This document shows positions 1-59,068 of a DNA stretch of 59,068 bases, piece by piece. The notes beneath the pieces are model-generated. The model searched no databases and was not told the origin of the DNA. It saw only the letters and a program-made list of their open reading frames with translations. Source of the stretch: Pseudomonadota bacterium (GTDB lineage Bacteria > Desulfobacterota > Desulfobacteria > Desulfobacterales > RPRI01); assembly GCA_043825875.1 (NCBI GenBank), contig JBDRRF010000075.1, forward strand, positions 1 to 59,068, in the 5' to 3' direction. Position 1 is the stretch's first letter, and each line of letters begins with the position of its first letter. The position numbers and the translations under genes were made by a program.

Positions 1-2
1 CA

Positions 3-74
3 AATGTATGGTTTTGGTTGAGTGTTTTTCCTGGTTTTTGTGCTTATACCCTCTCAGGAGGTGTATTGGGCTAA
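3..74 (+). CDS. 3' end of a cassette-encoded ORF (partial, runs off window start)
   Basis: Frame 3 is open from the window edge to TAA at 72-74, 6 nt before the attC R'' box; the frame is a best guess. Confidence 0.35.
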   Translation, partial: NVWFWLSVFPGFCAYTLSGGVLG

Positions 75-80
75 AACGGC

Positions 81-208
81 ACTTAACATCGCAGTGCAGT
101 CGACAGCCGGGGCCGGGGCGTTTTTGCACGTTTGTTCAAGAATTGTAAATCGATATCTTTTTAATATGTTGGTGGAGGCCCCGGCTGCCACTGACCGCAG
201 CGTTCTGT
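81..208 (+). mobile_element. attC site (integron cassette recombination site) #1
   Basis: R'' ACTTAAC 81-87, 5-nt spacer, inner arms CAGCCGGGGCC/GGCCCCGGCTG, R' GTTCTGT 202-208. Confidence 0.8.
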
Positions 209-213
209 ACCTA

Positions 214-582
214 ATGAAAATACTACGTAAATTAAAAAACAAAATTAAGCCAAATTTATTTACGACTATTTTAGCAGGTATACTGATGGGCAGTTTTATG
301 AATTCGGCTGCTTACTTAAAATCATTTTTAGGATCTAATAGTATTTCTGAAATAGCCTGTATAGTTGTTGTTTTTGGTTGTATAAGCATATCTTATTATC
401 TTTTGGTCCCTTATGATAAGAAACTGTTAGAAAATATAAATGATCACATGAATAATCGTATAAGTTTTCAAAATATTGTTATTCTATTTAAATTACATTT
501 GAAGATGATTAGAATAATATTAACAGTTGGATTTTCGCTTGTTTTAACATTGGCAGTTTATCATGCCTTTAAAAATATTTGA
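214..582 (+). CDS. cassette-encoded membrane protein (~122 aa, 3 hydrophobic segments)
   Basis: ATG at 214 directly follows attC #1; the ORF-track start at 22 runs through the attC and is unlikely; bounded by GTTCTGTA 202-209 and TACAGAAC 592-599. Confidence 0.65.
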   Translation: MKILRKLKNKIKPNLFTTILAGILMGSFMNSAAYLKSFLGSNSISEIACIVVVFGCISISYYLLVPYDKKLLENINDHMNNRISFQNIVILFKLHLKMIRIILTVGFSLVLTLAVYHAFKNI

Positions 583-592
583 TCAAAGAAAT

Positions 593-680
593 ACAGAACC
601 AATCAATTAACCCAACACCGAGTAAGTAACGTTTTTTTATCCATTAACGGCGGCGGTGTGGGTTATTTCCGGCGTTAGGC
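593..680 (+). mobile_element. attC site #2
   Basis: R'' ACAGAAC 593-599 (complement of upstream core GTTCTGT), arms AATTAACCC/GGGTTATT, R' GTTAGGC 674-680. Confidence 0.85.
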
Positions 681-690
681 CTCAAAGGAG

Positions 691-1311
691 ATGATAATGG
701 AGAAAATAGACTTCAAAAAACAGTTCAATGTTCTTTACAAGCCCTCCGCCAAGAATGTTGCCGTGGTACAGGTGCCGGAAATGAATTTTTTGATGGTGGA
801 TGGCGAAGGCGACCCAAACACTGCGCAAGCATTCAGCAATGCAGTTGAAGCCCTCTTTTCAGTTTCTTACACACTGAAATTTATGGTCAAAAAGGGAGAT
901 ATGGCGATCGACTACGGCGTCATGCCGCTTGAAGGTCTCTTCTGGGCGGATGATATGAACGTATTCCGCACTGGCGACAAAGATGCTTGGAAATGGACCC
1001 TGATGATAATGCAGCCTGAATTTATTACCCAAGTCCTGGTGAAGGAAGCAATGGCCCAGGTGAAACTCAAAAAAGATCCGCCATCCCTTGGTTTATTGCG
1101 GTTTGAAGCATTCAATGAGGGGAAAGCTGCACAGATCATGCATATTGGCCCATTTTCAGAAGAAGGGCCAACGATCGAGAAGGTCCATGCCTTTATCGGT
1201 GACTGTGGCAGTGAAAGAGTTGGTAAACATCACGAAATTTATCTGAGCGACATAAGACGTGCCGCCCCTGAAAAATGGAAGACTATCGTCAGGCAACCGA
1301 TGGCGCCATGA
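691..1311 (+). CDS. GyrI-like small-molecule-binding domain protein
   Basis: KIDFKK...LYKP, FLMVDGEGDPN, PLEGLFW, HIGPFSEE, HHEIYLSD motifs; AAGGAG RBS. Confidence 0.85.
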   Translation: MIMEKIDFKKQFNVLYKPSAKNVAVVQVPEMNFLMVDGEGDPNTAQAFSNAVEALFSVSYTLKFMVKKGDMAIDYGVMPLEGLFWADDMNVFRTGDKDAWKWTLMIMQPEFITQVLVKEAMAQVKLKKDPPSLGLLRFEAFNEGKAAQIMHIGPFSEEGPTIEKVHAFIGDCGSERVGKHHEIYLSDIRRAAPEKWKTIVRQPMAP

Positions 1312-1724
1312 TAGAAGACACCGCGAAATTAATTGCGCCATGCGGACTTAATTGTCGCCTCTGCCGAGCATACATAAGAGATAAGAAGCCATGCCACGGC
1401 TGCAGGGGCGAAGACAGGTCCAAATCGAAAACCTGCAGAATCTGTCCCATTAAGAACTGCGAAAAATTGAAAACTGGCGGCTTGGAGTTTTGCATTGACT
1501 GCGTCCAATTTCCATGCACCCAAATGAGCCGCCTGGAAAAACGGTATACAGCCAACTATGGCGTCAGTGTATTTGATAACTTGATGAAGATAAAGAATAG
1601 CGGCGTCTCAACTTTCGTAAGAGATGAAAACAGAAAATGGACTTGCCCAAGGTGCGGAGAGATATTGTGTATGCACAAAGAGCAATGCACTTCCTGCGGG
1701 CACGTTTGGCGCGCTCAATGTTGA
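1308..1724 (+). CDS. DUF3795-family Cys-rich protein with C-terminal zinc ribbon
   Basis: APCGLNCRLC, CHGC, CPIKNC, FCIDCVQFPC, WTCPRCG...CTSCG; ATGA overlap with the GyrI-like stop gives a two-gene cassette. Confidence 0.8.
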   Translation: MIEDTAKLIAPCGLNCRLCRAYIRDKKPCHGCRGEDRSKSKTCRICPIKNCEKLKTGGLEFCIDCVQFPCTQMSRLEKRYTANYGVSVFDNLMKIKNSGVSTFVRDENRKWTCPRCGEILCMHKEQCTSCGHVWRAQC

Positions 1725-1739
1725 ATTGAATAACGAATG

Positions 1740-1813
1740 GCCTAACAAGGCAAATTAACACGGATGCAAATTCCGCTGCGCTCCATTTGCACCGGTTATT
1801 TGCAACGTTAGGC
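1740..1813 (+). mobile_element. attC site #3
   Basis: R'' GCCTAAC 1740-1746, arms GCAAATTAACACGG/CCGGTTATTTGC with extrahelical bases, R' GTTAGGC 1807-1813. Confidence 0.92.
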
Positions 1814-1832
1814 CATAAGAAGGAGGGGTGTC

Positions 1833-3032
1833 ATGCCAGACCCATCTCATCCGATAATTGGTGCCCGTTTCAACATTAGCAAAGCAACCTCAAGCGAATA
1901 TGGGCAGGAATTCTGGAAGATCGTGTGGTGTGCCGTCGATGCTACTGAACTTCGTGCTGTGATGTTCTACGAGGGCGATACTGATAATACTCTTAATGGC
2001 ACAGAAAAAGTGTACTGCATTGCTTTCCAAAGCTCGGATGCCACTGTCGAAAATATTTCTGTCAATCTTAAATCATACAAGCCATTTCGAGATGTCGCGG
2101 CCTATCCCATGTTTATTGAAGGTGAGGAGTGTGCGGCAGAGCCGCTTGTCAACGCCGGCTATATAGATTTTATCGGGCGTTTTTCAGATGACGCATTTAA
2201 TCCAAAACGCGCTCTTGCGAGCCTGAAAGGTGTCTCCCCAGATTTTTTTAATGACCCGAATTGGAAGCTCCAACCTCCTTTTGTTAACTTTGGAGATGCG
2301 CCGAGTAAAGAAGCCTGCGAGAAAGGTAATGATTTAAATAAGCCGAACGAGCGGAAGAAAACGCCCTGGTGGAAATTCTGGTCGGCTAATTCGATCGAGG
2401 AGAATGCATTCAAGAATAATCCTGAAGACATTAAGGCTTTGGTTGGCAACGGCGTTGGGCTATTTATCTTAGGCCGCTATAAGGAGGCAATTGGATGCTT
2501 TGATCAAGCCCTTAAGATTAATCCTGATGATACTGATGCCTGGGTTAACAAAGGTGCGTCATTATCAAAATTAGGCCGCGAGAAGCAAGCAATTGCATGC
2601 TATGAGCAGGTACTCAAGATTAACCCGGAACACGCTGGTGCTTGGTATAACAAGGGTATTTCTTTATCTGCTTTAGGTAGTCATAAAAATGCAATTAGTT
2701 GTTTTGACCGTGTTATCAAGATTGACCTGAGACATGCTGACGCTTGGTGGAGCAAGGGTAACTCCTTAACCAAATTAAAATGTGCAGATGAGGATAACCA
2801 AATAGATGAGGCAGTTGAATGTATTTCAAAGGCAGCTAATTTAGGCCATGAAACGGCACAACAGGCATGTACCAAACTTGGTATTGCTACCCAGTCTATA
2901 ATCATTGGGGAAAAACGATCAAAGAAAGATTTTACCAATAAGATAAAGAAATGTCTAAACTGCAATACGTTGGTTTCCGAAGGACAATTGCAATGTTCTA
3001 AGTGTGGGGATAGTCGATTTATCTATGAATAA
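1833..3032 (+). CDS. TPR-repeat protein with unknown N-terminal domain and C-terminal zinc ribbon (cassette)
   Basis: Repeats AWVNKG/AWYNKG/AWWSKG...ALKINP; C-terminal CLNC...CSKC; AGGAGG RBS; bounded by GTTAGGCCA/TGGCCTAAC. Confidence 0.8.
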   Translation: MPDPSHPIIGARFNISKATSSEYGQEFWKIVWCAVDATELRAVMFYEGDTDNTLNGTEKVYCIAFQSSDATVENISVNLKSYKPFRDVAAYPMFIEGEECAAEPLVNAGYIDFIGRFSDDAFNPKRALASLKGVSPDFFNDPNWKLQPPFVNFGDAPSKEACEKGNDLNKPNERKKTPWWKFWSANSIEENAFKNNPEDIKALVGNGVGLFILGRYKEAIGCFDQALKINPDDTDAWVNKGASLSKLGREKQAIACYEQVLKINPEHAGAWYNKGISLSALGSHKNAISCFDRVIKIDLRHADAWWSKGNSLTKLKCADEDNQIDEAVECISKAANLGHETAQQACTKLGIATQSIIIGEKRSKKDFTNKIKKCLNCNTLVSEGQLQCSKCGDSRFIYE

Positions 3033-3051
3033 CCAGGCTAATGAGACTTTG

Positions 3052-3126
3052 GCCTAACAAGGCAAATGCACTCGGACGGCAAAAAGCGTCGCTTCGCTCT
3101 GCTTTTCCCGCCGGTGATTTGCAGCG
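3052..3126 (+). mobile_element. attC site #4, R' box truncated after the crossover G
   Basis: R'' GCCTAAC 3052-3058, arms GCAAATGCAC.CGG/CCGGTGATTTGC intact, but ends GCAGCG|CATAAT instead of G|TTRRRY. Confidence 0.8.
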
Positions 3127-3164
3127 CATAATAAAAACAAGTTCTGCACAAACGCCACGGCCAG

Positions 3165-3224
3165 GACCAACAACTGGATGGAGACAGTCGCTGAAAAACG
3201 CGCTGCTCATCCGCCGCGTTAAGT
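3165..3224 (+). mobile_element. attC site #5 (short, 60 bp)
   Basis: R'' GACCAAC 3165-3171, arms GGATGGAG/CTCATCC, R' GTTAAGT 3218-3224. Confidence 0.8.
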
Positions 3225-3238
3225 TTGGATAAATAATA

Positions 3239-3529
3239 ATGAAATCGTTTCTGCTACTGCTTTATAAGAAAAATAAAAAACCGCTAACATTAACAACAAC
3301 CCTTTTATTAAGCATGGGTATAGGCTGCTGGTCTTTTGATCTACAACGCTTATTTCCATCAGGAGCCATAACGCCGAGATTGTTATTAGAAATAAGAATA
3401 CTGATATCGCTACTATCAATAATATTGTTTCTGCTCTCACTATTTATAATCATCCTTGTTAATTACAAAAAAGATGTTGAAAATGAAAACGCACAAAACC
3501 ACCGCACAAGGAGGGCTATTCACCAGTAG
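3239..3529 (+). CDS. cassette-encoded small membrane protein
   Basis: Starts 15 nt after the attC #5 R' box; two hydrophobic segments. Confidence 0.6.
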   Translation: MKSFLLLLYKKNKKPLTLTTTLLLSMGIGCWSFDLQRLFPSGAITPRLLLEIRILISLLSIILFLLSLFIIILVNYKKDVENENAQNHRTRRAIHQ

Positions 3530-3530
3530 T

Positions 3531-3583
3531 GCATGCTGGGATCTGTGCGGGGGGTGCCGAGTAATCGGCATTCCTACCGCGAT
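3531..3583 (+). mobile_element. group II intron 3' remnant (3' half of domain V plus domain VI)
   Basis: GCATGCTGGGATCTGTGCGGGGGGTGCCGA-GTAA-TCGGCATTCCT-A-CCGCGAT: DVI hairpin with GNRA loop, bulged A at -8, AY terminus. Confidence 0.75.
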
Positions 3584-3622
3584 CTCTTGACTATTTATGT
3601 AAGATTATGATAATCAGACAAC

Positions 3623-4603
3623 ATGTCACGTCCACTTAGAATAGAATATCCGGGTGCTTGGTACCATGTCATGAACCGTGGCAGAAGGTTTGAGAATATA
3701 TTTTCAGACGATGCGGATTATGAAATGTTTGTCGAGCTTCTCAAAGATACATCGGAAATGTGGAATGTTAATATTGCCGCCTATTGTTTAATGTCTAATC
3801 ATTATCATATTCTATTGCAGACACCGGATGGAAATATCTCAAGAATCATGCGGCATATCAATGGCGTCTATACGCAAAGATTTAACAGAAAATACAGTCA
3901 AGACGGTCAACTATTTAGAGGTAGATATAAGTCGATTCTTGTAGGTGGAGACAGTTATTTATTACAACTTGTTCGATATATTCACCGGAATCCAATAAAA
4001 GCCGGCCTTGTTACGTCTTTGAATTCATATAAATGGAGCAGTCATAAAGGATACCTTTCTATAGCACAAAAATGGAGCTGGCTTCACAAGACATTTATTT
4101 TTTCACTTCTTACAAAAAACAAAGAAGAATGGATAAAAAAATACCGGCAATTTGTTTCTATTAAGGAAGATGATAATATCACCCAAGTAATTGAAGCAAA
4201 GAAATGGCCTTCTATATTGGGTCCTAATAATTTTTTAGATTGGGTTAAAGGCAAATATTATAAATCTATAAAAGACGAGGACATTCCTGAGTCAAAATTA
4301 CTTGATCCAAGCCAGAAATTAATTCTCGAAGTAGTATGTAAATATTATGCTGTAGATGAAAAAGATATTTATAAATCAAGACGAGGGTCATATAATGAAC
4401 CAAGAAATGTTTTGATTTATCTAATCAGACGTCTTAGGCAAGATCACATGAAGCAAATCGGCAAAGAATTTAATATAGAAAAGTCCACTTCTGTCAGCAG
4501 CATTGTTGAACGGGTTAAGAAGCAGTTGCAGTCAGATAAACCTTTGAAGAAACGAATTGATGATCTTATTAATATGGTCGATAAGAGCCAAAAGCGGACT
4601 TGA
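3623..4603 (+). CDS. REP-associated tyrosine (Y1/HUH) transposase, RAYT-like, with C-terminal DnaA_C-like HTH
   Basis: MSRPLRIEYPGAWYHVMNRG, YCLMSNHYHILL (HUH), GQLFRGRYKSILV, RYIHRNP, YKWSS; element end ...GGACTTGACCCC at 4596-4607. Confidence 0.9.
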   Translation: MSRPLRIEYPGAWYHVMNRGRRFENIFSDDADYEMFVELLKDTSEMWNVNIAAYCLMSNHYHILLQTPDGNISRIMRHINGVYTQRFNRKYSQDGQLFRGRYKSILVGGDSYLLQLVRYIHRNPIKAGLVTSLNSYKWSSHKGYLSIAQKWSWLHKTFIFSLLTKNKEEWIKKYRQFVSIKEDDNITQVIEAKKWPSILGPNNFLDWVKGKYYKSIKDEDIPESKLLDPSQKLILEVVCKYYAVDEKDIYKSRRGSYNEPRNVLIYLIRRLRQDHMKQIGKEFNIEKSTSVSSIVERVKKQLQSDKPLKKRIDDLINMVDKSQKRT

Positions 4604-4607
4604 CCCC

Positions 4608-4644
4608 TAAATTTTTGCTGCGCAGGTAATTTCCGCGTTCGAAT
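4608..4644 (+). mobile_element. right half of an interrupted attC site (#6)
   Basis: GCGCAGGTAATTTCCGC-GTTCGAAT; core 4637-4644 is complementary to ATTCGAAC 5187-5194 after the TA pair. Confidence 0.65.
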
Positions 4645-4667
4645 CCGCACTCATTTTTTCATGTAGG

Positions 4668-4695
4668 TTGACAAATTATACCAAATTGGTATATT
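4668..4695 (+). promoter_or_regulatory. sigma70 promoter with palindromic operator of the TA cassette
   Basis: TTGACA 4668-4673; inverted repeat TATACCAA-A-TTGGTATA 4677-4693 across the spacer and -10. Confidence 0.65.
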
Positions 4696-4704
4696 GTATA
4701 TACT

Positions 4705-4965
4705 ATGAATTTTGAATTTGATCCTAAAAAATCAGATAGCAACAAAAATAAGCATGGGATTGATTTTTTTGAGGCCCAAGAGCTTTGGAATGATATTGAT
4801 CTATTAGAAATTCCAGCTAAAACAACCGATGAATTGAGACTCCTGGTTATTGGAAAAATAAACGAAAAACACTGGACTGGGATTATCACATACCGCAATG
4901 ATAATATACGAATTATCTCAGTCCGGAGTGCCAGGAATGAGGAGATTGAGCTTTATGAAAGCTAA
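4705..4965 (+). CDS. brnT: BrnT-family toxin (RelE-like RNase)
   Basis: FEFDPKKSDSNKNKHGIDF...IRIISVRSAR signature. Confidence 0.9.
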   Translation: MNFEFDPKKSDSNKNKHGIDFFEAQELWNDIDLLEIPAKTTDELRLLVIGKINEKHWTGIITYRNDNIRIISVRSARNEEIELYES

Positions 4966-5185
4966 AGAATTAGATAAAATATTTGATGATGGTAAAAGCA
5001 TTTTAGAACATTTAGACCTCTCAAAGGCCAGACGGCCGAACCAGGAACAGAAAAGGGTTAATGTCGATTTTCCTCTCTGGATGATTCAGTCGCTTGATAG
5101 AGAAGCTAAACGTCTTGGTGTGCCTCGGCAATCGATTATTAAGATTTGGCTTGCTGAAAGATTACGCAAATCCGCTACCACATAA
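4955..5185 (+). CDS. brnA: BrnA/CopG-type RHH antitoxin
   Basis: MKAKELDKIFDDG...RVNVDFPLWMIQSLDREAKRLGVPRQSIIKIWLAERL; overlaps the toxin stop. Confidence 0.88.
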   Translation: MKAKELDKIFDDGKSILEHLDLSKARRPNQEQKRVNVDFPLWMIQSLDREAKRLGVPRQSIIKIWLAERLRKSATT

Positions 5186-5186
5186 T

Positions 5187-5286
5187 ATTCGAACCTGTCG
5201 TTCCACACTCGACCGGAAACCCGCACCTTTTTTCCCAAATAGTATAGGCTGAGTTAAACGTGGCTAAGGAAATAATGGGGTTACCC
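5187..5286 (+). mobile_element. left part of attC site #7, truncated by IS3 debris
   Basis: R'' ATTCGAAC right after the antitoxin stop; no matching right arm before the IS end at 5287. Confidence 0.55.
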
Positions 5287-5671
<385 letters not shown>

Positions 5672-5691
5672 CTAAATTTACCATTTATTCA

Positions 5692-5728
5692 GGGACAGAA
5701 AAGCGGACAAATCTATTTGTTGCTGACA
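5692..5728. mobile_element. possible isolated IS end (IS1202/IS481-like, ...TGACA terminus)
   Basis: GGACA repeated at 12-nt spacing followed by AATCTATTTGTTGCTGACA; resemblance only. Confidence 0.3.
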
Positions 5729-5842
5729 TAAATTATAACTGCCTTACTCAGCATTCGGTAACATTTATTTATAATGCAACTGGTGTTAACCTTTTTCAAC
5801 CCGGGATCTGAAATAGAATTGCCGATATTCTCTGGTTTTTTA

Positions 5843-5870
5843 TTGAAATTATTTTATCGTTAGTTATAAT
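5843..5870 (+). promoter_or_regulatory. putative sigma70 promoter for the leader/TonB operon
   Basis: TTGAAA-N16-TATAAT. Confidence 0.45.
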
Positions 5871-6023
5871 CAACACATGCTATATATTTTTTGGTTGGTT
5901 AATTAACCTTGTAATAAACAACCGATCAATATACCGTCGATTTCTTAAAAATTTTCTTTTATTATATTTCGATAAAGAGTGAGGAATATCAAGATTGTTT
6001 TATCATGTTCCAGCAGAAATGAT

Positions 6024-6446
6024 ATGAACCATCTTACAAATGCTGCTGCGCGTTCATTTGCAACACTGTTTTTAACCGTTCTGGTTATTCATATGAGCCT
6101 GGTCATCCCACGTACGGAATGGTTGTGCCGGTGTGGCGATGAAATTTTGCATTCTGATTCATGCTGCTGCAATTGCCCCAAGTGTGTTGAAAAAAGGGAT
6201 GGTCTGCTTTCTTACTGCAATGGCCCGGAACAAAAGCACAAAGAGACACGGCAAAGACAATTTTTGGAAAATATGGGCTGTTCCTGCGGGCTTGGCCAAG
6301 TGGTCCTGAACCTGCCAGGAGATTCACCTTTTCTTCCGCTTGATCAGATAGCCGGTATATTCCCGACCAAAATTCATAAGGCTCCATCCAAAATAAACGG
6401 TTTCCTTTCTTATGTAACTTTTCTTATCGTCAAACCGCCCGGGTAA
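6024..6446 (+). CDS. Cys-rich exported small protein, DUF2946/CruR-like leader candidate
   Basis: N-terminal hydrophobic helix, CRC, CCCNCPKC, CSCG, Pro-rich C-terminus ending KPPG; lies upstream of a TonB receptor; alternative start at 5979. Confidence 0.6.
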   Translation: MNHLTNAAARSFATLFLTVLVIHMSLVIPRTEWLCRCGDEILHSDSCCCNCPKCVEKRDGLLSYCNGPEQKHKETRQRQFLENMGCSCGLGQVVLNLPGDSPFLPLDQIAGIFPTKIHKAPSKINGFLSYVTFLIVKPPG

Positions 6447-6771
6447 TTCATTACCATTCACCAAACATTATCCGCCATTGATATTAACACAGTAAGTTCT
6501 ATCGCTCATCCGAAGCACTACTCTTGAGGTTAGCGATACGCTCAGGTTATAAGCGCGGCTGGCTGTGTTGCTGATGGTTTTTATTCATTAACCATTCAAA
6601 ACATAAGATGGAGTTATAAGTTCGTGCCATGCTTTGGATGATTCAGTATCACGAATAAAGTTCTTTTGGTATTTGAAAGGAAACGTTTCTTTTCGAATGT
6701 TAACATGCAAGGGCTTGCGGATATGCAGACAAATAATTCCTTAAACCTGATTCAACGGAAAAGGAAAATAT

Positions 6772-8865
6772 ATGAGAAAAACTGAAATATTGGTTATAGT
6801 TATAATCATATTGGGTGCAGTAGTTTTCGTTATTAATTTACCGTCCTATGCGGAAGAAACAGATAAGGACATCGAAGAGGTTACGGTGCTTGACGAAATT
6901 ATAGTTACTGGTGCCCGCGTGGAAACCAAATTAAAAGAAACACCTGCCACAATAGATGTAATATCACAAAAGGAAATAGAAAAAGTCAAATATCGAAATG
7001 CAGGCGATCTGCTCAAAAGAGTACCGGGCATTTTCACCCAGAATCTTAATGGGGAAGAGGAACTTACATCCATTAGAGTTCCTACTCATTTTTCAAACCC
7101 CTATACACTTCTTTTAATAGACGGACTTCCGGCATCGAATTATGGTGAGTTGGCGGGCGGCCTTTTGAGAGAAATCAACAACAACAGCATTGAAAGTATC
7201 GAAATCATCAAGGGGCCGGCTTCCGCACTTTATGGGAGCAATGCAATAGGGGGTGTCATCAATGTAATAACCAAGGGCCCTTCAGAGGAACCATGGGTCA
7301 GGCCGTGGGCGGAATATGGCGAATACCATCAATGGCGGGGTGGCATATCCGGCGGAGGAACATACGGCACCGTTGGTTTTAATGCGGATACCATGTATAT
7401 TGATTCCGAAGAATGGAGAGAGCACTCCGCTCATGAAAAAAAAGCAGCAACGTTTAGGGCGCAATATGCACCAAATAATATATCTCTTCTCGACTTCAAG
7501 CTCGAATATATAAAACTGGAAAATGAAACAGCCAGCACATTAAGCGCCGAGGATTACAAAGAAGACTGGCAACAGAGTTATATGACCTTCACACAAATTA
7601 AACTTGAGAAGATTTCTCCCTCCCTGACTTATAGCATAGATACGTATGGTGGTGAGTTGAAAGTCGCAGCGCTCTTACGGCAGATAAACCACGATGTGAA
7701 TCCAAATTACGGCATCAGATATAATCAGAAAACCAAGGCTTATACTAGTTATCTATCTCAGATAGATGCTGTAGATGTTGACCTTCAGTTATTGTACTCA
7801 AGGAATTTTGATTTCTTCAAATCCCGGATAATAGGAGGAATGGACTTTGAGCGTGGCAATTCCGATGTTGAAACGTATGATTTGAAAGTAATTCGCGACC
7901 CGTTTACCGGAAAATATACTTCTTTTTCAAATAATGGTCTCGGGGAATCATTTGATGTTACGACATATGCCACAGCCCCCTATCTTCAGTTCCTCAGCAC
8001 ACCTTATGAAAATTGGCGGTTAACTTTCGGTGGAAGATACGACATGGTGAAGTATGATATTGAAGACAACCTGGGTGTTGCCAAAGACGGCAAGAAGAAC
8101 TTCTCAAGGTTTTCTCCCAAGGTGGGCATTACCTATGACATAAGCCCAAACCTCAATTTGTTTGCAAGTTATTCTCAGGGGTTTGTCGTTCCTACCGTCA
8201 GCCAGCTATTTACAGGCAGGGGCGCCAGCAAAGATCTTGATCCCGAAAAAGCGGATAATTATGAGGTGGGATTCAGAGGTACAACCTGTCAAAAAAAACT
8301 GAAGCTTGATTTGAGCTTCTACAGTATGAAGATCGATGACAAAATCATCGTTCAGACTGTGGACCCTGTAACTTCAGCTATAGAGTATCAAAACGTAGGA
8401 GAAACTTCCCACAGAGGAATAGAAGTGACACTGGGTGTTTTTCCACTGGACTGGATAAACCTGGTAATGTCGTATTCATATGCAAGGAATAACTATGAAC
8501 AGTTTGATGATCCGGTTTCGGGAAATGATTACAGTGATAACCGGATTCCTTTGGCACCGAAAAACAGATTCAATGCCAGGCTTGCTGTAAACCCCATCGA
8601 TCGAATGGTGCTGGAATTAGAAATGGATGTTCAGGACAAATATTATGTTGATGATGAAAACAGCGATACATACGACAGACCAACTTTATATAATCTGAGA
8701 GGATCATACGATTGGGAAGAATGGTCGTTATGGGTACACGCCTTGAATCTTTTTGATAAGAAATACGCTACAAGGGTTACGGCAAGCTCTGGTATATTTT
8801 CATATTTTCCGGGAAACCCGAGAACAATTTTCGTAGGACTTTCTTATAAGTGGGGTAAAAAATGA
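6772..8865 (+). CDS. TonB-dependent outer-membrane receptor
   Basis: Signal peptide, TonB box DEIIVTG, plug IESIEIIKGPASALYGSNAIGGVINVITK, LDPEKADNYEVG, NLFDKKY, C-terminal PRTIFVGLSYKW. Confidence 0.95.
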   Translation: MRKTEILVIVIIILGAVVFVINLPSYAEETDKDIEEVTVLDEIIVTGARVETKLKETPATIDVISQKEIEKVKYRNAGDLLKRVPGIFTQNLNGEEELTSIRVPTHFSNPYTLLLIDGLPASNYGELAGGLLREINNNSIESIEIIKGPASALYGSNAIGGVINVITKGPSEEPWVRPWAEYGEYHQWRGGISGGGTYGTVGFNADTMYIDSEEWREHSAHEKKAATFRAQYAPNNISLLDFKLEYIKLENETASTLSAEDYKEDWQQSYMTFTQIKLEKISPSLTYSIDTYGGELKVAALLRQINHDVNPNYGIRYNQKTKAYTSYLSQIDAVDVDLQLLYSRNFDFFKSRIIGGMDFERGNSDVETYDLKVIRDPFTGKYTSFSNNGLGESFDVTTYATAPYLQFLSTPYENWRLTFGGRYDMVKYDIEDNLGVAKDGKKNFSRFSPKVGITYDISPNLNLFASYSQGFVVPTVSQLFTGRGASKDLDPEKADNYEVGFRGTTCQKKLKLDLSFYSMKIDDKIIVQTVDPVTSAIEYQNVGETSHRGIEVTLGVFPLDWINLVMSYSYARNNYEQFDDPVSGNDYSDNRIPLAPKNRFNARLAVNPIDRMVLELEMDVQDKYYVDDENSDTYDRPTLYNLRGSYDWEEWSLWVHALNLFDKKYATRVTASSGIFSYFPGNPRTIFVGLSYKWGKK

Positions 8866-9854
8866 ACGGGATCATAAAAAGCCTTCCGCAAAAGCTATGT
8901 TTCTGGGCTGTTCTGACCCTTGTGGCTGTTTTAGCACCGTCTATCGGAAATACCCAGGATTTTGAACCGCTATTTCTTACGGAGGCGACGGCTAAGGAAC
9001 GGGGCGGTCATATCCAATTTGAATCCGAGCACCGGCCCCTGCCGTTTAGGCACTATCGTTTGAAATCGAAAATTCCTTATGGAAGCCTTCAGGCTTTTGT
9101 GCGCCACCCTGACGGTCAGTTATCGATTGCCCGGCTCCAAAAAGAAGAGAAAGGAGAAATGAACGTATCCTTCAAAACACCTCTTGGTGACGGTCCCATG
9201 CACGGCATCCATACCCTTTATGTAGTCGACCAACAAATCGAAGGTAATCGGCTCCTGGTCAGGACTGCCAAATGGCATACGATTCATCACAGTTGCGGTT
9301 GGGGTCACGGATACAAATACGATAAGGATCGTACAATAACTAAACCCCTTGCTGACGTTCCTCTGGAAATATCATGCCTGGAGCTTTGGGATGGCAACTT
9401 TCACTCCAGAGTGCAGTCGGGAGACCGGCTTAGATTCAGGGTTTTTTCTTACGGTGCTCCGGTGGCCGGTGCCAATATCAGACTGATAAGCGGTAAGGGG
9501 TGGATCAAACATGAAGTTACAGGTAAAGACGGTACGGCTGAATTTCAACTGGTCAGAGACTATTACCCAAAAAACTGGAAGTATTTTGACAGCCGGCATC
9601 GGGAAAGGTTCACAGTGGTGACCGAATACGAAAGCCCAAGCCAGGGACAATTTTCCGGAAAAGACTACAGCAGTGTCCGTTATATTTCCAGCATCCCCTG
9701 GACATATATTCCCTCAAGGAAGGAATATACTTCGACTGCCTTCGGTCTTTCAATAGGTTTACTCATCATAGCAATAGGAGCTCTGGGCTTTTATATATAT
9801 CGGGAACGTCGCAGGCGCCCTTACAGGGAGGTGATGTTCGATGAAAAAGATTAA
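8862..9854 (+). CDS. exported protein with C-terminal membrane anchor (DUF4198-like), His/Cys motif
   Basis: Signal peptide, HTIHHSCGWGH, PLEI...GDRLRFRVFSYGAPVAGA...TGKDGTAEF, C-terminal TM followed by RERRRR. Confidence 0.6.
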   Translation: MNGIIKSLPQKLCFWAVLTLVAVLAPSIGNTQDFEPLFLTEATAKERGGHIQFESEHRPLPFRHYRLKSKIPYGSLQAFVRHPDGQLSIARLQKEEKGEMNVSFKTPLGDGPMHGIHTLYVVDQQIEGNRLLVRTAKWHTIHHSCGWGHGYKYDKDRTITKPLADVPLEISCLELWDGNFHSRVQSGDRLRFRVFSYGAPVAGANIRLISGKGWIKHEVTGKDGTAEFQLVRDYYPKNWKYFDSRHRERFTVVTEYESPSQGQFSGKDYSSVRYISSIPWTYIPSRKEYTSTAFGLSIGLLIIAIGALGFYIYRERRRRPYREVMFDEKD

Positions 9855-10830
9855 AAAATTTCTCTACATGGCCGATATCGATCGATTCCGTTTTTATGTG
9901 CAAATTGCTTGTTTTTTTATTCTTATTTACGGTGGTTACCTGGCGCTGGATTTTGGCAGTCATCTGCCTACATTCGCCTGTCCTTTTAATAAAGGGGCAG
10001 GAGGAACCTGTTATCTGTATCCATTACAGCACCAGGTCAATATGCCCTTTCGCCAGATGTTTGGTGGCCGGGGAATCGGTTTTATAGCCGGGCTGGGAAC
10101 TTTTATTCTGCTTCTTATATTGTTTAACAAGTCTTGGTGTGGTTTCATCTGCCCTTTAGGTACCATACAGGACTGGATCACGCGACTTAGAGTCCGGGCC
10201 GGTATCCGCTACAGTATGTATTCGAAGAAAACATTTAAAAGGCTTAAGAAAATTAAGTATATTCTTCTCATACTGCTGGTGCTTTTGCCGCTTGGGATGA
10301 GCAATTCCATTTTCGGTCTTCCCCGCCTTTCCCATGAATGGGCTACACCCTATTGCATGATTTGTCCAGGGAGAACAGTACTTCCTCTGTTTTCGGGAGA
10401 CGTCACTCAGCTGGTTGTTGATTTTAGTTCTGGAACAAAAATGGTGCTGACCACTCTTGGAATGGTAGTGACCGGACTGTTTTTTTTGGGAGCTTTTATA
10501 AAAAGGCGTTTTTTTTGCCTGTTTTGTCCTATGAGTTCGCTTCAGTATCTGTTTTCTAAAATAGGTTTGTTGCGGCTGACCAAGGATGGCACAAAATGCA
10601 CACGTTGCGGAAATTGTCATAGAGTATGTGATATTGGTATAAGTGAGATTGCAGAAAATGTTGACAGCAAAAATATTGTTCAGGATGACTGCATGATGTG
10701 TTTCAAATGCGTTGCCGTTTGTCCGGAAGAAAACTGCCTGAAAGTCAGCTTCCTTGGAGCGACTTTATATGCAGCAACGGAGGAAGGATTTTTTAAACGG
10801 GCATCAAAGGAGAAAATAAGTGGAACCTGA
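9841..10830 (+). CDS. membrane polyferredoxin (NapH/MauN/CcoG-like 4Fe-4S binding protein)
   Basis: TM helices with WCGFICPLG, YCMICP, FCLFCPM; two ferredoxin motifs CTRCGNCHRVC and CMMCFKCVAVCP. Confidence 0.88.
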   Translation: MKKIKKFLYMADIDRFRFYVQIACFFILIYGGYLALDFGSHLPTFACPFNKGAGGTCYLYPLQHQVNMPFRQMFGGRGIGFIAGLGTFILLLILFNKSWCGFICPLGTIQDWITRLRVRAGIRYSMYSKKTFKRLKKIKYILLILLVLLPLGMSNSIFGLPRLSHEWATPYCMICPGRTVLPLFSGDVTQLVVDFSSGTKMVLTTLGMVVTGLFFLGAFIKRRFFCLFCPMSSLQYLFSKIGLLRLTKDGTKCTRCGNCHRVCDIGISEIAENVDSKNIVQDDCMMCFKCVAVCPEENCLKVSFLGATLYAATEEGFFKRASKEKISGT

Positions 10831-12085
10831 CCGGATAGAAAGACAAAAAATGACCATAAAAAAGCGTCTGCACTCAGAAAACCGTGAGACCCTTAAAAGG
10901 ATTGAACAGATAGGTGAGAGCTCCCCGGAAGCAATGCAGTATTTTTATGATGTTTTCACACACTGGGATAATCCAGCTGTCCTTGATGGAAATAAGCCGG
11001 TTATTGCAATAAGCTGCATGCAGGTGCCTCTGGAACTGATCCTTGCTTGTAATGCCTTGCCACTCCGACTCTGCAACGGTTCTCACGCATTGGAACAGGC
11101 GGGATCCGAGTTTTTGCCTGTTAAGACTTGCTCAATCGTAAAGGCCACAGTGGGTCTGGTAACAGCATTTCAGGAGCAGTTAAAAGATAGACTGGTTCTG
11201 GTGGTGGTTCCAACAACCTGTGATCAAAAACGAAAAGCCATCGAGACGCTAAGTGAAGGTGCGTTTAAGATATACTCCCTGGAAGTGCCGCCATCAAAAG
11301 ATACTGAAGAAGCCGCGATTTACTGGAGGAACTCGGTAAAAAAGCTGATTTTGGCTCTGGAAAAGGCCACCGGAATCCGGATTACAAAAAGAAATCTTAC
11401 CGCAGCCATAAACGGTGTACGGCAGGCATCCGCTCAATTCCGGCGGCTGTCCCGCATGCAGCAGCATAATCCGACGCTGCTTTACGGTAAAGATATGTTT
11501 ATGGTAATGAGTACTTTTCTCTTCGATGATATAAATCGGTGGACGGCTGCTGTAGCCCGATTGAACGACGAACTGGAAGTTCGTAAACAACATGGTATAT
11601 TTGCCGGCAAGGGGGCTCCCCGCATGCTGCTGACCGGATCTCCTCCCATGGCTCCCGGTTTCAAACTCCCGCTACTGCTGGAAGAAGCAGGAGCGGTTAT
11701 TGTAGCAGATGAGGTCTGCTCCTGTTCGAGGCTGTTGCATGATACGGTGGCTTATGGTGAATGGAGGCTTTATGATATGATACCGGCCGTTGCGGATCGA
11801 TATTTAAAGCCCTGTACCTGTCCTGTTTTCGATTCGGGAGAGGACCGCAGAAGAAAACTATCAGAGACTGTTCATCGCTTTGATGTAGACGGAGTGGTCT
11901 ATCAGAGCTATTCAGGGTGTTTTCTCTATCAGATGGAAGAGAGAGGCGTAAGCAATTCATTAAGAGGCGCTGATATTCCAATGCTGTTTGTGGAGACAGA
12001 CTACAGTACAGAAGACAGAGGGCAATTGACCACACGGCTTGAAGCTTTTGTGGAATCCATAAGATCCCGAAAAAGGAGAAAATGA
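10820..12085 (+). CDS. 2-hydroxyacyl-CoA dehydratase superfamily protein, double-cubane cluster protein (DCCP)-like
   Basis: Cys motifs ISC, RLC, KTC, TTCDQKRK, DEVC, PCTCP, SGC in one ~420-aa chain; C-terminal ETDYS...GQLTTRLEAFVE. Confidence 0.8.
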   Translation: MEPDRIERQKMTIKKRLHSENRETLKRIEQIGESSPEAMQYFYDVFTHWDNPAVLDGNKPVIAISCMQVPLELILACNALPLRLCNGSHALEQAGSEFLPVKTCSIVKATVGLVTAFQEQLKDRLVLVVVPTTCDQKRKAIETLSEGAFKIYSLEVPPSKDTEEAAIYWRNSVKKLILALEKATGIRITKRNLTAAINGVRQASAQFRRLSRMQQHNPTLLYGKDMFMVMSTFLFDDINRWTAAVARLNDELEVRKQHGIFAGKGAPRMLLTGSPPMAPGFKLPLLLEEAGAVIVADEVCSCSRLLHDTVAYGEWRLYDMIPAVADRYLKPCTCPVFDSGEDRRRKLSETVHRFDVDGVVYQSYSGCFLYQMEERGVSNSLRGADIPMLFVETDYSTEDRGQLTTRLEAFVESIRSRKRRK

Positions 12086-12088
12086 ACC

Positions 12089-12877
12089 ATGAAATTATTC
12101 TGTGGAATAGATATCGGTTCCTCAACAATTAAGATCGTTCTTATAGATGAGAAAGGCGATATAATTGCCAAAAACATTACACCCTCAGGACATCATTACT
12201 ACCGGAACGCCTCCGATGCCCTTACGCGCCTGCTTGATATGCATCGCATATCAAAAGATAACATATCCTTGACGGTTTCAACCGGATATGGCAGAAAATT
12301 GTTTAAGGAGGCCGATCTAAACATCAGTGAAATTACTGCCAATGCCATGGGAGTAAAAAGAGTGGAAGGGCATGGGACTCCTGTCAAAACAATCATCAAT
12401 ATAGGAGGTCAGGATTCTAAGGTAATTCTTCTGGACGATGACGGCGGTGTGAAAGAATTTTGTATGAACGATAAATGTGCTGCAGGAACAGGCAGCTTCC
12501 TCGAAATGACAGCAAAAAATATGGGAGTAACTCTTGAAGAATTGGGTCGATGGCGCATGGATACCGGAAAGATACCTGTAACAATTAACAGTACCTGCAC
12601 CGTCTTTGCGGCATCGGAGATCATCAGCCTACTTGCAGACGGGTATGAAAAGGGTGAGATTATTGCTGGTGTTCATTCAGCTGTCGCAAGAAGAGTTGCC
12701 CACCTCGCTTACAGGATTGATATTAAGGACAGGGTTCTCTTAGATGGGGGCGGAGCCATGAATTGCGGACTCAAATCAGCTCTGGAAGATGAGCTGATGC
12801 GGGATATAACTGTTCCTGAAATCCCCCAGATCACCACGGCCATTGGTGCGGCGCTTTATGCACGTGAAGGTTTATAA
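12089..12877 (+). CDS. ATP-dependent [4Fe-4S] activase (HgdC/BcrAD/DCCP-R, ASKHA family)
   Basis: GIDIGSS, TGYGR, IGGQDSK, MNDKCAAGTGSFLE, STCTVFAASE. Confidence 0.93.
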   Translation: MKLFCGIDIGSSTIKIVLIDEKGDIIAKNITPSGHHYYRNASDALTRLLDMHRISKDNISLTVSTGYGRKLFKEADLNISEITANAMGVKRVEGHGTPVKTIINIGGQDSKVILLDDDGGVKEFCMNDKCAAGTGSFLEMTAKNMGVTLEELGRWRMDTGKIPVTINSTCTVFAASEIISLLADGYEKGEIIAGVHSAVARRVAHLAYRIDIKDRVLLDGGGAMNCGLKSALEDELMRDITVPEIPQITTAIGAALYAREGL

Positions 12878-12887
12878 AGGGATTTTT

Positions 12888-13436
12888 ATGAAAAACTGGT
12901 TTATAATCCGATTATCGCGGCAACTCTTACCAGAAAAGGCATTTTGGTTTTTCCTTCTTGCAGCATCGGTTCTTTTGCTTTTTGCAAACCAAGGATGTTA
13001 TGATAAAACCAGCAGGCCGGTTATGGGACAAAAAGCACCCGATTTTTCCTGCCGGTGCATTAATGACTCGCGGCAGGAACTTAGCCAATTTAAAGGCAAT
13101 GTGGTGCTGATAAGGTTTTGGGCGGATTGGTGCCGTTCCTGTGTAAAGGAGATGCCTATCATCGATAAATACTACCGTAGTGCAAAAAACAAGGGTTTTG
13201 TAGTTCTTGCTGTAAACGTAAAGCAATCCAGAGCAGATATTGAGGCTTTCGCCAGGAAATTCAAGCTATCATTTCCCATCGTACTGGATGAGGAAGGTAA
13301 GATCACCAAAATATATGATGTCAAGAGAGTCCCTACCCATTTTCTGATAGACCGGGATGGAATTATTCGGAGTATATATTTAGGCCCTATCGGCGATGAG
13401 AATGAGCTGGCCAAATTTCTTGAGCCTTATTTGTAA
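12888..13436 (+). CDS. TlpA/ResA-like thiol-disulfide oxidoreductase (membrane/lipoprotein anchored)
   Basis: APDF, FWADWCRSCVKEMP, VPTHFLIDRDG; N-terminal hydrophobic segment with ANQGC. Confidence 0.9.
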   Translation: MKNWFIIRLSRQLLPEKAFWFFLLAASVLLLFANQGCYDKTSRPVMGQKAPDFSCRCINDSRQELSQFKGNVVLIRFWADWCRSCVKEMPIIDKYYRSAKNKGFVVLAVNVKQSRADIEAFARKFKLSFPIVLDEEGKITKIYDVKRVPTHFLIDRDGIIRSIYLGPIGDENELAKFLEPYL

Positions 13437-13462
13437 TTTAAAGGAAGGCATATGGATTTTCT

Positions 13463-13681
13463 TTATTCATGCTTCCAGATAGCAGAATGAATTTCAAAAA
13501 AAGCGTAAAAAAGACTTATTGCAAGAGGGCCAAGAAGAAATCCTATCGTTCCAAAAAGCAGAATACCTCCAAGAGCAGACAGAAGAATAATCATAGGATG
13601 CACCTGCATTCTTTGTCCTACAAGCTTGGGGCGTAAAAAATTATCAATCATACCGACAGCGCATACCCCCCAGACAAGCAA
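13463..13681 (-). pseudogene. AI-2E family transporter C-terminal fragment
   Basis: IDNFLRPKLVG...HPMIILLSALGGILLFGTIGFLLGP; only ~70 aa with no upstream continuation. Confidence 0.8.
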
Positions 13682-13904
13682 GCCGAATTCTGATAAAATC
13701 TTCCCGGGGATAGTTTAGGGACCGATAAATTTACGTAAGGTTGGATAAGTTGTCAGGCCTGCTCTTGGCTCTTGTGAAATTAAAAGACGGCCGTATTTTA
13801 ACTGTTGCATAGTTTTTAATAAAGAAATCAAGAGTCATGATTTGTCATTGAACTCACATTTGTCATTAAGTTCGAATATTGCTCAATAGCCATGAAATTA
13901 TTAA

Positions 13905-14002
13905 TTGACAAAACCTAAATACTAATCTAATTAATATTAGTATTTAGGTAGCTAAGAGTACGTTAGATACTAATAACGTACTAATTAATGTCAAATTAGT
14001 AT
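13905..14002 (+). promoter_or_regulatory. fic promoter with 14-bp inverted-repeat operator and extra TACTAAT boxes
   Basis: TTGACA 13905-13910; ACCTAAATACTAAT-N9-ATTAGTATTTAGGT 13913-13949; more TACTAAT/ATTAGTA copies downstream. Confidence 0.6.
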
Positions 14003-14016
14003 TTGGGGGCAATTGC

Positions 14017-15348
14017 TTGAAAATACTGGAAAAAGCTCCAGATTGGAAAAACCTGTTCAAAGAATGCTTTACTCCTGAACTGGCAACAAAGACTATCGAT
14101 GTTGTAAAAAAGGCAAACAGCGAATATTTCTATTGGGATAATTTCAAATATCAGCCGATGCCCGATGATGTTACGCCGGAGTCGGCATGGGTAATGGTAA
14201 AAACATCAAGACTGTTTCAGACCAGACACATTTTACTTGCTGATTCAAAAGGGAGCCAATTTGGCTACTGGCTCCCGGATTGCGTTCTTAAGGAAATTCA
14301 TTATATAGATCAGCAGGCGGGTGGGACTATTCTTGTTGATGATCCTTCAGTCCATTCGGATGAAAAGCAGAGGTATATGGTAAGGTCATTAATAGACGAG
14401 GCAATATCATCCAGCCAAATAGAAGGAGCGGCAACCACAAGGGTTGTTGCAAAAGAGATGTTCAGGATGGGCAGAAAACCCAGGGACCGCTCCGAACAGA
14501 TGATATATAATAACTATCAATCAATGCAGATGATAAAGAAACATCTGCCGGAGCCTCTTACCATTGATTTGATAAATAGAATTCACACCTCCATGACGGA
14601 AAGTACTCTTGAAGTTTCTTCATGGGCCGGAAGATTCAGAACTGCTGATGATGAAGAGATCCATGTCTTCAACAACGACGGACAGATCCTTCATACTCCG
14701 ACAAAAGCTGCTGATGTTCCTGACTTGATAGAGGCTTTGTGCAATTTTGCAAACAAGGACAGTAATGATGAGTTTGTTAACCCAATCATAAAAGGGATAC
14801 TGATTCATTTCTGGCTTGCATATGTCCATCCTTTTATGGACGGAAACGGGCGTATGGCAAGAGCGCTTTTTTATTGGTACATGCTCAAACATAAGTACTG
14901 GCTCTTTGAGTACCTTTCGCTATCGACTGCGATACTGAGCTCTCGTAGCCAATATTACAAGTCGTTTCTTTATTCCGAGACGGATGACAATGACGCCACG
15001 TATTTTATTGTCTATAATTTAAAGGCTATTCATAATGCGCTGGAAATGTTGAATGTATATATTGAGAGAAAGCAGAAAGAAAAAAGAAATGCTTATCGGT
15101 TTGTCGTGAATTATCCTTCGCTGAACTTAAGGCAACGTGCCCTTCTTGCAAGCGCCCTAGAAAAACCCGAGGAGATATATTCAATAGAGAAGCATTCAAA
15201 CGTTCATGGTGTTACCTATCAGACTGCGAGAACCGATCTGCTTTCTCTCAGAGATATGGGGTTGCTTGAGATGAGAAAAGAAGGCAAGAAATACATATTC
15301 GAACCGGTTGCTGATATAGCGATAAAGCTTGACGGCAGCAAGGTGTAG
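14017..15348 (+). CDS. Fic-family protein with C-terminal HTH
   Basis: HPFMDGNGRMARA Fic motif; N-terminal SSQIEG inhibitory motif; C-terminal VTYQTARTDLLSL HTH; TTG start. Confidence 0.92.
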   Translation: MKILEKAPDWKNLFKECFTPELATKTIDVVKKANSEYFYWDNFKYQPMPDDVTPESAWVMVKTSRLFQTRHILLADSKGSQFGYWLPDCVLKEIHYIDQQAGGTILVDDPSVHSDEKQRYMVRSLIDEAISSSQIEGAATTRVVAKEMFRMGRKPRDRSEQMIYNNYQSMQMIKKHLPEPLTIDLINRIHTSMTESTLEVSSWAGRFRTADDEEIHVFNNDGQILHTPTKAADVPDLIEALCNFANKDSNDEFVNPIIKGILIHFWLAYVHPFMDGNGRMARALFYWYMLKHKYWLFEYLSLSTAILSSRSQYYKSFLYSETDDNDATYFIVYNLKAIHNALEMLNVYIERKQKEKRNAYRFVVNYPSLNLRQRALLASALEKPEEIYSIEKHSNVHGVTYQTARTDLLSLRDMGLLEMRKEGKKYIFEPVADIAIKLDGSKV

Positions 15349-15685
15349 CAATGGGAACAAACATACTATGGGTAAGCCGCAGCTGTTTGTTCAAAGCAGA
15401 GAGTGTAGGGAGAGTGGACACCCAAATTGTTTAAGTTTCTATGAATTGAAGCCATAGTACGATGGTTTGTTTAAACTCTTCAATTTAAAATCATATTGAT
15501 ACATCATAATCACAATATAATAATTATTTTGGAATAGCTTTTGCTGTTTCAGAAAGCAATTGACAGCAGGTTTTGCAAACTGTAAACTTTTTTTTAATCG
15601 GATAGCTTGGTATGGTTTGTAATGCTGCCGATAATTTAGCAATACAACAGCTTAATATATAACACTCAGAGACATCAAGAGACAT

Positions 15686-16072
15686 ATGAGTAAAACCAAA
15701 GGACAAATTGAAGCTGAAATCTGCGATGCAGTGATCAAATTTGAAAAAGAGTACATGGGCCGGGGTCCCTTGGAAACCAAGGCTTATATAATCGACGACA
15801 TAGTTTTGGTGCGCCTTAAAAGCGTGCTCACGATGGCAGAGATCAAACTTGCTGAAGCAACTGACCGTAAAGACGGGCGCGAATTAATAAAACGCATCAG
15901 AATTACTCTGCTAGAGCAAGGCCGTCCCCTGCTGGAGGCAGCGGTAGAGGAAATCGTCGGCGTAAAAGTAAAGAGTCTACACACAGATATCAGCACTGTT
16001 ACCGGTGAACGTGTGATCATTTTCTCGTTGGTATCTCCTCCTTCCTTTGCCCAAAGTCGCAATCGGGCATAA
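15686..16072 (+). CDS. DUF2294 / MpsC-family protein
   Basis: TKGQIEAEI...FEKEYMGRGP...SLHTDISTVTGERVIIFSL. Confidence 0.85.
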   Translation: MSKTKGQIEAEICDAVIKFEKEYMGRGPLETKAYIIDDIVLVRLKSVLTMAEIKLAEATDRKDGRELIKRIRITLLEQGRPLLEAAVEEIVGVKVKSLHTDISTVTGERVIIFSLVSPPSFAQSRNRA

Positions 16073-16120
16073 AGATTTTTTGTTTTCCGCCGGAACCAAA
16101 ATAATTTCTGAATAAATTGC

Positions 16121-16148
16121 TTGACAAGAATTGTGCACATGATATTTT
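16121..16148 (+). promoter_or_regulatory. sigma70 promoter (extended -10) upstream of the structured leader
   Basis: TTGACA 16121-16126, TG-A-TATTTT 16140-16148. Confidence 0.6.
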
Positions 16149-16169
16149 TAAACAAATTTTAACCTGTCT

Positions 16170-16330
16170 GAATACTGGCGCTATGGCGGCGATCTTCTTC
16201 GGAAGGGTTATAAGTCTTTAAAATTGATTGCCTGAGAGTTTAAACGGGCCCTTTGCCAAGAGGTAAAGGGTGCGAAAAAAATATGAGGCCACGATTCGTT
16301 TCTTTGAAACGAATCGTGGCCTTTTTTTTT
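16170..16330 (+). ncRNA. candidate cis-regulatory leader RNA (attenuator/riboswitch-like)
   Basis: C(UUCG)G hairpin 16194-16205, 10-bp hairpin 16248-16271, then a terminator; lies between the promoter and the carboxylase genes. Confidence 0.55.
16286..16330 (+). terminator. intrinsic terminator inside the 5' leader
   Basis: Perfect 17-bp stem AGGCCACGATTCGTTTC/GAAACGAATCGTGGCCT followed by a T run. Confidence 0.85.
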
Positions 16331-16397
16331 GGATAATTCACAAAAGAAGCAAAGGCCATAAACGCAAAAACGGAAACATACTCCTTTGAGGCATGCC

Positions 16398-17765
16398 ATG
16401 TTTGATAAAGTTTTGATTGCTGACCGCGGTGAAATTGCAATTCGAATCATGCGCACTTGTAATCGTATGGGTATCAGCACAGTTGCAGTATATTCCGACG
16501 CGGAAAGTCACAGCCTGCATCGTCAGATGGCAAATGAATCAATACATATTGGTGGGCCGTGCGTCCAGGAATCCTATCTTAACGGGGAAAGGATAATTTA
16601 CGCCGCTCTTGAAACCGGTTGCCAGGCTATTCATCCCGGTTATGGTTTTTTATCTGAAAATGCAATATTTGCAAGAAGCGTGGAGACCGCGGGCTTAACT
16701 TTCATCGGTCCGTCAGCCGGAGTTATCGCTATGTTGAGCGACAAGATCACCGCCAAGAATCTGGCCATCAAGGCAGGTGTGCCGGTCATTCCGGGCCATT
16801 CGGATACCTTGAAAGATGAAGACGAAGCGCTGGCATTGGCGGAATCCATCGGTTATCCGGTGTTGCTCAAACCTGTGGCAGGTTGCAACGCTAAGGGTCT
16901 GCGTATTGTGTATGGACCGGGCGAAATGGAGGCTGCGATTGCGGCCAGCCGTCAGGAAACACGCAAGGCATTTGGTAATAGCCGGATTTTTATGGAGCGT
17001 TTTATTGAACAATCCCGTCATGTGGAAATTCAGATCCTGGCCGATTCTTTGGGTAACGTAGTTCATCTGGGTGAAAGAGAGTGCTCGATCCAGAGACAAT
17101 ATCAAAAATTTATCGCAGAATCTCCGTCGCCTGCTGTGTCCGAAGACTTAAGACGGCGCATGGGCCAAGCTGCCTGCGATCTGGCACGCAAAGTCGGCTA
17201 TATTAATACTGGGACAATTGAGTTCATTCTGGATGCCCACGGGGCTTTCTATTTTCTGGAGATAAACCCCCACCTTCCTGAGGAGCATGCGGTAACCGAA
17301 CTGCTGACAGGACTGGATCTGGTGGAACTCCAGCTACGAATTGCCTGCGACGAGGCTCTTCCGTGCGACCAGGCAAGCTTAATTTTTGACGGATGGGCTA
17401 TACAAGCGCATATTTATGCTGAAGATCCAAACAGGGATTTCATACCCTCCACTGGTATAATCACCCGTTATTCCGAGCCTAATGGCAATGCCATCCGGGT
17501 AGACAGCGGAGTGAAAGCGGGCAGCAGGATCGGCAGCTATTACGACTCATTGCTGGCCAAAGTTATATCCCACGGCAAAGAAAGAGAAACAGCACGTAAC
17601 GGACTTGTGGAAGCATTAAACGGCTATTATATCGGGGGGGTTGCTACAAATATCGATTTTGCCAACAGATTGATGAGTCATTCTGAATTCGCAAAAGGCA
17701 ATTTTAACACAAATTTTATAAACCGGCATTTCAACACCATAAGAAGATATATGCAAGCGGTATAG
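16398..17765 (+). CDS. biotin carboxylase (AccC/PccA-like ATP-grasp), active-site degenerate, no BCCP domain
   Basis: DRGEIA, HPGYGFLSEN, ERECSIQR, YYDSLLAK retained; T-loop GCNAKG, EINPHLPEEH and AHIYAED deviate from GGGGRG, EMNTRIQVEH and CRINAED. Confidence 0.85.
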   Translation: MFDKVLIADRGEIAIRIMRTCNRMGISTVAVYSDAESHSLHRQMANESIHIGGPCVQESYLNGERIIYAALETGCQAIHPGYGFLSENAIFARSVETAGLTFIGPSAGVIAMLSDKITAKNLAIKAGVPVIPGHSDTLKDEDEALALAESIGYPVLLKPVAGCNAKGLRIVYGPGEMEAAIAASRQETRKAFGNSRIFMERFIEQSRHVEIQILADSLGNVVHLGERECSIQRQYQKFIAESPSPAVSEDLRRRMGQAACDLARKVGYINTGTIEFILDAHGAFYFLEINPHLPEEHAVTELLTGLDLVELQLRIACDEALPCDQASLIFDGWAIQAHIYAEDPNRDFIPSTGIITRYSEPNGNAIRVDSGVKAGSRIGSYYDSLLAKVISHGKERETARNGLVEALNGYYIGGVATNIDFANRLMSHSEFAKGNFNTNFINRHFNTIRRYMQAV

Positions 17766-17794
17766 ACACCGGAGGAATCTTTACCGAAACGGTT
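17741..17794 (+). pseudogene. degenerate copy of a hydantoinase A N-terminus
   Basis: Translates KKIYASGIDTGGIFTETV, matching KEKYIIGIDTGGTFTDTV at 17856-17909. Confidence 0.6.
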
Positions 17795-17843
17795 AAAATA
17801 ATAATTCAAAGAAACAGAATAATAACTAAAAGGGGAGAATGAT

Positions 17844-19949
17844 ATGTCAGAAAATAAGGAGAAGTACATAATAGGAATAGATACCGGAGGGACATTTACC
17901 GATACGGTAATCATAGATAAACACGGTAAAATTACTATCGGCAAAGCTCTCACAAATTACGGGGATCTTAAGGCGGGTGTTATCAGTTCCCTGCGGGATG
18001 GAGCATCCGAGATGGGGAAAAAACTTGAAGATATTTTGCCTAATACGGTTTATGTGGGACACGGCACGACTCTTGGAACCAATGCGGTTATAAACCGAAC
18101 ATTCGGCAAAGTAGGTCTTTTAACCACAGCCGGGCACGAGGATATTTCCATCATTATGAGAGCCGGAGCCAAAACCGATGGTTTGAGTGAAGATGAAGTC
18201 AAACACCAGGCTACCTGCCGCAAACCTGAGCCGCTTGTGCCCCGGCCATTGATTAAAGGCATAGTTGAACGTATGGACTGCTTCGGCAAAGCAGTAATTC
18301 CCCTGGATCTCAAACAGGCTAAACAGGCAATTGACGAGCTGGCGGCTGAAGGATGCGAGGCGATAGCCATATGTCTGTTATGGTCTTTTACGAATGCGGA
18401 ACATGAAATTGCGTTAAAAAAGCTGGTAGAGGAGAATTATCCGGATATTTATTTAGCGGTATCTCATGAAATATCTCCCAAACTCAGAGAATATGCCCGA
18501 ACAATGACTGTTATTATTGATGCCTGTATCGGAAAACTTACCCGTGAATACATTGATTCATTAAACAAGGAGCTGAAGAATTCCGGGTTGAAGCAGGATA
18601 TTTCCATTATGCATGCTTACGGCGGTGTTACCAGCTGGGAGACCGCAAGACCTGTTTCCACGATTGAGTCAGGGCCTGTAGGCGGTGTTGTTGGAAGCAA
18701 ATTCTTAGGTAACGTTCTTGGAGAAAAAAACATAATCACAACAGATGTCGGCGGCACGAGTTTTGACGTAAGCGTTCTGGCAGACGGTGAATGGTCTTTC
18801 AAAAAAGAGCCTATCATGATGCGCTTTCGTGTAACTATCCCGATTATCAACATCACATGTATCGGAGCGGCAGGCGGAACAATCTCAAGAATCGATCCTG
18901 TTACAGGCGGCCTTAAAGTAGGACCCGACAGTGCAGGTTCCACCCCAGGCCCTGTTTGCTATGAGCGTGGAGGAGAAGAACCCACAGTAACCGATGTTGA
19001 TGTTGTACTTGGTTATCTGAATCCCGGTTATTTCTTCGGCGGCAAGCTTACTATAAATAAAGATAAAGCTTACAAGGCTATCAAAGAAAAAATTGCCGAT
19101 CCGCTTTGCATGGATGTTGTTCAGGCAGCAGCCGGTATATATGATATTATCAATTCTTTCATGGCAGATAACTTAAGGCAATCGGTAATTGACAAAGGCC
19201 ATGATCCGAGGGATTTCGTCCTTCTTTCTTACGGCGGCAACGGGCCCATGCACTGTGCATCTTTTGCTAAGGATCTCGGGGCTAAAAAAGTTATAATTCC
19301 TCCTCAGTCTTCGGTGTTTTCCGCATTCGGCATTGCCTGTTCGGATGTTATTCATGTTTACACCCAGACCGATGTTAATATTATGCCGGCTGATCCTATG
19401 CATCTGAACACCGTTTTTGAAGAAATGGAAAAGCATGCGATAGCAGATATGGCTCTTGAAGGCATAGCAGCAGCAGATGTTGAGCTTCACCGTGAGCTGG
19501 ATTTAAGATATAACAGGCAGGTGCATGAAGTTAATATTCCGGCTCCGACCAAAAAGCTTAATGCTGAGGATGTACGGCAGATTATGAACGATTGGGAAGC
19601 CAGATACGAGCAAATCTACGGCAAGGGTTCAGGATTCCGTGAAGCGGGAATGCAGGTTGTAACTTTCAGGTTGAATGCTGTAAGTAAACTTCTTAAACCT
19701 TCTCTTGAAAAGGCTTCCTATGAACCTATAGCCGATTCTTCACCGGCTGTTAAAGGGACCAGACCCGCATTTTTCAGAAAATTCAATGACTATGCAGAAA
19801 CCAATATCTACGATTCCAGGAAGCTGAAATACGGCAACAAGATAGAAGGCCCGGCCATTATCGAAACACCAAGCACCACGATGGTCATCCTTCCCGATCA
19901 AAAGGCGGAGGTTGATGCTTACATGAACGTGGTTATCGTAAAACTTTAA
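17844..19949 (+). CDS. hydantoinase/oxoprolinase A family (acetone/acetophenone carboxylase beta-like ATPase subunit)
   Basis: GIDTGGTFTD, HGTT, ESGPVGG, DVGGTSFDV, GPDSAGSTPGPVCY, YGGNGPMH, FSAFG. Confidence 0.93.
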   Translation: MSENKEKYIIGIDTGGTFTDTVIIDKHGKITIGKALTNYGDLKAGVISSLRDGASEMGKKLEDILPNTVYVGHGTTLGTNAVINRTFGKVGLLTTAGHEDISIIMRAGAKTDGLSEDEVKHQATCRKPEPLVPRPLIKGIVERMDCFGKAVIPLDLKQAKQAIDELAAEGCEAIAICLLWSFTNAEHEIALKKLVEENYPDIYLAVSHEISPKLREYARTMTVIIDACIGKLTREYIDSLNKELKNSGLKQDISIMHAYGGVTSWETARPVSTIESGPVGGVVGSKFLGNVLGEKNIITTDVGGTSFDVSVLADGEWSFKKEPIMMRFRVTIPIINITCIGAAGGTISRIDPVTGGLKVGPDSAGSTPGPVCYERGGEEPTVTDVDVVLGYLNPGYFFGGKLTINKDKAYKAIKEKIADPLCMDVVQAAAGIYDIINSFMADNLRQSVIDKGHDPRDFVLLSYGGNGPMHCASFAKDLGAKKVIIPPQSSVFSAFGIACSDVIHVYTQTDVNIMPADPMHLNTVFEEMEKHAIADMALEGIAAADVELHRELDLRYNRQVHEVNIPAPTKKLNAEDVRQIMNDWEARYEQIYGKGSGFREAGMQVVTFRLNAVSKLLKPSLEKASYEPIADSSPAVKGTRPAFFRKFNDYAETNIYDSRKLKYGNKIEGPAIIETPSTTMVILPDQKAEVDAYMNVVIVKL

Positions 19950-19975
19950 TTTTTGACCGAAGAGGAGGAATATAT

Positions 19976-22165
19976 ATGAGTACAGATAGTTGTGATTTCA
20001 AAATAGATCCCATCACCTATGAGGTTATTAAGCACAGTATATGGCAGACCTTGTGGGAGGGACGTTCCACTATGGAGAAGGTTTCAGGCTCGGTGGTAGT
20101 AACAGAGGCAAAAGAGGTTCTTTTCAGTCTGCATCAGCCCAATGGTGAGACGATAGTAAGTTCAGCCGGTTTGTTATTGCATATAAGCGGTGTTGAAAAA
20201 CAAATTGGAAAAGTTATCGAATGGTATACTGAGAATCCCGGCATCAACGATGGCGATGTTTTCATGTTTAACGACCCGTACATAGGTGGAATGCATGCTC
20301 CGGACCAGTCCTGCTTATGCCCTGTGTATTATGAAGGCAGGTTAATCTGCTGGCTTTCGGCTCTGTTTCATACAGGTGAAGTAGGAGCTATAGAGCCCGG
20401 AGGAATGTGCCCGAGCGCCTTGGAAATATTTCACGAGGGAATCAGGATTCCGGGTTTGAAACTCATGGATAAAGGTGTTGAGCGCAAAGATACATATATG
20501 CTTCTTCAAAGAGCCGTCCGTGATCCGGGAGGAATAACACTTGACTGCCGCGCACGTGTTGCAGGATTAAACGTTGGCAAAGAAAGGGTTTTGAAATTAT
20601 TTAAAAAATATGGCGAAGAAGACATGCAGTCCATATTTGTGCAGATGATCGATGATACAAGAACATATGCCAAGGCCAAACTAAAAGAACTTCCCGACGG
20701 TGTCTGGCGGGATGTATCCTATATAGATCATGACGGGAAAAACTACAATCTGGCTAAAATTGTCACGACCATGACCAAAAAAGGAGACAAACTTACTATT
20801 GATTTTACCGGTTCCGATCCCCAGAGACCCGGCCCCACAAATATGATTTACGAATCAGTAAGAGGTGTTGTTTACACTATTTTATGTACCCGGTTGTTTT
20901 ATGTAGAGCAGTGGAACAGGGGTGTTCTGGACGTTGTTGATATAATAGCTCCTGAAGGCAGTATAGAAAATGCAAGATGGCCTGCACCTGTCAGCATGTC
21001 GGCTTTCCATGTTTTACAGCTTTGCGCTATTTTAAATACTCTGGTTTCAAAAATGATGGTAGGAGTTCCTGAATATTATGGTGATCAGAATGCCTGTTCA
21101 CCTCCCAATTCTGCGGTTATAGCCTGGGGCGGTCCTAACCAGTATGGCCTTGTTATGGGCACTGTCTTTTTTGATATATTAAGCGGCGGTCAGGGCGCCG
21201 GTTCCGGTTTTGACGGTGTTGATTCGGGTTGCTTTCCCGTAACGCCTGAGGTTATAGCCGGAGATGTTGAAATGTATGAATCAATCATGCCTTTTATTTA
21301 TCTTACAAAACGTCAGGGCATGAACACAGCCGGTGCCGGAAAATATCGCGGCGGCACAGGTATGGAGATTATTTATAAGGTTCATAATACTCCAGGAGTT
21401 CAGGTTCTTATTCTTGGCTGGAACAAGGAAACCACTGCTGGTCCGGGACTCTGGGGAGGACATCAGCCTGCTCCTTATAAAAATTACGTTGCCAATAATA
21501 CTAAAAGTGATGAATATCTGGCGAGTGGAAAAGCAATTACTTGTCTTGATGATATTAAAGCAACCGGAGGTGATCAAAAAGAATGGCCTACCATGGTTTC
21601 CGCAACACCTGCTTTCCAGGGTGATATTTACTATCTGTATGGAGTAGGCGCAGGCGGGTATGGAGATCCTCTGGATCGTGAGCCAGAAAAGGTTTTATCT
21701 GATGTTATAAACCTTATAATCAGTCCCGAATATGCAAAAGATATATATGGTGTAATAATTGAAGGCAAAAATGAGGGCATTAACATAGAAGCAACGGAAA
21801 AACAAAGAGAACTTCTTAAGGCAAAAAGAAGAGAACGTGCTGCGACAACATGTAAAGCTCCCGCGCTAAACTGTGCTTCTATTGAAGAAGGGATTATAAG
21901 AATTCATGAAAACCTGCAAGTAACCAAAGACAAGAAGATCCAGTGCTTGAAATGCGGCCATGTATTTTGCGGAAATGATCAGAATTACAAAGATCATGCA
22001 TTAAAAGCCGAGATTAAGGGAAGCGAAATCGGAAAGAATTATCTCCAGACTGACAGATTTCTTGTTTATCATGAGTTCTATTGCCCAAGCTGTACTACAT
22101 TGTTATGCCAGGATGCTCTTCCTCCGGGCACCGCTCCTGTTTGGGATGTACAGGTTGGTGCTTGA
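19976..22165 (+). CDS. hydantoinase B family (acetone carboxylase alpha-like) fused to acetone carboxylase gamma-like Zn domain
   Basis: NDPYIGGMHAPD, FHTGEVG, FHEGIRIP, GAGKYRGG, GGYGDPLDR; C-terminal CLKCGH...NYKDH...EFYCPSC. Confidence 0.9.
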   Translation: MSTDSCDFKIDPITYEVIKHSIWQTLWEGRSTMEKVSGSVVVTEAKEVLFSLHQPNGETIVSSAGLLLHISGVEKQIGKVIEWYTENPGINDGDVFMFNDPYIGGMHAPDQSCLCPVYYEGRLICWLSALFHTGEVGAIEPGGMCPSALEIFHEGIRIPGLKLMDKGVERKDTYMLLQRAVRDPGGITLDCRARVAGLNVGKERVLKLFKKYGEEDMQSIFVQMIDDTRTYAKAKLKELPDGVWRDVSYIDHDGKNYNLAKIVTTMTKKGDKLTIDFTGSDPQRPGPTNMIYESVRGVVYTILCTRLFYVEQWNRGVLDVVDIIAPEGSIENARWPAPVSMSAFHVLQLCAILNTLVSKMMVGVPEYYGDQNACSPPNSAVIAWGGPNQYGLVMGTVFFDILSGGQGAGSGFDGVDSGCFPVTPEVIAGDVEMYESIMPFIYLTKRQGMNTAGAGKYRGGTGMEIIYKVHNTPGVQVLILGWNKETTAGPGLWGGHQPAPYKNYVANNTKSDEYLASGKAITCLDDIKATGGDQKEWPTMVSATPAFQGDIYYLYGVGAGGYGDPLDREPEKVLSDVINLIISPEYAKDIYGVIIEGKNEGINIEATEKQRELLKAKRRERAATTCKAPALNCASIEEGIIRIHENLQVTKDKKIQCLKCGHVFCGNDQNYKDHALKAEIKGSEIGKNYLQTDRFLVYHEFYCPSCTTLLCQDALPPGTAPVWDVQVGA

Positions 22166-22240
22166 TAGAAATCTGTTTCTATAATGATCTATAGAACGTT
22201 TCGGATGAGCAGGCTTTTATTGAACCGTAATAGCAACTGC

Positions 22241-22266
22241 ATTCCCCGCTGCTTGCAGCGGGGAAT
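22241..22266. repeat. GC-rich palindrome (REP-like/IS200-IS605-end-like; may act as terminator)
   Basis: ATTCCCCGCTGC-TT-GCAGCGGGGAAT perfect 12-bp stem. Confidence 0.6.
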
Positions 22267-22419
22267 TTTCAATTTATTTTTAGCATCGGGTAAAATCTAT
22301 CCTAACATTAATGGTATTAGCTTTGACATCAAAGGCTTTCTTAGTATAATATTGCCATGAACTTTTTAGGGAAAAGGTAAAAAACAAAACCCCATATAAA
22401 AACAAGGGAGGAAACAAAC

Positions 22420-22725
22420 ATGGTTCAGAAACCCAATGAAAAAGAAGAAGAATATTTTACCAGAATGGAATTTGAAAGAAAAAAGAAAATTGAAGACGAA
22501 AAACACAAAAAACTTGCCGAAAAGGAAAAGAAAGATCTTAAAGAACTTCATTTTATGAGATGCCCCAAATGCGGCATGGAGCTTTTAGAGATTAGTTACA
22601 AATCAATCAAGATCGATAAATGCTCAGAATGCGAAGGAATCTGGTTGGATGCCGGAGAATTGGAAACGGTTTCTAATCTCGAAAAAACAGGCCTGGATAA
22701 ATTGTTTAGCGTATTTAAGAAGTAA
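22420..22725 (+). CDS. zf-TFIIB-type zinc ribbon protein
   Basis: EEEYF, MRCPKCG...IDKCSECEGIWLDAGELE; promoter TTGACA-N16-TATAAT at 22323-22350. Confidence 0.85.
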   Translation: MVQKPNEKEEEYFTRMEFERKKKIEDEKHKKLAEKEKKDLKELHFMRCPKCGMELLEISYKSIKIDKCSECEGIWLDAGELETVSNLEKTGLDKLFSVFKK

Positions 22726-22839
22726 ATGTGGCCAAAATATACTTCCGGCATACCCACATAACTCACAAATACAAACATAAGAGCCATCTACGAAAGTCAT
22801 TTTAGCTGAGTCATTAAATTGATTTAGGAAAATATCACC

Positions 22840-22924
22840 GTTACGGGTTATGTTATTAGTTACGAATTATTGGGAGGGTGGATCAGGTTTCCCAAATTGT
22901 AATCTATGCTTCGTAACCCGTAAC
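22840..22924. repeat. inverted heptamer-repeat arms (GTTACGG / CCGTAAC)
   Basis: GTTACGGGTTATG at 22840 and CGTAACCCGTAAC at 22912-22924. Confidence 0.5.
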
Positions 22925-22984
22925 AGCCGGTCAGTAAGAGAAAATATTCAGAGTAACTATAACTTATTATACGGATATATAAAA

Positions 22985-23255
22985 TCTGTTTTCTGCCTGG
23001 GACTTATACTTGTTATTGTTGGCGGTGCAGAATTATTTACAGGCAACAATCTCATTATTATGGCATTGGCGCGGCAAAATATCTTTAACACAGTTATTAA
23101 GAAACTGGGTTATAGTCTATCTTGGAAATTTTACAGGTTCTATTTTAACCGCAATAATTATGCTTTTCACTCATCAATTCATGTTCGGCAAAGGTTCAAT
23201 CGGACTTAATGCTTTTTTAAATACAGCAACGGCTACCTACAAGCTTGTTTCATGA
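22985..23255 (+). pseudogene. formate/nitrite transporter (FNT) internal fragment with frameshift
   Basis: SVFCLGLILVIVGGAELFTGNNL in one frame, GKISLTQLLRNWVIVYLGNFTGS in another. Confidence 0.85.
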
Positions 23256-23303
23256 AGACAGAGGAGCTTTAAGGACCTATAACTAAGGACTAACTAACCA
23301 CAA

Positions 23304-25961
23304 ATGAACTGGCATCAAAAAAACATTAATGCAGTGTTAGAGGAACTGAACTCTTCTCCTAAAGGCCTATCATCCGGAGAGGCTCAAAAACGTCTTGAGC
23401 GCTATGGTCCTAATGAATTAAAAGAAAAAGAAAAGAAGACGGTTTTATCTATGTTTCTTGATCAGTTTAAGGATTTTATGATTCTTATCCTGATTGCTGC
23501 CGCCATAATATCGGGGTTTATAGGGGATCTTACCGACACCATAGCCATAATTGTGATTGTTATCTTAAATGCAGTTCTTGGCTTCATACAGGAATACAGG
23601 GCGGAAAAGGCAATGGCGGCCCTAAAGAAAATGACGGCTCCGTTTGCAACCGTAATCAGAAACGGCGTGCACGAGCGTATATCGGCCTCACACCTTGTCC
23701 CAGGCGATATTGCAATTCTTGAAGCAGGAATGATTATTTCTGCCGATATGCGGGTGATAGATTCTTCACAGTTAAAGATTGAAGAGGCCGCGCTTACTGG
23801 TGAGTCTGTCCCGGTTGAAAAGCGAACCGAAGCTCTGCATGATGAACTTCTTTCGATCGGTGACAGAAAAAACATGGCATATAAAGGAACCTTTGTTACT
23901 TATGGCCGCGGCACAGGTATTGTCACATCAACAGGCATGAACACTGAACTCGGCAAAATAGCAACCATGCTTCAGGATGAGGAAGAGGTAAAGACACCGC
24001 TTCAGAAAAGGCTTTTAAGCTTTGGTAAAAAACTCGCCTTTGCCATTCTTGCAATATGCGCTATTGTCTTTATAGCAGGCATTCTAAGGGGGGAAGCTCC
24101 TTTACTGATGCTTCTTACCGCCATTTCTCTCGCCGTTGCCGCGATCCCTGAAGCACTCCCCGCTGTGATAACCATTTCACTTGCACTTGGAGCAAAAAAG
24201 CTGGTAAAGCAGAATGCCCTCATTAGAAAGCTACCCGCTGTAGAAACCCTCGGGTCAGTGACCTACATCTGTTCAGATAAAACCGGAACCCTGACTATGA
24301 ATAAGATGAGCGTAGAAAAAATATACGCTGATGGTATGTCAGTAGGAGTCGGTGCATTAGAAGGTTTGCAAAATAAAATTGGGAGCGATCAAATATCCGT
24401 TTCCGGTTATTTCATGACGGGACTTGCCCTTAGCAATGATGCCGAAACGGATGGAGAAAACAATGTTATCGGTGATCCCACTGAAACTGCTTTGTACACT
24501 GCCGCGAAGCTTAACGGTTTTGATAAAAAAGAATTAGAAAAAAATTTCCCCCGCGTTGCCGAAATTCCCTTTGATTCAGAGAGAAAGTGTATGACCACCT
24601 TTCATAAGTGGCAGGCATCAAGTCCGGAACCGGAAGATAAAGTTGCTTTCATCTCTTTTACAAAAGGAGCCCTGGATGTTTTAATTGAAAAGTCGGTTGA
24701 TGTCTTATCATCTAAGGGAGTAACGGCAGTTGATATTGGTGAGATTAACAAGATTAACGATGCGATGGCTGCCGATGGCATGAGGGTTCTTTGTCTTTGC
24801 ATTAGAAAGTGGGCTGCTTTGCCTGACGGTTTAGTTCCTGAAAATGTTGAGTCAGAACTTACCATCGTGGGTCTTGCGGGGCTGATTGACCCACCGAGGC
24901 AAGAAGCACAAGAAGCTGTTTCAATGTGCAAGGCAGCCGGGATAAAGCCTGTAATGATAACGGGCGACCATCCTCTTACCGCACAGTCTATAGCAAGGAG
25001 GATTGGGATATTAGAAGATGGCTCTGATGCCGTAATTACCGGCAGAGAACTTGAAAAGTTATCCATGGAGGATTTTGAAGAAAGGGTTGAACATATAAGG
25101 GTCTATGCCAGAGTGGCCCCTGAACAAAAGCTGAAGATTGTAAAGGCCCTTCAGGACAAGGGACAGTTTGTTGCCATGACGGGTGACGGGGTCAATGATG
25201 CTCCGGCATTAAAAAGGGCGGACATCGGTGTTGCAATGGGAATTACAGGAACGGATGTCTCAAAAGAAGCGGCACATATGATACTGCTTGATGACAATTT
25301 CGCCACCATAGTAAAGGCTGTCAAGGCAGGAAGACGAATCTTCGACAACATCCGTAAGTTCATAAAATACACCATGACAAGCAATTCCGGCGAGATATGG
25401 ACCATATTCCTTGCCCCATTTTTAGGGCTTCCTATCCCTCTTCTGCCGATTCATATTCTTTGGATAAACCTCGTGACTGATGGACTTCCCGGTCTTGCCC
25501 TTGCGGCAGAGCCTGCCGAAAAAGGGATCATGCAAAGACCGCCCAGGCACCCCAAGGAAAGCATTTTTGCACACGGTCTTGGCGTCCATATCGTCTGGGT
25601 AGGACTCCTCATGGGCTTTGTCTCAATCTTTACGCAGGCATGGTCTATTAAGACAGGACATGCCCATTGGCAGACCATGGTTTTTACTGTTTTGTGTTTG
25701 AGCCAGATGGGGCATGTGCTTGCAATAAGGTCGGAAACAGAGTCCTTTTTCAGCCAGGGGTTGACATCCAACAAGCCTTTACTGGGGGCATTTTTATTGA
25801 CTTTCGCCCTTCAGATGGCAACGATCTATGTGCCGGCCTTGAATCCCATCTTCAAGACAGAGCCTTTGAGCTTCGGTGAATTGATGTTTACCTTAGCATT
25901 ATCGTCTGTGGTTTTTATTGCGGTAGAAATCGAAAAATTTATAAAGAGAAAAAAATCATGA
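23304..25961 (+). CDS. cation-transporting P-type ATPase (type IIA, Ca2+/PMR1-like)
   Basis: [45 protein letters not shown]. Confidence 0.95.
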
Positions 25962-25999
25962 ATGTTTTCTATAATGGTTTCGCAATAAATCTTCCATAC

Positions 26000-26070
26000 C
26001 GTCACCCCTGTGAATGTCGGGGTTTAGAACTACTTGACTATGCTGGATTCCGGCGTTCGCCGGAATGACG
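26000..26070. repeat. palindromic REP/MITE-like element (CGTCA...CTGGATTCCGGC..GCCGGAATGACG family)
   Basis: Terminal CGTCA/TGACG with hairpin TTCCGGCG-TT-CGCCGGAA; related to the outer element at 28299-28526. Confidence 0.6.
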
Positions 26071-26110
26071 AATTCGCCATATTGTTGACTATCTCAGGTT
26101 ACATCATGCT

Positions 26111-26146
26111 GAGATCGGCCAAAATTGGACGTTTTGAAATCGGCTC
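26111..26146 (-). repeat. single end of the MITE family seen at 58928
   Basis: Reverse complement GAGCCGATTTCAAAACGTCCAATTTTGGCCGATCTC closely matches 58928-58963. Confidence 0.75.
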
Positions 26147-28004
26147 ATTTGAATAAATCTTTCAGTACGATTTTAAATTCCCTGATGCTTCCGTCTTGCA
26201 GTACTTCAATATTGTATTTCATGCCTTCTTCTTTTGAAAATAGTTCCCGTAGCTTTTCTACACCGCCTATCGAATCGGCATTAATACCATTTATTTTTCT
26301 GATTATATCGCCTTTAATAAAACCCGCCTTTGCTGCGGGCGTTTTTTTAGCAACAAAAACAATTTCAGGAAAACCTCCTTCACCCGTTCCTATTAAAAGA
26401 CCGCTTTTATCTTCAGGAAAGTTTTTTTCAAAATCTTTCCCTTTTTCAACTATTACCTGCTGCTTTTTATAATCAAGATATATAACAAAATGTTTAAGCA
26501 GCTTATTTCCCATATTGCCGATAATTTCCCTGCTGTCATTCGATCCCTTACCTTTACTTACAGGTACATTTATAAGCGGATTTAAAACCTTATAACCTCC
26601 CAATTCCACAGATTTAAACCTGACGCTTTTCTCAGCATGCTGCCCTCCCAAATCTGCACTTACTCTTTCAATACCTTTTAAATCCAGCAGATTATTCTCT
26701 TTGGCATAAGGGTAATTAAAAGACATATCAAAAGCACCGATATCAAGAGTCCATTTACCTTTATATTTACCATCAACAATTACAGGCACTGCAAATATTC
26801 TTTCTCTCATTGGTGCATCTATTATTGTACCAGACCCATTATATTTATATTTATCCGGATGATATAAGGTTAATATTTTTGATGCATAATCAATTTTAAC
26901 AACAAATCTCGACAAGAAATCATGCCCCAGAATGCCCACTACAGCAGAATCATATAATTTATTTGAAAGGCCCTTGAAGGAAAATATTTTCTGGGGATTA
27001 AACCGGATATCTCCTACCTTGTATGAAGGCAGAGTTACAAAAGAGAATTCAAAAATACTCGCTATACCAAATCCTTTTATTTCTCCTTCGGATTTTAGTC
27101 CAAGTATTTTGGCATAATCTGCATCAATAATGGACATACTTGCACCGTTATCAAGCAACCAGAGCTTTTTCTCACCGTTTATAATGACATAAAAATAAAT
27201 ATTATTTTCAACAAAATAAAAAGGGATGGTTTCTGAGTTCTTCCCGTTTTCAAATTCAAAATCCTCAACATCTTTTTCCGGAGGTTCAAAAACAGTACTG
27301 TTTATTTTGGTATTAAAATCATATCTGGCGAGCTGGATGGTTTCTTTCTTTTCTCTTGGAAAAACTTCAGTTTCTTCATGAAACGGATGAATTATACCGT
27401 CTATATTCCGGTAGTCGGAAAAGAGTGTACGAATTTCAAAATCAGGCTGTTTTACTATAGCTTTGATAAGATAATAATTTTCTTTATTGAAAAAAAAGAA
27501 GGTAATGTCATCATTTATTATATTTGCCATCTCAACTACATGGCAGGCAATGGCCCCGATCTTTTCTTCACCCTTATAAGTAAAGATAAAATTTTTTGTA
27601 CCAGGCCGCACATGATCATAAACTTCCAGAAGCGCCTTTATTTTTCTTCTTTTAAGGGTTTCTTCATCTCTGTGTATCTGCACTTTTCCATTCGTATCTA
27701 CAGACCAGCTTTGTTTGCCATTGTCTCCAAAAGTCTGTTTTATTACGCCATAATCTTCTTCAAGCCTGTATTTTAAAGGTATTTCCTCCCAATTTTTAAA
27801 TGTACCTTCCAGCCCGTCAAAAGTATTTTTCCCTTCAGCATAGCCGGATGTTATGCTTTTAAGCTTTTCAAGCCCTCCCACTGCTTCGTAATGCTTTAAA
27901 AGAATTTCCTGCGGATTAACAAAAGAGTCATCAGCGTAACAAACGGATGCTAAAAGAATAAAAACCAGAAAAACTTTAAAAATTATTTTATTTGGAAAAA
28001 CCAT
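26145..28004 (-). CDS. secreted protein with tandem retropepsin-like aspartyl protease domains and C-terminal PDZ
   Basis: Signal peptide; LLDNGAS...GILGHDFL; LDIGA...GNMGNKLL; PAAKAGFIKGDIIRKING. Confidence 0.8.
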   Translation of the reverse strand: MVFPNKIIFKVFLVFILLASVCYADDSFVNPQEILLKHYEAVGGLEKLKSITSGYAEGKNTFDGLEGTFKNWEEIPLKYRLEEDYGVIKQTFGDNGKQSWSVDTNGKVQIHRDEETLKRRKIKALLEVYDHVRPGTKNFIFTYKGEEKIGAIACHVVEMANIINDDITFFFFNKENYYLIKAIVKQPDFEIRTLFSDYRNIDGIIHPFHEETEVFPREKKETIQLARYDFNTKINSTVFEPPEKDVEDFEFENGKNSETIPFYFVENNIYFYVIINGEKKLWLLDNGASMSIIDADYAKILGLKSEGEIKGFGIASIFEFSFVTLPSYKVGDIRFNPQKIFSFKGLSNKLYDSAVVGILGHDFLSRFVVKIDYASKILTLYHPDKYKYNGSGTIIDAPMRERIFAVPVIVDGKYKGKWTLDIGAFDMSFNYPYAKENNLLDLKGIERVSADLGGQHAEKSVRFKSVELGGYKVLNPLINVPVSKGKGSNDSREIIGNMGNKLLKHFVIYLDYKKQQVIVEKGKDFEKNFPEDKSGLLIGTGEGGFPEIVFVAKKTPAAKAGFIKGDIIRKINGINADSIGGVEKLRELFSKEEGMKYNIEVLQDGSIREFKIVLKDLFK

Positions 28005-28298
28005 CTGTTAAAATTCCCATATATATTTTCATCAGGTTTGACTGCTTAGGTGAAAGCGCGGCATATAGTGTAAGTCTTTTTAATTGTTTGCGGTGTCAAA
28101 ACCGTTTCCCGAAGTTCATCTCCGCCCCCGTATCCTGTTATGGATGATATGAATTGTTCGAAGTATATTAATCCATAAGTGAATCTTGTTAAGAATTTAG
28201 GAAAATTAGCAAAAATATTAAATAAAGACAAGGGCCTTTATGTAAGTAGGCAGGGTAACCGTATTTAGAAATAATGGTTTTATACAAACACCATAGAC

Positions 28299-28526
28299 CG
28301 TCATGCCGGACTTGATCCGGTATCCAGAACCCAATGAAATTACTGGATAGCGCTAAGGCTTCACTTCGTGCCCGGCTTTCCAGGCTGTGTCGTAATTCAT
28401 TTTTATGTCATTTCGAAGCGAAGCGAGAAATCTTGGTTTAAATAAATTCAGTATATTAAGATTCCTCACATACGTTCGGAATGACATTTATTCTAATTGT
28501 GACACAGTCTCTTCGCCGGAATGACG
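28299..28526. repeat. nested MITE/REP-like composite
   Basis: Outer CGTCATGCCGGACTTGATCCGG...GCCGGAATGACG; inner 28381-28511 with TIRs AGGCTGTGTCGTAATT/AATTGTGACACAGTCT and TTC duplication; innermost TGTCATTTCG...CGGAATGACA. Confidence 0.7.
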
Positions 28527-28949
28527 AAAGAAGTTTTTGAGGTTTTTAATTTTCTTAAAAAACATAATATTAATCAAACAAAGTGTAGAAATAATCCAAA
28601 TGCGGTTACCCTGCGGAAGAATGATAAGGTGTGAAGGAACATCCAATCTAAACAACTTTTTTTTTGCAGTATAATTCAAAATAAAGTGCGTTTGATAGTT
28701 GCTATCATCCGATATCTTTACCGCTAAATAAAAGCTATGTTATTTAGGAATCATTATGCTATATCAAGCTATTCTTGATGTAATTAAAAACCTCATCAAA
28801 AATAACGGCTTCAATTGAAACGTTATTTTGAGAATGGCTATATATCTATATAATTTTGTATTGATAAATTAATATTTACAAAATCAAAAGGTTGTGAGAT
28901 AAGAAAAGCACTTATGACCAATATAAACTTATGAATCCGGTTTATTATT

Positions 28950-30650
28950 ATGCTTTGTGAGCTTTCCATAAAAAACTTTGCAATAATAGATGATCTTAAC
29001 ATTCGTTTTTCAGACGGTTTAACTGTTTTAAGCGGTGAGACCGGAGCAGGTAAATCTATTATTATAAATGCCGTAAATCTTTTGCTTGGAAGCAGGGCAT
29101 CCGCAACTCTTGTAAGAACCGGGGCAGAAAGTGCAGAACTTGAAGCCCTGTTTGAAATTACTCCTGAAAGCAAAACCGCAAAGCTTATGTGCGAACACGA
29201 ATATGATCCTGCCGAAGGCCTTATTATAAGAAGAATTATTTCAAGAAATGACAGGCACAGAATATATATAAACGGAAGACTTTCGACAATTCAGATTTTA
29301 GAATCTATAACCGATAATCTTGTCAGTATTTCCGGACAGCATGCTCACCAGGGCCTTTTGAAAGAAGATCAACACCTTTTAATTCTTGACCAGTTTTCCG
29401 GGCTTGTTTTGCTTAGGAATCAAGTATCGGAATTATTTCATGAAATGATTCCGGTTGCCAAAAAATTAAAAGAGTTAAACTCAATAAAAGATCGCCAGGC
29501 TGAACAAATCGATTATCTTTCGTTCCAGAAAAAAGAGATAATTGATGCGGCTATTAAAGAAGGGGAAGATACAGCTTTGGAATTTGAGAAAATAAAGCTT
29601 AAAAATATGGAAGCTATTTTCGAAGCTGTAAACAGCAGTATTGAGGAGCTATACAGCAAGAATGGTGCTGTGATAGAGCGGCTTGTTGGTGTAAGAAAAA
29701 ATCTTGAAAAAGCAGGAAAGCTTGATTGCGCTCTTTCTTTACAAGCAGAATCTGTTGAGCAGGCAGCTTATAATATAGAAGAGATATCTAATGGTCTTAG
29801 GGGTTATCTTGTAAAAATACAAACGGATGAAAATGAGCTGGAAGCTGTCGAAGCACGGTTGGATTTGATAAACAAGCTGAAGCGAAAATACGGAGGATCT
29901 CTTGAGGCAATTTTTGTAAGACTTGAAGAAATTGAAAAAGAACTTTCCGGTATAGAAAATATTGCTGAAAATATTTGTGAAACACAAAATATGCTTGATA
30001 AAATGCATAAAGAGCTTGCTGCATCTGCCAAAATGCTTTCAGCAAAAAGGATTGAAAGCGCAAAGAAATTTGCTGCAAAAGTTGAAAAAGAACTTTCAAG
30101 CCTTAAAATGTCGGGCACCAAATTTGAAGTATCTTTGCAGACTCAGGTTGCATCAAGCAGTGCGGATTCAATTTTTATATCAGACGGCTGTATTATAAAT
30201 GAAAACGGAATTGACAATGCCGTATTTCTTATTGCTCCGAATGTGGGAGAAACATTAAAACCTCTTTCTGCTATAGCTTCAGGTGGTGAGCTTTCAAGAG
30301 TCATCCTTGCTTTAAAAGCCCTTCTTGCCCAAACCGAATCGGTAGAAACAATTGTTTTTGATGAGGTTGATTCCGGTATAGGCGGAGGTGTTGCCGAAGT
30401 GGTTGGCAGGAAAATGTCAGCTCTTGCACAAAATTATCAGATAATTTGTATTACCCATCTTGCTCAGATAGCAAGTTTTGCCGATCACCATTTCAGAATA
30501 TCAAAGTATGTGGCAGACAGAAAAACAAAAACCTTAATAACTTTGTTAAATGAAAAGCAGCGTATTGAAGAAATAGCCAGAATGATTGGCGGTGAAAAAA
30601 TAACGGATGCAACAATTGCTCATGCAGCTGAAATGCTTGATAATAAATGA
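28950..30650 (+). CDS. recN: DNA repair protein RecN
   Basis: LSIKNFAIID, GETGAGKS, SGGELSR, FDEVDSGIGG, ITHLAQIA. Confidence 0.97.
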   Translation: MLCELSIKNFAIIDDLNIRFSDGLTVLSGETGAGKSIIINAVNLLLGSRASATLVRTGAESAELEALFEITPESKTAKLMCEHEYDPAEGLIIRRIISRNDRHRIYINGRLSTIQILESITDNLVSISGQHAHQGLLKEDQHLLILDQFSGLVLLRNQVSELFHEMIPVAKKLKELNSIKDRQAEQIDYLSFQKKEIIDAAIKEGEDTALEFEKIKLKNMEAIFEAVNSSIEELYSKNGAVIERLVGVRKNLEKAGKLDCALSLQAESVEQAAYNIEEISNGLRGYLVKIQTDENELEAVEARLDLINKLKRKYGGSLEAIFVRLEEIEKELSGIENIAENICETQNMLDKMHKELAASAKMLSAKRIESAKKFAAKVEKELSSLKMSGTKFEVSLQTQVASSSADSIFISDGCIINENGIDNAVFLIAPNVGETLKPLSAIASGGELSRVILALKALLAQTESVETIVFDEVDSGIGGGVAEVVGRKMSALAQNYQIICITHLAQIASFADHHFRISKYVADRKTKTLITLLNEKQRIEEIARMIGGEKITDATIAHAAEMLDNK

Positions 30651-32014
30651 AAAAACCATATAAAATATCTTTTTCACAATTAAGCCCGCAGGCTTTAGTT
30701 ACATTAAGTTTCGTAAGCGTTATTTTAGTCGGAGCATTTTTATTATCATGTCCGTTTGCTTCAACCGGCTTGGCGTTAAATTTTGTAGATTCTCTTTTTA
30801 CTTCAACTTCTGCTACCTGTGTTACCGGATTAGTTGTAGTAGACACAGGGACCTATTTTTCACTAACAGGCCAAATTATAATTCTTGTTCTTATTCAAGT
30901 AGGCGGTTTGGGAATAATGTCTTTTTCAACTTTTCTTCTGTTTTTTTTACGCGGAAGATTCGGAATCGGCAGCAGGGAGATTATTCAGGAAACCTTAGCC
31001 TTTTTTGATACGATTGATATTGGTGCTCTCTTAAAATCGGTATTCATATTTACATTCTCGTTTGAGGCTATTGGAGTATTTCTTTTAACAATCCGTTTTC
31101 TTTTTGATATGCCTTTAGACCAAGCTTTTTTCACAGCCGTATTTCACTCGATTTCAGCTTTCTGCAATGCCGGTTTCAGTACTTTCCCTGATAGTTTGAC
31201 TGCTTATCGTTCAGATATATTTGTTAATTTAATAGTTATGTTTTTGATAGTAAGCGGTGGTATCGGTTTTATTGTGATATATGAAATTTATAAGCTCCGC
31301 AAAAAAGGTTTCACTTTTTACAAACTATCCCTTCATTCCAGAGTTGTTCTATTATTTTCTGTCTTACTAATAATTATCGGAACAGTTTTTCTGTTTATTT
31401 TTGAATATGAAGTTTCAATGAAAGGATATAGCCTGTTTACAAAATTTCTTTCATCTTTGTTTCAATCCGTAACTGCACGTACGGCCGGTTTTAATACAAT
31501 TGATATATCCGCCATATCCATGCCATCATTATTTGTTATCGCAAGTCTTATGTTCATTGGCGCATCACCGGCATCCTGCGGTGGTGGTATTAAAACGGCT
31601 ACCCTGGCAGTTATATTTGCATTCGTAAAATCTAAAATCAAAGGGTCAAAAAACGTAAATTTGTTTTACAGTACCTTGCCTTTTAAAGTGATTTCAAAAG
31701 CAATAGTGCTTGTTGTTTTTGCTATTCTAACCGTAATCATTTTTTCTTTTTTAGTTTTAGTTGCGGAGTTTCATAATACACCTTTTGCAGATAATGGAAC
31801 GTTATTTATTAAAATTATTTTTGAAGTTATTTCCGCTTTTGGTACTGTGGGCCTTTCTGCCGGGATAACACCGGAACTTTCTTCAATTAGCCGTATATTA
31901 ATAACTATAGTAATGCTTATAGGCAGAGTCGGGCCTTTAACTTTAGCGGTCGTTATAGCAGCTAGAGATGAACAAGATGTTCAATATGCAGAAGATAATA
32001 TTTTAGTGGGGTAA
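30647..32014 (+). CDS. ktrB: Trk/Ktr potassium uptake membrane subunit
   Basis: SATCVTGL, SAFCNAGFS, RTAGFN, GGGIK, SAFGTVGLS, GRVGPLT. Confidence 0.92.
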   Translation: MKKPYKISFSQLSPQALVTLSFVSVILVGAFLLSCPFASTGLALNFVDSLFTSTSATCVTGLVVVDTGTYFSLTGQIIILVLIQVGGLGIMSFSTFLLFFLRGRFGIGSREIIQETLAFFDTIDIGALLKSVFIFTFSFEAIGVFLLTIRFLFDMPLDQAFFTAVFHSISAFCNAGFSTFPDSLTAYRSDIFVNLIVMFLIVSGGIGFIVIYEIYKLRKKGFTFYKLSLHSRVVLLFSVLLIIIGTVFLFIFEYEVSMKGYSLFTKFLSSLFQSVTARTAGFNTIDISAISMPSLFVIASLMFIGASPASCGGGIKTATLAVIFAFVKSKIKGSKNVNLFYSTLPFKVISKAIVLVVFAILTVIIFSFLVLVAEFHNTPFADNGTLFIKIIFEVISAFGTVGLSAGITPELSSISRILITIVMLIGRVGPLTLAVVIAARDEQDVQYAEDNILVG

Positions 32015-32019
32015 TTGTT

Positions 32020-32676
32020 ATGAAAAATATAGCGATAATAGGTCTTAATAGTTTCGGTTTTTATCTTTGCAAGTCATTAAGTTCACAAGGTTTTAATATA
32101 ATGGCTATTGAAATTAAAGAAGAACTGGTGAATCAGGTTAAACCGTATGTAAGAAAAGCTGTAATCGGTGATGCAAAGGATAAGAGTTTTTTAATGAAGC
32201 TGGGTATTACTGATTTTGATACGGTTGTTATTTCTGTAGGCAGCAAAATGGATGTCAGCGTATTAATTACGCTTTATATGAAAGAATTAAATATTAAAAA
32301 TATTATTGCCAAAGCTCTTAGTGAGGATCATTCGAAAATATTGGAAAAAATTGGCGCTACGCATATTATTTTCCCAGAGCGTGATTTGGCGGAGCAAATG
32401 GCGCATACAATAGCTTCTCCAAATTTTCTAAAATATATCCCGCTAACAGAAGGTTTCAGTTTGATTGAGGTGAGTCCTCCGTTTGAATGGCGTGGTAAAA
32501 AACTAAAGGACTTAATGTTAAGAAACCGATACCAGATTCAAATTGTAATGATCAGAGAAATTATTCCGGAAAGAGTTGTAATTCCTGATGGTGAATTTAT
32601 CTTAAAAGATAGTGATATCCTTTATATTATCGGCAGTGAAGAACATATCAGTTCTTTACGAAAGGGTATAAACTGA
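32020..32676 (+). CDS. ktrA: TrkA/KtrA NAD-binding regulatory subunit
   Basis: IIGLNSFG, IIAKA...LEKIGA..IIFPERD, RCK_C domain. Confidence 0.9.
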   Translation: MKNIAIIGLNSFGFYLCKSLSSQGFNIMAIEIKEELVNQVKPYVRKAVIGDAKDKSFLMKLGITDFDTVVISVGSKMDVSVLITLYMKELNIKNIIAKALSEDHSKILEKIGATHIIFPERDLAEQMAHTIASPNFLKYIPLTEGFSLIEVSPPFEWRGKKLKDLMLRNRYQIQIVMIREIIPERVVIPDGEFILKDSDILYIIGSEEHISSLRKGIN

Positions 32677-32832
32677 ATGAAATGAAAAAAAGAAACATAT
32701 TTATGCTAACTCTATCTGTTTGATATTGCGCTTTGATTTTTCTATTACTTGACAATAGGTTAATAGTGGTAATAAATACAAATATGATATTTAAAGATTT
32801 TTAGTGTGTGCAAAGAATTAAGGAGTGTTGCA

Positions 32833-33078
32833 ATGCCGATATATGAGTTTAAATGTTTGAAATGTGAAGAATTTTTTGAATTGATCTTAATGAACAAAGA
32901 TGAAGAAGCCCAGCTTAAATGCCCTAAATGCAATAGCGAGGATTTTGAGAGGGTAATAAGCACAACAAATTTCAGTATGGGTGCAGGATCAGCAGGAAAT
33001 GAACCTTCCGGCACTCAGACCAGAGCATGCTCGAGCGGATCATGTACCACATACAATATCCCGGGATATTCCAAATAG
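32833..33078 (+). CDS. FmdB-family zinc ribbon protein
   Basis: MPIYEFKCLKC...FE...CPKCNS. Confidence 0.88.
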   Translation: MPIYEFKCLKCEEFFELILMNKDEEAQLKCPKCNSEDFERVISTTNFSMGAGSAGNEPSGTQTRACSSGSCTTYNIPGYSK

Positions 33079-33267
33079 CTTGATTTATTATTTCATATTT
33101 CCTTTCAAACAAAGCTGTAAATCCAGTTGTTTCCAGGCAGATCGAATTTTCCAAAGTAAAATTAATGATACCGGATGGTTAGATAGGTAATGTGAAATGT
33201 ACGGTTTTGATTTTTATAAAAGCCGCAAGAGAGGTTTTTTGTAAAATTACCGAATAAATCCTGTTTA

Positions 33268-33314
33268 TTGACAAGCGTATATTCAGGCATTATTATTGCT
33301 AATAAATTCAGCAA
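33268..33314 (+). promoter_or_regulatory. feo operon promoter with 19-bp palindromic operator
   Basis: TTGACA-N17-TATTAT (33268-33296) followed by TTGCT-N9-AGCAA 33296-33314. Confidence 0.6.
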
Positions 33315-33323
33315 GGAACATAT

Positions 33324-34004
33324 ATGAAAAAAACTCATAAACAGGAAAAAAAACAATTTGAAAAATTCTTCAAAGAGGGAAATATTGATAATTTTGAAGA
33401 ACGATTCAAAGTTTTAGATACCTTTCTTCAGACTGAAAATCATCTGACATCTCAAGAGCTTACAAAAATGCTCAATGATAATGGGCATAATCTTGATAAT
33501 TCATTTGTAAAAGATACCTTAAATTTGATGTGCAAGCTTGGGTTTGCCTCTAAAAATAAATTTGATAATGGCATAATACGCTATGAACACAGGCATTTGG
33601 GGCAACATCATGATCATATGATATGTATAAAATGCAAAAAAATTATCGAATTTGAAGAAGATGAAATAGAAAGGTTACAAATCAAAATTGCCTCAGCTCA
33701 TGGATTTCACATGCTTCAGCATAAAATGGAGCTTTATGGAATTTGCGCCCAATGCCTGAAAGAAAGGTCATCTTTAATGCCTTTATCAAAGGCAAGACCT
33801 GGCGAGCGTTTGATGATTAAGGATATTACCGGAGGGGCCGGTGCACGTATGAGGTTGCTTAGTATGGGAATCAGGCCTGATGATGAGATTGAAGTTATAA
33901 CTAAAGTTGCCAAAGGTCAGATTGTAGTTGCATCAAAATCCAGCCGGTACGCAATAGGACAGGGTCTTGCGCAAAAAATAATTGTTGAGCCTGTCAAAAA
34001 ATAG
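33324..34004 (+). CDS. Fur-family regulator fused to C-terminal FeoA domain
   Basis: HHDHMICIKC...ELYGICAQC (Fur) followed by MPLSKARPGE...RLLSMGIRP...IGQGLAQKIIV (FeoA). Confidence 0.88.
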   Translation: MKKTHKQEKKQFEKFFKEGNIDNFEERFKVLDTFLQTENHLTSQELTKMLNDNGHNLDNSFVKDTLNLMCKLGFASKNKFDNGIIRYEHRHLGQHHDHMICIKCKKIIEFEEDEIERLQIKIASAHGFHMLQHKMELYGICAQCLKERSSLMPLSKARPGERLMIKDITGGAGARMRLLSMGIRPDDEIEVITKVAKGQIVVASKSSRYAIGQGLAQKIIVEPVKK

Positions 34005-34014
34005 GGGTTTGTTT

Positions 34015-34242
34015 ATGTTGCTTAGTGAGTTAAAGGAAGGAGAAACAGGTATAATTGTCAAGATAGCCGGTAGCGGAGCTTTGAGAAGAAGAATTCTTGA
34101 AATGGGAATAGTAAAAGGCTCCAAAATATATATAGAAAAATATGCACCTCTAAAAGATCCTTTGGAACTGGTTGTGAAAAATTATCATATATCTTTACGG
34201 GTGGAAGAAGCAGCACAGATTACAGTCGAAAAATCAGAGTAG
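34015..34242 (+). CDS. feoA: ferrous iron transport protein A
   Basis: LSELKEGE...RRILEMG...APLKDP...ISLR.EEA. Confidence 0.92.
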   Translation: MLLSELKEGETGIIVKIAGSGALRRRILEMGIVKGSKIYIEKYAPLKDPLELVVKNYHISLRVEEAAQITVEKSE

Positions 34243-34248
34243 GAATGC

Positions 34249-36435
34249 ATGATTGATAATAAAACCATAACCATAGCTCTTGCAGGTAATCCTAACTCAG
34301 GAAAAACTACGATTTTTAATAATATCACAGGGTCACGGCAAAAGATTGGGAACTGGCCCGGTGTTACCGTAGAAAAAAAAGAAGGCCTCATCAGCAAATT
34401 CGGATATGATCTTAAAATAGTTGATCTGCCCGGAACTTATAGTTTAACCCCCTTTTCAATAGAAGAGATTGTCGCAAGAGATTTTGTTTTAGAAGAATCT
34501 CCGGATGTAGTAATTGATATTATAGATTCATCCAATCTTGAAAGAAGTCTTTATCTTGCAACCCAGTTAAGAGAAATAGACGGTAAGGTCCTTTTTGTCT
34601 TAAACATGGCTGATGTAGTCCGTTCTCATGGAACCAAGATTGATGCCGAAAAACTTTCATCACTTCTTGATGTTCCGGTTGTATTTACTGTGGGTAACAA
34701 AAACGAAGGGATTGATGATCTGTTGAAAGAAGCAATAAAGCTTGCAGAATCAAACCCTGTTAAGAAAGAGAAAAGAAACGTTAAATACAGTAAGGATATC
34801 GAAAACGCAATTGTAAGAATTCAGGAACTGATAGAAGATAAAGTAAAAGATAATCTACATTATAATACCAGGTGGACTTCAATAAAGCTTCTTGAGGACG
34901 ACAAGATTGTAAAAGAACGCTTTGTGCAAAAAACAGGAAATGCAGGAGCTGATATTATCAATGAAGTTCAGGCTCTTCGCAAAAATCTATTAAACCTTTA
35001 TGATGAAGATCCGGAAATCGTTATGACTGATGAACGATACGGGTTTATAACCGGGATCATTAAGGAAATTCAAACAATTTCGCCTAAAATCAGAGTAGAT
35101 ATTTCACGAAATATTGATCTTGTTCTTACAAACAAATTTATAGGTTTTCCAATATTTATTTTCTTTATATGGGCAATGTTTCAGCTTACTTTTTCGGTTG
35201 GCGCTTACCCGATGGATTGGCTGGATAAAGGGATAGCACTTCTTTCTTTAGGTTTTGAAAGGGTTCTTCCGGAAAGTATTTTTAAGGATTTATTGATAAA
35301 TGGCATCATTGCAGGTGTAGGCAGTGTAATTGTCTTTTTGCCGAATATTTTAATACTTTTTTTCTGCATAGCCTTGTTTGAAGATACCGGCTACATGGCA
35401 AGAGCTGCGTTTCTCATGGATAAGATCATGCATCTTATAGGGCTTCATGGGAAATCATTTATTCCCATGCTTATGGGATTTGGATGTAATGTTCCGGCTA
35501 TTATGGCGACAAGAACATTGGAGAGTGAAAAAGATCGTATTTTAACAATTCTTATTACTCCTTTTATGTCATGTTCTGCAAAACTTCCGGTTTATATTGT
35601 GCTTGCAGGGACCTTTTTTGCCGCAAAAGCCGGTAATGTAATATTTTCCCTGTACCTTTTCGGAATTGTTCTATCTATAGTATCGGGAAGGCTCTTTCGC
35701 TCGACAATTCTAAAAGGTGTTGACGCTCCGTTTGTAATGGAGCTTCCTCCCTACAGAGTGCCAATGCTAAAAAGTCTTATGATTCATATGTGGGACAGAA
35801 GTAAGATGTTTTTAAAAAAGATGGGAAAAATTATATTAATCGGTTCCATTATTGTATGGTTTCTTTCATCTTTTCCAAGAAATATTAATTATTCCCAAGA
35901 TTATACTTTAGCAATAAACAATATTAATGAATCATTTAAGGAAAAAATTGCATCAGCTGATGAAAAAGATAAAAATCCATTAAATGAACAAATGCTTGCT
36001 GAAATAGCAGACATCCGGAAAAAAATGAACCTTGAAAAAACAGAAAAATCATATATGGGTAAAATAGGAAAAAGAGTTTCACCTGTTTTTGAGCCATTGG
36101 GGATTGACTGGCGGGGCAGTGTATCATTGTTAACGGGTGTTTTTGCAAAAGAGATTGTTGTAAGTACGCTTGGAGTTCTTTATTCAGCCGAAGGTTCCGA
36201 TGACAAGAATGCCTTGTCCAATGCATTGCGTTCTTCCGGCATGACACCTCTTTCAGCTCTTTCCATGATGGTTTTTGTGCTATTATACTTACCTTGCCTT
36301 GCTACCATTACAATGATAAAAAAAGAAACAGGCTCGTTTAAATGGACTTTTTTCAGTATAACATACAGCACAGTAATTGCCTGGGTTTCAGCCTTTTGTG
36401 TTTACCAGGGAGGAAGGCTTCTGGGGTTTGCATAG
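34249..36435 (+). CDS. feoB: ferrous iron transport protein B
   Basis: GNPNSGKT, NWPGVTVE, DLPGTYSL, GFGCNVPA, MELPPYR, LYLPCLAT. Confidence 0.97.
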   Translation: MIDNKTITIALAGNPNSGKTTIFNNITGSRQKIGNWPGVTVEKKEGLISKFGYDLKIVDLPGTYSLTPFSIEEIVARDFVLEESPDVVIDIIDSSNLERSLYLATQLREIDGKVLFVLNMADVVRSHGTKIDAEKLSSLLDVPVVFTVGNKNEGIDDLLKEAIKLAESNPVKKEKRNVKYSKDIENAIVRIQELIEDKVKDNLHYNTRWTSIKLLEDDKIVKERFVQKTGNAGADIINEVQALRKNLLNLYDEDPEIVMTDERYGFITGIIKEIQTISPKIRVDISRNIDLVLTNKFIGFPIFIFFIWAMFQLTFSVGAYPMDWLDKGIALLSLGFERVLPESIFKDLLINGIIAGVGSVIVFLPNILILFFCIALFEDTGYMARAAFLMDKIMHLIGLHGKSFIPMLMGFGCNVPAIMATRTLESEKDRILTILITPFMSCSAKLPVYIVLAGTFFAAKAGNVIFSLYLFGIVLSIVSGRLFRSTILKGVDAPFVMELPPYRVPMLKSLMIHMWDRSKMFLKKMGKIILIGSIIVWFLSSFPRNINYSQDYTLAINNINESFKEKIASADEKDKNPLNEQMLAEIADIRKKMNLEKTEKSYMGKIGKRVSPVFEPLGIDWRGSVSLLTGVFAKEIVVSTLGVLYSAEGSDDKNALSNALRSSGMTPLSALSMMVFVLLYLPCLATITMIKKETGSFKWTFFSITYSTVIAWVSAFCVYQGGRLLGFA

Positions 36436-36560
36436 TTATGTAATTTATGAAGGATTTTAAACCTGTTTATAAAAATACCTTGTTTCTAACTTATTTTCAG
36501 CATCTTCTCTTTTCTTTTTGCTAATTGATAGTATGCACCGGAACTTCAGGGCTTGGATTT

Positions 36561-38867
36561 TTACATGGCACTTCCGGTTAGTACAAATGCTGCCCAGTAA
36601 TAAGGGTTTGGGTATTGTTTTTTAACCTTGAGCTGTGCCTGCCGCAAAGCCTCGTCTTTATTCATCTTCGATAGGTTGGTGTAAAAATTAACCATTATAT
36701 CGCGGGTTGCCTCATCATCCACCTGCCACAAGCTGGATATTAACGAGTGCGCTCCCGCATAAAGGAATCCGCGCGTAAAACCAATAACATCATCACCTGT
36801 TGCCACTTTACCCAGAGCAGTTTCACAGGCACTGAGAGTTACCAAATCGGCGCTTAAAGATAAATTATAAAGATCACCGGCTCTCAGCAGTCCATTATCA
36901 ATCGTGTCTGCAGCAAGCAGAAGCGCTGAATCAAGGGGCTTATCAATATCAAACATTCCATGTACGGCCAGATGAATTATAGAATATTTGTTCCCGAATT
37001 TTTCCAGATTATATTTTGAAGCCTCATTGCGTAAGAAAACATTGGATTTAGGAATTATGTTACTAATGGCAAGAGCCTCGTCTTGTGCAAATTTCAAATC
37101 ATATTTAGGGTTGTTTAACTTTGGGTTGCCGAAAATCAAAGCACCTTGATTTTCTTGCTTTATACTTTTCTTAAGAAAGTCTAAAACGCTGGCGCTGGGC
37201 AACATCCGTATGCTAAAGTGGTCAATCAAATATTCCTTGCCGTTTAAAAGGGCGGCAAAAGGCAAATAATGTAAGGAGCCATGAGGAACAATAATTAATT
37301 TTTCTGTTTTAATTGCGGGAGCCGCAACAGCAAATATTTGGCGGTATAGCATCTGACTATAGCGGTTAAAAGCCGGAAGGTTTTGAGTAGTAATGTTTTT
37401 TCGCAGTGCTTCAATATTTTTATTCAAATCCGTTACCGGCAGTTTATGAACCGAAATCATCTTGTCTGTTAAAATAAAAACATACCATTTTTCCCCTGCA
37501 CAATAATATTCCAGTAGTGTTTCATCGTTTTTAATCTTGCTTTGGATTTCAGTCGTGGAAGGAGTAGTCACTGAAACAAGAGCCGCCAGTTCAGGTGCAT
37601 TGTCCTGAAGTTCTTTTTTTAACTTAAGGACAACCGACCGGGTTTTGGTTTGTATTTCTTTATCTTTATCAGATTGCGCCACAACATTAAGATCATTTTC
37701 CGATTTGTTAAGTCTGGCAAGAGTTGATTCGATTTGGACTGCTGTCTGACCTGCAGGGGCTTTTATATTCTTCTGTGAAGCAAGCAAATCTACCAGTACG
37801 CGGGCTTTGGCACGCTCAACGTAAGCAAATGCCTCCGAATAACGATTTCCATCAAGAAGGAGAGTTGCCATTTCAGCGTAAGCAGTTTGTTTGTCGCCGA
37901 CAAAGCCTATACGTCCTGCCTCTGAATTAATCGAAGAGCGCTGCTTTTCAATAATATCGATTGCTTTTTTGAGCATATCTTCTGCATTGATTTTCTGACC
38001 TTCGGCAAGAGCAATCTTTGCACGATCAAGAAGCACAATCCAGTAAATACTGCCGATTTGCTCAATTTGCGGATGTCCTAAAAGCCGGTCATATCCTTTT
38101 TTGGCTTCAGCTATATTTCCTGTTTCGTAAAGGCTTTTTGATAAAATAAACAGATTGGGTATTTCCTGAAAAGTCTGATCGTAGAATGCTGTGATCGTTC
38201 CTGTTACTTTTGCATCCGGGTTCCTTATTGCACTCAGAGCTTTATCATATTTTTTCAATGCCATGTAAATACGGGCCAGAGCGCTGTATTTTTCGGGACC
38301 GTTCATGACCGTGATGCTCACGTTCTGCAAAGAATCAGCAATTTTTTCAGCATCTGGTGTATTTCCGGACAGAGCATAGGCAACGCCAAGAATATCGTAA
38401 ACAGAGATCAGTTGAGATGTGTAAAAGCTTTGTTTATCACGTCCGTCTGCATGTAACAGATTATAAGCGATAATGCCTTGTTCAATTGCCATCTGAGGTT
38501 CACCCTGATCAAGATAAATTGAACCGCGCAAAACCTGGGGATAGACTGTCAGATCGGAACCGACAAAAGTATTGTCGCCATTATCAATCTGCTTTTGAAG
38601 CAAGTCTGTTATGGAAAGCGCTTTGTTGTAATTGCGAATTCCGTTATAAGAGGATGCCAGTAAAAAAAGCTGAAAAGAAGACAGCGTATTGCCTTTATCG
38701 AGTTTTGGCTGGAGAGTATTAATTATTTCATGCAGCTGCTGTTTCTGAGCATAACTGCTTAACCTGATATCTCTGGATAAAGAACAAGCCGCGAAAAAAC
38801 AAGATAGCAGCAATATCACAAATCTTGTGAAATACTTCTTGTGTTTCATGTAGTTAAAGTCAGTCAT
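36561..38867 (-). CDS. CHAT-domain (caspase-like) TPR lipoprotein
   Basis: Lipobox FAAC; ERAKAR; LPFAAL; IHLAVHG and LSACETA dyad; SLWQVDD; PYYWAAF. Confidence 0.9.
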   Translation of the reverse strand: MTDFNYMKHKKYFTRFVILLLSCFFAACSLSRDIRLSSYAQKQQLHEIINTLQPKLDKGNTLSSFQLFLLASSYNGIRNYNKALSITDLLQKQIDNGDNTFVGSDLTVYPQVLRGSIYLDQGEPQMAIEQGIIAYNLLHADGRDKQSFYTSQLISVYDILGVAYALSGNTPDAEKIADSLQNVSITVMNGPEKYSALARIYMALKKYDKALSAIRNPDAKVTGTITAFYDQTFQEIPNLFILSKSLYETGNIAEAKKGYDRLLGHPQIEQIGSIYWIVLLDRAKIALAEGQKINAEDMLKKAIDIIEKQRSSINSEAGRIGFVGDKQTAYAEMATLLLDGNRYSEAFAYVERAKARVLVDLLASQKNIKAPAGQTAVQIESTLARLNKSENDLNVVAQSDKDKEIQTKTRSVVLKLKKELQDNAPELAALVSVTTPSTTEIQSKIKNDETLLEYYCAGEKWYVFILTDKMISVHKLPVTDLNKNIEALRKNITTQNLPAFNRYSQMLYRQIFAVAAPAIKTEKLIIVPHGSLHYLPFAALLNGKEYLIDHFSIRMLPSASVLDFLKKSIKQENQGALIFGNPKLNNPKYDLKFAQDEALAISNIIPKSNVFLRNEASKYNLEKFGNKYSIIHLAVHGMFDIDKPLDSALLLAADTIDNGLLRAGDLYNLSLSADLVTLSACETALGKVATGDDVIGFTRGFLYAGAHSLISSLWQVDDEATRDIMVNFYTNLSKMNKDEALRQAQLKVKKQYPNPYYWAAFVLTGSAM

Positions 38868-38941
38868 TTCTAAACCTCATTCCGATATTACCCGTATAAA
38901 TTTAATATATGAAATTGTGGCTTAATAACGTTTATCAGCTT

Positions 38942-39697
38942 TTATTTATAAATATCCGGGTGGTGTCGCTGTCTGAATGCTTCATACATTGCCACAGCTC
39001 CGGCAGCGGAAGCATTCAGTGAACTGATGCTATCCTTTTGTGGAATTGAAACAAGAAAATCACAATTTACTTTAACCAGCGGACGTATGCCTTTCCCCTC
39101 GCTTCCTACTACTAAGGCAACAGGGCCGGAAAGATCGCATTTATAAACCGGCATATCCGCTGTTGCATCCATTCCCGCAATCCAGATACCTTTATCCTTA
39201 AGAATTTTAATAGCGCTAACCATATTTGTAACCACGGAAACATGTGCATGTTCAAGCGCTCCTGCCGAAGCTTTGGAAACTGCCGGAGTGGGTAAAGCCG
39301 AACGGTCTTTTGTAATTATAACTCCGGAAACACCGGCGCATAAGGCAGTTCTGACAAGAGAGCCAAGATTTTGGGGATCAACAATATTATCAAGCAGTAA
39401 AAAAAAATCTTTATGTTCTGGTGTTATTTGTTTCAGAATATCATCAAACGGGAGCAATGGGTAAATACTTGTCTTTGCACCGATACCCTGGTTAAACGCA
39501 GAGTCTGCAATTTTTTCCAGATGACTGCTTTCAACAGTTTTTACAGGGATTCTCATTGATTCGGCCAATTTGATTATATCCGCAAATCGTTTTGAATTTT
39601 TTGATTTTGCAATATAAACTTCGTATACTTTTCTTCTGCCTGCCTTAATGGCTTCAGATACAGGATGAATCCCATATAGTATTTCAGTTTTGTTCAT
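38942..39697 (-). CDS. rlmB: 23S rRNA (guanosine-2'-O)-methyltransferase
   Basis: YGIHPV, DPQNLGSLVRTA, GSEGKG, SLNASAA. Confidence 0.93.
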   Translation of the reverse strand: MNKTEILYGIHPVSEAIKAGRRKVYEVYIAKSKNSKRFADIIKLAESMRIPVKTVESSHLEKIADSAFNQGIGAKTSIYPLLPFDDILKQITPEHKDFFLLLDNIVDPQNLGSLVRTALCAGVSGVIITKDRSALPTPAVSKASAGALEHAHVSVVTNMVSAIKILKDKGIWIAGMDATADMPVYKCDLSGPVALVVGSEGKGIRPLVKVNCDFLVSIPQKDSISSLNASAAGAVAMYEAFRQRHHPDIYK

Positions 39698-39700
39698 AAC

Positions 39701-40171
39701 CTATACTCTTAAAGTTGCAATTAGTCTTTTGGGGTTTAAAAGCAGTTCAAACGCATAAATTATTGATGTACAGATAATATCTGCTGATACAAGCGTTTGG
39801 GTACATACTCCTTCTTCCTGTACTACTGCAATTCCTATTTTGGCGTCCTTTAGCATCAGAGCATCATTTCTTCCGTTTCCTATGCATACGCAATTATCTT
39901 TTCCCAGTTTTATTACATATTCCTGCTTTTGTTTATCCTGTTCACCGGGAGAAAGTATATACAGGTTAACAGGCAGCTCTCCTAACTGTTGTTGTACATC
40001 CCCAAATGTATCGGCAGTAATAACATGGATGCTCATTAAATCGGATAACGCAATTAAAGTCGGCTTAATGCTGTTATATAACCTGCCATCAAATGCTATA
40101 GTGCCGTTATAATCCAAAATAAGATATTTTAATTCTAAATCACCTGAACCGGGTATTGATATCTGTATCAA
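39701..40171 (-). CDS. HAD-family hydrolase (soluble P-type ATPase-like)
   Basis: LDYNGTIAFDG, TADTFG, IGNGRND, PKRLIATLR. Confidence 0.88.
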   Translation of the reverse strand: MIQISIPGSGDLELKYLILDYNGTIAFDGRLYNSIKPTLIALSDLMSIHVITADTFGDVQQQLGELPVNLYILSPGEQDKQKQEYVIKLGKDNCVCIGNGRNDALMLKDAKIGIAVVQEEGVCTQTLVSADIICTSIIYAFELLLNPKRLIATLRV

Positions 40172-40203
40172 AATTGCCTCCTATGCTAATTATAGACAAT
40201 GTT

Positions 40204-40698
40204 TCATATAGGCCGCAGCATTTTGATTATATCTATTGCCTGGCCTGGCTTTTCTGCAATGTGAACAGCCCCATTTCCCAGTTTCTGAAAAAAAGCAATA
40301 GACTCTATATCTGCTCCCAACATAATAACAGGTTTGCAGGCTTTAAGCGCCAATGCAATTTCAGATACTGTCCCTGAACCTTTGCAGCCACAAGCAACAA
40401 CAACATCGCTTGAAAGAACATTAATATTATTACGCGCATTATGCATATCTGTTATAATAACAATATCCACAAACGGGCTGGGTTTTGAATCTGCAGACGG
40501 CAGTATACCCAAAGTTATACTGCCAGGTATCTCTTTTGCGCCCTGATTAACCGCTTCCATTACTCCTATATCTCTGCCGCCACTTAGTACAATCCAGCCT
40601 TCCTGAGCAATAAGCCTGCCAAGTTCATATGCATTGCCGGTATCACAGGTATCAGCACTTTGGCCCGATCCCATTACTCCTACTATAAATCGGCGCAT
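40204..40698 (-). CDS. LOG/TIGR00725-like Rossmann nucleotide-binding protein
   Basis: GVMGS, GGRDIGVMEA, ARNNINV, GTVSEIALA. Confidence 0.85.
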   Translation of the reverse strand: MRRFIVGVMGSGQSADTCDTGNAYELGRLIAQEGWIVLSGGRDIGVMEAVNQGAKEIPGSITLGILPSADSKPSPFVDIVIITDMHNARNNINVLSSDVVVACGCKGSGTVSEIALALKACKPVIMLGADIESIAFFQKLGNGAVHIAEKPGQAIDIIKMLRPI

Positions 40699-40974
40699 AA
40701 AATACCACGAGTCCTTTTGGCTTGGTGTTATTTATTCTATAAATTACTCTATAATATACTGAAATAATAAAAGTAACCAAAATATTTCTTGGCTTTTATT
40801 AATTCAGTTGGTATAAGTAATAAACTTATGAACGAATAGTTTTAATGCATTTTATCTTGATATCACTTGTTCTGCAACAGGTATCAACTATTATATATTA
40901 ATAAATAACTGGCTACAATATTTGCGGCGATAAAATAATTGTTATTGTATTGCCGGATCGGATTAAATTATTCC

Positions 40975-42627
40975 ATGAGTATCAGCCCAAATGCCGGAAA
41001 ACCGGCGGAATCATCTATACTTATTGATGTGTCTAAACTTACCAAGGCATATTACAGCGAAAAACCTGATGCTTCGATTGCAGAGCAACGGATCAGCTTT
41101 GGAACTTCAGGACATCGTGGTTCGGCATTTAAAAATGCTTTTAATGAAGAACATATTTTAGCTGTAACACAGGCTCTTTGTTTGTATCGCAAAAAGGAGC
41201 AAATTACAGGACCGCTGTTTATAGGAAAAGATACGCATGCGCTTTCGGAACCCGCTTTTATAAGCGCTCTTGAGGTTCTGGCGGCAAATGGTGTAGATGT
41301 TATGATCGAAAAATTGGATGAATACACCCCGACGCCAGTTATATCGCATGCCATCTTAAATTATAACCGGGATCGTAAAGCCGGGTTGGCAGACGGTATA
41401 GTTATTACTCCTTCGCACAATCCTCCCGAAGACGGAGGTTTTAAATACAATCCTACAAACGGAGGCCCGGCAGGCGGAAATATAACAAAATGGATTGAAT
41501 CGGCGGCGAACTCATTTCTCGAAAATAAGCTAAATGGTATTAAAAGAATTCCGTTTGAAAAAGCGCTCAATGCGGCTACTACACATTATTATGGTTATAT
41601 TGATAAATACACAGCTGAACTAAATCGGGTTATAGATATGGAAGCTATCCGTAACTCGGAAATAACAATTGGAGTAGATCCTCTTGGCGGAGCCGGTGTC
41701 CATTACTGGAAAGTTATTGCCGAAAGATATAAAATTAACTTAACTGTAGTAGATGAAACAGTAGATCCAACTTTTAGTTTTATGACTGTGGATTGGGATG
41801 GAAAGATACGAATGGATCCTTCTTCAGTCTACGCCATGCAGCGACTGATAGGACTTAAGGACAGATTCCAAATAGCCTGTGCTTGTGATACCGACCATGA
41901 TCGTCATGGGATTGTTACCCGTGGTGCCGGGTTACTTCCGCCTAATCATTATCTGGCTGCTTGTGTTTTCTATCTTTTTCAGCATCGCCCCAGCTGGTCA
42001 AAAACTGCGGCTGTAGGTAAAACACTTGTAAGCAGCAGTATGATCGATCGCGTTGCAGCCGGACTTTCCCGCAAACTTTATGAGGTTCCGGTTGGGTTCA
42101 AATGGTTTGTTGACGGTCTGCAAGACGGTTCACTGGCCTTCGGATGCGAAGAAAGTGCCGGTGCTTCTTTTGTGCGAATGGACGGGAAAGCATGGTCAAC
42201 CGACAAAGACGGCATTATCGCAGCTTTGCTTGCCGCTGAAATGACGGCAACCATGAAACGCGATCCCGGCGAAATATACAGCGATTTGACACAACTGTTC
42301 GGAGATCCCATATATAAACGTATTGATGCACCTGCTTCACCGGAGCAAAAAGCCAGACTTTCGAAATTATCTCCTGAAAGTGTCCGGCTTAAAGAATTGG
42401 CAGGAGAAGAAATACAGGCTGCACTCACAAGCGCTCCGGGTAATGGTGCTGCTATTGGCGGTTTAAAGGTTGTTACCAAAAACGGATGGTTTGCGGCGCG
42501 TCCTTCCGGCACTGAAAATATATATAAGATTTATGCCGAGAGTTTTAAAGACAATGAACATCTTGACTGTATTATCAAAGAAGCTCAGGCAATAGTTAAC
42601 GATGCTGTTGGGGCAGCACCGCTATAG
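40975..42627 (+). CDS. pgm: phosphoglucomutase (alpha-D-glucose phosphate-specific)
   Basis: [34 protein letters not shown]. Confidence 0.96.
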
Positions 42628-42661
42628 TATTTGCCAAAACAAATTCAGATTGAGACTTGTT

Positions 42662-43822
42662 CTAATCTTTTTCTTTTCTTAGAACATTTAATATCTCTTC
42701 TCCAAACTCTGATTTCTGCCAGTTTTTCATTTCGCTAATTTGTTTAAGTTCTGACAAAGAAACAGGATTTTTTGTGCCTATAGCGGTTAGCAGCGCTTTA
42801 TTTAATAAGATCCCAGGATCAATCTTAAGTTCTATTGCTTTATGATTTCTCCATGTTTTGATCTCTTCGATCCGCTTTAAAGCAGCAGGGGATATTGCAG
42901 GAGTCTTTTTTTTCGGATAAACCGGAAGCATCTCTTTGGGTGTTTTTATGGCTTTATGTATTATGGTAAGCAGATCCTTGCCATATATATCCATTTGCTT
43001 TTTGGATAATGCATTTGTATTTATAATTTTATTTATACTGTCCGGTCTTGCTTCGGCAAGTTTTAGCAATGAAGTATTCCCTATTATTTTAAAAAAGGGC
43101 ACATCTTTTTTCTGTGCAATTTCTTTTCGAAAAACAAGAAGCGCCTCAAGAATAGCAAGCTTTTCCGGTTTAAGTTTTCCGGCTCCCTTGAATTTTAAAA
43201 AAAGAGGTTCGCCATTGTCCTTATCCGGTCTTACCCTGCATAATATATCGCATTCTTCTTGAACCCAGGATGAACGCCCAATATTATCAAGTTCCTTTTC
43301 GAGAATTTCGGCAAGAGTAACAAGATATCTTACGTCATTAACAGCATAATTTAACATATCGTCAATTAACGGTCTTTGTGACCAGTCTTTTTTCCTGAAT
43401 TTCTTTTCAAGAAACACATTAAACCGTTGACGGATTACAGCCTCAAGGCCTGTTTCCCTGATTCCAAGAAATCTTGAAGCAAGTTCGGTATCAAAAAGAT
43501 TGTTTATTTCGATATTAAAATCACGGAAAAGAGAGCGAATATCATAATCAGCGCCATGAAATATTTTTGTAATATCTTTATTTGAAAAGATGGGTTTTAA
43601 AAGTGATAAATCTTTAAGTTTTAAAGTATCAATTGCGAAAAGATAATTTTTTGATGCAACCTGGAGTAAACAGACTTTTTCCGGAAAATGATGCATGGAG
43701 TCAGCTTCAAGGTCAAAGCCAATCATTTTATCTTCTTTTATGTTTTGCAGCGCATGTTTTAATGCAGATGAAGTTTCAATTAATGTTACGGGGTTACTCA
43801 AATTCAAAGCCTTTTTCCTCAA
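42662..43822 (-). CDS. rnd: ribonuclease D (3'-5' exonuclease + HRDC)
   Basis: FDLEADS, HGADYD, FDTELA, DWSQRPL...YAVNDV; the real start may be slightly downstream. Confidence 0.88.
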   Translation of the reverse strand: MRKKALNLSNPVTLIETSSALKHALQNIKEDKMIGFDLEADSMHHFPEKVCLLQVASKNYLFAIDTLKLKDLSLLKPIFSNKDITKIFHGADYDIRSLFRDFNIEINNLFDTELASRFLGIRETGLEAVIRQRFNVFLEKKFRKKDWSQRPLIDDMLNYAVNDVRYLVTLAEILEKELDNIGRSSWVQEECDILCRVRPDKDNGEPLFLKFKGAGKLKPEKLAILEALLVFRKEIAQKKDVPFFKIIGNTSLLKLAEARPDSINKIINTNALSKKQMDIYGKDLLTIIHKAIKTPKEMLPVYPKKKTPAISPAALKRIEEIKTWRNHKAIELKIDPGILLNKALLTAIGTKNPVSLSELKQISEMKNWQKSEFGEEILNVLRKEKD

Positions 43823-45170
43823 AAACTGTAAGACACGCCTTTACAACTTCGGGGTCATAGAGAATATTTTTATTTTCCTTAATTTCCTCAAGCGCTTTGT
43901 CAATTCCCAAAGCTGATCGGTACGGTCGATGTGATGCCATAGCCTCTACAACATCTGCTACGCTCAATATTCGTGTTTCAATAAGAATATTTTCTCCCTC
44001 AATGCCTTTCGGATAACCTGAGCCATTCATTCTTTCATGATGCTGTAAAATTATCTGTGCAACAGGCCAGGGGAATTCGACATCTTTTAAAATATTGTAA
44101 CCTGCATCAGGATGAGTTTGTATAAACTGCATTTCAATATCACTCAATTTGGAAGGCTTGCTTAAAATATCGGCTGGTACCGATAACTTGCCAAGATCGT
44201 GAATGGATCCTGCTATTTCAATTCCTTCAATCTTTTGGGCAGGAAGATTCATCTCAATTGCTATAGCTTTGGATAGCGCAGCCACTCGCCTCTGATGGCC
44301 CGCAGTATAAGGATCTCTGGCTTCTATTGTTAAAGTCATAGCTTGAATAACTCCGCTGGTGGCTTTTTGCATCCTTTCAAAATTTTCCTTAAGCTTTTCT
44401 TCGCTCTTTTTGCTTTCGGTAATGTTTATCAACAACCCGCGCGAACCAATACTTTTGTTTTCACGTATTATATTTCGGCCTGATGAACGGACCCATATAA
44501 TTTCGCCTGTTTTCTTGACAAGCTTGAACTCAAGTGATGTGAGGTATTCTGATTTATTATCGTTAAATTTTTTCTCAACAATGGGAAGATCTTCAGAGCA
44601 AATAAAATCCCGAAAATTATGGCCTATAATTTCTGATGGTTTATATCCCCAGAATGATTCTATCGGGTCGCTGACATAGGTTATAATACCTTTTTCATCT
44701 GCCATAAAAAATACATCATTTATATTTTCAACAAGCTCTCTGAATTGCTCCTCCGATTCACGTAATGCAGCATCTTTGCGTTTTTGCTCTTTTCTTAATT
44801 CCGCATCTCTTAAAGCCCTTTTAACCGATAGCGCAAGGCGCATCAGTCTATCTTTAAGTACATAATCGATTGCACCTCTTTTTAATGATTCAACTGCGAT
44901 CTCCTCACCTAGTGTTCCGGTAACAAATATAAAAGGAACTTCCGGCAGCTTTTTAAGCGCAATATCTAAGGCAGAAAGTCCGTCAAAAGAGGGAAGGGTG
45001 TAGTCAGCGAGAATTATATCTATATCACCTTTTTCAATTTCAGAAATAAACCTTTCTTTCGTATCTATGCGGATAACTTCACATTCAATTTCATCTTCCG
45101 AAAGTATTTCCTGAATAAGTAAAGAATCTGTAGGACTGTCTTCAAGGTTTATCACTTTTATTTTTTTCAT
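43794..45170 (-). CDS. REC-PAS-HD-GYP response regulator (c-di-GMP phosphodiesterase)
   Basis: LEDS...ILADY (REC), PAS, DPYTAGHQ, HDLGK, HHERMNGSGYP. Confidence 0.92.
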   Translation of the reverse strand: MKKIKVINLEDSPTDSLLIQEILSEDEIECEVIRIDTKERFISEIEKGDIDIILADYTLPSFDGLSALDIALKKLPEVPFIFVTGTLGEEIAVESLKRGAIDYVLKDRLMRLALSVKRALRDAELRKEQKRKDAALRESEEQFRELVENINDVFFMADEKGIITYVSDPIESFWGYKPSEIIGHNFRDFICSEDLPIVEKKFNDNKSEYLTSLEFKLVKKTGEIIWVRSSGRNIIRENKSIGSRGLLINITESKKSEEKLKENFERMQKATSGVIQAMTLTIEARDPYTAGHQRRVAALSKAIAIEMNLPAQKIEGIEIAGSIHDLGKLSVPADILSKPSKLSDIEMQFIQTHPDAGYNILKDVEFPWPVAQIILQHHERMNGSGYPKGIEGENILIETRILSVADVVEAMASHRPYRSALGIDKALEEIKENKNILYDPEVVKACLTVFEEKGFEFE

Positions 45171-45469
45171 AAAAATTTCTCCTGCAAATTACGGACTTTG
45201 GAGAATATCTGGTTTTGGCTTACATATAATTTTATTGGTTTAAAGTGTAACATGTTTCAAGGTGTTAATAAACCCTTTATATAATTTTATATTAAATATG
45301 ATGTTTTAACCTTTGCTATATGCATCGGTGTATTTTAAATCGGAAATGATCATTTTGCTTCATAAAATTAACAATACATAGTATATATTTTTAGCAAGAT
45401 TGTCATGATAACATAACAGCGTTTTATATTCTATTTTTTATGCAATAAACTTAAGGAGATATTTTATCT

Positions 45470-47380
45470 GTGAAACAGATTGTTCTTGGGACGGCAGGAC
45501 ACATTGATCATGGGAAAACAAGCTTTGTAAAAGCCATGACCGGCATTAATACCGACAGGCTTAAGGAGGAGCAAGTCCGGGGAATAACCATAGAGCTTGG
45601 GTTTGCCTGGCTGGATCTTCCAAACGGTATAAGAATCGGAATTGTGGATGTGCCCGGCCATGAAAAATTTGTTAAAAACATGGTTGCAGGAGCTTCAGGG
45701 ATAGATATTGTTGCAATGATTATTGCCGCAGATGAAGGAGTGATGCCACAGACAAAAGAGCATATGGAAATATGCCAGCTTCTGGGTATAAAATATGGAA
45801 TTGTTGTATTGACCAAGATTGATCTTGTTGATGAAGAATGGCTGGAGCTTGTAACAGATGATATAAAAAAATTTGTAAAAGGGACTTTTTTAGACGATGC
45901 TCCTGTAGTACCGGTATCTGCCTCAACCGGAGAAGGAGTTGACGATTTTATAAAAGTACTTTCCGAAATAAGCCCAAATATCCCAGGTCGTTCTTCATCG
46001 GGGCTTTTTCGGCTTCCTGTTGACAGGGTATTTAGTATGAAGGGGTTTGGTACTGTTATTACAGGCACGCTGATATCAGGTCATGTTCAGGTGGGGGATA
46101 TGATTATGATATATCCTTCGGGCATAACTTCCAAAGTTCGTGGGATTCAAGTTCATAACGAAAGCGTAACGGAAGCTATAGCCGGTATGCGAACAGCCAT
46201 TAATTTCCAGGGTCTTGAAAAAGCTTCGGTTAACCGGGGTGAAATTGTTTCAACTCCCGGAGCGCTTATTTCGACTTTCATGTTAGATGTTTCACTGAAC
46301 TATTTATCAAGCAATAAGAAACCCGTTAAAAACCGCACTCGTGTCAGATTCCATGCCGGTACAAGTGAAATCCCAGGCAATCTTATTTTGCTCGACAGGG
46401 AAGAACTTCTTCCAGGAGAAGATGCTGTTGCCCAACTCAGGCTCGATACTCCGGTTGCGGTTGTAAAAGATGACAGATTCGTTTTAAGAAGTGTTTCTCC
46501 TGTAAGGACAATAGCAGGCGGGCAAATTCTTAACCCGGTTCCCGTAAAGCATAAGAGGTTTAAGGCGGAAATTACCAAAGGTCTTGAAAGCCTTTCAGAC
46601 CTTTTGCCTGAAGACCTGGTATCGTATTATGTCGCTCAATCCGGTTTCAAAGGCGCTTCTATTTCAGAGTTAAAGGTCATGACAAATATTTCCGAAAAGC
46701 AGCTTGACAGCAATCTTCAAAATCTTTTGTCCAAAAAAAGTATTATTTTAGCCGACAAAGAAAACAGGATATATCTTCATCAGGATGTTTTAAATGATCT
46801 AAAACTTGATACTACCAATTCTCTTGATGCTTATCACAAAGCAAATCCGCTTAAAGCCGGAATGCCCAAAGAAGAACTTAAATCCAAAATGCCGGATTTT
46901 TTAAACCCGAAGTTTTTCAACCTGATAATTAATCAGATGATAAAGGAAAAAGAAATTGAACTTGATGAGGATATGGTTCGCCGTAAAGGTCATAAGGTTT
47001 CGCTTGGTGAAGATCAGAGCCGCATAAAAACTAAAATCATTGAAATATATCATAAAGGTGCTCTTACCCCCCCCTTCCTCAAAGATTTGAAAGAAGAACT
47101 TAAGATTGATTCTGCAAAAGCAAAAGATGTGCTTATGCTTCTTGTAAATGAGGGTGTTATAGTCAAGATAAAAGAAGATTTTTATATACATTCCGAGAAT
47201 ATCAATAATCTTAAAAACAAGGTGGTTGAATTCTTAAAAGCAAACGAGGAAATGACAACCCCGCAGTTTAAAGATATGACAGGAGCATCAAGAAAGTATT
47301 TGATCCCGCTTCTGGAATATTTTGATTCAAAAAATGTTACGATCCGTATAGGAGATATCAGAAAATTAAGAAAAGCTTAA
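45470..47380 (+). CDS. selB: selenocysteine-specific elongation factor
   Basis: GTAGHIDHGKT, DRLKEE..RGITIELGF, DVPGHE, C-terminal SRKYLIPLLEYFD...R.GD.R. Confidence 0.97.
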   Translation: MKQIVLGTAGHIDHGKTSFVKAMTGINTDRLKEEQVRGITIELGFAWLDLPNGIRIGIVDVPGHEKFVKNMVAGASGIDIVAMIIAADEGVMPQTKEHMEICQLLGIKYGIVVLTKIDLVDEEWLELVTDDIKKFVKGTFLDDAPVVPVSASTGEGVDDFIKVLSEISPNIPGRSSSGLFRLPVDRVFSMKGFGTVITGTLISGHVQVGDMIMIYPSGITSKVRGIQVHNESVTEAIAGMRTAINFQGLEKASVNRGEIVSTPGALISTFMLDVSLNYLSSNKKPVKNRTRVRFHAGTSEIPGNLILLDREELLPGEDAVAQLRLDTPVAVVKDDRFVLRSVSPVRTIAGGQILNPVPVKHKRFKAEITKGLESLSDLLPEDLVSYYVAQSGFKGASISELKVMTNISEKQLDSNLQNLLSKKSIILADKENRIYLHQDVLNDLKLDTTNSLDAYHKANPLKAGMPKEELKSKMPDFLNPKFFNLIINQMIKEKEIELDEDMVRRKGHKVSLGEDQSRIKTKIIEIYHKGALTPPFLKDLKEELKIDSAKAKDVLMLLVNEGVIVKIKEDFYIHSENINNLKNKVVEFLKANEEMTTPQFKDMTGASRKYLIPLLEYFDSKNVTIRIGDIRKLRKA

Positions 47381-47629
47381 TATCTGACAGCATCCCTATT
47401 GTTTTATTTTCTTGCCTAAAATCAGTTTGAGTTTGCATCTGAGAAACGCATAAAAGCATAGATGTTCCCACTATTCTCCCTGTTATGACAATATGAGACC
47501 CCGGAGTACTCATAAGTTTAATTTTAAATGCCCATAATATAAACTACATGGGTTGACAAATTAAAAATCACACGCATTTTAATGCATATTTTTATATTAT
47601 TTGAAAACTGCCTTTTGACTGGAGGAATT

Positions 47630-49558
47630 ATGAGTAATCAAGCACAAACCCACGAATTTAAAACGGAAGTTAAGCAGCTTTTGAAGCTGATCATCAACTC
47701 TCTTTATTCAAACAAGGAGATATTTCTCCGCGAACTTATATCCAACGCGTCGGATGCCATCGATAAACTGCAATTTGAGGCCCAAACAAACCCCGACATA
47801 CTGGGTAACGACACGGAATTTAAGATTAAGCTCACCCCGGACGGAATAAAACAGACATTTGAAATCTCGGACAATGGTATTGGAATGACTCATGACGAGG
47901 TCATGGAAAACATTGGAACCATTGCTCAAAGCGGAACGGCTGCTTTCATGGCGGCTATGGAGCAGAGCAAAGGCGACACCCTTACCCCTGAACTGATCGG
48001 CCAGTTCGGTGTCGGATTTTACAGTGCTTTTATCGTAGCGGACAAGATCACCCTCCTGACCAGAGCGGCCGGATCGGAAAAGGGGGTTCGCTGGGAATCC
48101 CATGGAGACGGGACCTATACCATCGAAGAAGCTGAAAAGGAAAGCCGTGGAACTTCCATAACCCTTGAACTAAAGAAAAAAGAAGACGGGGAGCAGGATT
48201 TTACGGATGAATGGGTCATCAGGCAAATTGTCAAGCAGCATTCAGATTTTGTCAGCTACCCGGTGGTGATGGATGTGGAAAAAGAAGAACCCCTCCCGGA
48301 AGCGGAGCAAATCAAGGACAAGGATGGCAAACCCCTTGGAAAGACCACCCGCAAGGTTGTAAAGGAAGAAACCTTAAACACCATGAAGGCGATATGGGCC
48401 AAGGCTAAGGAGGAGGTTGACGACAAGGAACATGAAGAGTTTTACATGCATATTAGCCATGACTGGAACCCGCCTTTGGCAAGGCTGCACAGCAAATTTG
48501 AAGGAACCACCGAATACACTGCCCTCCTGTATATTCCTTCCAAAGCGCCTCTTGACCTGTTTAATCCTGAAGCAAAACATGGTATCCATCTTTACTGCAA
48601 AAGGGTTTTTGTCATGGACGACTGTGCGGAGCTGATGCCGGAATACCTCCGATTTGTAAAAGGGGTTGTAGATTCATCGGACCTTAGCTTAAATATCAGT
48701 CGTGAGATTCTCCAGCAAAACGCCCTGGTGAGAAATATCCGCCAGAATCTTGTCAAAAAGATTCTGGAACTGCTGAAAGGTCTGGAAGACAAAGAATACG
48801 AAAAATTCTACGAGGAATTTGGGCCCGTTCTTAAAATCGGCATACATACCGACTTTGAAAACAAGAACAAAATCGCCGAATTGGCGCGATTTAAGACAAG
48901 CAAATCAAACGGTAAGTGGGTTTCACTCAAGACGTATGTGGACAACATGCAACCCGATCAGAAGGAAATCTACTATATCACCGGTGATAACATGACCGCT
49001 CTTTTGAACAGCCCTCTTTTGGAGCAGCTCAAGGCAAAAAATTATGAGGTCCTGCTCATGTCCGACCCGATAGATGAATGGGTGGTTCAATCTCTTACCG
49101 AATACGAAGGCAAATCATTGAAAAGTGCTGAAAAGGGCGACCTTACGTTAGACAAGGTCGATGATGACAAAAAGGATAAATATGATGGCCTTTTCAAGCA
49201 ACTCCGTCTGCTTTTGGAAGAAAACATAAAAGAAGTAAAACCGTCCACCCGCCTCACCGATTCGTTGGCCTGTCTTTCCGGGGACAGCTCTGACATGAGC
49301 GCCTACATGGAAAAGATTCTTAAGGCCTCGGGTCAAAAACCACCCGACGCAAAAAGGATTCTTGAGCTTAACATGAATCATCCGGTTGTCGATAAGATCA
49401 ATTCGATCTTTGAAAAGGATGCTGCCGCGCCGGTTCTCATAGATTACGCCCACCTTCTGTTTGACCTTGCCACCATCAGTGAGGGTGGCAAAATAGAGGA
49501 TCCTGCCGGTTTCACCCGACGGGTGGGTGCGTTGATGACCGACGCTATAAAATCGTGA
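47630..49558 (+). CDS. htpG: molecular chaperone HtpG (Hsp90)
   Basis: [53 protein letters not shown]. Confidence 0.97.
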
Positions 49559-49611
49559 TCGTTTCAAGGATCGCTTAACCCATATGTTTTTTTGCCTTTC
49601 GTTTTAAAGAT

Positions 49612-49677
49612 GCCCAACGTTTCGGGCAGGCCCGATTTGCTCGTTGTTCGTGCCTGCCCACTTCGATTGTTGGGAAG
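49612..49677 (-). mobile_element. degenerate attC site (minus strand)
   Basis: Minus strand: TCCCAAC...GGGCAGGC/GCCTGCCC...GTTGGGC; arms of unequal length. Confidence 0.55.
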
Positions 49678-49796
49678 AGCAAATGGTGTTACCCATTAAA
49701 GTCTGCATTTGACCCGTATTGTCTCTGATTGCCTCCCTTTATCTGCAGCATAACAGAAACATTTGCGGGTTGATTGTAGGATTTTTTGCTGGGGCT

Positions 49797-50453
49797 TTAC
49801 TTCTTATTGAGCAATATCACATCATTTTCTACGAAGGTGAGTTCGGCATTGTAGCACTGCGCGAGGTGTTCAAAGGTGTGCCGACTATAAAAGCAAATAT
49901 GCGTCATATCGCGAATATAGTGCCATTGCTTGAAAGCGTGGTCATCAATCACCAGCTTTGTCATAATACCCAGCCAACCGCCGCGTTTTAATATCCTAAA
50001 CAATGATGCAAAATCTTTTTTGGGATTGCGCAGATGTTCCACTACTTCAGTGGCACATATGAAATCATAATTTTTATAAAACACTGAAGGGTCGTTGTAA
50101 TAAAAGGGGTCATAGAGATCCACCTGCTGACCGCCCTCTTCCAATAGGACTGACATGGTTGGACCTGGGCCACAACCAAAATCTAATCCCTTTTGATTTG
50201 AATCCAGTTTCTCCAATAGGCGCGTACTTAATCGAGATAGGAATTGACGGTAACCCGGATCCTGCGCATCGTTTTCATGCAAATCATAAGTTGCTCTTTC
50301 ATCATCGGTGTTCAACCAATAGCGCTTTGGGACAAATACCAACTTACAATGCAAACAGCGCAAGTAGATTCTTTTTTCCTCTTCGAAAAATGGATCTATA
50401 TCTTTACAACTGCACAGGGGGCAACAGTGGGGTTCATCGTATTTGGTATTCAT
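49797..50453 (-). CDS. class I SAM-dependent methyltransferase with N-terminal Zn ribbon (cassette)
   Basis: CPLC...CLHC, YDLHEN, LDFGCGPGP, TEVVEH, WHYIRDMTHICFY. Confidence 0.9.
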   Translation of the reverse strand: MNTKYDEPHCCPLCSCKDIDPFFEEEKRIYLRCLHCKLVFVPKRYWLNTDDERATYDLHENDAQDPGYRQFLSRLSTRLLEKLDSNQKGLDFGCGPGPTMSVLLEEGGQQVDLYDPFYYNDPSVFYKNYDFICATEVVEHLRNPKKDFASLFRILKRGGWLGIMTKLVIDDHAFKQWHYIRDMTHICFYSRHTFEHLAQCYNAELTFVENDVILLNKK

Positions 50454-50492
50454 ATATTTCAGGCCTATTTTTTCAGATCATAGCCGTATATT

Positions 50493-50523
50493 CACATAAC
50501 GGCTTTCAAACCTGCTGGGTGTG
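50493..50523 (-). mobile_element. right half of attC interrupted by intron remnant
   Basis: Minus strand CACACCCAGCAGGTTTGAAAGCC-GTTATGTG, 40 nt upstream of the methyltransferase start. Confidence 0.5.
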
Positions 50524-50573
50524 GTAGAGTAGCCCTAATTAACGGCCTCCTGAGGCTCTCATAGACCCGTACG
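50524..50573 (-). mobile_element. group II intron 3' remnant (partial DV plus DVI)
   Basis: Minus strand CGTACGGGTCTATGAGAGCC...GGCT-A-CTCTAC: DVI stem with bulged A at -7 and AC terminus. Confidence 0.65.
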
Positions 50574-50676
50574 GTTTAATAGTTTAAATGTCCCCAATAC
50601 TACCCCGATTCTTTAATTTCGTGTTGGTTACGGATTTTGCTGAAATCGTCTAAGGCTTTATTCAACACCTTAATAA

Positions 50677-50804
50677 ACCCAATGTTCCCGATCACCGGGT
50701 GCAAAAGGCTTCCATAAAACTATGCAAAAGTATCGGAAAGCGAAAAACCACCAGCCATGGAAAAAGCCGAGGCCTTTTGCATCCGGTGCATTGGGTGGTT
50801 CTGT
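50677..50804 (-). mobile_element. attC site (minus strand) with mutated core (ATT instead of GTT)
   Basis: R'' ACAGAAC, arms CACCGGATGCAAAAGGC/GCCTTTTGCACCCGGTG, R' ATTGGGT. Confidence 0.75.
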
Positions 50805-50811
50805 TTTCTTC

Positions 50812-51108
50812 CTATGATCTGGGCGTTAAAGAACCATTCAGATATTTATGCACGATACTTGAAATAAGAGTTTGATATGGTATACCTTCTTCAATTGCCT
50901 TTATTTGTATTTGCTGGTAATCCTTTTGGGAAAGGCGAAGATTTATTCGTTTATCCTTTTTCAAAGTATTTCGAGCGGCTTCTATTACTTTTTTTCTCTC
51001 TTGGTCAAAATTTTTAACAGGCTGCCATTCGTCACGTTCGATGGATTCCATCAGATCCTGCTCTTCCTGGTCAATTGCTTTAAACGACTTTTTGCTGATT
51101 TTATTCAT
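50812..51108 (-). CDS. antitoxin (BrnA/CopG-like RHH)
   Basis: DQEEQDLMESIE..EW...KDKRINLRLS...KAIEEGIPYQTLISSIVHKY. Confidence 0.88.
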   Translation of the reverse strand: MNKISKKSFKAIDQEEQDLMESIERDEWQPVKNFDQERKKVIEAARNTLKKDKRINLRLSQKDYQQIQIKAIEEGIPYQTLISSIVHKYLNGSLTPRS

Positions 51109-51377
51109 TATTCCCCCTTCAAACCGTATTTTTTTGTGTATTTGCGGCTTGGGAAAGCTGTTTTTAGAAATATTTCATCATCATTTTCCACGTAAGGTAC
51201 GATGATGGCATAATTGTCGATCTCTAAAACATATATTTTTTGATTGGGGTACCCAGGATTTTCCTCGATTCCAATCACCAGACCCGACTCAATTAAATAG
51301 GCGATTTCCTCAAAGGATATTCCACGTTCTCGTTTTAAGGGTTCGTTTTTTTCAGAATTCCAATTCAAGTATTTCAT
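51108..51377 (-). CDS. BrnT-like toxin
   Basis: WNSEKNE.LKRERGISFEEI...YPNQ...VPYVE...FLKTAFPSRK.TKKY. Confidence 0.88.
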   Translation of the reverse strand: MKYLNWNSEKNEPLKRERGISFEEIAYLIESGLVIGIEENPGYPNQKIYVLEIDNYAIIVPYVENDDEIFLKTAFPSRKYTKKYGLKGE

Positions 51378-51383
51378 ATCAAA

Positions 51384-51412
51384 ATTATAAGCTCATGTCT
51401 GCCTTTTGTCAA
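51384..51412 (-). promoter_or_regulatory. consensus sigma70 promoter, probably leaderless TA mRNA
   Basis: TTGACA-N17-TATAAT ending 6 nt before the ATG at 51377. Confidence 0.8.
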
Positions 51413-51597
51413 CGATAATTTAGGTCGGTTTGGCTGGAAACAGAACAAGTTGTTCCTTTTTGTACAATACCGGATCAGGTACCACCTGAAGCCAAAGAGA
51501 CGATTCAGGAAATGGCTAAAGACATTCTGGGTTCATAAGCGAATAAGTTGAAAAGGTCTCAAGGCTGCAAGGTACAAGTGTGAAGTAGTAAAAGCTA

Positions 51598-52752
51598 TTA
51601 AAACTCATTTAAAGCGAACATGGCACAAATACTGTCAAGGAGAAGCATGCCTTTCGTTGTAAGCCTGCATCTGTCAACAGTTAAAACGGCAAGCCCCCTG
51701 TTTTGAAGTTCCGATATTGTATCTTTAAAGATATCTTCAAAGATTATTCCGAATTTCGCATTAAAGTTTTTTATGTTTATCCCTTCTGTTTGTCTTAAAC
51801 CAAGAAGAATGGATTCCATAATATGCTGTTCTCTTGAAAGTACTTCATTATCTTCTATAGGTGAGATGCCTGCTTCAATATTTTTTATGTAATCTTTCAC
51901 ACTTCGTACATTCCAGCTTCTTTGTCTTCCATCAAATGAATGAGCCGAAGGGCCGAATCCTAAATATGGCGTATCAGACCAGTATTTTATATTATGCCTT
52001 GATTTTTTATCTAAAGAGCTGGAAAAATTTGAAACTTCGTAATGGATATAAGCTTGGTTTTCTAAAAAGTCGGCGGTTAATTCAAATAAGGAACCTGCAA
52101 GAGATTCCGGCAAGGGAGAGAAGCAGCCTGATTTCATATTATTAAAAATCGGAGTATTTGGTTCGTATGTAAGCATATAGCAGGAAATATGAGCTGGCTT
52201 GTATTGCATGGCGCATTCAAGATCAGACAGCCAGGATTTCTCAGACTGTGCGGGAAGCCCGTAAATAAGATCAATACCAAAGTTTTCAAACCCTGCATTT
52301 TGTGCCCATCTTATAGCTGCCTTAGCTTCTTTGGCCGAATGAATACGTCCGAGGAATTTAAGATTATCATCTGAAAAAGATTGAACCCCGATATTTATCC
52401 GGTTTATTCCGGTTTGCCTGAAATCTTTTAATGATTCAGGACTTATGGTTTTAGGATTTACTTCTATTGTTATTTCAGGGTCCGGTGCTATTTTAAACAG
52501 TTTGAAAGCCGTATCTAATATTTGCGCTATCTCTTTTGGGTTCAGAACTGAAGGTGTGCCGCCGCCAATATAAATAGTATCAAAGACCAACGGCAAATAC
52601 TTGTACATTAACATTTCGGCAAGAAGAGCTTTTATAAATTCTTTTTTAATAGATAAATCTGTGATGGAAAAAAAATCACAATAAGGGCATTTACTTATGC
52701 AAAAAGGGATATGTATATATATTCCGGCAGGCTTATTACTGAAGTCTATCAA
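51598..52752 (-). CDS. hemW: radical SAM heme chaperone HemW
   Basis: YIHIPFCISKCPYCDF, GGGTPS, YEVSNF, HNIKYW. Confidence 0.9.
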   Translation of the reverse strand: MIDFSNKPAGIYIHIPFCISKCPYCDFFSITDLSIKKEFIKALLAEMLMYKYLPLVFDTIYIGGGTPSVLNPKEIAQILDTAFKLFKIAPDPEITIEVNPKTISPESLKDFRQTGINRINIGVQSFSDDNLKFLGRIHSAKEAKAAIRWAQNAGFENFGIDLIYGLPAQSEKSWLSDLECAMQYKPAHISCYMLTYEPNTPIFNNMKSGCFSPLPESLAGSLFELTADFLENQAYIHYEVSNFSSSLDKKSRHNIKYWSDTPYLGFGPSAHSFDGRQRSWNVRSVKDYIKNIEAGISPIEDNEVLSREQHIMESILLGLRQTEGINIKNFNAKFGIIFEDIFKDTISELQNRGLAVLTVDRCRLTTKGMLLLDSICAMFALNEF

Positions 52753-52761
52753 TTCCTTCTA

Positions 52762-53307
52762 TTATTCCTTAAACGGCTCTCCAAGTTTTATCCCAAGTTC
52801 CAGAGCTTTTTTATTTATATCTATAAACCCCGCAGGCATTCTTGTTTCAAGTACTTTCATAATGGATTCGGGTTGAACAAAATCAATCATAGATATTACT
52901 GCTCCCAACATGCAGATATTGTATACAACCGGTTTGCCTATATTATCCATAACAGATTGATACATGGGGAGTTCTCTCTGGCGTGCAGCAACTCCGTTAT
53001 GGGTTTTTACATAATGGGTATCGGTAACAAGAAAGCCGCCGGGACGAATTATAGGCGAAAATTGGTTATATGCATCCTGAGTAAGACAGACAAGAAGGTT
53101 GGGATTATTTACTTTTGGAAAATTTATTTCTGAATCCGATATTAATACATCGGCTTTTGTTGCGCCTCCTCTTGCTGCTGCTCCATAAGATTGGGATTGT
53201 ACTGCAACAAGATTTTCATAAAGTACAGCCGCTTCTGCAATAATGATTGAAGCAGTAATTACTCCCTGGCCTCCCGAACCTGAAAAAACCATCCTGATTC
53301 TTTCCAT
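52762..53307 (-). CDS. 2-oxoacid:ferredoxin oxidoreductase gamma subunit
   Basis: GSGGQGV, QSYGAAARGG, NICMLGA, NKKALELG. Confidence 0.92.
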   Translation of the reverse strand: MERIRMVFSGSGGQGVITASIIIAEAAVLYENLVAVQSQSYGAAARGGATKADVLISDSEINFPKVNNPNLLVCLTQDAYNQFSPIIRPGGFLVTDTHYVKTHNGVAARQRELPMYQSVMDNIGKPVVYNICMLGAVISMIDFVQPESIMKVLETRMPAGFIDINKKALELGIKLGEPFKE

Positions 53308-53309
53308 AA

Positions 53310-54113
53310 TTAATTGCCTTTCGTCGCTCTTTCGATGATTTTATCATACTCTGCGCAATATTCAGGCTTATCTTTTTCAACAAAAATGCCTGTCTCAATC
53401 AGATCAGGGTTTTCTTTTTTTGCTTCTGAACCAATGGGCGTTGTTTTTTGCTTCATAAGTTCCATCATTTCATATGCATTGCCTTCCTTGTTTTTCCTGC
53501 CGTAGTAAGTAGGGCACTGGGAAAGGATTTCAACAACAGAAAAGCCTTTATGGGTGATCGCCTTTTTGATTAAATCGGTTAACTGCTTTATGTGGTATGT
53601 TGTTGAGCGGGCAACGAAAGTAGCGCCAACAGCCGTAGCTAAATCCACAACATCAAAGGGGTGATCTATATTTGTATATGGCGCTGTAGAAGCAAGAGAG
53701 CCGTAACCGGAAAGAGGAGAAAACTGTCCGCCTGTCATTCCGTAAACACGATTGTTCATAACTATGGCTGTAATATCTATGTTGCGGCGTGCTGCGTGAA
53801 TGAAATGGTTTCCGCCTATTGCAAGTGCGTCGCCATCTCCCATAGGGACAAGAAGATTCAATTCAGGTCTGCTCATTTTTATGCCGGTTGCAAATGCAAG
53901 CGCGCGTCCGTGCAGTGTGTGCATTGTGTGAAAATCGAGATACCCGGATATCCTGGCGGAACATCCTATGCCTGAAACCATAACAATATCGTTTTTATTT
54001 ATGCCAAGCTCTTCTACTGCTTTTATCAGGCCGTTTAAAATTATGCCGTGCCCGCATCCCGGACACCACATCTGTGGGAAAAACCTTTCTCTAATATAAT
54101 CTTTAACTGGCAT
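53310..54113 (-). CDS. 2-oxoacid:ferredoxin oxidoreductase beta (TPP-binding) subunit
   Basis: WCPGCGHG, SGIGCS, GDGDALAIGGNH, NNRVYGMTGGQ. Confidence 0.95.
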   Translation of the reverse strand: MPVKDYIRERFFPQMWCPGCGHGIILNGLIKAVEELGINKNDIVMVSGIGCSARISGYLDFHTMHTLHGRALAFATGIKMSRPELNLLVPMGDGDALAIGGNHFIHAARRNIDITAIVMNNRVYGMTGGQFSPLSGYGSLASTAPYTNIDHPFDVVDLATAVGATFVARSTTYHIKQLTDLIKKAITHKGFSVVEILSQCPTYYGRKNKEGNAYEMMELMKQKTTPIGSEAKKENPDLIETGIFVEKDKPEYCAEYDKIIERATKGN

Positions 54114-54115
54114 TA

Positions 54116-55267
54116 TTATACACCTTTGCCCCTGATCAGCCTCATTATATTCCTGATATCCGTGGGAGTTATCAGTTCACCGTCAATACGATTTGCAAGA
54201 AATACCTTATCAGGATTGTCGACTGCTGTTTTTACCTGCTGTAGTACTTGCCCCATGTTCATTTCAACTACTATAACACATTGTGCTTCAGAGCATTTTT
54301 GCCTGACAATTCCTGCGGGAAAAGGCCATAAAGTCTGAAGTTCAAGCAGTCCGATACGTTCTCCCCGTGCTCTTCTGTTTTTTACCACATGAAGCGCCGA
54401 TCTGGCTGATGATCCGTAGGAGATAAAAATGGTTCTGGCATCATCAAGAAAGTATTCTTTATATCTTGCAATATTATAAACATTATTTTCTATCTTATCT
54501 ACAAGATGGCGAAGAAGCCCATGAACAATTCCAGGGTTACTGGAAGGAAACCCCCACATATCGTGAAAAAGTCCGGTAACATTGTATCTGTGAACACCTC
54601 CGAAATCCGACATGGGAAGACGTCCGTCTTCTCTTGGCAAGTATGGATGAAAATCTACCCCTTTTTTTACAGAAGTCTTCAGTCTGTCAACAATATCAAG
54701 AGCGCCCTTTTCAGGCACTGTTAAACCTTCTCGCATATGCGCTATAACTTCGTCAAAAAGAAGAATAACGGGCGTTCTGTATGTTTCGGCCATATTGAAA
54801 GCATCAACGGTAATGGAAAAAATATCCTGATGATTTGAAGCGGTAAGAACAATTATGGAATGCTCCCCGTGAGTTCCCCACCTTGCCTGATTAACATCGC
54901 CCTGGCTTACATGTGTAGGATTGCCTGTTGAAGGACCGCCGCGCTGAACATTTACTATCACGCATGGAATTTCAGCCATGATCGCATATCCCAATGCTTC
55001 CTGCATGAGAGAAAAACCAGGGCCGCTTGTTGCCGTCATCACTTTATTGCCGGTTAAAGAGGCCCCTATAATTGCGCATATTGATGCGATTTCATCTTCC
55101 ATCTGGAGAAATTTTCCGCCTGTTTGCGGAAGTCTTGCTGAAAGCAGCTCTGCAATTTCAGTTGAAGGCGTTATAGGATAACCGGCAAAAAAACCAAGCC
55201 CGGCATATAACGCAGCTTCTACGCAAGCTTCATTTCCCTGAACAAATTTTATATTCTTCTCATTCAT
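54116..55267 (-). CDS. 2-oxoacid:ferredoxin oxidoreductase alpha subunit
   Basis: GNEA, GYPITPSTE, MEDE, TATSGPGFSL, QRGGPSTG, VEMNMGQ. Confidence 0.95.
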   Translation of the reverse strand: MNEKNIKFVQGNEACVEAALYAGLGFFAGYPITPSTEIAELLSARLPQTGGKFLQMEDEIASICAIIGASLTGNKVMTATSGPGFSLMQEALGYAIMAEIPCVIVNVQRGGPSTGNPTHVSQGDVNQARWGTHGEHSIIVLTASNHQDIFSITVDAFNMAETYRTPVILLFDEVIAHMREGLTVPEKGALDIVDRLKTSVKKGVDFHPYLPREDGRLPMSDFGGVHRYNVTGLFHDMWGFPSSNPGIVHGLLRHLVDKIENNVYNIARYKEYFLDDARTIFISYGSSARSALHVVKNRRARGERIGLLELQTLWPFPAGIVRQKCSEAQCVIVVEMNMGQVLQQVKTAVDNPDKVFLANRIDGELITPTDIRNIMRLIRGKGV

Positions 55268-55302
55268 GTTATGGCCTTATTCTGTAACAATACAGGTTGA
55301 TA

Positions 55303-55398
55303 GGTTCATAGTTCAGGGTTCAGGGTTCACGGTTGGTTGCCTTTAGATCTTTATTCCTCTCCAACCCTGAACCCAGAACTTTGAACCCTGAACCTGAA
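55303..55398. repeat. inverted arrays of heptamer repeats (GGTTCAG)n / (CTGAACC)n
   Basis: About 4 copies on the left (55303-55334) and 4-5 inverted copies on the right (55363-55398) around a ~28-nt spacer. Confidence 0.75.
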
Positions 55399-55401
55399 TA
55401 G

Positions 55402-55608
55402 TTATTGCTCAGTCTCAATTTCTATAGCAAGATCGGGACACCTTAATTCACAAAGCTTGCAGGCGATACAATCCTTTGGACGTGCTGCAACCACTTTTTC
55501 ATCCTTATCAATTTCAAGAACCTTTTTGGGGCAAAAATGCGCGCAAATTCCGCATCCTTTGCACCACCGCCTGTTTATCTTATGTTCTTTAAGTTTAGCT
55601 TTTGCCAT
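55402..55608 (-). CDS. 2x[4Fe-4S] ferredoxin, oxidoreductase delta subunit
   Basis: CKGCGICAHFCP, CIACKLCELRCPD. Confidence 0.93.
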   Translation of the reverse strand: MAKAKLKEHKINRRWCKGCGICAHFCPKKVLEIDKDEKVVAARPKDCIACKLCELRCPDLAIEIETEQ

Positions 55609-55616
55609 ATGTTTAT

Positions 55617-56783
55617 TCACATCATTCTACTAGTCAGTTCATCAATCTGTTTATCCGCATTTTCAGGATTTATTCCAAGGCTTATACGAGCATTGTCAAC
55701 TCTCTCGAGCTTTTGCGGATTATTCATATCGCTTAATCGTGAGAAAATACCAAGCCTTCTTCCAATCCGGTAATTGAGTTGCTCCTGTGGCGGCATATCA
55801 AGGAATGTACGAAGGACGCTCATAATTTTTTCTTTGTCCTGCGGAAGTTTCCCTTCAACATCTTCAAAAAGATTCAAGATATGATCGCTTACTATATTGC
55901 TTGTTATGTTATCAAGGTTTTCTATAAAAAGCAGAATCTCTTGTGCTGTAATAATATCATTGCCTTTTTCAAACCTTCCTGCCCGGTGATCATCATAAAG
56001 ACCCGTGTTTTCAGGGATTGTGAGTGAGCGCAACCTTATAAAATCCGGATTTATCTGATTCAAGGCATCTGCCGTTTCAAGAGCATGTTCTTTTGATAAA
56101 CTAATACCACCAAGACCCGGCATAACATATTCAGATAGTTCAAAGCCTGCTTTTTTCGCTTTTTGTCCTGCTTTTATATGGATTTCTTTTGTAACTCCTT
56201 TTTTTACCATTTCAAGGACTTTGTCCGATCCTGATTCAAGCCCTATATGTATCCTGTTTAAACCGGCTTCTCTTATAGCCAGAAGATCATCATCGCTTAT
56301 TCTTGCAACAGTATGGGACCTTGCATAAGATGTGATTCTTTCCGTCCATGGAAAGCATTTTTTCATATGCTCAAGAATTGTAATAAGATCTGGTGGTTTA
56401 ATTATAAGGCTGTTTGCATCCTGAAGAAATATTGATTTCATTCCTGCTGAAAGCCAGTAATATGCAGCATTGAAAGCTCTGCTCTCACCCGGCACAACAT
56501 TAATTTCGGAAGTACTTATTTCTTTCTTGCCTTTCTTGCGGGCGTCCTCTGCAAGATCAAGCAAATGTGTGACGTATTTATGTAAGGTATCAATATCTTT
56601 TATAACATGTTCAACAGGTCGGACAGAAAACTTTGATGTTTTATATACAGGACAAAAAGAACATCGGTTCCATGGGCAGTTTCTTGTTATGCGTATTAGA
56701 AGACTGTGTGCTTCACTAGGAGGGCGAATCGGCCCCTGCTCAAAGCCTTTGTATTCAGAATCCAAATTGTTATTTGATTTCAT
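55617..56783 (-). CDS. radical SAM protein, function unknown
   Basis: GPIRPPSEA, CPWNRCSFC, IGLESG, SDHILNL. Confidence 0.9.
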   Translation of the reverse strand: MKSNNNLDSEYKGFEQGPIRPPSEAHSLLIRITRNCPWNRCSFCPVYKTSKFSVRPVEHVIKDIDTLHKYVTHLLDLAEDARKKGKKEISTSEINVVPGESRAFNAAYYWLSAGMKSIFLQDANSLIIKPPDLITILEHMKKCFPWTERITSYARSHTVARISDDDLLAIREAGLNRIHIGLESGSDKVLEMVKKGVTKEIHIKAGQKAKKAGFELSEYVMPGLGGISLSKEHALETADALNQINPDFIRLRSLTIPENTGLYDDHRAGRFEKGNDIITAQEILLFIENLDNITSNIVSDHILNLFEDVEGKLPQDKEKIMSVLRTFLDMPPQEQLNYRIGRRLGIFSRLSDMNNPQKLERVDNARISLGINPENADKQIDELTSRMM

Positions 56784-57018
56784 AAGTATATTCCTGATTG
56801 AAAAAATTGCAAAAATATTTTAAAGTATACAACATTTTAATTTGATGTGTATATATTACGAGCCATTTGGAGAATAATTGATTTTCCCAAAGTTTATGAG
56901 AAATAGCAATTGCACAAAAATCTCATTAAAACCATAACATAAATTGCCATTTGTAGAAACCCCTATGTAATATATAAATTTGATTATTATTTTATAAAAA
57001 TATAGGTTTATATTATTT

Positions 57019-58047
57019 ATGGATTTGCATAAATCGAAAAAATTAAACAAATATACAAAAATATCATTGTTATTATTTGCTGTATCTATAATAGCTGTGT
57101 TGCTTTTTGTATCGGATATAATAAATTATGCAAATAAACCTGCAGGTTCGGACAAATCTTTGAAATTTATTGTTGTAGAAAAAGGCCAGACTTTTATTAA
57201 AACCGCATATAGCCTTAAAGAATCCGGCATTATCAAAAATCCGAAAAAATTCAGATTTTATGCCCTGCTCAAAGGATATGATAAAATAATAAAGACAGGG
57301 GAATACGCTTTTTCAACTTCGATGTCGCCGGCTTTAATCCTTGATAAAATGGTGAAAGGGAAAACATATCTTCATAAAATCACAGTGCCGGAAGGGTATA
57401 ATATGCAGCAGATAGAGGCTCTTGTATCAGAAGCCGGTTTTGGGACAAAGGAATCATTTTTAAGAATCTCATCAGATGCGTCATTTATGCATGAAAAAAA
57501 AATAGAAGCTTTGTCATTTGAAGGGTATTTATATCCTGATACATATTTTTTCTCAAAAGGGGAATCTGTTAAAAGTATCATTTCTACAATGGTCGATAGG
57601 TTTTGGTCCGTTTATTCATCAAAATTGGAAGCAAGAGCAAAAGAGATAGGATTTTCAACCCATGAAATTGTTACGCTTGCGTCAATAATTGAAAAAGAGA
57701 CGGCTGCTCCCGAAGAGCGCCCATTGATTTCGGCTGTTTTTCACAACAGGCTTAAATTAGGCATGAGACTCGAAACAGATCCTACTGTAATATATGGGAT
57801 TAATGATTATAAGGGAAATATTACACGCAAACATCTTTCGGCAAAAACTCCATATAATACTTATGTAATAAGGGGGCTTCCGCCAGGCCCGATTGCCAGT
57901 CCGGGGTTTGAATCTATTGAAGCTGCACTTTATCCGGCTAATGTACCTTATCTTTTTTTTGTTTCAAAAAATGACGGCACACATTATTTTTCAGCTAAAT
58001 TTAGTGAACATGATAATGCTGTCAGGAAATACCAGCTGCGAAAATAA
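57019..58047 (+). CDS. mltG: endolytic transglycosylase MltG
   Basis: TVPEG, EGYLYPDTY, LASIIEKE, NRLKLGMRLETDPT, PYNTY, GLPPGPI. Confidence 0.95.
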   Translation: MDLHKSKKLNKYTKISLLLFAVSIIAVLLFVSDIINYANKPAGSDKSLKFIVVEKGQTFIKTAYSLKESGIIKNPKKFRFYALLKGYDKIIKTGEYAFSTSMSPALILDKMVKGKTYLHKITVPEGYNMQQIEALVSEAGFGTKESFLRISSDASFMHEKKIEALSFEGYLYPDTYFFSKGESVKSIISTMVDRFWSVYSSKLEARAKEIGFSTHEIVTLASIIEKETAAPEERPLISAVFHNRLKLGMRLETDPTVIYGINDYKGNITRKHLSAKTPYNTYVIRGLPPGPIASPGFESIEAALYPANVPYLFFVSKNDGTHYFSAKFSEHDNAVRKYQLRK

Positions 58048-58242
58048 GTTATATTTGACAGCATACGATTTATTTTGGTATAAGGGCTTTAAAAACAAAT
58101 TTGTATGTATAAACTGAGATTGCGCTCGTAATATATTGGCATTTTAATAATTAGCCGATAAAAATATTTGCAGCGGGCTAGGCAATCTCTTTATATTTTG
58201 ATGAGAAGCAGTTTTACAGACCATAGATTTTATATATAATTG

Positions 58243-58911
58243 ATGAACGATAAAAAAGCTGATCCTGATAAAAGATCCGCAATTCCTATTGCAGCGCCTG
58301 GTTATTATTTTATACTTGCAGCAGGTTTTGCAACTGTTGTTTTTGCGTTTGTTGGAACTATTATACTAGCGAGCGTATGTTTTGCGGTTACTCTTTTTAT
58401 TTGCTGGTTTTTCCGTGATCCGGAAAGAGTTGTGCCTATGGATCAAGGAGCCGTTGTATCTCCTGCTGACGGAAAAGTAATTATTGTTGAGCGTTTAAAG
58501 GAAAATCCATTTACTAAGGAAGATTGCATTAAAATAAGCATATTCATGAATGTATTTAATGTCCATGTTAACCGTATTCCACATGAAGGAAAGGTTACAA
58601 ACATTAGCTACTTTCCGGGAAAGTTCTTTAATGCAAGTTTTGATAAGGCCTCAAAAGAAAATGAGCGTAATGCGGTTTTAATTGAAACGGCAAGTGGTAA
58701 AAAAATCTGTGCTGTACAAATAGCCGGGCTTATTGCAAGGAGAATTATTTGCCGGTTAAAGCATGGAGATGTTGTAAAAAGAGGTGAACGTTTCGGCATG
58801 ATTTGTTTCGGATCGCGTCTTGATGTTTATATGCCTGCCGATTCAAAAATTAGTGTAGCTGTTGGAAATAAAATAAAGGCGGGGTCAGGTATTTTAGGAT
58901 ATCTGGCATGA
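58243..58911 (+). CDS. psd: phosphatidylserine decarboxylase proenzyme
   Basis: FFRDPER, SPADG, FMNVFNVHVNR, QIAGLIARRI, FGSR cleavage motif. Confidence 0.93.
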   Translation: MNDKKADPDKRSAIPIAAPGYYFILAAGFATVVFAFVGTIILASVCFAVTLFICWFFRDPERVVPMDQGAVVSPADGKVIIVERLKENPFTKEDCIKISIFMNVFNVHVNRIPHEGKVTNISYFPGKFFNASFDKASKENERNAVLIETASGKKICAVQIAGLIARRIICRLKHGDVVKRGERFGMICFGSRLDVYMPADSKISVAVGNKIKAGSGILGYLA

Positions 58912-58927
58912 AAAAGATAATGCGTTT

Positions 58928-59068
58928 GAGCCAGTTTCAAAACGCCCCATTTTGGCCGATCTCTGCGTTGGGCTCAAATTTCAATCCTCGAAATACTCAA
59001 TGTATTCCTGTGGTTGAAATTTTCTCCCGCCTTGAGCTTGACCAAACTGAAACGTTTTGAAAGTGGCT
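58928..59068. mobile_element. MITE (~140 bp) with terminal inverted repeats, cut at window end
   Basis: GAGCCAGTTTCAAAACG...CGTTTTGAAAGTGGCT; same family as 26111-26146. Confidence 0.8.

Follow-up and report, generated by a model that had tools for sequence, protein, structure and literature searches.

Organization of the locus

The window, a 59,068 nt stretch of a Desulfobacterota contig (JBDRRF010000075.1), contains a TonB receptor operon that includes a double-cubane protein (DCCP) and its ATP-dependent reductase (Table 1). All six ORFs within 6772..13436 are on the + strand at the places given in the initial annotation, whose six co-directional, overlapping or abutting genes were reproduced in their coordinates and at all five junctions (8862/8865, 9841/9854, 10820/10830, 12085/12089, 12877/12888). 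Families were assigned to the six by Pfam and NCBIfam profile searches. Within the stretch 6024..13436 those six genes stand, joined by a seventh, the leader ORF, which had gone unmentioned.

Table 1. Features of the operon in the window
Feature	Position	Strand	Basis or remark
Leader ORF, 140 aa, Cys-rich	6024..6446	+	CutF/CruR-like putative metal-sensing uORF by rule
Spacer from leader ORF to receptor, 325 nt	6447..6771	+	Rfam, folding and motif scans
TonB-dependent receptor, subtype A	6772..8865	+	PF00593 and PF07715
Exported, C-terminally anchored DUF4198-fold protein	8862..9854	+	Weak DUF4198 score; fold
Four-TM NapH/YccM/CcoG-like polyferredoxin	9841..10830	+	Fer4_5 and dicluster
DCCP, 421 aa, GTG start with strong RBS	10820..12085	+	HGD-D; seven Cys
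ASKHA-type ATP-dependent reductase (DCCP-R/activase)	12089..12877	+	BcrAD_BadFG/TIGR00241
TlpA/ResA-like lipoprotein (WCRSC), accessory	12888..13436	+	Profile match

Conservation of gene order

The core order, running from TonB receptor through exported His/Cys protein, membrane polyferredoxin and DCCP to activase, is kept in related loci with enough flanking sequence. The receptor is upstream in 47 of 49, the following steps hold in 52/52, 43/43 and 35/35, and the only exceptions (2/49) concern the receptor. The same core unit is found in Sulfurovum mangrovi (Campylobacterota) and in Spirochaetota. In a reverse test on 401 genomes, the polyferredoxin lies directly upstream of each of the 7 best DCCP orthologues and of none of the next 3 examined. 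The module-linked DCCPs group in a single clade (quick tree SH-aLRT 99; FastTree 0.999). Chance juxtaposition, the objection foreseen for this gene set, is excluded by the kept order, and the operon is almost certainly a real functional unit. Sequence comparison indicates that it is conserved in anaerobic and sulfur-cycle bacteria, and that it combines a swappable TonB receptor with a constant module of four genes (anchored DUF4198-fold protein, polyferredoxin, DCCP and reductase). No description of the operon was found in searches of the open-access literature; sources outside open access may list such loci.

The initial annotation's set of genes holds as a unit for the five core members and not for TlpA, which is the next gene after the activase in 0/35 related loci and lies within 5 kb in 1/27. 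On these counts TlpA was rejected as a core member, and its proposed part as a periplasmic thiol relay found no support. The usual tail after the activase is DsbD_2-ExbB-ExbD-TonB. The window copy has neither DsbD_2, also absent from 4/35 loci, nor the ExbBD-TonB tail, and a search of the host genome with one query found no DsbD_2 orthologue; it may therefore be a reduced copy, and its ExbBD-TonB would have to come from another locus of the genome. At one related locus, L029, the activase is followed by a repeat protein, exbB, exbD, tonB and tlpA, with a post-activase RBS and start similar to those of the window, and TlpA was probably brought beside the activase by loss of four genes.

The DCCP and its reductase

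The literature lists the physiological role of double-cubane proteins as unknown (PMC7317905, PMC9351452). The window DCCP matches the Carboxydothermus hydrogenoformans structures 6ENO and 7YYL (DCCP/DCCP-R, CHY_0487/0488) at E 1e-57. The alignment to this protein, suggested as a check in the initial annotation, upholds the DCCP/DCCP-R assignment: Cys 66, 85, 104, 134, 300, 334 and 367 align with the Cys of 6ENO, and an extra C332 forms a CTC motif. Six of the seven are present in 38/38 sequences and C85 in 37/38. Their spacing, X18-X18-X29-X165-X33-X32, is within one residue of the published CX19CX18-19CX29CX166-170CX32-34CX32C, and the N-terminal extension of class I, which in that class closes the CoA channel, is seen in every one of the 38 rows as at least 63 residues preceding the first Cys. 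The best NCBIfam match is NF040772 (double_cubane) at 309.6 bits against a cut-off of 350, a cut-off that runs through the clade, since 6/10 same-clade orthologues pass it and the window protein falls below. The reductase scores 229 bits with TIGR00241, above cut-off, with matches to HadI, HgdC and DCCP-R, and its cluster Cys 130 and 170 are kept in 37/37.

Like CHY_0487/0488, the window pair comprises a single chain of ~420 aa with the seven-Cys motif and N-terminal extension and an adjacent ASKHA reductase with two cluster Cys. In contrast, the window DCCP is about one-third identical to its counterpart, belongs to a separate clade and carries the extra Cys, and throughout this clade the DCCP shares a TonB operon with a membrane polyferredoxin and an exported protein. 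The SAO system of anaerobes, as presented by Haft and Gwadz, likewise brings together uptake genes and double-cubane proteins encoded close by, and a link to metals has been inferred for it; it is, however, an ABC-based selenoprotein cassette to which DCCP is loosely linked, whereas the window DCCP has a fixed membrane Fe-S partner. No model of saoTECXLBPAD is among the matches listed for the seven proteins, and the conserved neighbours belong to other families.

The membrane polyferredoxin and predicted docking

The polyferredoxin has four TM segments, two 4Fe-4S motifs, and CxxxCP and CxxCP motifs. This layout is shared with the CcoG/YccM cupric reductases and the NapH/MauN polyferredoxins, which likewise have CxxxCP-type motifs. 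Unlike these, it carries four extra Cys (47, 57, 172 and 175) in the TM1-2 and TM3-4 loops, invariant in 38/38 polyferredoxins, and its partner is the ATP-driven DCCP, not quinol or NapG. The loops bearing these Cys are probably periplasmic. TIGR02163 (NapH/MauN) reaches 65 bits against a cut-off of 213, and TIGR02745 (CcoG/YccM) is absent from the matches listed, although both 4Fe-4S motifs and the Cys-Pro motifs, the second as CxxCP, are present. Beyond the ferredoxin motif no solved homologue was found by sequence or fold, and a fold search with the polyferredoxin model returned no match at E 0.001 or better.

Complex prediction for DCCP and polyferredoxin gave a score of 0.77, against 0.00 for the best of 3 controls; the mark used for this score is reached by 116/157 solved complexes and 2/215 mismatched pairs. 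At least 83% of the contacts recur between runs, with a partner pLDDT of at least 79. In the model, DCCP 311-331 contacts polyferredoxin 254-262, an interface that is wholly cytoplasmic and, as listed, leaves free the counterparts of the DCCP-R contacts R110/N111 and D400-Q408 (from excerpts of PMC9351452, mapped here by sequence alignment). DCCP is predicted to dock on the cytoplasmic ferredoxin domain of the polyferredoxin beside ligand C334, at a site that may overlap the homodimer surface since only one DCCP chain was folded. The model, which gives no direction of electron flow, supports the coupling of DCCP to a membrane Fe-S protein proposed in the initial annotation, and DCCP probably hands electrons to this protein.

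The exported protein and the receptor

Both features previously noted in the exported His/Cys protein, HTIHHSCGWGH and an anchor at the C-terminus, were verified, the anchor spanning residues 294-312. Residues H57, H143, C145, H149 and H181 (ESEH, HHxCxWGH) are invariant in an alignment of 48. The DUF4198 (PF10670) score is weak (22 bits, cut-off 34), whereas the structure model (pLDDT 86.9) displays the tandem beta-sandwich fold, with Z 17.7 to Zcp (rmsd 3.1 A over 197 aligned residues; Foldseek E 3.6e-9) and Z 14.6 to Ni-bound IsDUF4198. The periplasmic metal-capture proteins Zcp (Neisseria) and IsDUF4198 share with it the fold, the export signal and a link to TonB receptors, and are described in excerpts of PMC12663993 and PMC12537917 as binding Zn/Cu/Co/Ni. 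The window protein differs in its 13-15% identity, its membrane anchor, another His/Cys set, its tie to a redox module and the absence of a Zcp-type N-terminal His site, as no His follows the signal peptide and the first conserved one is H57. It is a candidate metal-capture protein. In Campylobacterota it is fused to a Fer4_5 membrane protein, with or without NosL.

Two receptor subtypes, 26 A and 15 B, are interchangeable across operons. The window receptor, of subtype A, is nearest among solved relatives to YncD/PqqU (E 4.5e-30) and below the cut-off of every named NCBIfam family among the matches listed, including BtuB (149 bits, cut-off 600) and PqqU (147, cut-off 1200). It scores best with TIGR01783 (siderophore), also below cut-off, and the OprC/NosA model TIGR01778 is absent from the best 25 of its 34 families. 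The CxxxM-HxM motif of OprC occurs in neither subtype.

Upstream control elements

The leader ORF has a hydrophobic N-terminus, a Cys-rich middle (CRCG, CCCNCPKC, CSCG) and a KPPG end. It is 61% identical to the L029 copy, with a third-position bias in the differences (38/29/60 by codon position). Under criteria derived from excerpts of PMC9973294 (length <150 aa, an export signal at the N-terminus, PP among the final 15 residues, a same-strand gene within 1 kb, and a Cys motif) it classes as CutF/CruR-like, its export signal judged by hydropathy only; three sequence criteria are shared by 14/5395 ORFs of similar length in the genome. CruR (Bordetella) and CutF (Rhodobacter) are likewise short exported-type ORFs with Cys motifs and a C-terminal PP that head a TonB operon across a long spacer. 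In contrast to these, the window leader has no DUF2946 (PF11162) match at E up to 1, ends in KPPG rather than RAPP and has many more Cys; its putative function, probably, is to gate expression by metal level. CutF/CruR-like leaders occur in 7 of the 39 operons with upstream sequence.

No riboswitch was found by Rfam in the spacer, nor at gathering score in the window, with two chance-level matches upstream, and the spacer folds no better than shuffles (z -1.1). The commonest upstream element among the 39 operons is a RegA-type redox box (22/39). RegB/RegA-like genes lie close by in 5 loci, and the box is also found ahead of a PhsA-like reductase locus in L027. A motif scan found no such box in the window operon, and RegA/RegB queries of the host genome returned generic two-component matches only (at most 44% identity over part of the protein). 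No Fur-like box was seen by eye upstream. Neighbours within the 39 operons include a DeoR-NosL regulator (4), NosL (6), PCuAC (1), FtrD-like genes (2) and an OprC-type copper receptor adjoining 3, one of them above the TIGR01778 cut-off.

Proposed function and alternatives

The system would operate as follows. Hydrolysis of ATP by the reductase would charge the double-cubane cluster with a low-potential electron, and DCCP, turning over no free substrate, would pass this electron to the membrane protein, which would carry it via the CxxxCP/CxxCP site to the four conserved Cys on the outer face. A tightly bound metal complex (chelate or sulfide/thiolate) brought by the receptor would be reduced or unlocked there. 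The anchored protein would then catch the freed metal at its His/Cys site, for transfer to DsbD_2 or periplasmic chaperones. Metal acquisition is probably the purpose of the system, against which stands that the commonest upstream element is of redox type and not a metal sensor. Whether this acquisition is built on an ATP-driven electron wire, with copper the most likely metal in this branch, is about an even call. For the clade as a whole, it is possible, if somewhat doubtful, that DCCP acts on no free substrate and forms the middle of an ATP-driven wire (reductase, [8Fe-9S], membrane polyferredoxin, periplasmic Cys site). Electrons of very low potential would leave through the inner membrane by this wire and release TonB-captured metals from sulfide, thiolate or chelate complexes, the module being plugged into Cu-, B12/Co/Ni- and redox-controlled operons.

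The substrates initially offered were a metal chelate, a corrinoid or an S/Se compound. A trace metal is supported by the leader ORF, the regulators and the neighbours, while selenium found no specific support; copper in this branch and B12/Co/Ni in a sister locus are favoured. Copper itself falls just short of an even chance. Neither a heme-copper oxidase nor NosZ is encoded in the host genome (99.8% complete), whose copper-related genes are a multicopper-oxidase-domain protein and a NosL pair only, and the lack of the OprC motif in both receptor subtypes also argues against it. Since an ATP-driven reductant is unnecessary for free Cu(II), copper would have to be present in an unusually locked form for this reading to hold. 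Enrichment of cuproenzymes is weak: PF00115, a family that includes NO reductases, is in 18/35 operon genomes versus 76/201 in the phylum.

Ordinary 2-hydroxyacyl-CoA dehydratase and activase genes beside an unrelated TonB operon by chance would agree with the Pfam and RefSeq labels of the pair. This is most improbable, in support of the initial annotation's view that the pair is no ordinary dehydratase: instead of the two subunits with three Cys each of such dehydratases and benzoyl-CoA reductases there is one gene with seven Cys, HadC (73 bits, cut-off 700) and BzdN (47, cut-off 454) fall far below cut-off, and an order fixed across three phyla with a dedicated DCCP clade contradicts it. An unlikely, though weightier, alternative is cytoplasmic chemistry, in which nothing crosses the membrane, the membrane protein being a CcoG-type cytoplasmic metal reductase or an anchor/donor while DCCP itself reduces an imported small molecule. 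C. hydrogenoformans DCCP reduces acetylene at its own cluster, the class I extension is kept here, the predicted interface is wholly on the cytoplasmic side, and CcoG, a Cu(II) reductase according to excerpts of PMC7558416, contains two Cu sites besides its two 4Fe-4S clusters. However, the four loop Cys are invariant, and the conserved core has no ABC permease for cytoplasmic import, DsbD_2, missing from the window among others, being the only candidate.

The same wiring could serve another cargo in this branch too (corrinoid/cobalt, nickel or ferric chelate), which is quite unlikely. The Fe-siderophore and Co(II)/Co(I) couples need very low potentials, the window receptor scores best with a siderophore family, that of L110 with the B12 family, canonical DUF4198 genes are in L110 and L108, and the sister module L133 is surrounded by a cobalamin riboswitch, BtuFCD-like genes and a NikR-like gene. 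Yet a scan of 21 sources, two being flanking stretches, matched this riboswitch in L133 and an unrelated DCCP locus (L112) and not in the window or 17 other module loci or flanks; the HHxCxWGH motif that marks this branch is missing from L133, L108, L109 and L110, and inspection by eye showed no Fur-like box in the upstream regions. Less likely again is a sulfur, selenium or redox role, whereby polysulfide, sulfur or Se compounds are imported and reductively opened, or electrons are dumped under RegB/RegA. The RegA-type boxes, including that of the PhsA-like locus, the nearby RegB/RegA-like genes and the sulfur-cycle taxa among many hosts are in its favour, as is a correlation of DCCPs with SelD in excerpts of the Haft and Gwadz preprint. 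SelD proved uninformative, being nearly universal in the phylum (77/81 sampled, versus 33/34 operon genomes), and the Sec-type split was not seen in the module genes aligned. Further against this role, the operon is unmentioned in two sulfur-disproportionation papers, no DCCP or activase row was found in the Sulfurovum MH2-6 differential-expression supplement, and the exported protein has a metal-capture type of fold. A 'yncD' receptor row in that supplement could not be tied to the operon.

Implications

The operon gives the DCCP class a testable role in trace-metal scavenging, copper being most likely in this branch. With a fixed partner, a predicted docking site by a cluster ligand and candidate regulators, and with Sulfurovum mangrovi as a host in culture, the question of DCCP function becomes directly testable. 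Should ATP be spent on pumping electrons outward, anaerobes would have a new route to Cu, Co or Ni where sulfide locks up these metals. Were the electron-wire reading true, a DCCP would gain a physiological role, in ATP-powered reductive metal mining in sulfidic and anoxic environments.

Gene content and conservation of the operon

The initial annotation described six genes with overlapping or abutting start and stop codons, and the sequence agrees at each of the boundaries tabulated below; a seventh gene within the same stretch was absent from that description. In Pfam and NCBIfam scans gene 1 encodes a TonB receptor, gene 2 a weak DUF4198 match, gene 3 a Fer4_5 polyferredoxin, gene 4 an HGD-D protein whose top model is NF040772 (double_cubane; 309.6 bits against a cut-off of 350), gene 5 a TIGR00241 activase and gene 6 a TlpA/ResA-like protein.

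Coordinates of the operon, its flanks and other loci containing or related to DCCP (double-cubane cluster protein) genes
Location	Coordinates	Feature
Window	3623-5638 and 14017-15348	Operon flanks: IS200-like transposase with DnaA-type helix-turn-helix; Fic-domain gene; two-gene toxin-antitoxin-like pair and chimeric transposase remnant (both labelled by recognition)
Window	6024-6446	Seventh gene, short leader ORF
Window	6772-8865	Gene 1, TonB receptor
Window	8862-9854	Gene 2, exported His/Cys protein
Window	9841-10830	Gene 3, polyferredoxin
Window	10820-12085	Gene 4, DCCP
Window	12089-12877	Gene 5, activase
Window	12888-13436	Gene 6, TlpA
Window	15686-22165	Biotin carboxylase, then hydantoinase A/B genes (second one carrying a fused acetone-carboxylase gamma-like domain)
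Host contig C31	L073:13346-19879, L074:11-9370	Second, different TonB-DCCP cluster
Host contig C76	L075:5526-9451	Third DCCP-activase pair, immediately 5' of selD and yedF
Host contig C114	L121:7046-11594	FtsX-type ABC genes, unannotated 339-aa membrane protein, two NosL genes
Two genomes	L111:8995-13775, L112:8919-13514	Generic DCCPs 3' of TonB receptors, one behind a cobalamin riboswitch

Searches with the exported His/Cys protein gave 28 loci in genomes and 44 in metagenomes. Counting only loci with sufficient flank, leaving out the duplicate L030 and subtracting seven loci added from other searches, the receptor lies immediately 5' in 47 of 49 loci, followed by the polyferredoxin (52/52), DCCP (43/43) and activase (35/35), although these loci include close relatives and hence are not independent. 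Directly after the activase, 31/35 loci carry a gene for a DsbD_2 membrane protein, and ExbBD/TonB genes lie no more than 5 kb away in 26 of 27. TlpA had been included in the unit, which is not borne out: it is the next gene in 0/35 loci and occurs within 5 kb in 1/27. In a reverse test on 401 genomes of the phylum, the polyferredoxin gene lies directly 5' of each of the seven best DCCP matches, and of none of the next three examined. Set against 20 other DCCPs, those of the module group as a single clade (SH-aLRT 99 in a quick tree; FastTree 0.999). Gene order, reverse test and clade thus uphold the operon as a conserved unit. It is also present in Spirochaetota and in Sulfurovum mangrovi, where the exported domain is fused to a second polyferredoxin. 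Receptors of the operon fall into two unrelated subtypes (26/41 and 15/41), which makes this component swappable.

The window's copy has neither DsbD_2 nor ExbBD-TonB, and the 3' order in the closest relative (activase, repeat protein, exbB, exbD, tonB, tlpA) suggests a deletion. ExbBD-TonB sets are present elsewhere in the host genome. The flanking genes suggest a mobile or rearranged region around the operon, and the downstream biotin carboxylase-hydantoinase genes possibly encode an ATP-dependent carboxylase or hydrolase.

DCCP, polyferredoxin and exported protein

The initial assignment of the 421-aa product of gene 4 as a DCCP holds, as it aligns with the Carboxydothermus hydrogenoformans structures 6ENO and 7YYL at E 1e-57, with dehydratase and benzoyl-CoA reductase subunits far behind at E 1e-13 or weaker. 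In the alignment to 6ENO, C66, 85, 104, 134, 300, 334 and 367 pair with the DCCP cysteines; PMC7317905 gives the cysteine motif and proposes three DCCP classes. Six of the seven are invariant among 38 aligned orthologues and C85 is kept in 37; an extra C332 occurs in 36/38, and at least 63 residues precede the first cysteine in 38/38, like class I. The NF040772 cut-off is passed by six of ten orthologues scanned. Both cluster cysteines of the activase are kept in 37/37.

The polyferredoxin has four transmembrane segments (TM), two 4Fe-4S motifs, CxxxCP and CxxCP, and four more invariant cysteines, in the loops following TM1 and TM3, which by alternate topology would lie outside. No solved structure matching it was found by sequence and fold searches. 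The coupling of DCCP to this membrane Fe-S protein, as originally proposed, is favoured by modelling, in which DCCP is predicted to dock on the polyferredoxin with a score of 0.77 (best of three controls, 0.00); the score mark was attained for 116 out of 157 solved complexes, compared with 2 out of 215 mismatched pairs, figures that are approximate with the alignments made here. Runs share 83% or more of their contacts, with a partner pLDDT of 79 or higher. The predicted interface sets DCCP 311-331, beside C332/C334, against polyferredoxin 254-262 (first ferredoxin motif); the complex was folded with a single DCCP chain, and the site may overlap the homodimer surface. The reductase of the solved DCCP:DCCP-R complex meets DCCP at R110/N111 and in the D400-Q408 region (PMC9351452). 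The equivalents here, approximately 101-102 and 394-402 by the 6ENO alignment, are outside the listed polyferredoxin interface.

In the exported protein H57, H143, C145, H149 and H181 are invariant in 48/48 sequences. Its model (pLDDT 86.9) resembles Neisseria Zcp (Z 17.7) and, in its Ni-bound form, IsDUF4198 (Z 14.6); unrelated folds score no more than 7.5. Three histidines of Zcp bind Zn, Cu, Co and Ni (PMC12663993), and IsDUF4198 binds Ni (PMC12537917). The ligand set differs from both, and the likeness is therefore one of fold and not of membership. The protein sits in a wider unnamed family of 215 representatives (E up to 0.001; distant members P0097-P0213), and an HxCxxGH-like motif is kept in 50 of the 111 full-length distant members.

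Upstream control elements

Upstream sequence was surveyed for 39 operons, giving three kinds of element. A RegA-type box, TGCGACAAWWTGCCACA, lies approximately 20 nt 5' of a TGGTA-like element in 22/39, by a matrix built from these same sites. An independent scan with the PrrA consensus published in PMC5506826, one mismatch allowed, gives 15/39 operons versus 26 of approximately 600 random windows. RegB/RegA-like genes are near the operon in the related loci L006, L010, L012, L027 and L047; the best models of those scanned are ActR/PrrA/RegA and ActS/PrrB/RegB, below cut-off. The GGxxNPF motif of these RegB-like proteins is presumably quinone-binding. The same box stands 5' of NosL genes, of the regBA-like genes themselves and of a locus for a PhsA-like molybdopterin reductase (L006, L010, L012, L027), positions that outline a putative RegA-like regulon in Desulfobacterota.

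A short leader ORF (hydrophobic N-terminus, Cys, C-terminal PP) precedes 7/39 operons, none of them with the RegA-type box; an eighth match to the rule, in L010, looks like chance. The window's leader ORF shows coding constraint, and its three sequence criteria, those for CutF-like proteins, hold for 14 of 5395 similar ORFs of the host genome. Most Cys-rich CutF-like members precede copper genes (PMC9973294) and CruR heads a copper-repressed TonB operon (PMC9426467). The leader ORF has no DUF2946 match. Finally, a DeoR-NosL regulator adjoins the operon in 4/39. Bacillus subtilis YcnK is of the same build, and the NosL family matches in the B. subtilis control. YcnK is described as a copper regulator (PMC12154828).

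Other DCCP loci

The C31 cluster comprises genes for an activase, a CU-motif TonB receptor, a repeat protein, ExbBD-TonB, DCCP (484 bits), TauABC-like ABC proteins, a molybdopterin oxidoreductase and NapG/NapH-like proteins. An in-frame TGC-TGA, likely selenocysteine, splits its receptor, the first part of which scores above the NF049946 cut-off; the substrate-binding gene is split too. The C76 pair, beside selD and yedF, accords with the reported DCCP-selenium link. Clusters of the C114 FtsX/NosL type adjoin the operon in L010 and L027. With generic DCCPs also lying 3' of TonB receptors in L111 and L112, the pairing of TonB receptors with DCCPs seems to have evolved on more than one occasion.

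Metal and proposed role

An OprC-type copper receptor is beside the operon in three loci (one above cut-off), and neighbouring genes include NosL in six loci, PCuAC in one and FtrD-like in two. Against copper, the host genome has neither heme-copper oxidase nor NosZ and holds no more than a multicopper-oxidase-domain protein and two NosL genes, and the OprC motif is not seen in the operon's receptors. PF00115 is found in 18/35 operon genomes versus 76/201 genomes of the phylum. Free Cu(II) is reduced easily, and an ATP-driven step would therefore be sensible only for a locked form. In one Spirochaetota locus a cobalamin riboswitch and BtuFCD-like genes precede the sister module, and a NikR-like gene (labelled by recognition, not family scan) follows it; this locus is without the His/Cys motif of the present branch, and scans of the window and of 17 other module loci or flanks detected no riboswitch. 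SelD does not discriminate operon genomes from the phylum.

An ATP-driven electron wire would run from the reductase through DCCP to the membrane polyferredoxin and end at the outer-face cysteine site, where an imported metal complex would become unlocked; the freed metal would be caught by the anchored DUF4198-fold protein. We infer the transmembrane electron flow, with its direction taken from the reductase because this is the ATP-driven donor, and likewise the identity of the metal. Only parts of the operon recur in the SAO cassette, described in the preprint of Haft and Gwadz, and in CcoG (PMC7558416), and no description of the operon was found in the open-access papers searched. Overall, an ATP-driven wire unlocking imported metal is the best-supported reading, with about an even chance of being correct; the operon works like reductive metal assimilation, yet is a member of no described system.
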